This document shows positions 1-64,000 of a stretch of DNA of 64,000 bases, in pieces. This DNA is from Eledone cirrhosa (taxonomy: Eukaryota): contig OZ024743.1 in NCBI GenBank assembly GCA_964016885.1, positions 370,760,001-370,824,000 of the forward strand. Direction: 5' to 3'. A program made the translations under genes and the position numbers. The notes under the pieces are model-generated. The model was given only the letters and a program-made list of their open reading frames with translations, searched no databases and was not told the DNA's origin. Positions within the stretch are counted from its first letter, which is position 1, and each line of letters opens with the position of its first letter.

Positions 1-657
1 AAACGAAGCCTGCATGCTCCGATGGATGTGTAACAGTAATATACGTGAACGACAAAGCATAAATGAATTGAGAGAGAGACTGAGCATAAGAGGAATCAAA
101 TGCTGCGTGCAGGAGAGGCGGTTACGCTGGTATGGACATGTGATGCGTATGAAGGATGACAGCTGCATAAAAAGGTGCAGAGCACTAGAAGTTGATGGAA
201 ACCGCGGAGTGGGGAGACCCAAGATGACTTGGGATGAGGTGATAAAAGCCGACCTTACCCAACTACACCTCTCAAAGTCAATGACACACGACCGTGACTT
301 CTGGCGTCACGCAGTAATACAGGGTACCCGACCTCCCATGGGTACATGCTGAAGCATATAAACAATATGCCCCCCCCCCCCCCACCGCAAGGTGGTCGTG
401 GAGGTGCCACGGCAAAAAAGCACCCAGCCCACACTGTAAAGTGGACGTGTAGGCGCCACGAAAAAGCACCCAGCACTCACTGTAAATGAGGTTGGTGTTA
501 GGAAGGGCATCCAGCTGTAGAAATCAAGCCAGATCAGTTCCTGTATGAGCAAGGCATGGTCAGCCGACCAGACACTGCCCACAACAGGACAACCCGTCTA
601 ACCCATGCTAGCGTGGAAGAACGGACGTAAAACGGTGATGATGATGATGATGATGAT
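1..657 (+). mobile_element. RTE LINE 3' end
   Basis: MLRWMC..RRLRWYGHVMRM..RGVGRPKMTW C-terminus, 3' UTR with internal repeats, and (GAT)n tail. Confidence 0.92.
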
Positions 658-1825
<1,168 letters not shown>

Positions 1826-2076
1826 TCAGGTTTGAGGTTCACCACTGGATAGAGCTGGTCAATTCCGTGTGGTCAATCTCAATGTAATAATATAGAGAGT
1901 ACTCAACGTAAAGCAGTTCAACCGTCTTCGTTTGTGTAGTTGGTGGTTCTAGTACGGAGTTAAATATTATAATGAAATGACAGGAGGTTTATTATACTAT
2001 GATCATTTCAATGAAATGATCATAGTATAATAAACCTTTCAAGGATTTACACAAGTCCAGCCTCCTCTCATTTCAT

Positions 2077-2151
<75 letters not shown>

Positions 2152-2714
2152 CATATATATATAAATACATATATATATACACATACATATATAAATATAT
2201 TATTCAAAATATTAATAACTGAAAAATATTGTCATAATCAAAATATATATTTTATTATATATATTTCAAAGGTACAATGGTGTTTCAGTACGTTTTCTGA
2301 AATATGTATAATAAAATATATATTTGGATTATGATAATATTTTTCAGTTATTAATATTTTGAATATTAAATACTCTAGAACATTTTTTTACTGTCGAGTG
2401 CTTCTAATCTATTGTAAAATTGTATTGAATAATAAAAGAACCATATAATTCTTTGGTTATATATATATATATTAATTCAAAATATTAACAAAATAGATAT
2501 TCTTGTGATCAAGTATATTTTATTATATATATTTCATATATATATATTTCATGAAATATGTATAATAAAATATACTTGATCACAAGAATATCTATTTTGT
2601 TAATATTTTGAATTAATATTAATAACTCTGGAAAACCTTTTAGCTGTTGAGTGCTTCCAATCTATTGTAAAACTCATTCTTTGATGTATTCATTGAACCT
2701 TGTTTAACTTTTAA

Positions 2715-2751
<37 letters not shown>

Positions 2752-2909
2752 CATACACAGAGCTTGTACCATTGAAACAAACAGCAAATTAGCCACTTAG
2801 CTTTGCCATAGAGGAGGAGAATCACATAATCATAATGCCTACGTAGAAGTTTCTAATGTGTGGAGTATGAAGCTGAACAATGAGTTTAAGTAGTAACTCC
2901 CTATCTATG

Positions 2910-2944
<35 letters not shown>

Positions 2945-3089
2945 TTACTGACATATATACATACACCTGTACATACACACACACACACACACAGGGCCTC
3001 TCTAAAGCTGGTACCAGTAAACGGTGGGTTTTGTGTGAAAGAGTCACAATTGGTTCGTTAATTCACTAGGTTAGTTGGCTAGGGTATAT

Positions 3090-3257
3090 TCAGCTAGCCA
3101 CTTGTGCAGAAACCTCTGATAATGGCAGTACACGGTTCAACTGGCTGTAACACTGCATGCAGACTGGTGCATGACGCTTTGGGAAATGGCCTGGCAGTGG
3201 TAGATGGGCAGCAATACAACGGGTACAGAACACCTCACCGCATCTCCAACAATGGTA
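3090..3257 (-). CDS. MTMR6: MTMR6/7/8-like terminal exon: C-half of FYVE domain and stop
   Basis: YHCWRCGEVFCTRCIAAHLPLPGHFPKRHAPVCMQCYSQLNRVLPLSEVSAQVAS*. TTTCAG acceptor; joins in frame to KK of the previous exon to complete 8 Zn-ligand cysteines. Confidence 0.9.
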   Translation of the reverse strand, partial: YHCWRCGEVFCTRCIAAHLPLPGHFPKRHAPVCMQCYSQLNRVLPLSEVSAQVAS

Positions 3258-3379
3258 CTGAAATATAAACACATACATATAAACATAGTACAAAATGAAG
3301 AAAGAATCATATAATAGCAAAGAAAAAGAATTTCATCAGCATATAACACACTACTACACGATTCAGAATACAATACATA

Positions 3380-6300
3380 TCACACTGTACCCTAAAAACC
3401 AGATCACAGTAACCTACACACCACACCACAGTACCCTACATACCACAGTACCCTACACAACACATCACTGTACCCTATACCCCACACCACAGTACTCTAC
3501 ACACCACATTACTGTACCCTATATGCCACAGTACCCTACACACCACATCACTGTACCCTATACCCCACACCACTGAACACTACACCTCAAACCACTGTAC
3601 CCTACACACCACACCACAGTACTCTACACACCACACCACTGTACCCTACACACCAAACCACTGTACCCTACACACCACACCACAGTACCCTACACACCAC
3701 ATCACTGTACCCTATACCCCACACACCACACCACAGTACCCTACACCAGTGGTCGCCAAACTTTCTAAAACCGAGGAACCCTCTAAATATTTTGAATTCT
3801 TCACGGAACCTATACAATACAAAACTTTTCAAAAAAAATAATGAAGTATTTATTTATTTTAGTGTTTCATGCGTGTGTATGTAATCGAACACAATTAACT
3901 AGTGGCTTTTCTGCTGCTGCGCCTCATCAGTGAGTTTAGAAAATCGAGGTTCAACACTAGTTAATGCCAGTCTCGTCAATTGCTGACAGTTTATTCCTCT
4001 TCTTTGTGCAGATTTCTACCAACTGCGAAAACCCTTTTTCGCACAAGTAGCGAGATGGGAATAAAGTCAAATATTTCAATGCAAGTTGGCTGATTTCATT
4101 AAACTCCCCAATCAAGAATAAGTCGATCCATAGTTCTTTCTTTCTGCTTTCGAATATCACTTTCAGGTCTTCGTTTGAATTCAAATCCATCAACTGATGT
4201 AAGCATTGTGCACGTAGTAAATTTTTACAATTTCCAGCGTCATTTTCTGACACTAACTGCTCGATCTCGGTGAATGGGTTTTTATCCATAAATTTCCGCT
4301 AACAATATCTTTTTCCATCAAGTCAAAATAATCTGAAAAACTTGTGGAAAGCACATTTAAATGAGAAAGAATAATCTTCTTTAGATTGCTGGAGTCAAAA
4401 TCTTCTCTCTTTTTAAGCTCTATTTCAAGGTTTGAAAGTAATGAGTAATTGTCCGATTCAATTCTTTTTATAAAGATGTTTAATTTTGATTGAAAATATG
4501 TATTCAAATTGATTGAAGTAAAAATATCTGCATTGTTACCCTGAAGGCACTTATTTAGTTTTTTCAGTTCACCAAAAATGTCTACTAAATAAGCGAGTTG
4601 CACATTCCATTCATTGGTTTCTAATACACTTGCTCTTTCATCATTGTTTTTTTAGAAAAACTATTATTTCTTCTCTCAGTTCAAAAACTCTCTTCATAGC
4701 ATCCCCAAAAGACAGCCAACGCACATCATTGTTCAATAACAATCTATTATAATTACTTCCAGAAGATTCACAAATAGATTAAAACATTCTAGAATTTTTT
4801 GCTCTTGCATGGATCAATTTGATAATTTTGACAATGTCTTTCAGCTGGTCATTTAATATTTGAGCATCTCTGTCTTTGAATTTTTTTTTAACACAAAACC
4901 TCTCGATGAATCATACAATGATTTGAAATACAATTTGGGGTCTATTCTTTAATTTTTGCAATCAAACCAGAATTTTTACCAGTCATTGCAGCCGCTCCAT
5001 CTGTTGTTATTGAAGTCAACTTGCTCCAAGATACACCATTTTTTTAAAAATACTCTTCAATTTTATTGAATATATCTTGACCTTTAGTTGTGATGTCTAA
5101 TACCAGACAAAACAAATACTCTTCTACTAATTCTTTTTTATCAAGGTCTACAAACCGTACATAGCAAATTAATTGAGCCTTGTTATTAATATCCGTAGTT
5201 TCGTCCACTTGCAGACCAAAACATGTGCTTTTCTTTAGTGCAGTTAGTATCTGATTTTCTATATCAGAAGAAATATCAATTATCCTTCTTTTTACAGTAT
5301 TTGCTAACAATGGTAACTGGCTTAGTTTTTCTTTGTCCTTAATACTGCAGCTTTCAAAAAGATTCTCTGTAGCAATTTTTATACTTGGCAGAATTAACTG
5401 TTCTCCTAATGTAAATGGTTTCTTGTTTTTACCAATCAAATGTGAAATCTAAAAAGATGTTCTTGTTAAAGCTTTATTTCTATCTGACTTTTTACAAAAC
5501 AAGTCATACATATTAGCTTGTGATTTGTTGATGTTGTTTTTCAGCGAAGTAAAGTGACTTATTTTTATCATTGGTGTGATTAGTATCAAGGTGTCTTTTA
5601 AGTTTTGCAGGATTTAAACAGCTATTTGATAGAACTTTTGAACATAGCAAACACATGGGCTGATCTGGTGTATCATTTTTAGTGTCAGCTTTTTGAAATC
5701 CATATCTAACATAATCATCACACCACTGTCTAACCTTACTGCAGGTATCTAACTTCAGCTTCTTTGCAGTAGACATCATATCAATGGTATTTATCTACAG
5801 TTAAACTTTCTATACACCACACCTCTGTACACTACACACCATACCACAGTACCCTACACACCACACCACAGTACCTACACACCACACCACAGTACTCTAC
5901 ACACCACACCACAGTACCCTACACACCACACCACAGTACCTACACACCACACCACAGTAACCTACACACCACACCACAGTACTCTACACACCACACCACA
6001 GTACCCTACACACCACACCACAGTACTCTACACACCACACCACAGTACCCTACACACCACACCACAGTACCTACACACCACACCACAGTACCCTACACAC
6101 CACACAACTGTACCCTATATACCACGCCACTGTACCCTACACACCAGACCACTGTACCCTACACACCACACCACTGTACCCTACACACCACACCACAGTA
6201 CCCTACACACCACACCACTGTACCCTACACACCACACCACAGTACCTACACACCACACCACAGTACCCTACACACCACACCACTGTACCCTACACACCAC

Positions 6301-9300
6301 ACCACAGTACCTACACACCACACCACAGTACCCTACACACCACACCACTGTACCCTATATACCACGCCACTGTACCCTACACAACACACCACTGTACCCT
6401 ACACACCACCACTGTACCCTACACACCACACCACAGTACCCTACACACCACACCACTGTACCCTTCACACCACACCACAGTACTCTACACACCACACCAC
6501 AGTACCCTACACACCACACCACAGTACCCTACACACCACACCACTGTACCCTTCACACCAGACTACAGTACCCTACACACCACACCACTGTACCCTACAC
6601 ACCACACCACTGTACCCTACACACCACACCACAGTACCCTACACACCACACCACTGTACCCTTCACACCACACCACAGTACTCTACACACCACACCACAG
6701 TACCCTACACACCACACCACTGTACCCTTCACACCACACCACAGTACTCTACACACCACACCACAGTACCCTACACACCACACCACTGTACCCTTCACAC
6801 AACACCACTGTACCCTTCACACCACACCACAGTACCCTACACACCACACCACTGTACCCTACACACCACACCACAGTACCCTTCACACCAGACCACTGTA
6901 CCCTATATACCACGCCACTGTACCCTACAAACCAGACCACTGTACCCTACAAACCTGACCACTGTACCCTACACACCACACCACACCACAGTACCCTACA
7001 CACCACACCACAGTACCCTACACACCACACCACTGTACCCTTCCCACCACACCATAGTATCCTTCACACCAGACCACTGTACCCTATATACCACGCCCCT
7101 GTACCCTACAAACCACACCACTGTACCCTTCCCACTTCACCACAGTACCCTACAAACCTGACCACTGTACCCTACACACCACACCACAGTACTCTACACA
7201 CCACACCACAGTACCCTTCACACCATACCACTGTACCCTACACACCACACTACAGTACCCTACACACCACACCATACCACAGTACCCTTCACACCAGACC
7301 ACTGTACCTACACATCACACCACAGTACCCTTCACACCACACCACTGTACCCTACACACCACACCACTGTACCTACACATCACACCACTGTACCCTTCAC
7401 ACCACACCACAGTACCCTACACACCACACTACAGTACCCTACACACCACACCACAGTACCCTACACACCACACCACAGTACCTACACACCACCACAGTAC
7501 CCTACACACCAGACCACTGTACCTACACACCACACCACAGTACCCTACACACCACACCACAGTACCCTTCACACCACACCACTGTACCCTACACACCACA
7601 CCACAGTACCCTATATACCACACCACAGTACCCTACACACCACACCACAGTACCCTACACACCACACTACAGTACCCTACACACCACACCACTGTACCCT
7701 ACACACCACACCACTACCCTACACGCCACACCACTGTACCCTACACACCACACCATAGTACCCTACACACCACGCCACACCACTGTACCCTACACACCAC
7801 ACCACTGTACCCTACACAACACACCACTGTACCCTACACACCACACCACTGTACCCTACACACCACACCACAGTACCCTACACACCACACCACTGTACCC
7901 TTCACACTACACCACAGTACTCTACACACCACAGTACTCTACACACCACACCACTGTACCCTTCACACTACACCACAGTACTCTACACACCACAGTACCC
8001 TACACACCACACCACTGTACCCTTCACACCACACCACAGTACCCTACACACCACACCACTGTACCCTTCACACTACACCACAGTACTCTACACACCACAG
8101 TACTCTACACACCACACCACTGTACCCTTCACACTACACCACAGTACTCTACACACCACAGTACCCTACACACCACACCACTGTACCCTTCACACCACAC
8201 CACAGTACCCTACACACGACACCACTGTACCCTTCACACTACACCACAGTACTCTACACACCACAGTACCCTACACACCACACCACTGTACCCTTCACAC
8301 TACACCACAGTACTCTACACACCACAGTACTCTACACACCACACCACTGTACCCTTCACACTACACCACAGTACTCTACACACCACAGTACCCTACACAC
8401 CACACCACTGTACCCTTCACACCACACCACAGTACCCTACACACCACACCACTGTACCCTTCACACTACACCACAGTACTCTACACACCACAGTACCCTA
8501 CACACCACACCACTGTACCCTTCACACCACACCACAGTACCCTACACACCACACCACTGTACCCTACACACCACACCACAGTACCCTACACACCACACCA
8601 CTGTACCCTTCACACTACACCACAGTACTCTACACACCACAGTACTCTACACACCACACCACTGTACCCTTCACACTACACCACAGTACTCTACACACCA
8701 CAGTACTCTACACACCACACCACTGTACCCTTCACACTACACCACAGTACTCTACACACCACAGTACCCTACACACCACACCACTGTACCCTTCACACCA
8801 CACCACTGTACCCTACACAACACACCACTGTACCCTACACACCACACCACTGTACCCTACACACCACACCACAGTACCCTACACACCACACCACTGTACC
8901 CTTCACACTACACCACAGTACTCTACACACCACAGTACCCTACACACCACACCACTGTACCCTTCACACCACACCACAGTACTCTACACACCACAGTACC
9001 CTACACACCACACCACAGTACCCTACACACCACACCACAGTACCCTACACACCACACCACAGTACTCTACACACCACACCACAGTACCCTACACACCACA
9101 CCACTGTACCCTTCACACCACACCACAGTACTCTACACACCACACCACAGTACCCTACACACCACACCACTGTACCCTACACACCACACCACAGTACCCT
9201 ACACACCACACAGTACCCTACACACCACACCACAGTACCCTACACACCACACCACTGTACCCTACACACCACACCACTGTACCCTTCACACCACACCACA

Positions 9301-12300
9301 GTACTCTACACACCACACCACAGTACCCTACACACCACACCACTGTACCCTTCACACCACACCTCAGTACTCTACACACCACACCACAGTACTCTACACA
9401 CCACACCACTGTACCCTACACACCACACCACTGTACCCTACACACCACACCACAGTACCCTACACACCACACCACAGTACCCTACACACCACACCACAGT
9501 ACCCTACACACCACAGTACCCTACACACCACACCACAGTACCCTACACACCACAGTACCCTACACACCACACCACAGTACTCTACACACCACACCACAGT
9601 ACCCTACACACCACACCACTGTACACTACACACCACACAACACCACTGTATCCTACACACCACACCACTGTACCCTACACACCACACCACAGTACCCTAC
9701 ACACCACACCACAGTACCCTACACACCACACCACTGTACCCTACACACCACACAACACCACTGTATCCTACACACCACACCACTGTACCCTACACACCAC
9801 ACCACAGTACCCTACACACCACACCACAGTACCCTACACACCACACCACAGTACTCTACACACCACACCACAGTACTCTACACACCACACCACTGTACCC
9901 TACACACCACACAACACCACTGTATCCTACACACCACACCACTGTACCCTACACACCACACCACAGTACCCTACACACCACACCACAGTACCCTACACAC
10001 CACACCACAGTACTCTACACACCACACCACAGTACTCTACACACCACACCACAGTACCCTACACACCACACCACAGTACTCTACACACCACACCACTGTA
10101 CCCTACACACCACACAACACCACTGTATCCTACACACCACACCACTGTACCCTTCATACCACACCACAGTACTCTACATACCACACCACTGTACCCTTCA
10201 CACCACACCACAGTACCCTACACACCACACCACAGTACTCTACACACCACACCACAGTACTCTACACACCACACCACAGTACTCTACACACCACACCACT
10301 GTACCCTTCACACCACACCACAGTACCCTACACACCACACCACAGTACTCTACACACCACACCACAGTACTCTACACACCACACCACAGTACTCTACACA
10401 CCACACCACTGTACCCTTCACACCACACCACAGTACCCTTCACACCAGACCACAGTACTCTACACACCACACCACAGTACCCTACACACCACACCACTGT
10501 ACCCTACACAACACACCACTGTACCCTACAAACCAGACCACTGTACCCTACACACCACCACAGTACCCTACACACCACACCACAGTACCCTACACACCAC
10601 ACCACTGTACCCTTCCCACCAGACCACTGTACTCTACACACCACACCACAGTACTCTACACACCACACCACAGTACCCTTCACACCATACCACTGTACCC
10701 TACACACCACACTACAGTACCCTACACACCACACCATACCACAGTACCCTTCACACCACACCACTGTACCTACACATCACACCACTGTACCCTTCACACC
10801 ACACCACAGTACCCTACACACCACACTACAGTACCCTACACACCACACCACTGTACCCTACACACCACACTACCCTACACATCACACCACAGTACCCTAT
10901 ACACCACACCACAGTACCCTACACACCACACCACAGTACCTACACACCACCACAGTACCCTACACACCAGACCACTGTACCTACACACCACACCACAGTA
11001 CCCTACACACCACACCACAGTACCCTTCACACCACACCACTGTACCCTACACACCACACCACAGTACCCTACACACCACACCACAGTACCCTACACACAC
11101 CACTGTACCCTTCACACCACACCACAGTACCCTACACACACCACTGTACCCTTCACACCACACCACAGTACCCTACACACCACACCACTGTACCCTTCAC
11201 ACTACACCACAGTACTCTACACACCACAGTACTCTACACACCACACCACTGTACCCTTCACACTACACCACAGTACTCTACACACCACAGTACCCTACAC
11301 ACCACACCACTGTACCCTTCACACCACACCACAGTACTCTACACACCACAGTACCCTACACACCGCACCACAGTACCCTACACACCACACCACAGTACCC
11401 TACACACCACTGTACCCTACACACCACACAGTACCCTACACACCACACCACAGTACCCTACACACCACACCACTGTACCCTACACACCACACCACTGTAC
11501 CCTACACACCACACCACAGTACCCTACACACCACACCACTGTACCCTTCACACCACACCACAGCACTCTACACACCACACCACGGTACCCTACACACCAC
11601 ACCACTGTACCCTTCACACCACACCTCAGTACTCTACACACCACACCACAGTACCCTACACACCACACCACTGTACCCTTCACACCACACCTCAGTACTC
11701 TACACACCACACCACAGTACCCTTCACACCACACCACAGTACTCTACACACCACACCACAGTACTCTACACACCACACCACTGTACCCTACACACCACAC
11801 CACAGTGCCCTACACACCACAGTACCCTACACACCACACCACAGTACCCTACACACCACACCACTGTACCCTACACACCACACCACAGTGCCCTACACAC
11901 CACAGTACCCTACACACCACACCACTGTACCCTACACACCACACCACAGTGCCCTACACACCACAGTACCCTACACACCACACCACAGTACCCTACACAC
12001 CACACCACTGTACCCTACACACCACACCACAGTGCCCTACACACCACAGTACCCTACACACCACACCACAGTACCCTACACACCACACCACTGTACCCTA
12101 CACACCACACCACAGTGCCCTACACACCACACCACTGTACCCTACACACCACACCACAGTGCCCTACACACCACAGTACCCTACACACCACACCACAGTA
12201 CCCTACACACCACACCACTGTACCCTACACACCGCACCACAGTGCCCTACACACCACAGTACCCTACACACCACACCACTGTACCCTACACACCACACCA

Positions 12301-15300
12301 CAGTGCCCTACACACCACAGTACCCTACACACCACACCACAGTACCCTACACACCACACCACAGTGCCCTACACACCACACCACTGTACCCTACACACCA
12401 CACCACAATGCCCTACACACCACAGTACCCTACACACCACACCACAGTACCCTACACACCACACCACTGTACCCTACACACCACACCACAGTGCCCTACA
12501 CACCACAGTACCCTACACACCACACCACTGTACCCTACACACCACACCACAGTGCCCTACACACCACAGTACCCTACACACCACACCACAGTACTCTACA
12601 CACCACACCACTGTACCCTACACACCACACCACAGTGCCCTACACACCACAGTACCCTACACACCACACCACAGTAACCTACACACCACACCACTGTACC
12701 CTACACACCACACCACAGTGCCCTACACACCACAGTACCCTACACACCACACCACTGTACCCTACACACCACACCACAGTACTCTACACACCACACCACA
12801 GTACTCTACACACCACACCACTGTACCCTACACACCACACCACAGTGCCCTACACACCACACCACAGTGCCCTACACACCACACCACAGTGCCCTACACA
12901 CCACACCACAGTGCCCTACACACCACAGTACCCTACACACCACACCACAGTACCCTACACACCACACCACAGTGCCCTACACACCACACCACTGTACCCT
13001 ACACACCACACCACAGTACTCTGCACACCACACCACAGTACTCTACACACCACACCACTGTACCCTACACACCACACCAGTGCCCTACACACCACACCAC
13101 AGTGCCCTACACACCACACCACAGTGCCCTACACACCACAGTACCCTACACACCACACCACAGTACCCTACACACCACACCACAGTGCCCTACACACCAC
13201 ACCACTGTACCCTACACACCACACCACAGTGCCCTACACACCACAGTACCCTACACACCACACCACAGTACCCTACACACCACACCACTGTACCCTACAC
13301 ACCACACCACAGTGCCCTACACACCACAGTACCCTACACACCACACCACAGTACTCTACACACCACACCACAGTACTCTACACACCACACCACTGTACCC
13401 TACACACCACACCACTGTACCCTACACACCACACCACAGTACCCTACACACCACACCACAGTGCCCTACACACCACAGTACCCTACACACCACACCACAG
13501 TACTCTACACACCACACTACAGTACCCTACACACCACACCACTGTACACTACACACCACACAACACCACTGTATCCTACACACCACACCACTGTACCCTA
13601 CACACCACACCACAGTACCCTACACACCACACCACAGTACTCTACACACCACACCACAGTACCCTACACACCACACCACAGTACCCTACACACCACACCA
13701 CAGTACTCTACACACCACACCACAGTACCCTACACACCACACCACAGTACCCTACACACCACACCACAGTACTCTACACACCACACCACAGTACCCTACA
13801 CACCACACCACAGTACTCTACACACCACACCACAGTACTCTACACACCACACCACTGTACCCTACACACCACACTACAGTACCCTACATACCACACCACT
13901 GTACCCTTCACACCACACCACAGTACCCTACACACCACACCACAGTACTCTACACACCACACCACAGTACTCTACACACCACACCACAGTACTCTACACA
14001 CCACACCACAGTACTCTACACACCACACCACTGTACCCTTCACACCACACCACAGTACCCTACACACCACACCACAGTACTCTACACACCACACCACAGT
14101 ACTCTACACACCACACCACAGTACTCTACACACCACACCACTGTACCCTTCACACCACACCACAGTACCCTTCATACCAGACCACAGTACTCTACACACC
14201 ACACCACAGTACCCTACACACCACACCACTGTACCCTACACAACACACCACTGTACCCTACAAACCAGACCACTGTACCCTACACACCACCACAGTACCC
14301 TACACACCACACCACAGTACCCTACACACCACACCACTGTACCCTTCCCACCAGACCACTGTACTCTACACACCACACCACAGTACCCTTCACACCAGAC
14401 CACTGTACCCTACACACCACACTACAGTACCCTACACACCACACCACAGTACCCTACACACCACACCACAGTACCCTTCACACCAGACCACTGTACTCTA
14501 CACACCACACCACAGTACCCTTCACACCAGACCACTGTACCCTACACACCACACCACAGTACCCTACACACCACACCACTGTACCCTTCCCACCAGACCA
14601 CTGTAGTCTACACACCACACCACAGTACCCTTCACACCAGACCACTGTACCCTACACACCACACTACAGTACCCTACACACCACACCACAGTACCCTTCA
14701 CACCAGACCACTGTACCCTATATACCACGCAACTGTACCCTACAAACCAGACCACTGTACCCTACAAACCTGACCATTGTACCCTACACACCACACCACA
14801 CCACAGTACCCTACACACCACACCACAGTACCCTACACACCACACCACAGTACCCTTCACACCAGACCACTGTACCCTACACACCACACTACAGTACCCT
14901 ACACACCACACCACTGTACCCTTCCCACCACACCATAGTATCCTTCACACCAGACCACTGTACCCTATATACCACGCCCCTGTACCCTACAAACCACACC
15001 ACTGTACCCTTCCCACTTCACCACAGTACCCTACAAACCTGACCACTGTACCCTACACACCACACCACAGTACTCTACACACCACACCACAGTACCCTTC
15101 ACACCATACCACTGTACCCTACACACCACACTACAGTACCCTACACACCACACCATACCACAGTACCCTTCACACCAGACCACTGTACCTACACATCACA
15201 CCACAGTACCCTTCACACCACACCACTGTACCCTACACACCACACCACTGTACCTTACACACCAGACCACTGTACCTACACATCACACCACTGTACACTT

Positions 15301-18300
15301 CACACCACACCACAGTACCCTACACACCGCACTACAGTACCCTACACACCACACCACTGTACCCTACACACCACACTACAGTACCCTACACATCACACCA
15401 CAGTACCCTATACACCACACCACAGTACCCTACACACCACACCACAGTACCTACACACCACCACAGTACCCTACACACCAGACCACTGTACCTACACACC
15501 ACACCACAGTACCCTACACACCACAGTACCTACACACCACACCACAGTACCCTTCACACCACACCACTGTACCCTATACACCACACCACAGTACCCTATA
15601 TACCACACCACAGTACCCTACACACCACACTACAGTACCCTACACACCACACCACTGTACCCTACACACCACACCACTACCCTACACGCCACACCACTGT
15701 AACCTACACACCACAGTACCCTACACACCACGCCACACCACTGTACCCTACACACCACACCACTGTACCCTACACAACACACCACTGTACCCTACACACC
15801 ACACCACTGTACCCTAGACACCACACCACAGTACCCTACACACCACGCCACACCACTGTACCCTACACACCACACCACTGTACCCTACACAACACACCAC
15901 TGTACCCTACACACCACACCACTGTACCCTACACACCACAGTACCCTACACACCACACCACTGTACCCTTCACACTACACCACAGTACTCTACACACCAC
16001 AGTACCCTACACACCACACCACGGTACCCTTCACACCACACCACAGTACTCTACACACCACAGTACCCTACACACCACACCACAGTACCCTACACACCAC
16101 ACCACTGTACCCTTCACACCACACCACAGTACTCTGCACACCACACCACAGTACTCTACACACCACACCACTGTACCCTACACACCACACCAGTGCCCTA
16201 CACACCACACCACAGTGCCCTACACACCACACCACAGTGCCCTACACACCACAGTACCCTACACACCACACCACAGTACCCTACACACCACACCACAGTG
16301 CCCTACACACCACACCACTGTACCCTACACACCACACCACAGTGCCCTACACACCACAGTACCCTACACACCACACCACAGTACCCTACACACCACACCA
16401 CTGTACCCTACACACCACACCACAGTGCCCTACACACCACAGTACCCTACACACCACACCACAGTACTCTACACACCACACCACAGTACTCTACACACCA
16501 CACCACTGTACCCTACACACCACACCACTGTACCCTACACACCACACCACAGTACCCTACACACCACACCACAGTGCCCTACACACCACAGTACCCTACA
16601 CACCACACCACAGTACTCTACACACCACACTACAGTACCCTACACACCACACCACTGTACACTACACACCACACAACACCACTGTATCCTACACACCACA
16701 CCACTGTACCCTACACACCACACCACAGTACCCTACACACCACACCACAGTACTCTACACACCACACCACAGTACCCTACACACCACACCACAGTACCCT
16801 ACACACCACACCACAGTACTCTACACACCACACCACAGTACCCTACACACCACACCACAGTACCCTACACACCACACCACAGTACTCTACACACCACACC
16901 ACAGTACCCTACACACCACACCACAGTACTCTACACACCACACCACAGTACTCTACACACCACACCACTGTACCCTACACACCACACTACAGTACCCTAC
17001 ATACCACACCACTGTACCCTTCACACCACACCACAGTACCCTACACACCACACCACAGTACTCTACACACCACACCACAGTACTCTACACACCACACCAC
17101 AGTACTCTACACACCACACCACAGTACTCTACACACCACACCACTGTACCCTTCACACCACACCACAGTACCCTACACACCACACCACAGTACTCTACAC
17201 ACCACACCACAGTACTCTACACACCACACCACAGTACTCTACACACCACACCACTGTACCCTTCACACCACACCACAGTACCCTTCATACCAGACCACAG
17301 TACTCTACACACCACACCACAGTACCCTACACACCACACCACTGTACCCTACACAACACACCACTGTACCCTACAAACCAGACCACTGTACCCTACACAC
17401 CACCACAGTACCCTACACACCACACCACAGTACCCTACACACCACACCACTGTACCCTTCCCACCAGACCACTGTACTCTACACACCACACCACAGTACC
17501 CTTCACACCAGACCACTGTACCCTACACACCACACTACAGTACCCTACACACCACACCACAGTACCCTACACACCACACCACAGTACCCTTCACACCAGA
17601 CCACTGTACTCTACACACCACACCACAGTACCCTTCACACCAGACCACTGTACCCTACACACCACACCACAGTACCCTACACACCACACCACTGTACCCT
17701 TCCCACCAGACCACTGTAGTCTACACACCACACCACAGTACCCTTCACACCAGACCACTGTACCCTACACACCACACTACAGTACCCTACACACCACACC
17801 ACAGTACCCTTCACACCAGACCACTGTACCCTATATACCACGCAACTGTACCCTACAAACCAGACCACTGTACCCTACAAACCTGACCATTGTACCCTAC
17901 ACACCACACCACACCACAGTACCCTACACACCACACCACAGTACCCTACACACCACACCACAGTACCCTTCACACCAGACCACTGTACCCTACACACCAC
18001 ACTACAGTACCCTACACACCACACCACTGTACCCTTCCCACCACACCATAGTATCCTTCACACCAGACCACTGTACCCTATATACCACGCCCCTGTACCC
18101 TACAAACCACACCACTGTACCCTTCCCACTTCACCACAGTACCCTACAAACCTGACCACTGTACCCTACACACCACACCACAGTACTCTACACACCACAC
18201 CACAGTACCCTTCACACCATACCACTGTACCCTACACACCACACTACAGTACCCTACACACCACACCATACCACAGTACCCTTCACACCAGACCACTGTA

Positions 18301-21300
18301 CCTACACATCACACCACAGTACCCTTCACACCACACCACTGTACCCTACACACCACACCACTGTACCTTACACACCAGACCACTGTACCTACACATCACA
18401 CCACTGTACACTTCACACCACACCACAGTACCCTACACACCGCACTACAGTACCCTACACACCACACCACTGTACCCTACACACCACACTACAGTACCCT
18501 ACACATCACACCACAGTACCCTATACACCACACCACAGTACCTACACACCACCACAGTACCCTACACACCAGACCACTGTACCTACACACCACACCACAG
18601 TACCCTACACACCACAGTACCTACACACCACACCACAGTACCCTTCACACCACACCACTGTACCCTATACACCACACCACAGTACCCTATATACCACACC
18701 ACAGTACCCTACACACCACACTACAGTACCCTACACACCACACCACTGTACCCTACACACCACACCACTACCCTACACGCCACACCACTGTAACCTACAC
18801 ACCACAGTACCCTACACACCACGCCACACCACTGTACCCTACACACCACACCACTGTACCCTACACAACACACCACTGTACCCTACACACCACACCACTG
18901 TACCCTAGACACCACACCACAGTACCCTACACACCACGCCACACCACTGTACCCTACACACCACACCACTGTACCCTACACAACACACCACTGTACCCTA
19001 CACACCACACCACTGTACCCTACACACCACAGTACCCTACACACCACACCACTGTACCCTTCACACTACACCACAGTACTCTACACACCACAGTACCCTA
19101 CACACCACACCACGGTACCCTTCACACCACACCACAGTACTCTACACACCACAGTACCCTACACACCACACCACAGTACCCTACACACCACACCACTGTA
19201 CCCTTCACACCACACCTCAGTACTCTACACACCACACCACAGTACCCTACACACACCACTGTACCCTTCACACCACACCACAGTACCCTACACACCACAC
19301 CACTGTACCCTACACACCACACCACAGTACCCTACACACCACACCACAGTACTCTACACACCACACCACAGTACTCTACACACCACACAACTGTACCCTT
19401 CATACCACACCACAGTACTCTACATACCACACCACTGTACCCTTCACACCACACCACAGTACCCTACACACCACACCACAGTACTCTACACACCACACCA
19501 CAGTACTCTACACACCACACCACAGTACTCTACACACCACACCACAGTACTCTACACACCACACCACTGTACCCTTCACACCACACCACAGTACCCTACA
19601 CACCACACCACAGTACTCTACACACCACACCACAGTACTCTACACACCACACCACAGTACTCTACACACCACACCACTGTACCCTTCACACCACACCACA
19701 GTACCCTTCACACCAGACCACAGTACTCTACACACCACACCACAGTACCCTACACACCACACCACTGTACCCTACACAACACACCACTGTACCCTACAAA
19801 CCAGACCACTGTACCCTACACACCACCACAGTACCCTACACACCACACCACAGTACCCTACACACCACACCACTGTACCCTTCCCACCAGACCACTGTAC
19901 TCTACACACCACACCACAGTACCCTTCACACCAGACCACTGTACCCTACACACCACACTACAGTACCCTACACACCACACCACAGTACCCTACACACCAC
20001 ACCACAGTACCCTTCACACCAGACCACTGTACTCTACACACCACACCACAGTACCCTTCACACCAGACCACTGTACCCTACACACCACACCACAGTACCC
20101 TACACACCACACCACAGTACCCTTCACACCAGACCACTGTACCCTACACACCACACTACAGTACCCTACACACCACACCACAGTACCCTACACACCACAC
20201 CACAGTACCCTTCACACCAGACCACTGTACCTACACACCACACTACAGTTCCCTACACACCACTCCACTGTACCCTACACACCACACCACTGTACCCTAC
20301 ACAACACACCACTCTACCCTACACACCACACCACACCACAGTACCTACACACCACACCACAGTACCCTACACACCACACCACTGTACGCTACACACCACA
20401 CCACAGTACCTTTCACACCAGACCACTTACCCTACACACCACACCACAGTACCCTACACACCACACCACTGTACCCTACACACCACACCACAGTACCCTA
20501 TATACCACACCACAGTACCCTACACACCACACCACAGTACCCTTCACACCAGACCACTGTACTCTACACACCACACCACAGTACCCTTCACACCAGACCA
20601 CTGTACCCTACACACCACACCACAGTACCCTACACACCACACCACAGTACCCTTCACACCAGACCACTGTACCCTACACACCACACTACAGTACCCTACA
20701 CACCACACCACAGTACCCTACACACCACACCACAGTACCCTTCACACCAGACCACTGTACCTACACACCACACTACAGTTCCCTACACACCACTCCACTG
20801 TACCCTACACACCACACCACTGTACCCTACACAACACACCACTCTACCCTACACACCACACCACACCACAGTACCTACACACCACACCACAGTACCCTAC
20901 ACACCACACCACTGTACGCTACACACCACACCACAGTACCTTTCACACCAGACCACTTACCCTACACACCACACCACAGTACCCTACACACCACACCACA
21001 GTACCCTACACACCACCCCACTGTACCCTACACACCACACCACAGTACCCTATATACCACACCACAGTACCCTACACACCACACTACAGTACCCTACACA
21101 CCACACCACTGTACCCTACACACCACACCACAGTACCCTTCACACCAGACCACTGTACCCTACACACCACACCACAGTACCCTATATACCACACCACAGT
21201 ACCCTACACACCACACCACTGTACCCTACACACCACACCACTACCCTACACACCACACGACTGTACCCTACACACCACACCACAGTACCCTACACACCAC

Positions 21301-24300
21301 ACCACTGTACCCTACACACCACACCACTGTACCCTACACAACACACCACTGTACCCTACACACCACCACTGTACCCTACACACCACACCACTGTACCCTA
21401 TATACCACGCCACTGTACCCTTCACACCACACCACTGTACGCTACACAACACACCACTGTACCCTACACACCACCACTGTACCCTACACACCACACCACA
21501 GTACCCTACACACCACACCACACCACTGTACCCTACACACCACACCATACCACTGTACCCTACACACCACACCACTGTACCCTACACAACACACCACTGT
21601 ACCCTACACACCACCACTGTACCCTACACACCACACCACAGTACGCTACACACCACACCACACCACTGTACCCTACACACCACACCACACCACTGTACCC
21701 TTCACACCACACCACAGTACTCTACACACCACACCACAGTACCCTACACACCACACCACAGTACCCTTCCCACCACACCACAGTATCCTTCACACCAGAC
21801 CACTGTACCCTATATACCACGCCACTGTACCCTACAAACCAGACCACTGTACCCTACAAACCTGACCACTGTACCCTACACACCACACCACAGTACTCTA
21901 CACACCACAGTACCCTTCACACCACACCACTGTACCCTACACACCACACCACAGTACCCTACACACCACAGTACCCTTCACACCAGACCACTGTACCTAC
22001 ACACCACACCACAGTACCCTATATACCACACCACAGTACCCTTCACACCAGACCACAGTACCCACTACACCACAGTACCCTTCACACCAGACCACTGTAC
22101 CCTTCACACCACACCACAGTACCCTACACACCACACCACTGTACCCTACACACCATACCACTACCCTACACACCACACCACTGTACCCTACACACCACAC
22201 CACAGTACCCTACACACCACACCACTGTATCCTACACACCACACCACTGTACCTTACACACCACCCCACAGTACCCTACACACCACACCACTGTACCCTT
22301 CACACCACACCACAGTACCCTACACACCACACCACTGTACCCTACACACCACACCACTACCTTACACACCACCCCACAGTACCCTACACACCACACCACT
22401 GTACCTTCACACCACACCACAGTACTCTACACACCACCCCACAGTACCCTACACACCACACCACTGTACCCTTCACACCACACCACTGTACCCTACACAC
22501 CACACCACAGTACCCTACACACCACACCACTGTACCCTACACACCACACTACAGTACCCACCACACCACAGTACCCTTCACACCAGACCACTGTACCCTA
22601 TATACCACGCCACAGTACCCTACCCACCACACCACAGTACCCTACACACCAGACCACTGTACCCTACACACCACACCACAGTACCCTTCACACCAGACCA
22701 CTGTACCCTACACACCACACTACAGTACCCTACACACCACACCACAGTACCCACCACACCACTGTACCCTACACACCACACCACAGTACCCACCACACCA
22801 CAGTACCCTTCACACCAGACCACTGTACCCTATATACCACGCCACTGTACCCTACAAACCAGACCACTGTACCCTACAAACCAGACCACTGTACCCTACA
22901 CACCACACCACTGTACCCTACACACCACACCACAGTACCCTACACACCACACCACTGTACCCTACACACCAGACCACTGTACCCTACACACCACACCACA
23001 GTACCCTACACGCCACACCATAGTACCCTACACACCACACCACTGTACCCTACACACCAGACCACTGTACCCTATACACCACACCACAGTACCCTACACA
23101 CCACACCACAGTACCCTACACACCACACCACTGTACCCTACACACCACACCACTGTACCCTTCCCACCACACCACAGTATCCTTCACACCAGACCACTGT
23201 ACCCTACAAATCAGACCACAGTACCCTACACACCACACCACAGTACCCTACACACCACACCACTGTACCCTACACACCACACCACAGTACCTTCACACCA
23301 CACCACAGTACTCTACACACCACACCACAGTACCCTACACACCACACCACAGTACCCTTCACACCAGACCACTGTACCCTACACACCACACTACAGTACC
23401 CTACACACCACACCACAGTACCCTACACACCACACCACAGTACCCACCACACCACCCTTCACACCACACCACAGTACCCTATATACCACGCCACTGTACC
23501 CTACAAACCAGACCACTGTACCCTACAAACCAGACCACTGTACCCTACACACCACACCACAGTACCCTACACACCACACCACAGTACCCTACACACCACA
23601 CCACTGTACCCTACACAACACACCACTGTACCTTCACACCACACCACAGTACTCTACACACCACACCACAGTACCCTTCACACCAGACCACAGTACCCTT
23701 CACACCAGACCACTGTACCCTACACACCACACTACAGTACCCTACACACCACACCACAGTACCCTACACACCACACCACAGTACCCTTCACACCAGACCA
23801 CTGTACCCTATATACCACGCCACTGTACCCTACAAACCAGACCACTGTACCCTACAAACCAGACCACTGTACCCTACACACCACACCACAGTACCCTACA
23901 CACCACACCACTGTACCCTTCCCACCACACCACAGTACCCTTCACACCAGACCACTGTACTCTACACACCACACCACAGTACTCTTCACACCACACCACA
24001 GTACCCTACACACCACACCACACCACAGTACCCTATATACCACACCACTGTACCCTTCACACCACACCACAGTACCCTACACACCACACCACAGTACCCT
24101 ACACACCACACCACTGTACCCTACACACCACACTACAGTACCCTACACACCACACCACAGTACCCTACACACCACACCACTGTACCCTACACACCACACC
24201 ACTGTACCCTACACACCACACTACAGTACCCTACACACCACACCACAGTACCCTACACACCACACCACTCTACCCTACACACCACACCACTGTACCCTAC

Positions 24301-24392
24301 ACACCACACCACAGTACCCTACACACCACACCACTGTACCCTACACACCACACTACAGTACCCTACACACCACACCACAGTACCCTACACAC
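3380..24392. repeat. About 19-kb intronic minisatellite, 22-bp consensus CAGTACCCTACACACCACACCA (interrupted at 3747-5810)
   Basis: Directly visible tandem array with variants CTGTAC, CTCTA, CCTTCA, CAGAC, CAGTGC and 17-bp short units. Roughly 850-900 units, estimated from length. Confidence 0.99.
3747..5810 (-). mobile_element. hAT (Buster/Charlie-type) DNA transposon with disrupted transposase
   Basis: ORF pieces give a BED finger (CLLC..LKRHLDTNH), QVDETTD, TTDGAAAMTG, HCMIHR, RWLS and YLCEKGFS, with several frameshifts and stops. TIR-like CAGTGGTCGCCAAACT at 3747, preceded by CCCTACAC (nnnTAnnn). Other TIR absent. Confidence 0.93.
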
Positions 24393-24430
24393 CCAAAATA
24401 GTGCAAAAGTAAGTAAAGAATGTTACTAAC

Positions 24431-24865
24431 TTTTTTTGAGAAGTGTTCAAAAGAATATGCACAGCTGCAGTTCTGTACATTGCGGAATGGCTTCCAGTCA
24501 ATAGCAACTGATGCTAATTCTTCATAGAGTTGAGCTTTTGTGAGGGGTTCAGCACTGCCACCAGTGATACTCATCAATGCCACAACACTGGACACCAAAC
24601 CATCATCAATACCTGAGCGAGACAGTTGTGAGCTTGATTCATCAAAGCCAGACTCAGTGTCACTCTTTCCAGCAATATGGTTGCTTTCTGATTCAAACGA
24701 CTTGGTGAGGGTTAAATTAGTACTGCTCAGCTTATCACCCCCATTCTCTTCAGCAGGTTCTGTCAGTAAAACCCCATCTAGAGAATCCATTGATGAGAAA
24801 CACTGTAGCTTACGCTGGATCACTTCTTCAGAAATACCCATTCGTTTGCAAAGGTCATTGATTCT
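24431..24865 (-). CDS. MTMR6: MTMR6/7/8-like exon: linker and N-half of FYVE domain
   Basis: RINDLCKRMGISEEVIQRK...AIDWKPFRNVQNCSCAYSFEHFSKK. TAG acceptor, GTTAGT donor, 435 nt, phase 0/0. Confidence 0.88.
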
Positions 24866-25159
24866 CTACAATAGATACAATAAAATAAAATATGAAATTT
24901 CTCTAAAGTTTAATTTTAACCCTTTCATGACTGCATCTGTAATGAAATACACTAAATTTAAATTAATCAAAGAAGAATTTGGAGTGATTTACTAAAATTA
25001 TTAATTATTTCATTACTATGGGTTTTATATAAAACTATGTTGGAAGATTTTAATTTATATAGGAACATTAAAGTGTTGATATAAAATATCTCAAACACAG
25101 GTTTGGCTTGATTTTTTCCAACCAACTTCTGATTTATTTTATTATTATTTTATTATTAT

Positions 25160-25352
25160 GGCGGTGAATTGGCAGTATCGGTAGAGGGTTGGACAACATG
25201 CTTTCTAGCATAGTTATGTCCCTTTACGGTCTGAGTTCAAATCCCACCGAGGTTAACTTTGCCTTTCATCCTTACGAGGTCGATAAAATAAAGTACCAGT
25301 AATACACTAGGATAATTGCTGGCCTTGTGCCAAAAGTAGAAACAATTATTAT
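25160..25352 (+). mobile_element. tRNA-derived SINE (family A)
   Basis: A-box-like TGGCAGTATCGG, B-box GAGTTCAAATCC, core GCCTTTCATCCTTACGAGGTCGATAAAATAAAGTACCAG and (ATT)n tail. Many copies in the window. Confidence 0.88.
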
Positions 25353-26269
25353 TTTATTATTATCTTTTAAATTATATTTTATATGATGCATTTTGTAAAT
25401 AATTATTTCTACTTTTGGCACAAGGCCAGCAATTACCCAGTACATTACTGGTACTTTATTTTATCGACCCGATGCATTTTGTAAATAATTGTTTCTACTT
25501 TAGGCACAAGGCCAGTAATTACCCAGTGCATTACTGGTACTTTATTTTGTAAATGCATTTTGTAAATAATATAATGTAATTAGTTTTCAATGCCTTAGTT
25601 ACTGGTTCACTGATTTTAAATCAATTTGTTATTCTATATTGTTCAAAACAAAGTAGACATGAAATTTAATTTCCTGCTAAAGTGAATATGCTGATGAAAG
25701 AGAAAATTTAAAAAAATTGTGTAATGAATAATTATGCTAAATGCCGGAAAAAAAAAGGGGGGGGGGTAGTAGAGAGGATTCTTCAGTCACATCAAGGACA
25801 AGATAACCTTTTTAATGCTGGTACCATGATAAAATATATTCAGCACATTTTGCAAAGAGTCTCCAGCAATATAAACCATACCAGAATAGAATGTATTTGA
25901 GAAATATGTGGTTCTCCAGCCGGTCTAGGTGGACAGTAGCTCTAATTAAGTAATGACTTGGTCTGTACCAACCCATACAACTCATGCCAGCATGGAAAAT
26001 GGACTTAAAAAGATGATGATAATAAACTGTTAGTGGTGATCCCCAATAACTAAATACACTGATCATGTTAGGTTATTGTTTGGTTGAAGTACTACAGACA
26101 AAGAGATTCAGAACTTCATTTTATATGATACATCATTTATATCATATATCATATCAATAAAATCATTATTGCTTATAGCTTTCTAACAGTCCATTCTCTG
26201 TATTTCTAACAGTGAGAGTGACAAGAAAGTGTCTGTAACACGGGAGAATAAATACTTTTGGTTTAAAGT

Positions 26270-26538
26270 CCAAAGTCTGTTTCAAGCCGAAAGGTTCATT
26301 CGGCCAGTGCTTATCCCAGTTTCTTTGGCATTAAGCAACTAAGAGTACAAGACTCCATTCTGGACAGAACGTCAGTCCATCATGGGATTAAACCCCCAAG
26401 TGCAGCTGGTACTCAGAGAATACTGGAGCAATGTGAAATGAAGTGTTTTGTCCAGGAACAACACACAACCTAGTCCAGGAATCGAACTCACGGCATTATG
26501 ATCATGTCCAACACCCTAACCACTAGACCGCATGCCTA
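26270..26538 (-). mobile_element. tRNA-derived SINE (family B)
   Basis: Minus strand starts AGGCATGCGGTCTAGTGGTTAGG..GAGTTCGATTCC. Related copies at about 46380-46480 (+) and 55757-56015 (+). Confidence 0.75.
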
Positions 26539-26691
26539 AATAAATACAAAGTATTTTTGTTTGAAAATACTTGCTATAATAGTTATCCAGAAGTTATTTC
26601 ACACTACAAGAAATCTTAAGACTGGAAGATGAGAAAAGAGACTGGAAGATGAGAAAAGAGAAAGATATCTAGCAAAGTTTAAGAAACTTAC

Positions 26692-26818
26692 CATTTCCAG
26701 TAACCGTATATGGTCTTCAAGGGAGCTGCTGTGTTCTTTAGCTGTTGCCAATGTATCCATTATTTCTTCTCTAGGATGCACACCAGCATCAAAGCGGTTG
26801 TACATTCCTTTCCAAAAT
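26692..26818 (-). CDS. MTMR6: MTMR6/7/8-like exon (start of coiled coil)
   Basis: (R)FWKGMYNRFDAGVHPREEIMDTLATAKEHSSSLEDHIRLLEM. TAG acceptor, GTAAGT donor, 127 nt. Confidence 0.93.
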
Positions 26819-27064
26819 CTATGGAAGAAGCACATTAGATTTGTCTTTATTCAAATATTGACATTTGGACAATGTAGTATGCTCTAACATTTTTGCAATA
26901 GTATTACTATTATAATGTACAATATTATATTGAAAACATGAATCACTTTTGTATTTATTGAACACAATGTTCAATGATGGGAGTGTCAGGAAAGGCAAAA
27001 AGGTGATTAAATAAGAATACTATCATATTTACTATTATAAGTTATTATTATTATCATCCTCATA

Positions 27065-27253
27065 AGGGTGGTGGATTGGCATTATCGGTAGAGGGTCAGA
27101 CGCTATGCTTTGCAGCATGGTCCTTTATGATCTGAGTTCAAATCCCGCCGAGGTTAACTTTGCCTTTCATCCTTACGGGGTCGATAAAATAAAGTACCAG
27201 TAATACACTGGGTAATTGCTGGCCTTGTGCCTAACGTAGAAACAATTATTATT
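27065..27253 (+). mobile_element. tRNA-derived SINE (family A)
   Basis: Full-length homolog of 25160-25352. Confidence 0.88.
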
Positions 27254-27254
27254 T

Positions 27255-27735
27255 GATGGTGTTGTTTCTATTGTATTGAGAGTACTCTTTGTAAAACGAG
27301 GGTGGTGCCTAGTAATGTTATTGTTTGTAAGCTGTGTATATTTGTAGGTCCAAGCCTTTGGTTATGTATATGTCTGTGTTTCTTTTATCATTCCTAGAGA
27401 ACCTATTATTAAAGTTATTGTTTCTGTCTTCATCATCCACATTTGGTTTGTTTCTATTTCAAGATCTTTATATTTAGATAGTTTCTATTTCCTTGGTAGA
27501 AATATTGTTATCTGTGGGGATTGATACATCAATTAGAAGATATTTTTTTCTTTGAAGTCTTTCACTATAGTATCTGATTGGTTAGTTTTGATCTCCCTAT
27601 ATGTGAGTATTGGCATATCCCAGAGAATGGTTGCTTTGTCATTCTCTTAATCATTTTCTGGTGTGTGTCAGTACATATTTTGTCTGTTGGCATAATTTCC
27701 AGTGTATGTAAGTTTTCTTGTGCATTCAACTGGTT
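27255..27735 (-). mobile_element. R4/Dong-like non-LTR element, restriction-like endonuclease remnant
   Basis: Manual translation gives ENDKATILWDMPILT..YLLIDVSIPTDNNISTKE..YKDLEIE..W..IIGSLG (PD-D type RLE), disrupted. Confidence 0.75.
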
Positions 27736-28362
27736 TGAGAGCTTGGTTCTTCATCTCATAAGGATTTTCCTATCTCTGGGAATAAGATTTTTGTGTCTGT
27801 TGGCCTTTTTCTCCAGGACAAACTTTTGGCATATAGTGTGTATCGTTGTCATGACGTGTTGAAATTGTGTGTTGGTGTCTTGTGCTCCATATTTGCTTCC
27901 GGATTTCTCTCTTGGTCTTTTTCCAGTTAGCCTTGTAGAAGTTAAGGCTGGATAACATCCCGGTGCTTCTTGATGGTTGTGTCTCTGTTGGTTCTCTCGG
28001 ACCACATATCATTACTTCTACTAAGTTATGATCCGAGAAAATTGTTGGTGTCACCTTTACATTGTGGATGAGCACTTCATTGTTTGCAAAACAGAGGTCC
28101 AGGACATTTTCACCTCTTGTTGGGAGGAGTACTGCTTGTTCCATGAACAGCCTGTATGTGAGGGCCAGCAGGGACTCTGTCTGTCTCTGTTCTAATGACG
28201 TCATTCCAGGGAGGATGTGGCCCTCAGGCCATTTGACCTTTGGCAAGTTGAAGTCTCCCAGCAGTAGAATGTTGAGACCCTGGTTCAGTTTGTCAAGGAC
28301 CTCTTCTATCCTACTGAGGCTATCCTCAAATTTACCCTCATGACTGGGGGCATCGGGTGGCT
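27736..28362 (-). mobile_element. CR1/Jockey-group LINE fragment (APE endonuclease)
   Basis: PPDAP..ILLLGDFNLPKVKW..PTRGENVLDLCF..IFSDHNLVEV. Confidence 0.85.
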
Positions 28363-28599
28363 AATAATATATAATTTTCTCTATATATTATCTGCGTAAA
28401 TCATTCATCATATTTAACGGTTAGCAAACAAGATTGGCGTTATCTTTTCCTTTTCAATCGTGCAAACATAAACATTATAATATATGTATGATAAACTATA
28501 TAACTTTGCTAAATTAACAATATTCTGAAAACATTTTCAATGTTGGAACAAAATATTTGAATTTACAAATTGTTCTCCTCTTAAAACTTGAACTACATG

Positions 28600-30373
28600 T
28601 TTTTTTTATGTAAAATGACGAGATATTTATAAACCATGCACAATATTATAATAAGGCTCTTTCTGAATCTGGTTATGAACAATCCATTTACTACATACCT
28701 AAATGCCATAACACAGCAACTCACCATAATAAACTTAACGCTAGAACTAGAAATACCTTAGCATAGAGCCAGTTCGCCGGAATTTTAGCAGTAACAGCAC
28801 CAACACAGGGAAGTTAAATGGTGGCAGCGGCCTGCTCCCCACTCCAAGTAGCAAACTAAAAATCAACCCTAGAATAGGAATGAGAAATGGGATGACAAAT
28901 AACAAATCCCCAGGTAATAATAACCCTAGGAAGGCCCCTACCAACTCCACTAGAACCCCTAGAAGGAATAGACCTAGAAATATCACCTGGCTTAACCCCC
29001 CATTCTCATCTAATGTAGCCACTAATATCCCTAACCGCTTCTTCTCTATCCTATCTAAACATTTCCCCCCCAACCATAGATATTACAAACTCTTTAATAA
29101 AAATAACATTAAAATCTCATTCTCCACAACACCTAACCTAGCTAGCCACATCGCATTCAGTAACCATCATAAGCTAAGACACTATAACTCCCACACCGCG
29201 GTACCACCACCCCTATCAAATACACCACGCCACTACACCAATAATTACTCTAGTAGCACACCTCCCCCATCTAATCCTTCTAGCACTGACCAACCGCTTA
29301 GGTTAAACTACCCTACTCTCACTAACCGCAGAAGCAACTGCAACTGCCGTTACCCTAATGCATGCCCATTAAATGGACACTGCCTGACACCCAATATATT
29401 TTATAGGTGCACGGTTAAAACTGCTTCGAATACCAGCTCTTATATTGGGTCTACCTCTAACCCTTTTAAGGTATGCTATAACGCACACTCTTTTTCTTTC
29501 CAAGACCCTAGCAACAGATGTTCGACAACTCTAGCTAGGCTCATTAAAAACCTTAAATTAAGCAACATTAAACACTCACTAAAATGGGATATCGTAGCTA
29601 GGGCCCAACCGTTCAATGGACAAAGAAAATCCTGTGATCTCTGTATTACTGAAGCATATTACATAACTCTATCACGACATCTACCGATTAACGATAGAAC
29701 GGAGGTAACTATTAGCTGTCAACATCGAAGGGCTAATTCCTTCGCCAATAGAATATTTGACCCAACATAGTCATCTAGCCCCATTTTCACTTGTAGCTAA
29801 TAAGTTAAATAGCTATAACTAACTTAGATAATTATAAGTTACCTCTCTTACATTGTCTCTCAATTAAAAAATTTAAAAATTAGCACTTAACTATAAACTA
29901 CCCACAATTTCAAATCTCTTGAGGAGTTACTTCCCCTGAAACCACCCTCTAATTAGTAAGGTAAATATGTCCTTTGGCGGCCATCTTGTTACCCATAGGC
30001 AGATCTCACACAATGCAGCCTCGACAGATGAATACTGCTTGATTATGGCTGACAACTGATACAACCAGGACACCATAGTGAAACACCAATATATGGAACA
30101 CTACATTATGTAACATTCTCTCCTTATTTTAATTTATATTCCTTTGAAGTTCCGATGAGCTGCTCTGTTTTTAAATATGTTAATTATTTTCAACTGAACA
30201 GATCAATAATGATATATAGTCATCTGATCCAGAAATATTATATGGAGTAGCGAAACAATTGTAAACGGACATTATTATTATTCTCTATATTCCTTACATC
30301 AAACTAAAATATGTTGACAATCTTTTAATAATGTCTTCCTTGTGAAATTTGTGGTCTTGTTTTGCTTAACTAA

Positions 30374-30380
<7 letters not shown>
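28600..30380 (+). mobile_element. Penelope-like element, 5'-truncated: GIY-YIG endonuclease ORF (28880-29770) and 3' terminal repeat region
   Basis: YYNKALSESGY thumb remnant; RNITWLNPPFS, CNCRYPNACPLNGHC, IFY..YIGST, CDLCITEAYYI. Hammerhead-like motif downstream; ends in (TA)n. Confidence 0.88.
30149..30266 (+). ncRNA. Type I hammerhead-like motif (degenerate core)
   Basis: GTT-CCGATGA-GCTGCTCTGT...ATGGAGTAGC-GAAA-CAATTG-TA-AAC. 10-bp stem II, palindromic stem III, core U4>C, 3-bp stem I. Confidence 0.6.
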
Positions 30381-30439
<59 letters not shown>

Positions 30440-30443
<4 letters not shown>

Positions 30444-31414
30444 GTGGCATAGGTATGCATCTGTATATATATGTTGGTAGATATACTAATTCTTTATAAT
30501 TATCTCCAAATTATTTTATTGAGCAAAAATTTGCCAAAACTACTACTATGGTTCATAGTAATAGTCAGGCTACTGTCTTATTAGCACCCCACTCCTCACG
30601 TGATTGATTCTTTTGAATTTGCCACCGACCAAGTAGGCAGTGATTTTTTCAATGTCCTGGAATTTAGTCCTCGCTTGCTTTTTTCCATCCACTGAATTAT
30701 TTTTGTATAAGTTCCCTGTGTCCACGCATTGCCTGGGAACTTAGCTGAGAATAGACTTCCTGAAGACGAAAGGATTTTCTCCATGTTGTTCCATTCGGAA
30801 ACCATGTTTATTCCCTTTCAGAAACTAATTAGTTGGAGTGAAATTTTAGTAAGTTAATTTTTATAATTTTCTTATTTTACGTCTTTCATATAATTGTTCT
30901 GCATTCCCGTGCATTGAACCACAAAGTTACTAAGACAAAACCTATATATTTGCTGGCATAGGTATGCATCTGTATATATATGTTGGTAGATATACTAATT
31001 CTTTATAATTATCTCCAAATTATTTTGTTGAGCAAAAATTTGCCAAAACTACTACGATGGTTCATAGTAATAGTCAGGCTACTGTCTTATTAGCACCCCA
31101 CTCCTCACTGATTAATCTCAATGTCACGTGATTGATTCTTTTGAATTTGCCACCGACCAAGTAGGCAGTGATTTTTTCAATGTCCTGGAATTTAGTCCTC
31201 GCTTGCTTTTTTCCATCCACTGAATTATTTTTGTATAAGTTCCCTGTGTCCACGCATTGCCTGGGAACTTAGCTGAGAATAGACTTCCTGATGACGAAAG
31301 GATTTTCTCCATGTTGTCCATTCGGAAACCATGTTTATTCCCTTTCAGAAAGTAATTAGTTGGAGTGAAATTTTAGTAAGTAAGTTAATTTTTATAATTT
31401 TCTTATTTTACATC

Positions 31415-31421
<7 letters not shown>
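30440..31421 (+). repeat. Two tandem ~0.5-kb direct repeats, each with a hammerhead-like core (pLTR/retrozyme-like)
   Basis: 30440-30892 is nearly identical to 30948-31421. CTGAAGA at 30760 and CTGATGA at 31288, each followed by CGAA..TTCG-GAAAC. Confidence 0.85.
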
Positions 31422-31461
<40 letters not shown>

Positions 31462-31519
31462 TACAAATATACATATATATATATGTACGTATATACATAT
31501 ATATATACATATATATATG

Positions 31520-33985
31520 TAAACCCAGTACATTGTCTGTTGGAGATTGAAAAGTGCTTCACTAAAATTTGTTGGAATGCGAACATAAATAACAACAATA
31601 CAAATAACAATAATAATAATAACGAAAGTAGTAACATAAACAATAACTTTGACTATAGAAATAACAGCTATAATAATAATAGTCATAACAATAACAAAAG
31701 CAGGAGAGATGGAAATAATAATAATAATGGAAATGGCAGAAGCAGCAACGTTAATGATAGGCAGAACAACAATAACAACCAAAACAAAAACAAGAAACGT
31801 AACAATACAGGTAACAACCATAATGGTAGATATAACACTAACAACAACGATAACAATGGAGAGAACAACAATACTGTTAACAATCGTAACAATAATAATA
31901 ATGTTAACAGTAGGAACAACAACAGCCATAATGGCAATAATAGTAGTACACCCAACTATAATGATAGATTTAATGACAACCCCTTAGAGAATCTGTTCTT
32001 CAACCCAGCTGACAAAACATACAAGATGAACAAAATTTATCCCACTATATCATCTTTTAATAAAAGAGTTTGTATACAACAATAAATAGATGACCAAACA
32101 GAGGCACAGTTTACCATAGCTAGAAATAAACTTAGACAGGTAGTAGAACAATATACTAAGGGATAAAACAGACCAGAAATTCAACAACTTGGATGAAAAC
32201 CTGTAGAAGGCCTACTTAGCCTTAAGCAGCGCACAAGGGATGGTGAGGTAGTTTATCTACCCACAGATAAATCTGGTAGGATGTCAATAGGCAGCATGCC
32301 GAACTATATCAAAGCTATGCAACTCCACATCATCAACACGAGCGAAACAACAAAATAAACACATGAGGAGAGAGAAAAGATCCTCAACGCTTACATGATG
32401 ATGTTGACCGACATCCTAAAGCCAAGTAGACACACAGCCAACAACTTCTGAGCATCTAACAACAACATACCACCCTTATATGGACTCCGCAAAGACCATA
32501 AAACAACCAACAACCCTATGACAGGACCAACAACAAGACCTATATGCGGAGCCAATATTGCTAGCAACTACAGGATCTCCTACTTCCTCTCTATGATTAT
32601 ACGCCCTATAATTAAGATGTTTCCAGATATATGTGACAGCACAGAGGACCTCCTCAGTAGAGTCAATGAATGCAACAACAACAAAAACTTAACTAACTGC
32701 ATAATAGGCAGTATGGATGTAGTATCTCTGTACCCATCCATTAACATTGATTTTGCTGTGAAACAATGTGTGGAAATAATCAGTGAGAGTGAAGTGGAAT
32801 TCTGCGACGTTGACACAGATGAACTGGGCCTCCTACTTGGACTTACTTATGACACCGAATACCTAGATAATCTTGACCTTAGCTGATTCTGCCCTAGTAG
32901 ACCTATAAGAAGTAGACCCCCAACCATAACCTCAATGGCTAAAAAGACTCCTATAGGAAGATGGACCAAAGCCATACAGACACTCAAAAACAACGATCAT
33001 GTGAGAAAAATGGTCACACATGCAATAGGGGCTAGTATTAAAACTACCTTAAAGGGCCATATGTTTAAATTTAATGAAAAGATCTACACCCAGAATGAGG
33101 GAGCAGCCATTGGCATCAGCATAGCTGGCAATGTTGCCAATCTATTTATGGTATAGTGGGAGAGGAGACTCAGAGAACTCCTTGAAGAGAATGCCATAGC
33201 CTTCGTCATGTACTCTCGTTATGTAGACGATATTAATATAGTAATAAGAACACCCTGCAAGAGAGTACTAATAAATATGAATTAGAAAATAGCACAATAG
33301 AGAGCATCCAGCGGATAGCTAACTCCATACACCAGAGTATAACTGTAACTGTTGACTACCCTTCCAAACACTCTAACAATAGACTACCAGTATTAGACAC
33401 GGAACTCTGGATAAATACTATAGACGAGAGGGCCCAAATCTCCACTCACATTATGCTAAACTCATGGCCTCCAAATAACTGATATTCAAAAACTCAGCAA
33501 TGTCCAATAGTGCTAAGCTTAATATTCTGATTGAAGACTTGGTAAGACTGATGTGCGACCCAACTGAAGTGGAAAGTCACATCCAACACTTCATCAATCG
33601 CATGCAGTTCTCTGGCTACAACCAAAGAGACAGAATCAGAGTATACAAAAGAGCCACGGAAAAATATAAGACCCTCATAGAAATGGACATGAAAGGAATT
33701 TGCCCATTATACAGGAGCAAATCATGGAATAGCTTAGATAGGACTAAACATAAGATAAGGAAAACCACTTCATGGTACGGCAACCAGAGATACCAAAGTG
33801 TCATGTTCGTGGATGCTACCCCTGGAGGGAAATTAGCTAAGCAATGTAGAAAGGCCCTAAGAAAGACCCATCTAAAGATTGAAGTGGTAGAAAAGCCAGG
33901 AACTACCATAAAATACCTGATTAGCAAGACATACCCTTTTAAGAAAACCCACTGTACGAATAAGAAATGTGTTATATGTAGAATA
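31520..33985 (+). mobile_element. Penelope-like element reverse transcriptase pseudogene
   Basis: Asn-rich N-terminus, then TDKSGRM, LYGLRKDHK, RPICGA, GSMDVVSLYPSI, GAAIGISIAG, YSRYVDD, LPVLD, MQFSGY. Many stops; truncated by (TA)n at the Cys linker. Confidence 0.92.
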
Positions 33986-34119
33986 CATATATATATACAT
34001 ATACTTATATATATATACACATTATATGTATACACACACACACATATATATATATACACACATATATATAGCAAAAATATGAAGAATAACATGGTCAGCT
34101 GTACAATAGGGTTTATTTA

Positions 34120-34232
34120 CAGTATTAACAATTGTTTCTTTAGTCTGGTGAGTCTAAAAGTCACTGAAAGTTAGAAGTTACGTCAGTCAACCTTAATTAC
34201 AGTCGATCCCCGACCAAATCATCAGAATACTG
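34120..34232 (-). ncRNA. Type I hammerhead ribozyme with long loop II
   Basis: Minus strand: CAGTATT-CTGATGA-TTTGGTC-(66 nt)-GACTAAA-GAAA-CAATTG-TT-AATACTG. Perfect 7-bp stem I, 7-bp stem II, intact core. Confidence 0.85.
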
Positions 34233-35108
34233 ATTTGTACATAACACAGGGCACTGGTATTTATAGATACATGGGAGAATAACATAAATGAAAACAACAA
34301 TAATAATCATAAGAAGATTAATGATAATAATAGTAGTAGTGGTAGTAGTAATAGTTGTAATAGTGAGTGGATAGAGGCGTAAAATAGTAATGACGGTGTA
34401 ATAAAAATAACATGGAAAAAGTGGGGGTTTGAAGAGATAGTGTGATAAGCAAGATGCTGGTCAGTCATAAAATGATGTATTGGCGCCATTCCAATATAGT
34501 GGGTTATATTCATGAATTGGCGGAATAAAGACTAAAAAATAAAAAATAAAGAATAAAAAATAAAAAGACAATGATAACAGATGGGTGATTAAGGTTGAGG
34601 TATTTTGAATGTTTTATCTTAATGGAGGTGAGGATTGATGGTAACGTTGTGTGAGAGGATGTGTCTATAAAGAGTTGACGGACTGCCGATTGATTTTATG
34701 TCCGATTGGTCAACTAACAATTAATTATAGTGGGGATGTGTAAAGTTGATCCGTTGGTGTCAGTGTAGTAGACATTCTAAATCCGGGTGGTTTGAATGGA
34801 TAGTGAGATTGCCGGATCGAATCATGTTTGTCATGGTTTGTAGTTAGAGAATTTAGTGGTGGCTTTGTGCCTACAGAAAATTGTTTGCTCGATCTTGCTA
34901 TTGAGCAGCATTTTGTTATATTGTAGAATACAATATACATATATATATATATTGTTATGCTTTGGGAGAGTCATGTTGCCAATAAGAAACACACGCACCA
35001 GTTGCTTTCACTCCAATTTATTATAAATTAAATTTATAAATTTAAGAATTTATAAATTTCCGGTTGGTTGGTTGGTTGGTTCCATAACCGGACGGTTGTT
35101 CATATATT

Positions 35109-35151
35109 GTCAAAGTTCTTTCGTCACACATTCTGTGACCTCTTCAGTGAC
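35109..35151 (-). ncRNA. Minimal type I hammerhead-like motif
   Basis: GTCA-CTGAAGA-G-GTCACA-GAATG-TGTGAC-GAAA-GAAC-TT-TGAC. Confidence 0.65.
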
Positions 35152-35860
35152 TGTGGATTCTTTTCTTTGTTTTCTGGTCTTTCTACTATCTTAATATTAA
35201 ATTTACATAAACTTAATATTAAGATAGTAGAAAGACCAGGTACCTCCATAAAAATACTTATTAGCAATACATACCCTTTTCAAAGACCTCCCTGTATAGA
35301 TAAGAAATGCATAATCTGTAAACTAAGCCCCCATATTAACTGTAAAACTAGAAATGTAGTATATAGCATAAAATGTATTGAAGGACAATGCAAAGATAAG
35401 AATATAGTGTACATAGGTGAGACAGCTCGTAACATAGGAGAACGGTTAAATGAACACTGGCGAGAACTTCAAGATAAAAAAGAATCATCAATACTCCACC
35501 AACATGCTAAAATAGAACATAAGGGTAAATTAGAGAACATAGAAATAAAAATAGAATCTACACACAGAAAAGACGCAATGTTTAGACAAATCACAGAGGC
35601 AATAAAGATAAATGAACTCCAACCAAAATTAAATAGAAAACATGAATGGAACAGCAACATCACAACTTACAATTAAGGACAAAATGAAAACACACACACA
35701 TAGAACAAACAACTAATTAGTAACATGTAAATAAACAAATAAAAACACACACAGACACCCGGATGTAACACATGCGCAAACTAAGCACACAACACACACA
35801 AAAACAAGATGGCGTAGGACAGAACAAAGGAGAGGCACAAAACAAAGAAAAGAATCCACA

Positions 35861-35903
35861 GTCACTGAAGAGGTCACAGAATGTGTGACGAAAGAACTTT
35901 GAA
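35861..35903 (+). ncRNA. Minimal type I hammerhead-like motif (inverted twin of 35109-35151)
   Basis: Same motif with one stem I mismatch (TGAA). Confidence 0.55.
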
Positions 35904-36720
35904 AATATATGAACAACCGTCCAGTTATGGAACCAACCAACCGGAAATTTATAATAAATTGGAGTGAAAGCGATTGGTGCGTGTGTCTCTTATTGGCAAC
36001 ATGACCCTCCCAAAGCATAACAGTATCGGTTTCAACACATGTTTTCAGATAAAGAATCTTGCTAAACAAATTCAGAAACAAAATATATATATATATATAT
36101 ACCGTCAACCATACACAATTAGGTATAAATGAAATTTATAAATTCTTTAATTTATAATAAATTGGAGTGAAAGCAACTGGTGCGTGTGTTTCTTATTGGC
36201 AACATGACCCTCCGTGTGTTGAAACCGATACTGTTATGCTTTGGGAGGGTCATGTTGCCAATAAGATACACACGCACCAATTGCTTTCACTCCAATTTAT
36301 TATAAATTAAATTTATAAATTAAAAAATTTATACCTAATTGTGTATGGTTGACGGTATATTTGGTCAGTTTCTGCATGCTGTTGAAATGTTGGGTAAATA
36401 CTCTATTGTGGTCAACTGCGGAGAGGCTGCTTTCGGTTATTTATCAAATATTTCTTCATAGGAGCCTTTATTCTTATAGCCTCGTCTAATTGATTTTTTA
36501 TATGGTTAATTATGCTAATTGGGAGAGGAAATAGTATATATTTTATCTAATAATTCTAAGGACATCATTTATTATATATATATATATACCCTTGCAAGCA
36601 GGGAAAAAGCGGACGTAAAATGAAATATATATATATATACTCATATATATATACACATATATATATACTCATATATACATACACATATATACATATATAT
36701 ATACATACATATATATATAC

Positions 36721-38282
36721 ATGGTGGCTGCCAACTCGTCTTCGAGTACGGCCACTACTTTATATCCATGTAGGAGAACCCCTACCGATGCGCTGAACGA
36801 GTGTGACTTTTTAGTCCAGCCAGCGACTTGAAAACTCTGGTACAAACACTACACTTGTGACAATTATTCACACATAGTGCTGGGCCCATGGTACCATGTG
36901 ACGACAAGTGCAGAGAGATCTCCAGATATAAAGCAATGCCTGTGCCGTGAAGCTTTTATAGTGAGCAAAGGCACTGCACAAGGCCAGTCCCACTCTCTTA
37001 ACCAAGATGATATTTACCAAAAAGAAGAACAAGTCAACATCATTGGATATCATCAGGGTTGCAGGTGTTATATCAGAGTTTTCTTTCTCCTAGAATTCTG
37101 CCTTGACAAAGGCTAAGGGGTCATCTCTCCCGGTGATTTTGGATGGCCATTGACTCTTAAGAGCTCCTTTGCCCTTTGACAGGTTTTGTTTTTAGTCCTG
37201 CAGGATGTCCAAAGTCACCCTCCTCACCAAGAAACCTTGGTGGGGTTGCCAGTTTAGTCGCCAACGACCCGACCATGAGACAGGTTGTACTGGGATACAT
37301 GTTACTAGTAGCACCAACTGGTGACCTGACATATATACATATATATATACATACATACATATATGATGGCTACCCCATCATTATCGAGTATGGCCCGATA
37401 TACCATTATTAATAATTATTAATTAATTCTATCGTGCAATGCCTGTGCGTGAAGATATTTTTGAAAGACTGTGCACTGAGCCAATCCCACTCTCTGAGCA
37501 ACAGTAGCTATAACCCGAAAAGAAGAAAAGATCAACATGATCGTTAACTACTGAGCCGCGGGGTTTATATCGAAGTTATCCCAGTTTCCTGAGTTGCCTT
37601 CTCCTAGAAGAATGCCCTAACAAAGCGTGCGGTACATATGTATATACATATTTACATACCTTTGGATGGCCATTGACTCTTATGAGTTCTTCCTCCCTTT
37701 GTCAGGTTTTGTTTTTGTCCTGCAGGGTGTCTAAAAGCACCCTCCTCACCAAGTAAACTTGGTGGGGTAGCCACTTTAGTCGCCGACGACCCGACCATGC
37801 GACAGGTTGTACTGGGTTACATGTTACCAGTAGCACTCAAGAGTGAGCTGACATATATACATACATACATATATATATATGGCTGCCAACTCGTTTTCGA
37901 GTACGGCCACTACTTTATATCCATGTAGGAGAACCCCTACCGATGCGCTGAACGAGTGTGACTTTTAAGTCCAGCCAGCGACTTGAAAACTCTGGTACAA
38001 ACACTATACTTATGACAATTATTGACACAGTGCAGGGCCCATGGTACCATGTGACGACAAGTGCAGAGAGATCTCCAGATATAAAGCAATGCCTGTGCCG
38101 TGAAGCTTTTATAGTGAGTAAAGGCAATGCACAAAGCCAGTCCCACTCTCTTAACCAAGATGATATTTACTAAAAAGAAGAACGAGTCAACATCATTGGA
38201 TACCATCAGGGCTGCAGGTGTTATATCAGAGTTTTCCTTCTCCTAGAATTCTGCCTTGACAAAGGCTAAGGGGTCATCTCTC
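36721..38282 (-). mobile_element. Three tandem short non-autonomous LINE-derived elements separated by microsatellite
   Basis: Copies at about 36721-37330, 37362-37855 (more diverged) and 37878-38282 (truncated). Remnant C2H2-like tail VCTRVFKSLAGLKSHTRSAHR* resembles RTE-family C-termini. Confidence 0.7.
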
Positions 38283-38573
38283 ATATACATATATACATAC
38301 ATATATATACATATATATATATATATACATATACACACACACATATATATACACATATATACATATACACACACACACATATATATACATATATATATAC
38401 ATATATACATATACACATATATATACATATATATATACATATATACATATACACATATATATACATATATATATATATACATATATACATATACATATAA
38501 AAACAAATAACGAAACGAAATTAAACTTCGTTTCGCTTGTAACTCACTTTTGTATGACTGACGCTTAAACAAT

Positions 38574-39040
38574 TAAGTTAAAGATGTACATCCATATATG
38601 TATACTGAAATACTAGTATGTATATGAATACACACACGTATACATATGTAGATGTACCAAGTTTTTTCATTGGTCACTTTACTGTGAGTGGCCAGCTATT
38701 CTGTATGTAAACGCAGACAAACCGGTTTTTAGAGTCATACTGGTTTTTGAGGAAACACCTTTCCTCTATTCTCCAGAAAGCCAGACAAGGAATATTGAAC
38801 TAGTTTCGTTGTTGTTACAACTCATCAGCAATATTTACCTATCTTCCGGCCTCTCTAGAGAATCGTAAAAGCACATATCGTTATATGCTTTTTCTATGAA
38901 AATTAGTAGTGGGCAGACTAACTTGCATAGAGTGTGAGTAAAGTGACCAGTGAAAAAACTTGGTACATCTACATATGTATACGTGTGTGTATTCATATAC
39001 ATACTAGTATTTCAGTATACATATATGGATCTTTAACTTA
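38574..39040. repeat. Fold-back element: ~105-bp inverted arms around a ~250-bp loop
   Basis: 38574-38683 is the near-perfect reverse complement of 38937-39040. Confidence 0.92.
38791..38835 (-). ncRNA. Minimal type I hammerhead ribozyme
   Basis: Minus strand: AATATTG-CTGATGA-GTTGT-AACA-ACAAC-GAAA-CTAG-TT-CAATATT. Perfect stems I and II, palindromic ACTAGT stem III. Confidence 0.9.
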
Positions 39041-40196
39041 ATCATATACATATATATATATATATATAAATTTACATATACACACATATATATATAGACA
39101 CACACACACATATTTATATACAGATATATATATACATATACACACATATATATATAAATTTACATATACACACATATATACACATACACACATACACATA
39201 TATATATAAATATATATATACACATATATATACATATATACAGGCATATATATATATACATACATACACACACACACACACATATATAGACATATATATA
39301 TATACATGCATATATACACACACACACACACACACACATATATACATAGGAAAATAGTCAGGACACCGATGGCTGAGCTCCAGCCGTTTCGACAGCTCAG
39401 CTGTCGGAGTCCTGACTCTTTTCCTAGTAGGTCTGCCAAAATGCTCAGGTGTCTACAATCACACACACACATACACACTCACACCCACACACATGCACAC
39501 TCATATACACATGCATATATATGAGTTGTCTGTGGGTCTGTCTTTTCTTCAGAAATTATTATGAACAGCCACAAAACCATATATATTATTATTTGCCATC
39601 TCACAGGTCATATATGTATAACAATTATTTTATTGTATGATGCAGCAATTGATCAAAATTCTATTGCTATATTTCCATATTCATATTAACAAATTTGGCC
39701 ATTTCCTCTTTCCCTGAAAGTGAGACTAAAGAAAGAAGAAAAGCAAAGAATTTAATGTCAAATTTTATGCGCATTGTGAAACACAATAAAGACAAACTGA
39801 AAAAAAGGGGCGTCAAGAGAGAGAGGAACAGATATATCAAGAGAGAGAAGCAAGGAAAGGGAGGTAGCAAGGGTAAAAGAAGAAAGAAGTGGCTTATTTA
39901 AAATTTGAACTTAAATGTTAACTAAATATAAAACCAATTATTCATTATTCAATATATATCTGCTGTTATCCATGCATATCTCTGGAACAAACTGAACAAG
40001 ATATTTACAAAAAACAGTCATAGGGATTATGGATAATAGAACAAAAGGATGAAGCTTGTCTTGATGTTTGCAATGCTAACTCTTGCTCTGGTAAGGAAAA
40101 TGGTCTTAAAACGCTTGTTGTTGCTAGTAACTTTGGTAATAATTTGTTGCCTTCTACAGGTAAAATAAGATAAAAAGAAGTATGACATCAACAAAC

Positions 40197-40337
40197 CTGA
40201 AACTTTGAGGACAAGTATTTGGGAAAAGTAACCCACTTGCTTTTGTTGCCATGTTATCCTTCTGGAAAATAGGGTTGATAAAGTCATTCATGTATTTATG
40301 AATGTAACCCCAGAGGGAATAGGTTCTTTCTGACAAC
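40197..40337 (-). CDS. MTMR6: MTMR6/7/8-like exon
   Basis: (R)LSERTYSLWGYIHKYMNDFINPIFQKDNMATKASGLLFPNTCPQSF. CAG acceptor, GTTTGT donor, 141 nt, phase 2/2. Confidence 0.92.
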
Positions 40338-41232
40338 CTGGATATAAAGCAAAGAAAAAACCCAATGATTTTATAGATATAACATTTTGATTGATTGGAG
40401 ATATTGGTGATGAAAGGAATGTTTTACAAGAGTTTTACAGTCAATAAGACAGAGGACATGGTTAGGTATTGATTTTAACAAAAAAAACTATATTATGTTT
40501 TAAACGAACATGTGTTTAGAAATGGTGAGTGGAATTTTATTTAGATTATTTTCCTTTAGTCAACATATTCAATAAAGATTCAAACTTTCCCATTAATTTC
40601 ATTATCATTACTTTTATTTTTAGGGTATATTGAATATCTTATACTAAGTTCAAACCTCACTACAGATGATTTTACTTATCAATAATATGAGTGCTAGAGA
40701 GAACTCATAAAGGAGCTTCTATGTAGCCACTTGATCTCTTAGAAATAGCAACCAAATCTTCCTCAAATTATACTTCTGTACAATCATTATAATATAGATT
40801 TATCAACATTTATTAACATTTATTAACATTTATTTACATGTTTTCATTGTTATTGTTGATATATTTTACTTAATGAAACCTCTACCATCATGTTTTTTGT
40901 TTCTTTTTTTTTGTATTTCACCTTTGTACTCTCCCCACTCACCCCAATATCTGAGACCTTGTGGCCAATAAAAGAAATCATCATCATCATTATTATATCA
41001 CTAATTAATAATGAAGAAATTATGTTGTTGCTTAAACTTCTAGAAATAGAAGCCAAATCCCACCCTACTGTCCTAAAAATGGAAAGACATTGAATAATGA
41101 TATATTGTCCCTAAAGAAAACAAAAGTAAACCACAGAATGGTTATGACTAGAACATCTTTAGTTATAGGATTTATGTCTAAATTGAGAATATCAACATCA
41201 ACAACAACATTGGGGCATTTATGTTTCCATAC

Positions 41233-41486
41233 CTTAGATCAATGCGATCTTTCTCACAATTGCCAATAAAAGTACCATATTGACAGGAGAAAACATGATC
41301 ATGAAGAATCAATAAGAAGCGTTCATTGAATTGAAAAGCACAGGGGAACTGGTGGGTCATTTGCCAGACTGCATCAATGAATTGTGTGAACACTGGAGAC
41401 ACCTCTTTTGGGTCTACTGTGCCCAGAAACCCACACCGGTCTGTAAATTTATGCCCAAAAGCAAGCCATTCTTTCTCAATAAGGTC
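41233..41486 (-). CDS. MTMR6: MTMR6/7/8-like exon (SET-interacting region)
   Basis: DLIEKEWLAFGHKFTDRCG...SPVFTQFIDAVWQMTHQFPCAFQFNERFL...CQYGTFIGNCEKDRIDL. CAG acceptor, GTATGG donor, 254 nt. Confidence 0.97.
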
Positions 41487-42368
41487 CTGAAATAGATATA
41501 GAATTAAAATATAATGTTTATAACCCCAAATAATTGGCAAAGAAATGTTAGTTTCAACCATAAATACTTGATATTGAGAATAATGGTTTCTAATTTAGGT
41601 ATAAGGCTAGCAATTTGAGATTAAAGAAAAATCAATTAAATTGACTCCAATACTTAACTGATACTACATTAAGAATAATATTTCTAAGCCAATCTAAACA
41701 GAAATTTTGACATTATAATAAACACATCTTTCCTGATGATTGTCAGATGTCACCAAGCAAACTATGTTTCCACTGCTGGTACTATCTACTGTTGTAAGTC
41801 CTGGTAGAAGCATCACTGCATTTCCAGTGACAGGAGGTGGGATATGAGTTGAGAACATGAAAAACCACAACAGATTCCACAAAACAACTCACCTAACACT
41901 TTAATGATTCCCTCTACCAAATTACACTCACAAAGTATGGATAACTGGATGGTATGGTAGCACAACCTTTCCAAGGTGTCACATAGTGGAATCAAACTAG
42001 GAATCACATGGATATTTTTTTGTTCCATTTGGAAGAAGGAATTGTGCCCTGGCTTTAATTTGTTTGAGAAATTTCAGTATTTGGAATTTTTTAGCCAAAC
42101 AGAAAAGCTTGGCATCCATAATTAAAGCCAGGGACACTGTGGAAGGTCAAAGATCATGGAACACAAACTGTTGACCTTTAGATGATGAGCTGATGTCCTA
42201 CTGATCCGGCCAACTACTTTACATATGTGTTTAATGTTATGCCAATTGTGTTGTGTGGAGGCAGCTGGTTAACAGGAGACTAAAAAATGATAGTGTGTGA
42301 GTGCATGTTCAAGTAAAAAAATAAAACATTTTGTTCAAGAGATATACAGAAAAGAAGGACTGACTCAC

Positions 42369-42491
42369 CTGAAATCCTTTTAAGGTTCTATAGTAAGGGT
42401 CTAACATAAGAGCAGCCAAAGAACATGTTTGAGCTGTGCGGTCCCAGCCATCTGAACAGTGTACAAGAACACTGACACCTTCAGAGACAGC
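42369..42491 (-). CDS. MTMR6: MTMR6/7/8-like exon with catalytic CX5R motif
   Basis: [41 protein letters not shown] with intact myotubularin active site [15 protein letters not shown] donor, 123 nt. Confidence 0.97.
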
Positions 42492-43399
42492 CTTCAAAAT
42501 ATAACAGAGCAAAAATGATAATAATGATGTGAACAATTTCTCTCTCTCTCTCTTATACACATGCACGCACAAACACGTTATAATAAGAACAAACATATGT
42601 AAGTTAGTATATTTTTGGTTACATTTCTTTAAAGTGTATAATTGAAGACAAGCAAGCTTTGGTATTGAGAAGGCTAGAAAGGTAATGTCTGTTTAGACAG
42701 ATACATCATCAAAATGGATAGGAGAGTCTTAGATTAGCTTTAAAACAAATAGGGCTTTTGAAAAGTTAGCCAAAGTTCCACTATCCATTCTCCCATTAGA
42801 GACTATTTTAAAGCAATAGTTCTCCATATAGTGATATATCTCTATATACTAATCACTCTATATAAAGAACTCACTACTACCAAGGACCATCTAAAACACA
42901 CCGATATCTGAAGGAGCTTAAATAAATAGACAAACAAAGACTTGGAGGGACTGAACAGACCTTATTGCTAAAAAAGAAGAAAACTAGACTCTAAGGAAAC
43001 TAGTGATAGTCTGCATAAGCAAAAACAAAAAAACATATTAATAAGATTTGTAGAATAATGTAAGTTTGTTTGCTGTGAAAAAATGTGAATTCTGACACTC
43101 CAGGTAGGAATATGATACAATATGATACAAGAAACTTTATCAAGACAAGTGTTGTAAATGCTTGCCTACACTGATAGAGAGTCATACTTTTCAAAACTTG
43201 AAAAAATGAAGGAAAATCAAGGAACCATTTTCTGTATTATCATATAATAGAGACACCTAATTGACATGCCTGATAACATAAGATATAACCTTATAGAAGG
43301 CCAGCTAAACTTACACAGGCCTGAGCCATAACATTATAACATAGGGACCCGAAACAACATAACTATACAAATAAACCAACAAAAGAAAAAAATATTTAC

Positions 43400-43509
43400 T
43401 TTAGCAATGAAAACAGAAGTTTCCATGACAGCTCGTACATGTTTTAACCAGCCACTGTTCTCCAGACCTGATAGGAATGCAGACATGGAAGGATTCTTCA
43501 GCTCACATA
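43400..43509 (-). CDS. MTMR6: MTMR6/7/8-like exon
   Basis: (V)CELKNPSMSAFLSGLENSGWLKHVRAVMETSVFIAK. CAG acceptor, GTAAAT donor, 110 nt. Confidence 0.95.
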
Positions 43510-43904
43510 CTGGAAAATAGGAAAATAAGAAATAGATACAAAAGAAAGGAAATAAACAATTGGTTGATCAAACTAAGGAAACGATGTTCCCATTGGTTTG
43601 TCCTTTTGCTGATATTATCTGCCTGTTAATGCTCTTGGCAGAAGGAGGTGGGATTTGAACTCAGAATGCAGAGAGACAGATAAGATATTGTGAAATATCC
43701 CGTCTGACCTTTGAATAATTCCACCAATCCACCTTCCCTGGACCAGTGCTTTATTTACCCACCCTGAAAGGATGAAAAGCAAAGTAACCTCAGCAAGATT
43801 TGAACTTCATGCAGAATGAGTTGGAACAAATATCAACATTGTAATGACCACCTTAATAGACACACAAAAAAATAACAACTAGAACAACAAAACAAATAAA
43901 CAGA

Positions 43905-44142
43905 TGATGGAAGTTAACTTGCATATAATCTATAATCCAATTAGTTTGGTCTATAGAGGAAAGACATAGGAGAAATGGTTGAAAGACCTAGGCAAAGTTT
44001 GTGAGAGCTGACCTCAAATCACGGAAACTCACAGAAGAAATGATGAAGGAACATGATGAGTGGAGAGATGCCGTGCTGAGAAGGACCCATCCAACTCATG
44101 AAAGTGTGGAAAGATTGACATTAAAATGATGATGATGATGAT
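43905..44142 (+). mobile_element. Degenerate RTE 3' end
   Basis: GRPRQ-like remnant followed by an RTE-type terminus and (GAT)n. Confidence 0.6.
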
Positions 44143-44369
44143 GTGTATTTGTAAGTAGGTTTAGGGTAATTAACATGCATTATATAATTAAACAAACTAA
44201 TCAAACAATATTGATTAAAATGCTAATTATTTTTGTCTTGGCATAACACTTGTTTTTATTGATGTTGCCCTTGTGTAAATGATACATTATGGGTATATTG
44301 ATTTCTTACTGGGGAAGAAGACCAATTCTTGTTGATGTTGGGGATAACTGAATCTTTACAGAAGTACAA

Positions 44370-44720
44370 CAATGAGACAATCAATAGATATAAGAACAAT
44401 CAATGGACAGATCAATACAGTGAGATAATTAGTGGACAGATCAATGCAGTGGGACAATTAGCGAATGGGACATTCAGTGAAAGAATTAGTTGACAGGTTA
44501 ATGCAGTGGAACAATCAGTGGATGGATCAATAGTGGGACAATTTGTAGACAGATCAATACAATGAGACAATTACTGGACAGAAAATCAATACAGTGGGAC
44601 AATCAATGGACAGAAAATCAATACAGTGGGACAATAAATGGACAGAAAATCAATACAGTGGGACAATAAATGGACAGAAAATCAATACAGTGGCATAATT
44701 GGTAAGAAGTTCAATACAAA
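44370..44720. repeat. 29-32-bp minisatellite next to an exon donor
   Basis: GACAGAAAATCAATACAGTGGGACAAT(A/C)AATG at 44577, 44609, 44641 and 44673, with more diverged ~29-bp units to the left. Confidence 0.85.
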
Positions 44721-44731
44721 ATAATAGTGAC

Positions 44732-44864
44732 CTTCAAGAAGTTTTTGTATGCTACTCCTCATGACATGGATATTCTCAATTCCCAAAAACTGGAACTTGA
44801 TGTTGGAATAGAAGCTTTCCTTTTCATAGCCTTTCCCAGCAGCTTTGTTAGCAACAGCATTGAT
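44732..44864 (-). CDS. MTMR6: MTMR6/7/8-like exon
   Basis: [47 protein letters not shown] acceptor, weak donor GTCACT, 133 nt; phase 1 fits the next exon. Confidence 0.92.
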
Positions 44865-45242
44865 CTACAATAACAATCATTTTAAGGGTTTCATCTTCAT
44901 TTATAAAAGATAAAAAATAAAAGAATAAACATTTTTGCCCTTTCCTACTTAAATTAACATAAAACTGCTTAAAGAAACAAAAAGATAAAAAAGGAAAAAG
45001 ATTCAATTATACTATTTACCTCTACATTATTCTTAGACAAATCCACTTAACACAGCACCAATAATAATTTTTTTTGTAAGTTTTCTTACGCGATCAGTTG
45101 CTAGGTGAAGTGTTAAATGGCCTCAGACCAGTTCCTGATCTCAGAGGCTCAATATATCATGCACTATTCTGGCAGTGATAATGATAGTAGAAACTTGAGC
45201 ACTGCCTATGAAGTGTTTGGAATTTACAAAAATGAACCATAA

Positions 45243-45463
45243 TAATTGTTTCTACTTTTGGCACAAGGCCAACAATTTGAAGGAGAGGAGAAAAGTTGAT
45301 TGAATCGACCACGGTGCTTGACTAGTACCTTATTTCATCCTTGAAAGGATGAAAGGCAAAGTTAAATTCAGCAGGATTTGAAATCAGAATGAGCCACACC
45401 TAAATGTTGCAAAGCACTTTGTCCAATGACCTAACAATTCTGTTGAGCCATTGCCCTTTTAAC

Positions 45464-45499
<36 letters not shown>

Positions 45500-45680
45500 T
45501 ATCATAATATTGGTTTCTAATTTAGGCACAAAGCCAGTAAAATATGTATGGGGGGAAAGACAAAGTTGATTGCTTATATCAATCCCAGTACTTAACTGGT
45601 ACTTTAGTGATCACAGAAAGTTGGAAGGCAAAGATTTGAACTCAGGGTATTTTGTCTAATGATTCTGTCAATCCTTAGTA
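45243..45680 (-). mobile_element. Two older SINE family A copies separated by (TAG)n
   Basis: Each begins TTTCTA(C/A)TTT(T/A)GGCACAA(G/A)GCCA and contains the GAAAGGCAAAG/ATTTGAACTC core remnant. Confidence 0.7.
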
Positions 45681-46625
45681 AAACAACAATAATACTTTAT
45701 GAGAAAGACATGAAACTAAAGCAATGGAATAGGGAGAGATAGTAACAAGTACAAAATCAAAAGAAAAAATAATTACTAGCAATCAATAAGAGAAAATTAA
45801 AGCTGAGATTGGTAGAGGAATATTTTGGTCATTTGTCTTTTAACTAATGACTTTCTGTTAGAGATATCTTTCTCTTCTTTAAAGATGTAGCAGTTAGATT
45901 TCAGCTTCAACGGTGTATGTGGGTTATGAATGAATGTTGATATTTGTTTAAATACATTCCCATGTATGAGTATGTGTATGTGTGTGTCAAAATCTATTAC
46001 GGTTGCATGTTACATAAACTCTGTTGCCACCATACCAAAGTGATATGTCAAAGAACAACAAAACAGCAGTCATGAAAGAATCTCGATGCTTTATTTAGTG
46101 GGATCCTCTTCCTAACACCAACGACTTTATAGAATATACTGGGTGTGTTTTATTGTGTCACCAACACCAAATATAAAAATAAAATAGAATTCTCACTAAT
46201 TTTCCAACTGTTATTACCTCTGTGAAGATGGGGGGGGGGGGGGGGAGTTAGAGAGCTAAACTGGTAGGGTAACAGACAAGTATAATAGGGAGCCATTACA
46301 TAGCAGCAGAATCACCCTCAAATTACACACTACTGTGTTAAGACAATATAACCTTAAACATATGTCTTAATCAAGATATGAAGGTACGTAGCCTAAATGA
46401 TAGGGTGTTGTAGTTCAATTCTTGGACCAGGCAGCACATTGGGTTCAAGTAAGATATTTTATTTCACATTGCTTTTCGTGACAGGACTGAAGCCTCTATC
46501 ATTAAAACATTCGATGAATCTCCTATGAGACACCTCGTAGGAGACCAACTAAACCTGCATTTCGTTTTCTCAAAGATGGGATGGTCATGGGTAGATAATC
46601 CAAATCAATAGCCAACAGATTTTAC

Positions 46626-46760
46626 CTTTGGTCTTGTATCAACCACATACATAAATGATGACTCTGGGTTCGCTCTCAAAATGGCATTGAGCATCTGTTC
46701 GTCTTCCACACAGCGAGCACTGAATCCAGCTAGTGGTTGACTGCAACGGCAGATAGCAGC
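46626..46760 (-). CDS. MTMR6: MTMR6/7/8-like exon
   Basis: AAICRCSQPLAGFSARCVEDEQMLNAILRANPESSFMYVVDTRPK. TAG acceptor, GTAAA donor, 135 nt. Confidence 0.95.
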
Positions 46761-47235
46761 CTAACAAAGAGAAAATATATATATGAAAATATAAATATAT
46801 ATATATATACAGCAATAGATTACAGATGTTTAATTTAAGATGCAATAGATTACAGATTCTTTAATTCGGCTGTAAAACCAACATGATTGTCATGTGTAAC
46901 AATAGTTTAAGAAAACAGAAAAAAAAAAAAAAATTTTCACTCTACCTTCCTAAACTTTCAGGATGAAATACAGTTAGAAATGGTAGTCAGCCCTAATCAA
47001 AAATATCTTTTACTGCTTTCAGTCATCGGAGAAAAATGGAGAGGAGGAAAACTCTACCCTCATGGCTGGATGGTATATTATAGTTATGCGCTGCAGACTA
47101 GATGGCAAACACATTGCTGCAGTGAACAGCCGCCAATATGTGCTGCATCAGCCATTCCACATGTGGAGGCAAGAGAGTGATGAAAACCATCACCTTAGAC
47201 AGCAACTCTAAATTTTTAAGATCAACAAGAATTAG

Positions 47236-48509
47236 GTATCAGGGAAATGGCCATGCTCAGCGAGTAGGTAGAAATTCCATTCTATGCCCCAAATGTAAAC
47301 TATGGGTACATAGAGCATGGCCTAGAATCAAAAGGCCTTAAAGTTAACTTGTCTAAGACTAAAGTTCTAGTATGTAGAAAGGTAAATAGAGTACAGGTGC
47401 CCTCTGGGAAATGGCCATGCTCAGTGTGTAGGAAAGGAGTAGGTAGAAATTCCATTTTATGTCCCAAATGCAAACTATAAGTACAAAAGAGATGTAGTAG
47501 GATCTCCGGCAGGCTAACAAAGAACATAGGTTTTAGGTGTGGCCGATGCTCAGGTACATTAAGTAGCAAGTGTCCACAGGATACTAGTTCCTTCTATTGC
47601 CCAGATGGTTCTATAGAAATAGTGGACACATTCCGTTACCTGGGTGATGAAATCAGCAATGGTGGCGGGTGCTCTGAAAGTACAGTAGCCAGAGTTAGAA
47701 TGGGATGGAAAAGTTCAAAGAGCTAATATCGCTGTTGGCCACAAAAGGTTTCTCTCTAAAAATGAAAGGCAGATTGTATGATGCCTGTATACGAACATCA
47801 ATGCTACATGGCAGGGAGACATGGGCATTGTGTGCAGAGGACCTGCGCAGACTGGAAAGGAACGAAGCATGCATGCTCCATTGGATGTGTAATAGTAATT
47901 TACACGAACAGCAAAACATAAACAAACTAAATGAGAAATTATGAATAAGAGGGATCAGATGCTGTTTGCTTGAGAGGAGATTACGTTGGTATGGTGATGT
48001 GATGCACATGAATGACAACAGCTGTATAAAAAAGTGCAGGGAGATCAAAATTGATGGAAGCTACGGAGTAGGTAGACCCAGAAAAACCTGGCATGACATG
48101 ATAAAATCTGACCCGTCACACTTACACCTCTCTAAGACAATGTCACTGGATTGAGACCTTTGGTGCTACGCAGTGATACAGAAGACCTGCCTTCCCTTAT
48201 GTACAAAGTTAAACCTACAGTCAGTAGGCACCTCTTAACCAAATATACACCCCAACCCACAACCGCTACAAAAAGCACCCAGTCCACGCTGTAAAGTGGT
48301 TGTGTAGGAGGCATGGTAAAAAGGCTCCCAGTCCACACTGCAAATGTGGTTGGTATTAGGAAGGGCATCCAGCCGTAGAAAACCAGCCAGATACAGTCCT
48401 ATATGAGCAAGACACTGTCACCCAATCAATCTCGCCTCAAATGGGACAATTCCTATCTAACCCATGCTAGCGTGGAAGATAGACGTTAAACAATGATGAT
48501 GATGATGAT
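47236..48509 (+). mobile_element. RTE LINE, 5'-truncated
   Basis: Disrupted RT C-terminal frames (FRYLG, LYDACIR, RRLRWYG), same 3' UTR as 1-657, (GAT)n tail. Confidence 0.93.
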
Positions 48510-49546
48510 TTAAATCTAACTTTTACTGTACTTTTTCTTGGAGAGCATCCAAAAAGAAACATTTTGATACCTCATTTGTGAAATAAGAAAATTTGAATCT
48601 TGCCTAATTAGGCCTAAATGAATAATTAGCCATATTTGAAATGTCATATCTTTGAAACTGAGGTGATAATCATCTTCAAATTACACAAATTAATTGTGTC
48701 CATGGGATAGCAGCTGCCTATTGTTTCAGGTTCTTGAAAATAAAACTTTTTTGTGGCAATTCTTAAAATATTTATGTAAAGCCTATTTTGTTGCATGTAA
48801 CAAGCAGTTGATTTCATGATGCAAGTTTTTCATGTCTTTTCAGACTTAACTAAATCCAATAGAACAAACCACAAGGACTTGAGTTTTGGCACATTTGTGG
48901 TAGGTACTGAACTAAATAAATTATGAGAATTTGGAACATGATACCATTTCAATAAAATTTTAATGAACAATTAAAAATGACTATAAACTATTAAATTAGT
49001 GATCAATGGTCGTTGCAAGCTTTTATGGCATTTTCAGACATGGCTATATTGCGATCTATTATCTGTAGGGGGCTCAGTTTTTACACTGGTATGGGGTATA
49101 AAAACTGAATCCTCTCTGTAAGTTTGGAGCTTTACAATATATTTAATAGGTGTCCCTGTAGATCTCCATGGAAGAGGCAACACACAGTTTACTTTCATAT
49201 CAAAATTCATTTTTTCTGTGGACAATTATATATCATTTGAAAGTTCTGGATATGAACTTTCTTCTCGTATACTTTTGATCAAAATCCGACACTTGCATAT
49301 CATGCTAGGTTGCGTATTCAATACGGGCATTACCAAAGCTTAAAAGTTAACCAAAGTGTTTCAAACAGTCCTGTTACAGTGTTCATGATAATTACCAAAA
49401 CATTATTCAATTTTATTTAATTATTAATGTAACTTTCTCCGAATTGCATGTAGACCTAGATTAAAAAACAAACAAAATATGAAAACTAATTCCTGGAAGC
49501 AAACCCATTAGTAGAAGAGAGAGAAAAAATAAAAACCAATCGGCAC

Positions 49547-52500
49547 TCATCATCATCATCATCATCATCATCATCTTCGTTTAACGTCCACTTTCCACAC
49601 TAGCATGGGGTAGACGGGAGTTGTCCCACTTGAGGCAAGGTTGGTCGGGTGACCGTATCTCGCTCATATAGGACTATCTAGCAGGTTTTCTACAGCTGGA
49701 TGCCCTTCCTAACACCAACCACATTTACAGTGTGGTACTGGGAACTTTTTACCATGTTACCTACACGACCACATTACAGCGTGGACTGTGTGGTTTTTTT
49801 TTTCGTGACACCTACACGATCTCGATCTCGATCTCATTTATCTCATTTATTTGGATTGGATGTTGTGGTACCAACTTTATATAGAGAGGGTTGGTGGGAG
49901 TGGGATGATAGGGTAGGGGTAGTGGATTGGGGTGTATATTTGGTTAAGAGGTGCCTACTGACTGTAGGTTTCGCTTTGTACATAGGCAAGGCGGGTCTTC
50001 TGTATTACTGCGTAGCACCAAAGATCTTAGTCCAATGACATTGTCTTAGAGAGGTGCAAGTGTATAAGGTCGGAATTTATCAAATCGTTCCAGGTTTTTC
50101 TGGGTCTACCTACTCCGTAACTACCATCAATTTTGATCGCCCTGCACATTTTTATACAGCTGTCGTCTTTCATGCGCATCACGTGACTATACCAACGTCA
50201 AGTAAACAGCATCTGATACCTCTTATTCCTAATTTCTCACTTAGTTCATTTATGTTTTGCCGTTCACGTATATTACTATTACACATCCAACGGAGCATGC
50301 TTGCTTCGTTCCTTTCCAGTCTATGCAGGTCCTCTGCACGTAATGCCCATGTCTCACTGCCATGTAGCGTTGCTGTTCGTATACAGGCATCATACAATCT
50401 GCCTTTCATTTTTAGAGAGAAACCTTTTGTGGCCAACAGCGGTATAAGCTCTCTGAACTTTTTCCATCCTGTTCTGACTCTGGCTACTGTACTTTCAGAA
50501 CACCCTCCACCACTGCTGATTTCGTCACCCAGGTAACGGAAAGTGTCTACTATTTCTATAGAACCATCTGGGCAATAGAAGGGGCTAGTATCCTGTGGAC
50601 ACTTGCTACTTATTGCACCTGAGCATCGGCCACATATAAAGTCTACGTTCTTAGATAGTTTACCTGTGATCCCACTACATCTTTTATGTACCCATACTTT
50701 ACATTTGGGACATAAAATTGAATTTCTGCCTACTCCTTTCCTACACACTGAGCAAGGTCATTTCCCTGAGGGTACCTGTGCCTTATTTTCCTTTCTACAA
50801 ACTAGGACTTTAGTCTTAGACAAGTTAATTTTAAGGCCTTTTGATTCTAGGCCATGCTTCCATGTTTGGAATTTCTTTTCTAGTTCAGCCATTGATTCAG
50901 CTATGAGCGTTAGATCATCTACATATAGGAGTTTCCATGGGCAGCCGGTCTTGAACTCCTCTGTTATAGCCTGAAGGGCAATAATAAATAGGAGGGGGCT
51001 AAGGACAGAGCCTTGGTGAACACCAACTTTTACAGTAAATTCTTTCCAATATTCATTGTTAATTCTAACCTTACTGACTGTTTCATTATACATAGCTTGT
51101 ATAGCTCTCACAAGCCATTCATCTACACCTATTTTTCTAAGAGCCCACCAGATAATGGAGCGGGGGACTCTGTCAAAGGCTTTTTCCAGGTCTACAAAAG
51201 CTAAGTAGAAGGGTTTACTTTTAGCTAGGTACTTTTCTTGTAGTTGTCGTACAAAGAAAAGAGCGTCTGTGGTACTTTTACCTGACACAAACCCAAACTG
51301 CATTTCATCTAGATCAATTCGCTCTCTGATTAGTTGCGCTATAACTCTTTCTGTAACCTTCATGACCTGGTCAACTAACTTAATGCCTCTAGAGCATCTC
51401 CTTTACCCTTGTAGCAGTTAATGATGATGCTGCTACGCCAGTCTTTTGGTATGACCCCATTCTGTATTACTTGGTTAACTATACGGGTGACCATAGTATG
51501 TCCCACCATTCCAGATGCCTTCAACATCTCAGCAACTATCTCCGAAGGCCCAGCTGCCTTGCCTGTCTTCATATCTTTGATTGCCTTACTTATTATACTA
51601 CCTTTAACTTGCATCGCTGGTCCTTCTATTGGATCGATTTGGGGCAGACTATCTTTTCCCCACTTATTCTCCTCATTTAATAGTCTCTCGTAGTGACGCT
51701 TCCAGGCTATCTTCTTATCAGCATCAGTGAGGGCAAGTACACCGTTATCATTGACACATTGTCTAGCAATCCTGAACACCTTGCGTTTTTGGTCCTCGCA
51801 TTGTAGAACATGCTTGAACTTTCTATCCTCTGCTTCCCTTTTGGCAAGGTACACTTGTCTCCTAGCCACTTGATAGTGCTCTCTACTTCCCCCATCCTGC
51901 CATACTTTCCAAGCCTGCTTTTTGGCCTTGATTGTCTCTTCTACCTTACTGTTCCACGACCAAGTTACTCTCCTCCAGACACAGATTTCATCCGTTGCTT
52001 TCAGCAGGTTCACTTTCAAGAATTGCAACTGTTCCTCTATATCGCACGTCTCTAATTGCTCTTCCTTATTGTCAAAGGCATCAAGTAATAAGCTTTTAAA
52101 TTTGTCACTGGCTATGGGGTCCTTCAACTTCCATATTCTTCTCCTCAAGGTAGGCCTCCTCTGTCGTCGAGTACGTCTATTTCTGACTGTGAGGTCACTA
52201 ACTACTAGGCTATGTTGGGAGGGATTTAGTGTTTACAACAGACACTTTGTCCCCTCTTCTAGTAAGGATATAATCTATCTGGCTGGCGTGTTCCCCTGAT
52301 CTATAGGTGATCAAGTGGTTTTCACGTTTTTTGAAGTTTGTGTTACAGATAGTTAGGTTATTGGCCTCACAGAATTCCAGGATTCTGAAGCCTTCCTCAT
52401 TTCTATTTCCAAACCCATAGCCTCCATGGATTCCATCATAGCCATCATTATGTTGTCCAACGTGGCCGTTTAGATCGCCAGCAATAATTAGGTAGTTGCT

Positions 52501-53490
52501 GTCGGTTATTTGGGAGGTAATGTGCATTAACGTCTCATAGAACCTGTCCTTTATAACGTCAAGTAGACCAGATTGGGGTGCGTAAGCGGATTGTCACAGT
52601 AGTTTTATTTAGAACTAGCCTTATTTTAATTATTCTGTCATTACTCTATTTACGTCGATTACCTTATCTACCCATTTTTCAGCTAACATAATTCCTACTC
52701 CACCCAGTCCGTTGTTGTTTCCCACCCAGAAATGTTTATAGCATCGTTTTTTACCCACGATGAATCTGGCAGACCCCCCTCTCCACCTAGTCTCTTGAAT
52801 ACAACAAACATCAACTTCTTTACGTTCAAGCATCTCTACAACCTCATTTGAGTGACCTTTCAATGTGCATACGTTCATGGTACCAACTCTGAAGTTGGGA
52901 GGGTGGGATGGATGGGTTGGAGGGGCAGAGGTGTAGGAGACGGAATTTTGTTGGTCATCCGTGTCTGAAATAAAGAGGGGTCTTTGTATTCTCGTCTTGC
53001 AGCGGGAGGTGAATTTATCTTTATCTGTGACATTGACATTGAGTGCTTAGACTTTTAAAATTTCCGCAGTCAACCCATCAAACAGGTCTAAACTTAAGGA
53101 GTAGTAACCGAGGTGGTAGCTTTGCTATACTGATTTGTTAGAGAACTTACTAAAGCCGCTGAGTTCTGATTGGACCATATAGCAATGGTGGTGAGTGGGG
53201 GCGGGTGGACGGGAAATGGGTAACTTTAGGAGAAGGTTAGTTTTTAGGAAGGTTCCAACAGCCAACAGATTTAGACATATTAAAAACATGTAAAATATAT
53301 AATTGAAAATCAGAGAGGAAAACGGAGAATTTGAATTTTAGACTGGCTAAGTGTTTAAAACACTGCTTATTTAGAAGACTACGGATAGAAGAAAAGACAA
53401 ATAGTGCTTACATTCTCAAAATCGACAGATCGCTTGTAAGATAGAGTAGATAGATAAATTCTGTCCTTGAGACTAGCAAGATTTATTTTA
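49547..53490 (-). mobile_element. Near full-length RTE LINE (APE endonuclease + RT), disrupted
   Basis: CIQETRW, AGDLNGHVG, SQIDYIL, FVDLEKAFDRVP, GVHQGSVLSPLLF, LYVDDL and (GAT)n tail at 49547. 5' boundary approximate. Confidence 0.95.
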
Positions 53491-54375
53491 TACTTGCGAT
53501 CAGGCGGGGGGGTGTTATTGATTTCACGATTATTTTACAATATGAAAATGTAGTCTTACCGTTCAACATTCAAAAACGAAGTTGTAAATGGGTGGAAATA
53601 CGACGGTGATTGAGGGGATCTCGCATGTAAATGTCAGAGTTTGATCAAAAGTATATGAGAAGAAAATTCACACCCAGAATTTTCAAATATCATAGTTCAT
53701 GGAAAAAATGTATTTAGACATGAAAATGATCAAGCAAAAAAATGGTTTTATGTGTGGTCAAACTTTATGTTTGTTGCCCCTTCTCGGAGCTCTACTGTGA
53801 TACTTACTAGTATTGATTTCCATTACTTGAGAGAAGACATTGCCAATCAATCAAACAATACTGAACTTGGCATTCACTCAGTAAATTAAACAACCATCAA
53901 GCTACTAATATTAGCTAAGATTATTTCCATAGATACATTAATATATTATATAGCATTGTGAAATTTTTGATTTCAGGATTTTTTTACAGCTTGATAACAA
54001 GTAACCAAAGCTGGACAAAGGTAGGTTGGGGTCAGTAATTACCAACTTAGGGTAAGCAAAGTCATGGCGAATCTCTAAAGGTAAAGTAGGACTGGGGGAG
54101 AGGGCATCTGACAGCTAAGTTCAAAATTTCAAGTACTCACATTAATTTGTCAAATGTCATGCTTATCTATTCACATTTGGCAGTTAGATTTGTTACAAAA
54201 AATATCCAACAATGACCTAGATATTGACTTCCACCATTTTTTAGCACTTTTCCAAACAGGTGAATTAATTTAAAATGCAGGTATAATCAGTGCAAGATTT
54301 TAGTCTGTCTCTCCATTCCATGCAAATATTTTCATTGAAAAAAATGTATAAAACCCTTTCACCAGTCAAAATAAT

Positions 54376-54513
54376 TGTTTCTACTTTTGGCACAAGGCCA
54401 GCAATTATCCCAGTGTATTACTGGTACTTTATTTTATCGACCCCGTAAGGATGAAAGGCAAAGTTAACCTCAGCGGGATTTGAACTCAAACCATAAAGGG
54501 CCGTAACTCTTTG
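54376..54513 (-). mobile_element. 5'-truncated SINE family A with 20-bp target-site duplication
   Basis: Flanked by CTTTCACCAGTCAAAATAAT at 54356-54375 and 54514-54533. Confidence 0.9.
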
Positions 54514-54689
54514 CTTTCACCAGTCAAAATAATATTGGCAATGTACTCTTACACAATGTACTCAGTAGATTTATATAAAAGAATGTGCCCAATATATAAG
54601 TTCATTAACAAGTGTGACACAGGTGAATACAGGTATTTTTGTATCTAATGTGTTCCAATATATTTTTTAAATATTTTTTTCAATATTGT

Positions 54690-55369
54690 CAGACAATATT
54701 TCTATCATGAAATTGGCCAAAACAGATCGGGTTTTCCTTGATTTGAAATCTGTTGTTGGGGATATCGATTAGTCTCTTCTGCCACAACCCCAAAGAAAGT
54801 TTGTGGCAAAAACAAAAAGAAATAATCCAGTGCTTTAGCATTGGGAGGTAATGTGTGTTGTGGACCAGTATTTTGAATAAAATCGGGAACATGTGTTGGT
54901 GTGGTATTTTTTGACCACGTTGCTGTAATATTTTCAAAGCATCCTGGAGATCTCCTTCGTTTTCACTTTCAAAACAACAATCATTGTCAGATGATATTTT
55001 AGAAATGTACACATCTGATTCGTTTGAGGATAAATTACTAATATTATCTTTTGTTTCCTGTTCATTCTGAATGTCGTCGTGTGTAAAACCTTCAAAGTCG
55101 GTATCGCTACTTTCATAAGCCATGTTGATACACACAAAAAATCTGTTCTACTTTTAATGTTAAAAAAACACATGTTGTTTCAAGTTGTTTCACTATGTTA
55201 AGTGTTAATTTTCGCTGTAAGGGCCTAATCTCGCATTAATCTCGAGATTTTGATGACGGTATTTTTTTATTTTTAGAACAATATTTTGGTATGGGTGTTA
55301 TTGGCCGTTTTTGGCAGGTTTGAACAAATAAAGGGGAAATAATTGCGTCCGGTTTTGAACACTAAAGGG
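54690..55369 (-). mobile_element. piggyBac element 5' remnant
   Basis: TTAA|CCCTTTAGTG terminus at 55369. Acidic N-terminus, then after a frameshift VPDFIQNTGPQH..ALDYFFLFLPQ..AEETNRYPQQ, typical of piggyBac transposase N-termini. No catalytic core. Confidence 0.78.
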
Positions 55370-55409
55370 TTAAAACATAATATACACACACTATTGTTAT
55401 AAACATTTC

Positions 55410-55592
55410 TCCAGAATCGGTAGAGAGTCAGACACCATGCTTTGACGCATAGAGTTACGGCCCTTGCCATTCTGAGTTCAAATCCTGCTGACGTTAACTT
55501 TGCCTTTCATCTTTACGGGGTCGATAAAATAAAAGTACCAGTAATACACTTGGATAATTGCTGGCCTTGTGCCAAAAGTAGAAACAATTATC
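55410..55592 (+). mobile_element. tRNA-derived SINE (family A)
   Basis: Homology to 25160-25352. Confidence 0.85.
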
Positions 55593-55737
55593 ACTATATA
55601 ACAATGAAGGGAGGGAGTAATTGTAGCAGGGGAAGTCAATAGAAGAATTCATTTAGATAAGAGGGGTCTTTATTAGTGTAAAGGTTGGTAGCTACAGGCT
55701 GGTTTGTAAGAGGTTAATTTTCTAACATTTGCATTAA

Positions 55738-56218
55738 CCCTTTTGATACCAACATGAAGGCATGTGACCTAGTGGTTGTAGTATTGGACTTACAATCATA
55801 ATGTTGTGAGTTTGATTCCTGGACCAGGTGGCATGTTATGTTCATGAGCAAAACTCTTCATTTTAAGTTGCTTCAGTATACTCAGCTGAAAATGAGCGCC
55901 AGCAGTATGGGAGTTGACTTGCCTAGGGAAAAGTCTTGCATTCTTAGTTGCTTTAAGTTCAGGAACCTGGTATAAGCACTGGCTTGATGAGCCTCTGGGC
56001 TTGGGACAGACTTTAACTTTTAACTCTTTTTATAACAACCTGGCCAAATGTAACAAAACAACCCATTTTAAAGAGTTCCTATTTAGATTAAAATATCCCA
56101 ACATATAAAATTAATATGTCGAGTTACTATTTCATAATGAAATAATGATTTTAGTAAATCTCTCAAAATTCTTAATTGAGATAGAGTGTATTTTATTTTA
56201 AATATGATCATGAAAGGG
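55738..56218. mobile_element. piggyBac-type MITE carrying an inserted family B SINE
   Basis: TTAA|CCCTTT...AAAGGG|TTAA ends. A related end TTAA|CCCTTTCATGA occurs at 24916. Confidence 0.65.
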
Positions 56219-56248
56219 TTAAAGTTATAGGGAAAGCATAATACTTAC

Positions 56249-56377
56249 TGAATTGCTTCGATGATAGTAGGACAAGACAGGTAGACGACCCCTACTCCGG
56301 AACTTCGAACTACCAACCAAAACTGGTGTCGTAGCTGAGGCTGGGACGTACAAGAAGCGGGGATAAGTATCACAGAT
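56249..56377 (-). CDS. MTMR6: MTMR6/7/8-like exon
   Basis: ICDTYPRFLYVPASATTPVLVGSSKFRSRGRLPVLSYYHRSNS. CAG acceptor, GTAAGT donor, 129 nt, phase 0/0. Not shown in this frame in the ORF track. Confidence 0.95.
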
Positions 56378-57813
56378 CTGCAAAACATCAGAATAAATAC
56401 TTCAATGAAAAATTTATTAAACAAATAGCTTATAAAATCTGTTGAAAAAAAACAAAACAATATAAGGTGAGAGACAAAAAGCAATTCCAATATGAAAAAA
56501 CATGAGCAAATAAATATTTTAAGGCTATTTTGCCTATTAAACCAGGAGTCAGCTTTGCAAGCCCAATGACAAATTTCTTAATTTTGACCTATCTATCATC
56601 TGTGTCCCCCACCAACCGACCTGGCTTTCATTTCTTCCTCCATCATCTTTAACTATGTCTTTCTTAGTATTCCTCTACTTCCATTCAGATTCATTTCCAT
56701 CACTCCTCCCACTCAGTCACTTTCATCCATTCACAACATATGACCCATATTGCGAAAATTATTTCTTTAAAATAGTTTCCATCTAAGAACAACTATGAAA
56801 ATAGTGGCTTGAGCCAGTTTTAGTAAATTGGCCAGCTAGATTTCAGTCATGTTTACAATTGTAACAATTGACTTCTTAGTTGGAGAAAGAAAACAAAAAC
56901 CTAGCAGTAATTGTTAGTAACTCTAAAACAAAAGGGAAAATACTTGCAAAACTTAAGAATCAATCTCACAAAGTCAATTTACATGATTATGATGGAAGGA
57001 AAGTTTGACCTTTGTTTGCAGGTAAGGAATAACTATGGAGCTATTTTAGTCATTTATACCACATCAGTACCATATAGTCTAGTCAAACCTGCTTAATCAG
57101 TTGACAAAGATTTTTGCATATAACAAAAGAGTTATGAATAATTTTTACCAGTATAACTTAAAATAATTTAAAAAATAAAATGAGATAAAAAGAGAAAATA
57201 TGAGGAAGAGAGAAAAGAGAAATATAATTGAGTAAATTATAAGTATGTAATTAAGATTATAATTATTTTGTATCTACAGATTATGGAAAACTAAGTGCAA
57301 TGCTCACAGTATAAATATTAGTATTAATCTCTAGACTGTGTTTTAAGTGACTAACACTTTTAATAAAAACATGAGAGAGAGTAAAAAGAGGAGGTAAAGT
57401 GAAGGGTCAGAAATTATAATTGAATATTCTATACAATATTACAAATTTTATATAAGAAACTGTATCATAAACTTCCTGGTAATATTAGAAAGTATAATTT
57501 AATCCTGATTATCAAACATAAGAAATAGATCAAATTTTATTAAAATTTACAAGAATAGAAGATAATAATGAGAGAATTCATAGCTAATAGCATTATTATT
57601 GTGATTGAAACTAAAAGAATTTTTTTTTAAATTAAACCTTAATTATGTTATAATATAATTCAAAATTAAAGAAATATGAATAAATATTTACTTTTAATTT
57701 ATAAATATTGTTTAACATATATATTTACTAAGAATAAAGGAATTATATTTGAAACAATGTTTAATTATAGAAAATCTCTCAAACTTTTACAAAGCCCTGA
57801 GGCAATAAAATGT

Positions 57814-58090
57814 ATATAAAGAGTGGTGTGCTCATGCACGGAGATGCTATAAAATAGGGTGAAGACCCTTAAAGACAGAAAAAGAAATTATCAGTTGCTA
57901 TGAGGAATTGAACCTCGTATCTCTTAGACATCGGCTAGTTGCTTTGAACTATTAAGTATCTGGGAGATATGAGGTTTAATTCCTCATAACGGTTGATCAC
58001 AACTTCTTTTTTTTTTGTCTTTAAGAGTCTTCCCCAGATTTTATAAGCTATTTTATAGCATCTCTGTGCATGAGCACACCACTTTTTATA
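57814..58090. repeat. Fold-back element with ~110-bp imperfect inverted arms
   Basis: GTGGTGTGCTCATGCACGGAGATGCTATAAAATAG pairs with CTATTTTATAGCATCTCTGTGCATGAGCACACCAC, and inner ATGAGGAATTGAACCTCGTATCTC pairs with GAGATATGAGGTTTAATTCCTCAT. Confidence 0.88.
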
Positions 58091-58884
58091 TTAACTGTTA
58101 TCTATAATTTGAAATAAATTAAAAAAATGTTCTACACAAGAAGTTATTTATTTAATTCTATTCATCAAAATTCAAAAATTAACAATTAATTTTATAACTA
58201 TTTACTGTATTTCCTAAGCATTAATATAGACAGACCTATTGTATGAACTGTTTTCAAATATTACTAACTTATAATTTCTAAACAATTGATACTTTTGACT
58301 TTTATTTTCTATTATGAATCAAATCTAAATCAAAACCTGGAGCTTAGATTCTTCAGAGCAATAATAGAGTGTGTTGCAAAGTTGGACAGTGACTACATAA
58401 GATTGTTATGAGCAGTACTCAACACATAATGGAGGGAACATAAAACCAATGCTAAATTTATGGCAATCTATCACCAATAACAACTATGTTGCAACAACGA
58501 AGACTGTTAGAGAAGCAAAGATGAGGTAATGTATTAGTTAGTGCTACAGAAACCTACTCATGGCAAAAGATCTAGAGGAAGACCTCACTTTACATACATC
58601 AACTAACTGGAACAGAACACTGAAAAAGAATGGGAGAATCTATCTGCTACTTGGATGCTCCCAGCAAGTGACCTTCAGTGACTACTGGAGGTCACTTGTT
58701 AGGAGCATCCAAGTTCACTAGAGCCAACAAATAGATAGATATTATTCTATTTTTTTTAAATTACATTCCTTTAATATATCTAATCATGTACTTTTATTTT
58801 ATTTCTAATATATCTTATTCAGTAGATATTGTATAGATGTTTTAAGCTTTCACATTCTAGTATTTTTTTTTCCTTCCTTTTTCA

Positions 58885-60830
58885 TATCATCATGGTTTTT
58901 ATGCCTGTTTTTCCATGCTTGCATGGGTTGGACAGGTCCTTCTCAGCAAAGCATCTCTCCGCAGGTCGTGATTCTTTGTCATAGCCTCTGTGAGTTTCAG
59001 TGAATTGAGGTCAGCTCTCACATCTGCCAGGTCTTTCTTGGTCTACCTCTACCACAACTTCCTTCCACTGGCATTTCCTGGCACTTCTTCACCCAATGAT
59101 TATTGTCCATGCGTATCACATGTCCATACCAACGCAGTCTTCTCTCCTGCACACTACCTCGAATTACTCTTAAACCCAGCTTCTCCTTCAACTCGTCCAA
59201 GCTCTGCCTCTCACTCACACTTACATTGCACATCTAATGAAGCATGGTTGCTTCATTTCTCTCCCACCTATGCATGTCCTCCGCAGTCACAGCCCATGTT
59301 TCACTACCATGCAGCATCATACTTTGCACACAGGTCTCATACAGTCATCCTTTTGTGATCAATAGTGGGAGTAGCTCTCTAAACTTTCTCCATCCTATCC
59401 TTATTCTAGCTCTTATGCTCTCAGAGCAACCCCTGCCATTGCAATTATGTTACCTAGATAGCAGAAACTATGGGTCCTTACTGTGACTGGAATAGGCTTA
59501 CATTACTGGTTATCTTCCCCTTGGTTATCCCCTTGCATCCTCTATAAACAAAGTCTTCTCTTCCTGTTAGATTTTTGTTATCCCACTACATATCTTGTGT
59601 AGTCAAGATTTACATTGTGTACATCATATGGAGTTTATGCTTATTCCCTTTCTACATATGGAACAGGGCCACTTCCCCAAAGGAATTAGGGTCCTATCTT
59701 CTCTCCTACTCACTAGCACTTTAGTTTTGGTTAAGTTTACTTTTAGGCCTTTTGATTCTAAATTTTGTTTCTATAATCGGAACTTATTTTCTAGGTCTTT
59801 AATGGATTTGGCTATAAGGACCAGATTATCTGCATAGAGAAGTTCCCATGGACAGCCAGTCTTAAATTCCTGTTATAGTTTGAAAGACTATAATGTATAG
59901 TAGTGGGTTAAAAACTTAACCTTGATGAACTACTTGTACCTTGAATTCCTCACTAAACTCATTTCCTACTCCCACTTTGCAGACAGCTTCTCTGTACATG
60001 ACTTACACTGCTCTCACCAACCATTCTTCTATGCCTAATTCCCTTAAGGACCATCAGATAATAGATTGGGGTACTCTGTAAAATGCTTTTTCTAGATAAG
60101 CGAAAGCTAGGTGTAGTGGCTTATTTTGGGGTAAGACCTTCTCTTGTAGTTGCCTCACTAAAAAAAGGGCATCTGTAGTTCTTTTCCCAGTCATGAAACC
60201 AAACTCATCTAATTTGACTCTTTCTCTAATTAGTTGCAACTCTTTCCATCACTTTTATGATTGGTCCATTAGTTTTATACCTCTATAGTTGCTCATTTCT
60301 AGAGCTTCACCTTGGCCCTTGCAGCAATTTATGATTGTATTGCTGCGCCAGTCATTGGGTATGACACTGTCCTGTATTACTTGATTTACTATATGGGTTA
60401 CTAGTTTGACTCCTACTTATCCTGATGCTTTTAGCATCTCAGCAGTTATCTCTGATGGTCCTGCACCTTTACCATTTTTCATCTCTTTGATTGCTTCTTT
60501 AACCCTATAACTATCAACTTCAATGGCTGGCCCTTCTGCATTAGTAGTGCTATTTACACCGGTGTCATTTCTAACACACTTTTCTCCAACAACATCATGA
60601 TTCACACTAACACACTGCCTTGCAATGCAGAACACTTCATGTCTCTGATCTTCATGTCTCAGGACATGAACTTTCTTTCTTCAGCCTCTCTCTAAGCTGT
60701 GTATATTTATCACCTAGCTTCTGGTACTGGTCTCTGCTAACCCCATTTTTCTAGTCTTTACAATCCTGTCTCTTGGCTTTGCAGGATCAGGCAATCTACT
60801 GAGCTGTTCCACTACCAGGTCATCCTCATA
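58885..60830 (-). mobile_element. Older degenerate RTE LINE
   Basis: Fragments ERRLRWYGHVIRM, TTDALFLVRQLQEK and GKGAGPSEITAEMLKA. Boundaries approximate. Confidence 0.88.
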
Positions 60831-61529
60831 GGTAAATATAATAATATTGTTAGTTATTTAAAACATACTGTCTTTGTTAACAGATAAAAAAAAAGTAGTG
60901 GTGCATTGTTTATCATATATCATGCTGTTCTTCTGACTATAAGGATGCCATTATATAGAAATTGCTTCATTGATAATTTTTATCTATCCTGAACACACAA
61001 AAATGAAACTAGGCATAGGTGGGATCAAATGCTGTGTGGTCACATGATGCACATGAAGGATGACAGCTGCTTAAAGAGATACAAGGCTTTAAAGGTTGCA
61101 GGATGCCCCAAAAGAGGAAAAACCAGGAAGATGTGAAATGAAACAATAAAGGCAGACCTGATTCAACTAAATCTCCCAATGAAGATGACACACGACCACA
61201 ACCAAGCCCTCTGGTGCTACAACGTTTGACAAAAACCCGTGTGGACAACTCAACTCAGATCAAAATGGCACCACCCAGACCCAGCCAATAAGGGAGCATC
61301 TATGCTGTCAATTAACTGCTAGAAATAGCAGCCAATGTAGAGCTACTTTAACATACATCCTTTAGTCTTAAAAAAGGGAAAACAGGTTGGGCAATGTAAT
61401 TGTAAATATATAAAAAGATGGAATATTCACAGAATTGGTAGGTCTATTGGATCAGGGTTGACCTAGGGTTATTCAACTTCAACAACATTAGAAATAATAG
61501 TATAATATCAAAATTACCAACATCAATAA

Positions 61530-61745
61530 AGGTTTCTAATTTAGGCACAAGGCCAAGAATTTTTGGGGAGGGGAAAAGTGATTAAATCAACCCCAGTGCA
61601 TTATGGTACTTTATTTCATTGACTCACAAGGATAAAAGGCAAAGCTAACCTTAGAGGGATTTGAACTCTGAATGTAAAAGGACGTAACTATATGCCACAA
61701 AACATGTTGTCCAGCACTCTACCAATACTGCCAAACCACTGCCCT
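61530..61745 (-). mobile_element. Older SINE family A copy
   Basis: Diverged homolog with B-box (GGATTTGAACTC on +). Confidence 0.7.
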
Positions 61746-62478
61746 TCTCCATCAATATTAGCATCATTAACACACAGCAGTGGCAAAAAACTAGCTTTTT
61801 GTGAAAATCCTCATGAGAAGAAAAATTAAACATTTTTTTAAAAGTTTAAGTATATGAAATAATCTATTAAGAATACAATTTACAAAATGGACAAAAAGAA
61901 AGAGAAAAAAAAGAAATGAAACCAAGGGAATAGGGAGGGCGGGAGGAAACTCCACATCTGGTCAGTATATCTTAGTTGCTGCTCTCCATGGGCAAGATGG
62001 CGAAAATATTGATGCAGAATAGCCAACAATATCCGCCACTTGGCAGGGCTCTTTCCTTAGATATGATGCCCTCATCCATATTTGGCAGAAAAGATGAAAT
62101 TTCGGGGACCAAAGACATTGGAGGTTTCAATGGCCACTAGCACAAAAAAGAAACACTCAGTTAATGCCTGGTATTTAGTAATCTACTGCACTTCTGTGGC
62201 AATGTGGGAATCAAGGACACTGGTGGTCTCAATGGATACTTGCTCAAAAGGAAATGATCAGCCAAAGCCTGATATTGAGTCATCTTCTGCTCCTGTGACA
62301 GTTTGAGGACCAAGGACACTATAGGACTCAATGCCTCAATGGGGACTGCCACCAAAAGGAAACAGCCATCAATGTCCTGTATTTAGACTATGATTAAACT
62401 ATCTGCAAAAACCAAGAGGAAGAAGAAGAGATGGATAAAGAAGTTGATAAAGCCTGACTTTGGGTAAAATTGAAATAC

Positions 62479-62633
62479 CTCATAATCTTTATTGATGTTG
62501 GTCAATACCCATTTACTGTTTGGTACATCCATACGGTCATACTCCATTCGGAAATTGAACATTTCCCATCCATGGTTCTGTGGCATGCCTTCATTAATTT
62601 TAAATTGGAATGCATACAATTCTTCCAGACTAC
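62479..62633 (-). CDS. MTMR6: Myotubularin-related phosphatase (MTMR6/7/8 group), first exon visible in window
   Basis: Encodes SLEELYAFQFKINEGMPQNHGWEMFNFRMEYDRMDVPNSKWVLTNINKDYE, resembling the MTMR6 segment after PH-GRAM. Acceptor TTCAG, donor GTATTT, 155 nt. Confidence 0.9.
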
Positions 62634-63189
62634 CTGAAGAAGGACAATTTAAAAAAAATACATATATATATATATAAATCAAAAAGTGGTGTTCAATTCA
62701 ATAAAGAGATAGAACAGAAAATGGAACTGCAAATAACATTGATAATAATAGATAATGTTGATTAATGTTTTTGAACCACCATCTGCAATAACCCTTGTTC
62801 TATGATACAACATTGCTCATTTTAAAAAGCCTTCCATAATAATATTATGTAAGAATTTTTGTGAAGTTAGCTATATTACAAAATCCCTCCAAATTCTTGA
62901 TTATTTTCAAAATTATTGGAAAATCATAGGCATTAGGGAACTGAGCCAGCCTCACCTTCATGCAGTTGTCTCCAAGAAAAGCATTTGTTACAATGTTTTG
63001 CTAACGAGGCTCTCTGTATGAAAATATATGTTGATGAAGGATAATATACATACACACACATATAAATGGCATAACTGTTCATTAACTATTTGCTGATCAC
63101 CAGACATGATGTTGCATGAAAAGGAGAAAGAAATAGTGGAGAAATAATAAAATGAACAAAAGAAAATGAAAGTTAAATAGAAAAAGAAA

Positions 63190-63630
63190 GAAGGTGATGA
63201 CAACATACAGAACCTTACATCCACAGACAAGTGTTGACAGGCTATATTTCAACTGAAAACAGGGAAGACATGGGTTGATAAGTATAGAAAACAGTGTGAG
63301 GATAGATTTAGAGAACCTGAAGAAGTATGTTGCTGATAGGGAAGAGGTGTTCTTGATAGCAGTACAAGGAGAAGAGATGTGAAGAGAAGGAAAAAGTGAA
63401 GTCCTCAAAATGAATAAGCAACAATCACATTAAGATGAAAAGTCACTACAGTGTCTAAGAAAGAGAGGTCAGAGGAGATTAAGAGTCATGCAGGATCAGG
63501 CAATCAGAACAAGATATAAGAGAAAGAATATAGATAAAGAAAATATCCTGGTTGCACATAGAACATGCAATGAAAAAAGAAAAGACACTGATGCATGTGG
63601 TTTCTGAATGTAAGATGTTTGCATGTGGTA
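63190..63630 (+). mobile_element. Degenerate R4/Dong-like LINE fragment
   Basis: Manual translation gives LHPQTSVDRLYFN*KQGRHGLISIENSV, QDQAIRT and TLMHVVSEC (CCHC remnant). Confidence 0.65.
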
Positions 63631-63776
63631 TTAATCAGGTTTTCCATCTGTGTTGCATTTATGCAAGTCCTTTCGGTGTATGTCTCATTGTCGCTGAGAT
63701 GTTCATATGCCAAGTTATTATTTATCTATTTTTTAAACCACAGTTGATCTTGGTGGGATTTGAACACATAACATGA

Positions 63777-63881
63777 AGCAGAGATCATCATCACCCTCAA
63801 CAACAAGAATAAAGCACAGATCATCATCACCATTAACAAGAATAAAGCACAGATCACCATCACCATCAACAACAATAATAA
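63777..63881. repeat. Short ~33-38-bp tandem repeat, 3 copies
   Basis: AGCACAGATCA(T/C)CATCACC..AACAAGAATAA repeated. Confidence 0.7.
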
Positions 63882-64000
63882 AGAGTGCTTGACAATAGTT
63901 ATGTAGATTGTGCAGGCTTTACCATATGGTAGTGATAGTATATTCCTTATTTGTTATATTTATTTTATATTTGGAAAGAAAATATAATTTAAAAGAAAGG

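Follow-up and report, generated by a model that had tools for sequence, protein, structure and literature searches.

A minisatellite-filled last intron splitting the FYVE finger in an MTMR6/7/8 phosphatase gene of an octopod

The present locus raises the question of how the FYVE finger of a conserved phosphatase came to be split by an intron consisting mainly of tandem repeat, and whether this repeat has any part in deciding if the finger is made. The last intron of the gene (minus strand, positions 3258–24430 of the window, i.e. of the whole 64-kb stretch of DNA analysed) comprises 21,173 nt and is a phase 0 intron of the GT-AG type. We consider it fairly probable that an old intron was filled by a 22-bp minisatellite and a broken hAT-like transposon, that both are neutral passengers spliced out whole with the intron, and that the choice of the FYVE finger is made upstream of it. 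Taken by itself the neutrality of repeat and transposon, which we infer, is likely. The intron is an ordinary intronic VNTR, and the conserved splice switch beside it is a modest novelty. A repeat-filled intron is by itself of little weight, because octopus introns are long and repeat-rich; for O. minor a mean intron of 5.4 kb and a simple repeat content of 14.7% of the genome are reported (PMC6279123). The other introns of the gene measure 0.9–13.4 kb, the last one being 1.6 times the next-longest.

The host gene, its FYVE finger and the age of the intron

The host gene is the octopod MTMR6/7/8 (R6) phosphatase, with 96% identity to the O. bimaculoides protein (P0001). The frame is intact, 563 of 584 residues being identical to P0001, with a single stop. 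Pfam profiles matched the myotubularin phosphatase domain (PF06602) on the exons of the window, where the catalytic motif HCSDGWDRT is intact in an open frame. Further upstream in the gene, nine exons with this domain occupy 26692–62667 on the minus strand (upper limit approximate). The window does not reach the N-terminal exons, and the MTMR6-like PH-GRAM domain (PF21098), whose exons are mostly outside it, was matched on P0001. Among solved relatives P0001 is closer to MTMR6/8 than to MTMR1/2 (701 bits for MTMR6, 570 for MTMR8, 414 for MTMR2), the best being human MTMR6 (2yf0) and human MTMR8 (4y7i). The closest known proteins are MTMR6/7/8 (R6) myotubularins with a C-terminal FYVE domain (XP_014786257, Drosophila Mtmr6/CG3530, C. 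elegans MTM-6), and PF01363 (FYVE) was present in 77 of 79 homologues. The human MTMR6/7/8 members are given without FYVE in PMC7594499.

The penultimate coding exon (24431–24865, minus strand, 435 nt) encodes at its end the initial 22 residues of the finger, with two cysteines, the last coding exon (3090–3257, minus strand) contributing six of the eight cysteines and the normal stop. The initial annotation had described a 21-kb intron splitting the FYVE domain within its basic motif. Both statements were borne out: on the minus strand the donor AAA/GTTAGT follows position 24431 and the acceptor TTTCAG/ precedes 3257, and tblastn with XP_014786257 placed the exon junction between K682 and Y683, within Pfam FYVE 661–723. 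We also obtained the same read-through peptide of the donor as written there. Its description as half a FYVE finger was an overstatement, as the upstream exon carries 22 of 63 Pfam-matched residues and two of eight cysteines.

From the last exon alone PF01363 was matched above the cut-off (35.4 bits), and all eight zinc-binding cysteines are present with ligand-like spacing. Canonical PI3P-binding FYVE domains carry the signatures WxxD, R(R/K)HHCR and RVC. The octopod finger instead reads WKPF, KKYHCW and PVC, and in an alignment with Hrs the HHCR and RVC motifs are matched with substitutions, so that, judged by these motifs, lipid binding is uncertain. The role of the atypical finger is open to a direct isoform-specific test in oyster, mussel or octopus.

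The intron position is common to chiton, bivalves, snails and squid. Of 18 proteins that were classed as terminating or diverging at the KK site, 14 go on with Val or Ala, which would be the first codon read from a phase-0 GT or GC donor and therefore point to an old intron position. Furthermore, genomic-type ORFs begin and stop at identical exon limits, and Haliotis isoforms contain a five-residue insertion exactly at the KK junction. The position is old and mollusc-wide and the repeat is not its origin; a satellite that created the intron is ruled out, since other molluscs have the intron position in common. Sequence comparison thus indicates that the repeat invaded an already old intron.

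Repeat array and transposon

The main array of the 22-bp minisatellite is located at 5810–24393 (18,584 nt, 855 copies by TRF, 109 monomer types), and a relic array of the same unit at 3383–3746 (364 nt, 10.2% diverged). Units of the main array are 3–8% diverged from the commonest monomer and are arranged in a pattern of nested variant duplication. The fraction of the intron made up of the 22-bp repeat is 0.895. The repeat leaves 37 nt free towards the donor and 125 nt towards the acceptor, shifting only slightly the limits of 38 and about 120 nt given in the initial annotation. That almost no unique intron remains does not hold, as 2,063 nt (9.7%, positions 3747–5809, minus strand) are a decayed, 5'-truncated hAT-like DNA transposon in sense orientation, splitting the repeat into main array and relic. 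Its pieces follow in the order BED-finger, DUF4371 and hAT-dimerisation (E 0.001–0.005, each below the Pfam curated cut-off). A single CAGTGG-type terminal repeat is found at 3747, which we take to be a hAT-like terminal end. A hAT element would carry an inverted repeat at both ends and an 8-bp target duplication. Here no partner was present in the window at up to four mismatches, nor did the 25 longest of 94 inverted pairs include one, and the 5' end is lost.

The array would have grown from a local 22-bp unit to 18.6 kb by slippage and unequal exchange. The transposon would then have inserted near the array end, isolating the relic, which diverged, and would later have lost its own 5' end. 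In splicing, the spliceosome would define both flanking exons as usual; an array without competing acceptor or poly(A) signal is expected to leave exon definition normal. The true acceptor ranks second of 1,569 intronic AGs with a score of 4.2, whereas the 1,394 AGs of the main array reach 1.1 at most; donor and acceptor scores are from crude home-made models, two true acceptors scoring below zero in leave-one-out. Some GT sites of the array pair with the donor consensus up to -11.1, stronger than real donors. On the sense strand no AATAAA or ATTAAA follows the donor for 18.95 kb, the first being at 5478, and all eight intronic poly(A) hexamers lie in the transposon. An array lacking both poly(A) hexamer and good acceptor argues against its promoting the read-through form. 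A swap of the FYVE for the BED-finger via the in-frame AG at 5794 and the hexamer at 5478 was rejected, as this AG ranks 573rd of 1,569 and its frame simply follows from an in-frame TAG. Likewise, the array cannot be read as micro-exon/intron units, the 22-nt units being without a competitive acceptor.

Within the array a tandem duplication spans 13002–19205: copies 13002–16114 and 16115–19205 show no substitution and differ by one 22-nt unit. By its sequence this duplication of about 3.1 kb may be a recent unequal crossover or an assembly error. In the latter case, either through a false duplicate or through joined haplotypes, the array length would be inflated and the true intron would measure about 18 kb or less, which we regard as possible but rather unlikely. 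The remaining array is heterogeneous, with 35 singleton monomers, and contigs of the read runs X1–X3 (one sample, possibly the source of the assembly) agree fully with the window across the donor and on into the repeat. Their summed depth in the donor-repeat bin was 3,400–5,100 versus 6–14 in the exon, figures that are not a copy number but are of about the order expected from the array (upper bound 4,373-fold), which makes a wholly artefactual array unlikely, to the point of being scarcely credible. An inflated array would be compatible with a neutral filling of an old intron. Read run X4 covers repeats only, not exons, and among the matches listed for read contigs over 24350–26900 no splice joint was found.

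Two donors in the penultimate exon

The donor that leads to the FYVE finger (AAA/GTTAGTAA, 24423–24433, minus strand, last exonic base 24431) is weak, with -3.3 kcal/mol the second weakest of 10 donors. A stronger exon-internal 5' splice site is predicted 182 nt upstream (CAG/GTATTGAT, 24605–24615, minus strand, last exonic base 24613, phase 1), with -7.2 kcal/mol ranking second of 111 exonic GTs. In chiton and bivalves, FYVE-less isoforms are spliced at this same position. Such isoforms are annotated in chiton, bivalves and one snail, and in the main form, by the annotation of these relatives, a donor inside the upstream exon is joined out of frame to the last exon. In the octopod the shifted frame reads PLLEMR in the last exon, followed by TGA at 3237–3235. 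The corresponding ending V[PS]LLE[MV][RW] occurs in 24 of 244 fetched homologues from 18 named species and one more, in three mollusc classes; in this set 14 proteins are unclassified, P0132, P0151 and P0104 were put in the KK-change class despite keeping FYVE, and the large clusters are represented by 15 listed members of 16, 86, 29 and 17; the count of 244 includes all of these proteins. Some FYVE-less models are non-RefSeq predictions, which gene finders avoiding GC donors could produce.

Both the GT of the upstream donor and the shifted-frame stop are kept in the window, each at a glycine GGT codon. GGT accounts for 13 of 32 Gly codons, so that both sites would be GGT by chance with a probability of about 0.17. 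A metagenome scan yielded one locus from 230 pattern matches, a bivalve-like genomic contig (L001) that has a GT at the same site and ends before the downstream donor. Seven relatives have Ala after the KK site, implying, from the protein only, a GC donor. According to PMC2490688, GC donors show enrichment in genes with alternative splicing; the two donors of the window resemble known pairs of alternative 5' splice sites in which one is weak or GC, the downstream one being here a weak GT. As the FYVE codons largely dictate the shifted-frame peptide, its conservation alone is no sign of selection. In relatives with Val, i.e. a GT downstream donor, the shifted-frame isoform was not seen, and the 19 cephalopod or cephalopod-like proteins all lack the shifted-frame ending, so that the upstream donor may be vestigial in the octopod. 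That it is still used appreciably is a tentative proposition, to which we give somewhat less than even weight.

Comparison of these sequences suggests that the FYVE choice probably goes back to an older splice switch, common to molluscs, that works without the repeat. Two competing donors in the penultimate exon, seen in the annotation of relatives and predicted here, would decide between the forms: the weak downstream donor would give the full finger, and the upstream donor would bring the last exon out of frame, with a stop after seven residues there. As this stop is in the last exon, the message would escape nonsense-mediated decay, and the product would be a phosphatase with the vertebrate MTMR6/7/8 layout. 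Molluscs thus appear to make FYVE-containing and vertebrate-like FYVE-less layouts from one gene via a conserved alternative donor. In the literature searched, with most subscription journals outside coverage, this switch is undescribed, and it is visible in database isoforms; the accessible parts of fly and worm isoform papers do not describe a FYVE-less splice form. The two isoforms postulated in the initial annotation are annotated in relatives, with no observation linking them to the array; the main FYVE-less form uses the exon-internal donor.

Possible influence of the array on splicing

An array of G-triplets and UG-rich units, or slowed elongation through it, could shift the donor balance or intron retention, as proposed for the human ABCA7 VNTR. 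The array adjoins the weak FYVE donor with its stronger competitor, and it is G-rich (G and T make up 48% and 34% of its sense strand, 689 G-runs, mean G4Hunter 0.82). The ABCA7 intron-18 VNTR (0.3 to >10 kb) correlates with exon skipping and domain loss (PMC6660495), and 9,537 splicing-associated repeats are reported in humans (PMC10078293). Both loci have a G-rich unit of about 22–25 bp, variant repeats over many kb starting near a donor, and flanking exons encoding one domain. They differ in that a transposon interrupts the octopod array, and in that variation in length and its link to splicing are reported for ABCA7. We regard such an effect as unlikely: the isoform switch, present in relatives of three classes, is far older than an array with units 3–8% diverged, only 1.3% of 25-nt windows reach a G4Hunter of 1.2, and any effect would stem from the nearest units rather than from total length. 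Quite improbable is the combined case, in which the old switch is still active in the octopod and tuned by the young G/UG-rich minisatellite 37 nt from its weak donor; array length would then be a heritable dial on the localisation of a phosphatase. The locus lends itself to testing if a large minisatellite close to a donor influences the choice of splice site.

In the initial annotation the array was seen as a possible means of delaying transcription or of switching isoforms by its length, the FYVE-less form arising by read-through. The repeat filling is real, and read-through of the FYVE donor is annotated in O. sinensis (RefSeq X4, P0022) and chiton (P0155). With an elongation rate assumed to be 1–4 kb/min, 21 kb would take 5–21 min, the catalytic domain is already transcribed when the last intron is reached, and a read-through message would meet no poly(A) hexamer for 18.95 kb. 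Genes of 10–80 kb have been suggested to act as timers, and as in Drosophila kl-3, kl-5 and ORY tandem repeat (here 89.5%) fills an intron of a conserved coding gene, but the Y-linked gigantic genes, with AAGAC/AATAT satellites and spermatocyte loops rather than a 22-bp unit, are longer than 4 Mb and need about 3.5 days for their transcription (PMC11207136). The octopod intron of 21,173 nt, about 200-fold below this and short of the hundreds of kb to megabases of gigantic Y-loop introns, would act on a scale of minutes, so that the analogy fails and a delay is very improbable. Finally, an open frame of 2,125 codons on the plus strand (18052–24426) was discarded as a gene, the 22-bp unit merely being stop-free on that strand.

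The gene and its repeat-filled last intron

Among 14 matches to the exon adjoining the FYVE donor (last exonic base 24431), the best was O. bimaculoides myotubularin-related protein 8 (XP_014786257, P0001). With tblastn, 11 minus-strand exons were mapped between about 62667 and 3093, and ten of these form one open frame with a single stop, in which 563 of 584 residues agree with P0001. This degree of identity points to an octopod as the source of the window. The catalytic motif is intact in the joined exons, and human MTMR6 and MTMR8 are the nearest solved structures. Together these features identify the gene as an MTMR6/7/8 (R6) orthologue bearing a C-terminal FYVE finger. The same C-terminal layout was present in 77 of the 79 homologues found, the FYVE-bearing R6 proteins coming from molluscs, annelids, arthropods, echinoderms, hemichordates and amphioxus. 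All eight cysteines of the finger are present here, and the canonical lipid-binding signatures are absent. The wide occurrence of FYVE contrasts with a survey that, in its available part, calls the R6 group characteristically devoid of it (PMC2927912). Fly Mtmr6 is described in available excerpts as having three isoforms and a FYVE domain that human MTMR6-8 are without (PMC7594499, PMC8726729). PMC7594499 terms the fly domain N-terminal; in the proteins profile-scanned here it is C-terminal.

The last intron (3258-24430; 21,173 nt, GT-AG, phase 0) follows K682; of the 63 residues in the Pfam FYVE match, 22 lie upstream of it, with two FYVE cysteines, and six cysteines lie downstream. The remaining nine introns measure 0.9-13.4 kb; for O. 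minor an excerpt gives a mean intron of 5.4 kb and 14.7% simple repeats (PMC6279123). From the donor onwards the intron consists of a 37-nt flank, a main array of 22-bp units (5810-24393, 18,584 nt), a non-repeat block (3747-5809, 2,063 nt), a relic array (3383-3746, 364 nt) and a 125-nt acceptor-side flank. The initial annotation had described it as almost entirely satellite; repeats do make up 89.5%, but the non-repeat block had been overlooked. The read-through peptide it predicted was confirmed by translation as written, and with these corrections its sequence observation stands.

The main array can be divided into 823 segments belonging to 109 types, shows local duplications nested within one another, and diverges from the commonest unit by 3-8%, compared with 10.2% in the relic. 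This would fit an array that grew through slippage and unequal exchange and had one end cut off by a transposon. The core motif of the unit occurs nowhere else within the window. The stretch 13002-16114 recurs at 16115-19205, free of substitutions and one unit shorter; this 3.1-kb tandem duplication could stem from a crossover in the very recent past or from misassembly. Contigs from three runs of one sample, possibly the source of the assembly itself, leave the exon and extend 30 nt into the repeat with zero differences. Summed contig depth, which is not copy number, was 3,400-5,100 for the repeat bin, 6-14 for the exon and about 10 million for a nearby high-copy repeat; as a rough hint, such depths suit a genuine, locally confined array with hundreds of copies better than a satellite spread across the genome. 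A stop-free plus-strand frame at 18052-24426 (2,125 His/Thr/Pro-rich codons) is a by-product of the repeat unit that could mislead gene finders.

In the block at 3747-5809, disrupted frames match the BED finger, DUF4371 and hAT dimerisation profiles one after the other in this order, every match below cut-off. The block has one terminal repeat, for which no partner was found within the window. We read it as a decayed, 5'-truncated hAT-like element in sense orientation. Its BED finger frame (5794-5516) is apparently intact, with a poly(A) hexamer 35 nt past the stop; the in-frame AG preceding this frame was rejected as a poor acceptor by our acceptor model.

Age of the intron and FYVE-less forms in molluscs

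The position of the intron is old: both exon limits are common to genomic-type ORFs from chiton-, abalone-, clam-, pond-snail- and squid-like sources, 14 of the 18 proteins changing at the KK site go on with Val or Ala, the residues that a phase-0 GT or GC donor must give, and abalone isoforms carry a five-residue insertion there. The insertion, EFSLK in the FYVE basic patch (P0029, P0031, P0034, P0035, P0037, P0038, P0040, P0041), would be a 15-nt micro-exon or an alternative site. Ala begins the read-through in chiton, clam-, abalone- and Gigantopelta-like and Pinctada proteins (P0155, P0156, P0157, P0237, P0238, P0241, P0104), which implies a conserved GC donor in these groups and GT in cephalopods and several snails. 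GC donors are commoner in alternatively spliced genes, according to the part seen of PMC2490688.

In place of the FYVE region, 24 of 244 fetched proteins terminate in V[PS]LLE[MV][RW]. The bearers (18 named species and one with a cut name) include a chiton (Liolophura X3), Dreissena, Mactra, Mercenaria, four scallops, four mussels, oysters and the snail Gigantopelta, and most of these forms are RefSeq isoforms alongside a FYVE+ form. By Pfam scan they have lost FYVE and retained phosphatase and PH-GRAM. The tail is a shifted-frame translation of the last exon, which in the window gives PLLEMR and then a stop. Residues across the junction are Ser/Gly, with Asp/Gly in Gigantopelta and Thr or Pro/Gly in oysters and mussels. 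Since the junction lies within a single exon in genomic-type ORFs, and reads GT inside the exon of a bivalve-like genomic contig, the FYVE-less form arises from an alternative 5' splice site, not from exon skipping. Most groups in which it was seen have a downstream donor reading Ala (GC inferred), and it was seen in none reading Val; abalone reads Ala yet is without the tail. A further FYVE-less form, made by reading through the weak donor, appears in the annotation of O. sinensis X4 and of chiton X1. Our literature search found nothing on a FYVE-less splice form in molluscs, and none is described in the available portions of the cited fly and R6-survey texts or of a worm study reporting four mtm-6 isoforms (PMC4257696).

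A probable donor competition and the possible role of the array

A candidate alternative 5' splice site, CAG/GTATTGAT, lies at 24613 on the minus strand and precedes the FYVE donor by 182 nt. At -7.2 kcal/mol it ranks second of 111 exonic GTs, and the FYVE donor, at -3.3 kcal/mol, is the second weakest among ten donors. The last nine residues of the predicted product are as in chiton P0154. A stop located in the last exon does not trigger nonsense-mediated decay, so the predicted message, which ends there, would escape it. Against use of this donor here counts that the shifted-frame peptide is largely dictated by FYVE codons; the two required GGT codons would co-occur by chance in about 17% of cases (GGT accounts for 13 of 32 Gly codons). 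All 19 cephalopod or cephalopod-like proteins examined are without the tail, and cephalopods may have weakened the switch.

On the sense strand no AATAAA or ATTAAA occurs over 18.95 kb after the donor, and all eight intronic poly(A) hexamers lie inside the transposon. In a crude acceptor model, trained on the gene's other nine acceptors and scoring two true ones below 0 in leave-one-out, the true acceptor ranks second among 1,569 AGs (score 4.2; top main-array AG 1.1). Some GT sites in the array match the donor consensus well by pairing, so that cryptic donors may be present. The array looks like inert filler and, if anything, would make a stable read-through message less likely. We consider it probable that a minisatellite expanded neutrally in an old intron and that FYVE inclusion is set by an older competition of donors upstream, the splicing here being predicted. 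The main value of the locus is a conserved molluscan splice switch.

That the repeat acts as a modifier of splicing seems unlikely to us. The nearest functional precedent for the array is the ABCA7 VNTR (PMC6660495, PMC10078293, both seen in part); the search found nothing on cephalopod intronic minisatellites. The Y-loop-type delay initially proposed is unsupported: in the excerpt of PMC11207136, the gigantic Y-linked genes of Drosophila are longer than 4 Mb and need about 3.5 days to be transcribed, and timer examples are genes of 10-80 kb, whereas this intron would take 5-21 min at an assumed 1-4 kb/min.

Other repeats in the window

A second small minisatellite (44396-44700, ten copies of a unit of about 32 bp) lies in another intron of the same gene. 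The 13.4-kb intron contains broken frames of transposable-element type at 27773-35673, putatively from a LINE endonuclease and from Penelope-type (GIY-YIG) elements. Interrupted frames similar to reverse transcriptase and endonuclease at 50182-53046 (minus strand), 47303-48060 and 1-349 are taken to be putative RTE-type LINE remains. At 25200-25550 lies a very high-copy short repeat, which we take to be SINE-like (summed contig depth about 10 million versus about 12), with a partial duplication of 86-bp period.

Follow-up and report, generated by a model that had tools for sequence, protein, structure and literature searches.

Hammerhead ribozyme motifs in an intron of an MTMR6/7/8-like gene of Eledone cirrhosa as probable retroelement debris

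Seven hammerhead motifs lie within a single intron of an MTMR6/7/8-like gene in the analysed stretch of 64,000 nucleotides (the window). We consider this cluster to be retroelement debris at an insertion hot spot, with a probability of about 0.85. Five insertions, every one of them at a (TA)n tract, gave rise to the seven motifs. The arrangement of a hammerhead on a Penelope-like element (PLE) is already known, and the cluster is ordinary as such: many animals have thousands of PLE-borne hammerheads, and a Hydra family is on record for Octopus. The motifs are unlikely to cut the message of the host gene. One of them, motif 7, probably belongs to a non-LTR retrozyme family, of which it would be a solo copy whose insertion bears the hallmarks of Penelope elements.

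Detection and integrity of the motifs

The host gene lies on the minus strand. A tblastn search with the O. bimaculoides protein placed the gene, its strand and the intron as the initial annotation had. The host features and the motifs are the following.

40197..40339, minus strand: upstream MTMR6/7/8-like exon, O. bimaculoides protein residues ~449-496, tblastn 96% identity
26819..40196, minus strand: host intron of 13,378 nt, GT donor at 40196, AG acceptor ending at 26819
26692..26818, minus strand: downstream MTMR6/7/8-like exon, residues ~496-538, tblastn 98% identity
30149..30266, plus strand: motif 1, decayed hammerhead with CCGAUGA core, antisense to host
30760..30809, plus strand: motif 2, core, helix II and near-palindrome, antisense to host
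31288..31336, plus strand: motif 3, duplicate of motif 2 with the same defect, antisense to host
34120..34232, minus strand: motif 4, intact core, GUU site at 34127, sense to host
35109..35151, minus strand: motif 5, minimal hammerhead within an inverted copy, CUU site at 35113, sense to host
35861..35903, plus strand: motif 6, the 34943 element's own 3' copy of motif 5, antisense to host
38775..38846, minus strand: motif 7, type I hammerhead of canonical shape, GUU site at 38798, sense to host

We searched with a loose descriptor (C[C/U]GANGA, helix II of at least 4 bp, GAAA[C/G]). It matched exactly the seven motifs in the host intron and nothing in the other nine of the gene's ten introns, and dinucleotide shuffles (n=500) gave 0.034 matches on average. 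The descriptor was composed after the motifs were known; its tuning cannot account for seven matches because the shuffle null is too low. Seven motifs with core and helix II, in five sequence contexts, were thus recovered at the coordinates and strands previously proposed. That all seven are intact hammerheads was not confirmed: only three (38828-, 35147- and 34225-) passed a type I descriptor with strict settings (0.01 matches on average in 300 shuffles), and four of the seven are decayed. Those three are exactly the minus-strand motifs, which are sense to the host pre-mRNA as had been stated.

The CUGANGA and GAAA core with a NUH site is present in motifs 2 to 7, and motif 1 carries a U4 to C change. 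Helices I, II and III surround the core, with an open-ended helix I, in motifs 4, 5 and 7 (3/7). Motifs 1 and 6 have a helix I of 3 bp, and motifs 2 and 3 lack one. Self-pairing of helix III is complete in motifs 1 and 4 (8/8) and in motif 7 (6/6), and partial in motifs 5 and 6 (4/6) and in motifs 2 and 3 (6/8). The Rfam search suggested by the initial annotation was successful for motif 7 alone, which matched HH9 (RF02275) at 38775-38846 over model positions 1-77 of 77 with 37.7 bits, under the gathering score of 52; the other six were missed. The seven motifs are also not independent, as 30760 and 31288 form a 94% tandem duplicate and 35147 and 35865 are inverted copies.

Retroelement origin of the cluster

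Within the window, all seven motifs fall in the host intron, as do 13 of the 14 (TA)6+ runs that the ten introns of the gene contain; the motifs cluster there because the intron holds these runs. (AT)n tracts flank the insertions. PLEs carry a type I hammerhead near the 3' end, are copied from that end and are usually 5'-truncated. An extra copy in inverted orientation is often present, (TA)n is the target of several clades, and both inverted copies at the 5' side and tails on one side only are typical of PLE insertions. The background given in the initial annotation (PLE pseudo-LTRs and retrozymes, type I hammerheads, palindromic helix III, dimers) is correct and describes these motifs. The five events would comprise Hydra-type ends (motifs 1 and 4), a Neptune/Nematis-type end with an inversion (motifs 5 and 6), a tandem pair (motifs 2 and 3) and an ORF-less unit with an inversion (motif 7), probably a retrozyme moved by PLE proteins. 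The ribozymes would serve the elements' own RNA through dimer cleavage in tandem transcripts. Single copies in the intron would cleave little, and splicing would probably tolerate the occasional cut. PLE ORF remains are linked to motifs 1, 5 and 6, while motifs 2, 3 and 7 are without an ORF. The following elements were delimited around motifs 1 to 6.

28751..30375, plus strand: 5'-truncated Hydra-clade PLE, linker and GIY-YIG-type ORF end at 28751-29770, 3' UTR to (AT)32
30434..31423, plus strand: tandem pair of ORF-less units of ~500 nt, 93.8% identical, lying between (AT)n tracts
31978..33982, plus strand: broken PLE reverse transcriptase (RT) ORF with DKSG, YVDD and CX4CxxC linker, without hammerhead
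34075..34930, minus strand: probable second PLE 3' end, Hydra-clade, with last ORF codons (N..CxH), 3' UTR and (AT)n on both sides
34943..36078, plus strand: 5'-truncated Neptune/Nematis-type element, GIY-YIG ORF end at 35197-35676, then 3' UTR

PLE endonuclease ORFs precede motifs 1 and 6 on the same strand, their remains lying 380 nt and 190 nt upstream, respectively, and motif 5 is the inverted copy of motif 6. The ORF end at 28751 carries a CxCX5C linker, with CxxC and CxH round conserved E and N, and is without CCHH. It is 33-38% identical over ~250 aa to P0121-P0124, all of which have CxCX5C and the terminal CxH. RWK and DKT occur in two of these four homologues (P0121 and P0124); the RT of the 28751 element is missing in the window. 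The linker, the CxxC and CxH round E and N, the (TA)n target and the 3' hammerhead are like those of the Hydra clade, for which we used the features of Craig et al. 2021 (PMC8557442). The elements of motifs 1 and 4 differ from Hydra-clade PLEs in that 3' remains alone lie in the window and in the unusually long helix II (93 and 80 nt). Hydra-1_Obim, which prefers (TA)n, is on record for O. bimaculoides and is likened here by description. In motif 1 (descriptor position 30152+), the long helix II is accompanied by a palindromic ACAAUUGU helix III and a 3-bp helix I. The element at 34075-34930 shares the ACAAUUGU palindrome and the long helix II with motif 1, and its 34911-34843 segment matches the end of the 28751 ORF weakly (35% over 23 aa, E 0.54). 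Motif 4 has a 7-bp helix I, a helix II opening with U-A and a helix III of 2 bp plus an AAUU loop; from the weak ORF match we infer that it is of PLE origin.

Motifs 2 and 3 are likewise presumed to be of PLE origin, though without an ORF. They have no contiguous helix I pairs adjoining the core, and their helix II opens with C-G. The units that bear them are moderately structured (fold z -2.9 to -4.2).

The RT ORF at 31978 is 56-66% identical to O. vulgaris P0134 and is interrupted by an (AT)n tract ahead of its endonuclease; its Pfam RVT_1 match (E 9.5e-6) falls short of the curated cut-off. The 35197-35676 ORF matches Pfam GIY-YIG (E 1.1e-5). CX4CxxC is present in both ORFs, CCHH in the 35197 ORF and DKSG in the RT, and by these motifs the two elements appear to be Neptune/Nematis-type, for which both clade names are kept. 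The 34943 element bears an inverted copy of its 3' end at its 5' side (34949-35176), with 107-nt arms 97% complementary. Within this copy, motif 5 (descriptor position 35147-) has an extra G after the core and a 4-bp helix I; in motif 6 (35865+) a single change cuts helix I to 3 bp. The minimal type I hammerheads (min-HHRs) of metazoan PLEs (Cervera and De la Pena 2014, PMC4209133) resemble motifs 5 and 6 in having a helix I of 4 bp, a helix II of 6 bp, one more nucleotide behind the core, a very short helix III and a NUU site (which also stands in the mollusc rows there), in the position 3' of a GIY-YIG ORF and in the opposite-strand pair ~700 bp apart. The min-HHRs consulted for this comparison include none from a cephalopod, and motif 5 is unlike them in that its 15.1-16.1 segment is self-complementary at 4/6 only. 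Opposite-strand hammerhead pairs 100-700 bp apart have been described in the literature.

The motif-7 unit as a candidate retrozyme

The features of the motif-7 insertion are the following.

38500..38940, minus strand: ORF-less, highly structured unit, ~441 nt out of probably 466, with an (AT)n tract at its end
38937..39046, plus strand: inverted copy of the unit's 3' part (38574-38683) on the 5' side of the unit, 110 nt, 93% complementary, ending in (AT)n

This unit is probably a retrozyme. Motif 7 (descriptor position 38828-) has a 7-bp helix I with a bulged extension, a G-C-closed helix II with a 6-nt loop and a palindromic ACUAGU helix III. The unit is 35% GC, under the 45% bound taken for retrozymes, and yields fold z values of -9.6 (0/100 shuffles as stable) and -10.1 on the ribozyme strand and -5.3 on the other. 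Its family comprises 653 variant contigs in run X2, of which the closest 281 are at least 99% alike across ribozyme and flanks. A contig of 496 nt in run X16 equals 466+30 with a period of 466, as in a 466-nt closed loop, although it is a single contig of depth 4.5 from a run of unknown kind; a contig of run X4 begins at the same junction. The unit is solo within the window, and its 466-nt size is inferred from that one contig. In being ORF-less, low in GC and strongly self-paired, with a canonical type I hammerhead, many variants and a possible tandem or circular form, the unit is like animal non-LTR retrozymes (Cervera and De la Pena 2020, PMC7229834; Li et al. 2026, bioRxiv 10.64898/2026.07.22.740005). 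The 1-bp helix III beneath a palindromic tetraloop is like that of axolotl HHR_Amex1. The unit is unlike animal retrozymes in its probable size of ~466 nt, which is somewhat above the 170-400 nt reported for them, and in its solo copy, PLE-type 5' inversion and (TA)n target.

A rather unlikely alternative, which would affect the retrozyme step only, is that the unit comes from an autonomous PLE as its truncated 3' end or its pseudo-LTR, in the manner of motifs 1 and 4-6. The PLE insertion hallmarks (the 110-nt inversion, a tail of 74 nt at the unit's end present on one side only, and the (TA)n target), the excess size and the single shallow contig behind the 466-nt loop agree with such an end. 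However, no ORF remnant was seen in the unit, its hammerhead is canonical and not minimal, its strand-biased fold z of about -10 is far from the -0.2 to +1.9 of three PLE 3' UTRs, and the X16 period of 466 and the junction shared with X4 suit a retrozyme better. A co-opted, conserved intronic ribozyme akin to amniote HH9/HH10 is extremely improbable. HH9 is the top Rfam match over the full model, and the type I topology, bulged helix I extension and sense orientation in an intron are like amniote HH9. Yet the score stays below gathering, helix III is too short for a monomer, and microsatellites and the inversion bound the unit. Motif 7 is repeat-borne and apparently young, as expected where 281 of 653 contigs in a multi-variant repeat are at least 99% alike, whereas amniote HH9 is single-copy and conserved.

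No report of a cephalopod retrozyme was found in literature searches. If the unit is a retrozyme, the class extends to cephalopods, and its manner of insertion (5' inversion, tail on one side, (TA)n target) would be a trace, at the level of the insertion itself, of mobilisation by PLE proteins, which has so far been argued for animal retrozymes from co-occurrence and sequence kinship.

Expected effect on the host transcript

The initial annotation proposed that the three sense motifs could cleave the nascent MTMR transcript or free RNAs of about 3.7 kb and 1 kb that might circularise. On this model the transcript would be cleaved in cis and truncated, or the circles set free. All three sense motifs passed the strict descriptor, the fragment sizes are correct (3685 and 986 nt) and RtcB can join cleaved retrozyme ends in vitro according to the literature. 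Nevertheless, such cutting is very improbable. The 3685- and 986-nt circles are not supported because both need motif 5, which is masked by its own antisense copy: this 107-nt, 97% complementary arm is transcribed ~700 nt before motif 5 in the host transcript, and with it the folding cost of motif 5 is 68 kcal/mol versus 0.7-3.5 without it. Helix III has only 1-2 bp, and dimers are therefore favoured; a dimer partner is absent in cis. No second copy of any sense motif lies within the host transcript, and the arms are not cross-compatible, helix I between sense motifs having 0 pairs in five of six cross pairings and 3 in the sixth. In addition, 10/10 octopod cluster proteins read straight through the host-intron junction, although none is from the window's species (best 96-98% identity), so that the locus itself is untouched by this result. 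That the intact motifs are the sense ones counts against the debris reading, because purifying selection predicts the reverse, with the caveat that the duplicates leave only five events.

Activation in trans is another route. Motif 7 (or 4), silent alone, might be completed to a double hammerhead by RNA of the abundant family it belongs to and nick a fraction of pre-mRNAs 1.4 kb past the 5' splice site, which we regard as improbable. The ACUAGU palindrome of motif 7 is perfect, the double-hammerhead fold (-16.6 kcal/mol) is more stable than two monomers (-15.0) and close to the minimum for the dimer (-18.4), its family has many variants in run X2, and retrozyme RNAs are abundant in other animals according to the literature. 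Against this, unfolded family RNA would be required in the nucleus, and the motif-7 unit is very stably self-paired. In published work, 8/9 Xenopus retrozyme dimers were without cleavage in vitro and, for an Anolis PLE, no reads ended at the cleavage site; intronic hammerhead cuts did not block splicing in the studies cited below. A stronger version is highly improbable. In it, a cephalopod retrozyme family has abundant 466-nt circular RNA, motif 7 is one of its young solo copies and bears the inversion and (TA)n footprint left by Penelope machinery, and the family RNA triggers MTMR pre-mRNA cleavage in trans because helix III of motif 7 forms only in a dimer. If this were true, any gene carrying a sense copy in an intron would be tuned by the expression of the retrozyme. 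The locus lends itself to testing whether intronic hammerheads that depend on dimers can be activated in trans.

Returning to the debris reading, we infer near-inactivity of the motifs in the host pre-mRNA, and slow cleavage at 38798 or 34127 may occur. Against near-inactivity stand the canonical shape of motif 7 and its helices I and II, which are only 2.4-3.4 kcal/mol away from the ensemble whichever of the five contexts is taken; these energies are from ViennaRNA, exclude tertiary energies and have no known-active ribozyme alongside. In the literature, a single min-HHR showed no cleavage and a monomer with a 1-bp helix III cut 6% per hour, which with human elongation rates gives ~1% cut before splicing. 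Also against near-inactivity, monomers of invertebrate retrozymes can reach 0.1-0.8 per min, for which the same calculation gives 50-100% of transcripts. Hammerhead cleavage within an intron left splicing efficient (Dye 2006 and Fong 2009, as summarised in a citing paper). Retrozymes are depleted from Xenopus introns, which suggests that intronic copies may carry some cost.

Hammerhead motifs in the host intron

A myotubularin gene on the minus strand reaches into the window with its 3' part. Eleven exons were located by tblastn from 62667 to 3093, and one exon in the window is 99% identical to the MTMR8-like protein P0001 of Octopus bimaculoides. Seven candidate hammerhead ribozymes (motifs 1-7) lie in one intron of this gene.

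40339-40197 and 26818-26692, minus strand, exons bounding the intron (tblastn)
26819-40196, minus strand, host intron with GT and AG ends

At the two flanking exons, identity to the best octopod proteins reaches 96-98% and no protein matches exactly, which suggests an Octopus-like source species. The intron junction is crossed uninterrupted in 10 of 10 cluster proteins (O. bimaculoides, O. vulgaris, O. sinensis and Argonauta hians).

The seven motifs are real motifs of a known kind. All of them were found where the initial annotation had placed them, and the start of each core was mapped.

30152, plus strand, core of motif 1
30760, plus strand, core of motif 2
31288, plus strand, core of motif 3
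34225, minus strand, core of motif 4
35147, minus strand, core of motif 5
35865, plus strand, core of motif 6
38828, minus strand, core of motif 7

Two descriptors were used, both composed after the motifs had been seen: the loose one matched seven times in this intron, 0 times in the other nine of the gene's ten introns and 0.034 times on average in 500 shuffles, and the strict type I descriptor was passed by three of the seven (motifs 4, 5 and 7; 0.01 in 300 shuffles) and found no match in 26,222 other bases. A relaxed scan allowing one core mismatch revealed no eighth motif, its single intron match being motif 7 (null mean 0.46). Motif 1 carries a U4-to-C change and a helix I of 3 bp, the length also found in motif 6. 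Helix I is absent at the core of motifs 2 and 3, and none of the alternative registers tried yields one there. Cleavage at NUU is slower than at GUC. A U at position 17 was rejected as a sign of decay, since NUU sites occur in the published alignment of Penelope-like elements (PLEs) and GUU is among the cleavable triplets.

Rfam reported motif 7, below the gathering score (HH9, 37.7 bits; gathering 52), and none of the other six; over the whole window plus 34060-36060, no hammerhead besides motif 7 was returned. Rfam miRNA matches were rejected as microsatellites and inverted repeats scoring below gathering. An 80-nt palindromic element at the end of an (AT)n tract (39345-39440, minus strand; fold z -7.9) lacks CUGANGA, although its arms can be arranged like those of a hammerhead about GAAAC. 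It is possibly an eighth, dead hammerhead remnant, or else a plain hairpin.

Insertions carrying the motifs

The motifs are carried by five insertions (units A-E), all at (AT)n tracts.

28751-30375, plus strand, unit A, terminal ORF part with 33-38% identity to four PLE-like proteins and with CxCX5C, CxxC and CxH
30434-31423, plus strand, unit B, pair of ORF-less units of 93.8% identity bearing motifs 2 and 3
34930-34075, minus strand, unit C, carrying motif 4
34943-36078, unit D, GIY-YIG ORF end (Pfam E 1.1e-5) with CX4CxxC and CCHH
38940-38500, minus strand, unit E, ORF-less, carrying motif 7 plus an inverted arm of 110 nt

In unit A, motif 1 starts 380 nt past the ORF stop. The cysteine-histidine signature of this ORF is a mark of the Hydra clade, and the supplement of the same source includes Hydra-1_Obim of O. 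bimaculoides with a (TA)n preference (PMC8557442, in excerpt). The terminus of unit C resembles the Hydra ORF end in a weak match (35% over 23 aa, E 0.54), and the ACAAUUGU palindrome and a long helix II are common to unit C (motif 4) and motif 1. The tandem units of unit B, each about 500 nt, are structured (z -2.9 to -4.2) and may represent a second, decayed retrozyme-like family. In unit D, motif 6 begins 190 nt beyond the ORF stop, and the 5' side bears an inverted copy of the unit's own 3' end, inside which motif 5 lies. Directly upstream is a related, broken reverse transcriptase (31978-33982; 56-66% identity to O. vulgaris P0134) that carries no hammerhead. Published traits of PLEs include inverted copies on the 5' side, tails on one side only and a (TA)n target; the excerpted sources also describe pairs of motifs on opposite strands, 100-700 bp from each other (PMC4209133), and insertion beside earlier copies (PMC6765202).

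The clustering of the motifs is ordinary. It can be explained without selection because 13 of the 14 (TA)6+ runs counted over the gene's ten introns sit within 26819-40196. Two points stand against reading the motifs as insertion debris. The three intact motifs coincide with the three sense motifs; this coincidence is weak because it involves five events and motifs 5 and 6 differ by one helix I base. In addition, Xenopus introns hold fewer retrozymes than expected, though 42-44% of copies are intronic (bioRxiv 10.64898/2026.07.22.740005, in excerpt).

Other repeats were observed in and around the intron. A further inverted pair from the terminal part of unit D, without ribozyme, lies at 36097-36360 and is the origin of the miRNA-like matches. 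Interleaved duplicated units between (AT)n runs at 36725-38282 (about 400-600 nt, 83-95% alike) have no hammerhead core and include a weak C2H2 finger ending a minus-strand ORF (Pfam E 0.017); they look like the 3' ends of another retroelement. An AP-endonuclease fragment at 27300-28360 on the minus strand (Pfam Exo_endo_phos_2, E 5e-11) adjoins a frameshifted stretch, which we take to resemble the restriction-like endonuclease of non-LTR elements. Broken LINE-type reverse transcriptase copies (47100-53050; RVT_1 E 6.8e-31 at 50761-51402) lie in a 9.5-kb intron that lacks hammerhead motifs and has a single (TA)6+ run. The intron splitting the FYVE-coding region contains an 18-kb imperfect tandem array of extreme C/A skew (about 6000-24400), in which reading frames antisense to the gene stay free of stops for as many as 2125 codons. 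A short dispersed repeat, presumably an octopus SINE, occurs at 25139-25357, 27045-27261, 54360-54502, 55416-55591 and 61592-61746 (74-93% alike).

Predicted cleavage of the host transcript

It had been suggested that the sense motifs cut the nascent host transcript or release RNAs of about 3.7 kb and 1 kb that may circularise. Cleavage of the transcript appears unlikely. The circles, of 3685 nt and 986 nt, are likewise unlikely, since both require the motif 5 site. The hammerhead fold of motif 5 costs 68 kcal/mol with 850 nt of upstream pre-mRNA and 0.7-3.5 without the antisense arm, which the polymerase makes earlier. All folding energies given here are nearest-neighbour values that leave out tertiary contacts and have no active control, and they serve for ranking rather than measurement. 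On the same scale, the fold of motif 4 takes 4.3 kcal/mol by itself and 8-13.5 within its surroundings. Its helix II is 80 nt with a first U-A pair, and its helix III of 2 bp plus a tetraloop makes a monomer possible. Helices I and II of motif 7 lie 2.4-3.4 kcal/mol from the ensemble, helix III is one pair below a CUAG loop, and a homodimer is feasible (-16.6 versus -15.0 for two monomers). No second sense copy was found for any sense motif, and cross pairings among them give 0 helix I pairs in five of six cases and 3 pairs in one. For motifs 1 and 4, the computed dimer energies were set aside, because pairs inside the long helix II had been omitted.

With human elongation and splicing times (PMC2995048, in excerpt), about 1-5% of transcripts would be cut before splicing at slow rates versus 50-100% at fast rates, so that the cleavage rate decides the question. 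A lone minimal hammerhead has been described as not cleaving and dimers as cleaving little. In the excerpted text of PMC7229834, axolotl monomers cleave at 6% per hour (the helix III type of motif 7) and 22% per hour (the motif 4 type), a coral monomer at 0.8 per min and a mussel monomer at 0.1 per min. Eight of nine Xenopus dimers were inactive (bioRxiv 10.64898/2026.07.22.740005, in excerpt), and the available text on an Anolis PLE reports no RNA-seq reads ending at the cleavage site (PMC11167929). Splicing is reported to have stayed efficient despite intron cleavage by a hammerhead, with only a faster HDV ribozyme blocking it (PMC2995048, excerpted). Host cleavage and large circles are unlikely.

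The unit carrying motif 7

What remains of interest is unit E, probably a cephalopod retrozyme copy bearing Penelope-type insertion marks. We put the probability that it is a solo retrozyme copy at roughly 0.65. Motif 7 spans the entire HH9 model on alignment, with a bulged helix I extension and helix II closed by G-C. The 438-nt unit has a fold z of -9.6. With 25 shuffles per sequence, z was -10.1 on the ribozyme strand versus -5.3 on the opposite strand; values ranged from -0.2 to +1.9 for the three PLE 3' UTRs and were +0.8 and +1.5 for a stretch of control intron. Among the papers listed for these subjects, none describes an octopus or cephalopod retrozyme or an octopus hammerhead ribozyme; the supplements of PMC7229834 and bioRxiv 10.64898/2026.07.22.740005 might list one.

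Among the matches listed for the motif-7 stretch, part of it was present in 20 of 24 rows (17 studies), 15 of them at half the words or more, and none was an RNA run. Presence in 16 organisms was rejected as evidence of conservation, as X4 and X16 are single contigs at depth about 5 and may be carry-over. None of the six substitution sites listed falls inside 38773-38839, a sample too small to weigh. An exact 29-nt search against metagenome contigs gave 0 matches.

Four of the 24 sequencing runs (X2, X4, X16 and X21) were compared with 38684-39036. X21, raw Hi-C reads with a label like that of the best-matching run, gave 0 reads out of 1,938 million letters and counts as no test. X2 gave 653 contigs (281 at 99% identity or more, 196 at 95-99, 136 at 90-95 and 40 below 90), whose summed depth is no copy number and was not taken as one. 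Their loose ends are located at the inversion junction, where the single 416-nt contig of X4 (depth about 5) also begins. X16 gave a single 496-nt contig, depth about 5, in which the inverted arm repeats at period 466. As 496 equals 466 plus 30, the contig is as long as a closed loop should be at word size 31; such a loop means either a tandem array or a circle, in one contig from a run of unrecorded kind. The 466 nt is somewhat above the 170-400 nt reported for animal retrozymes in the available text of PMC7229834.
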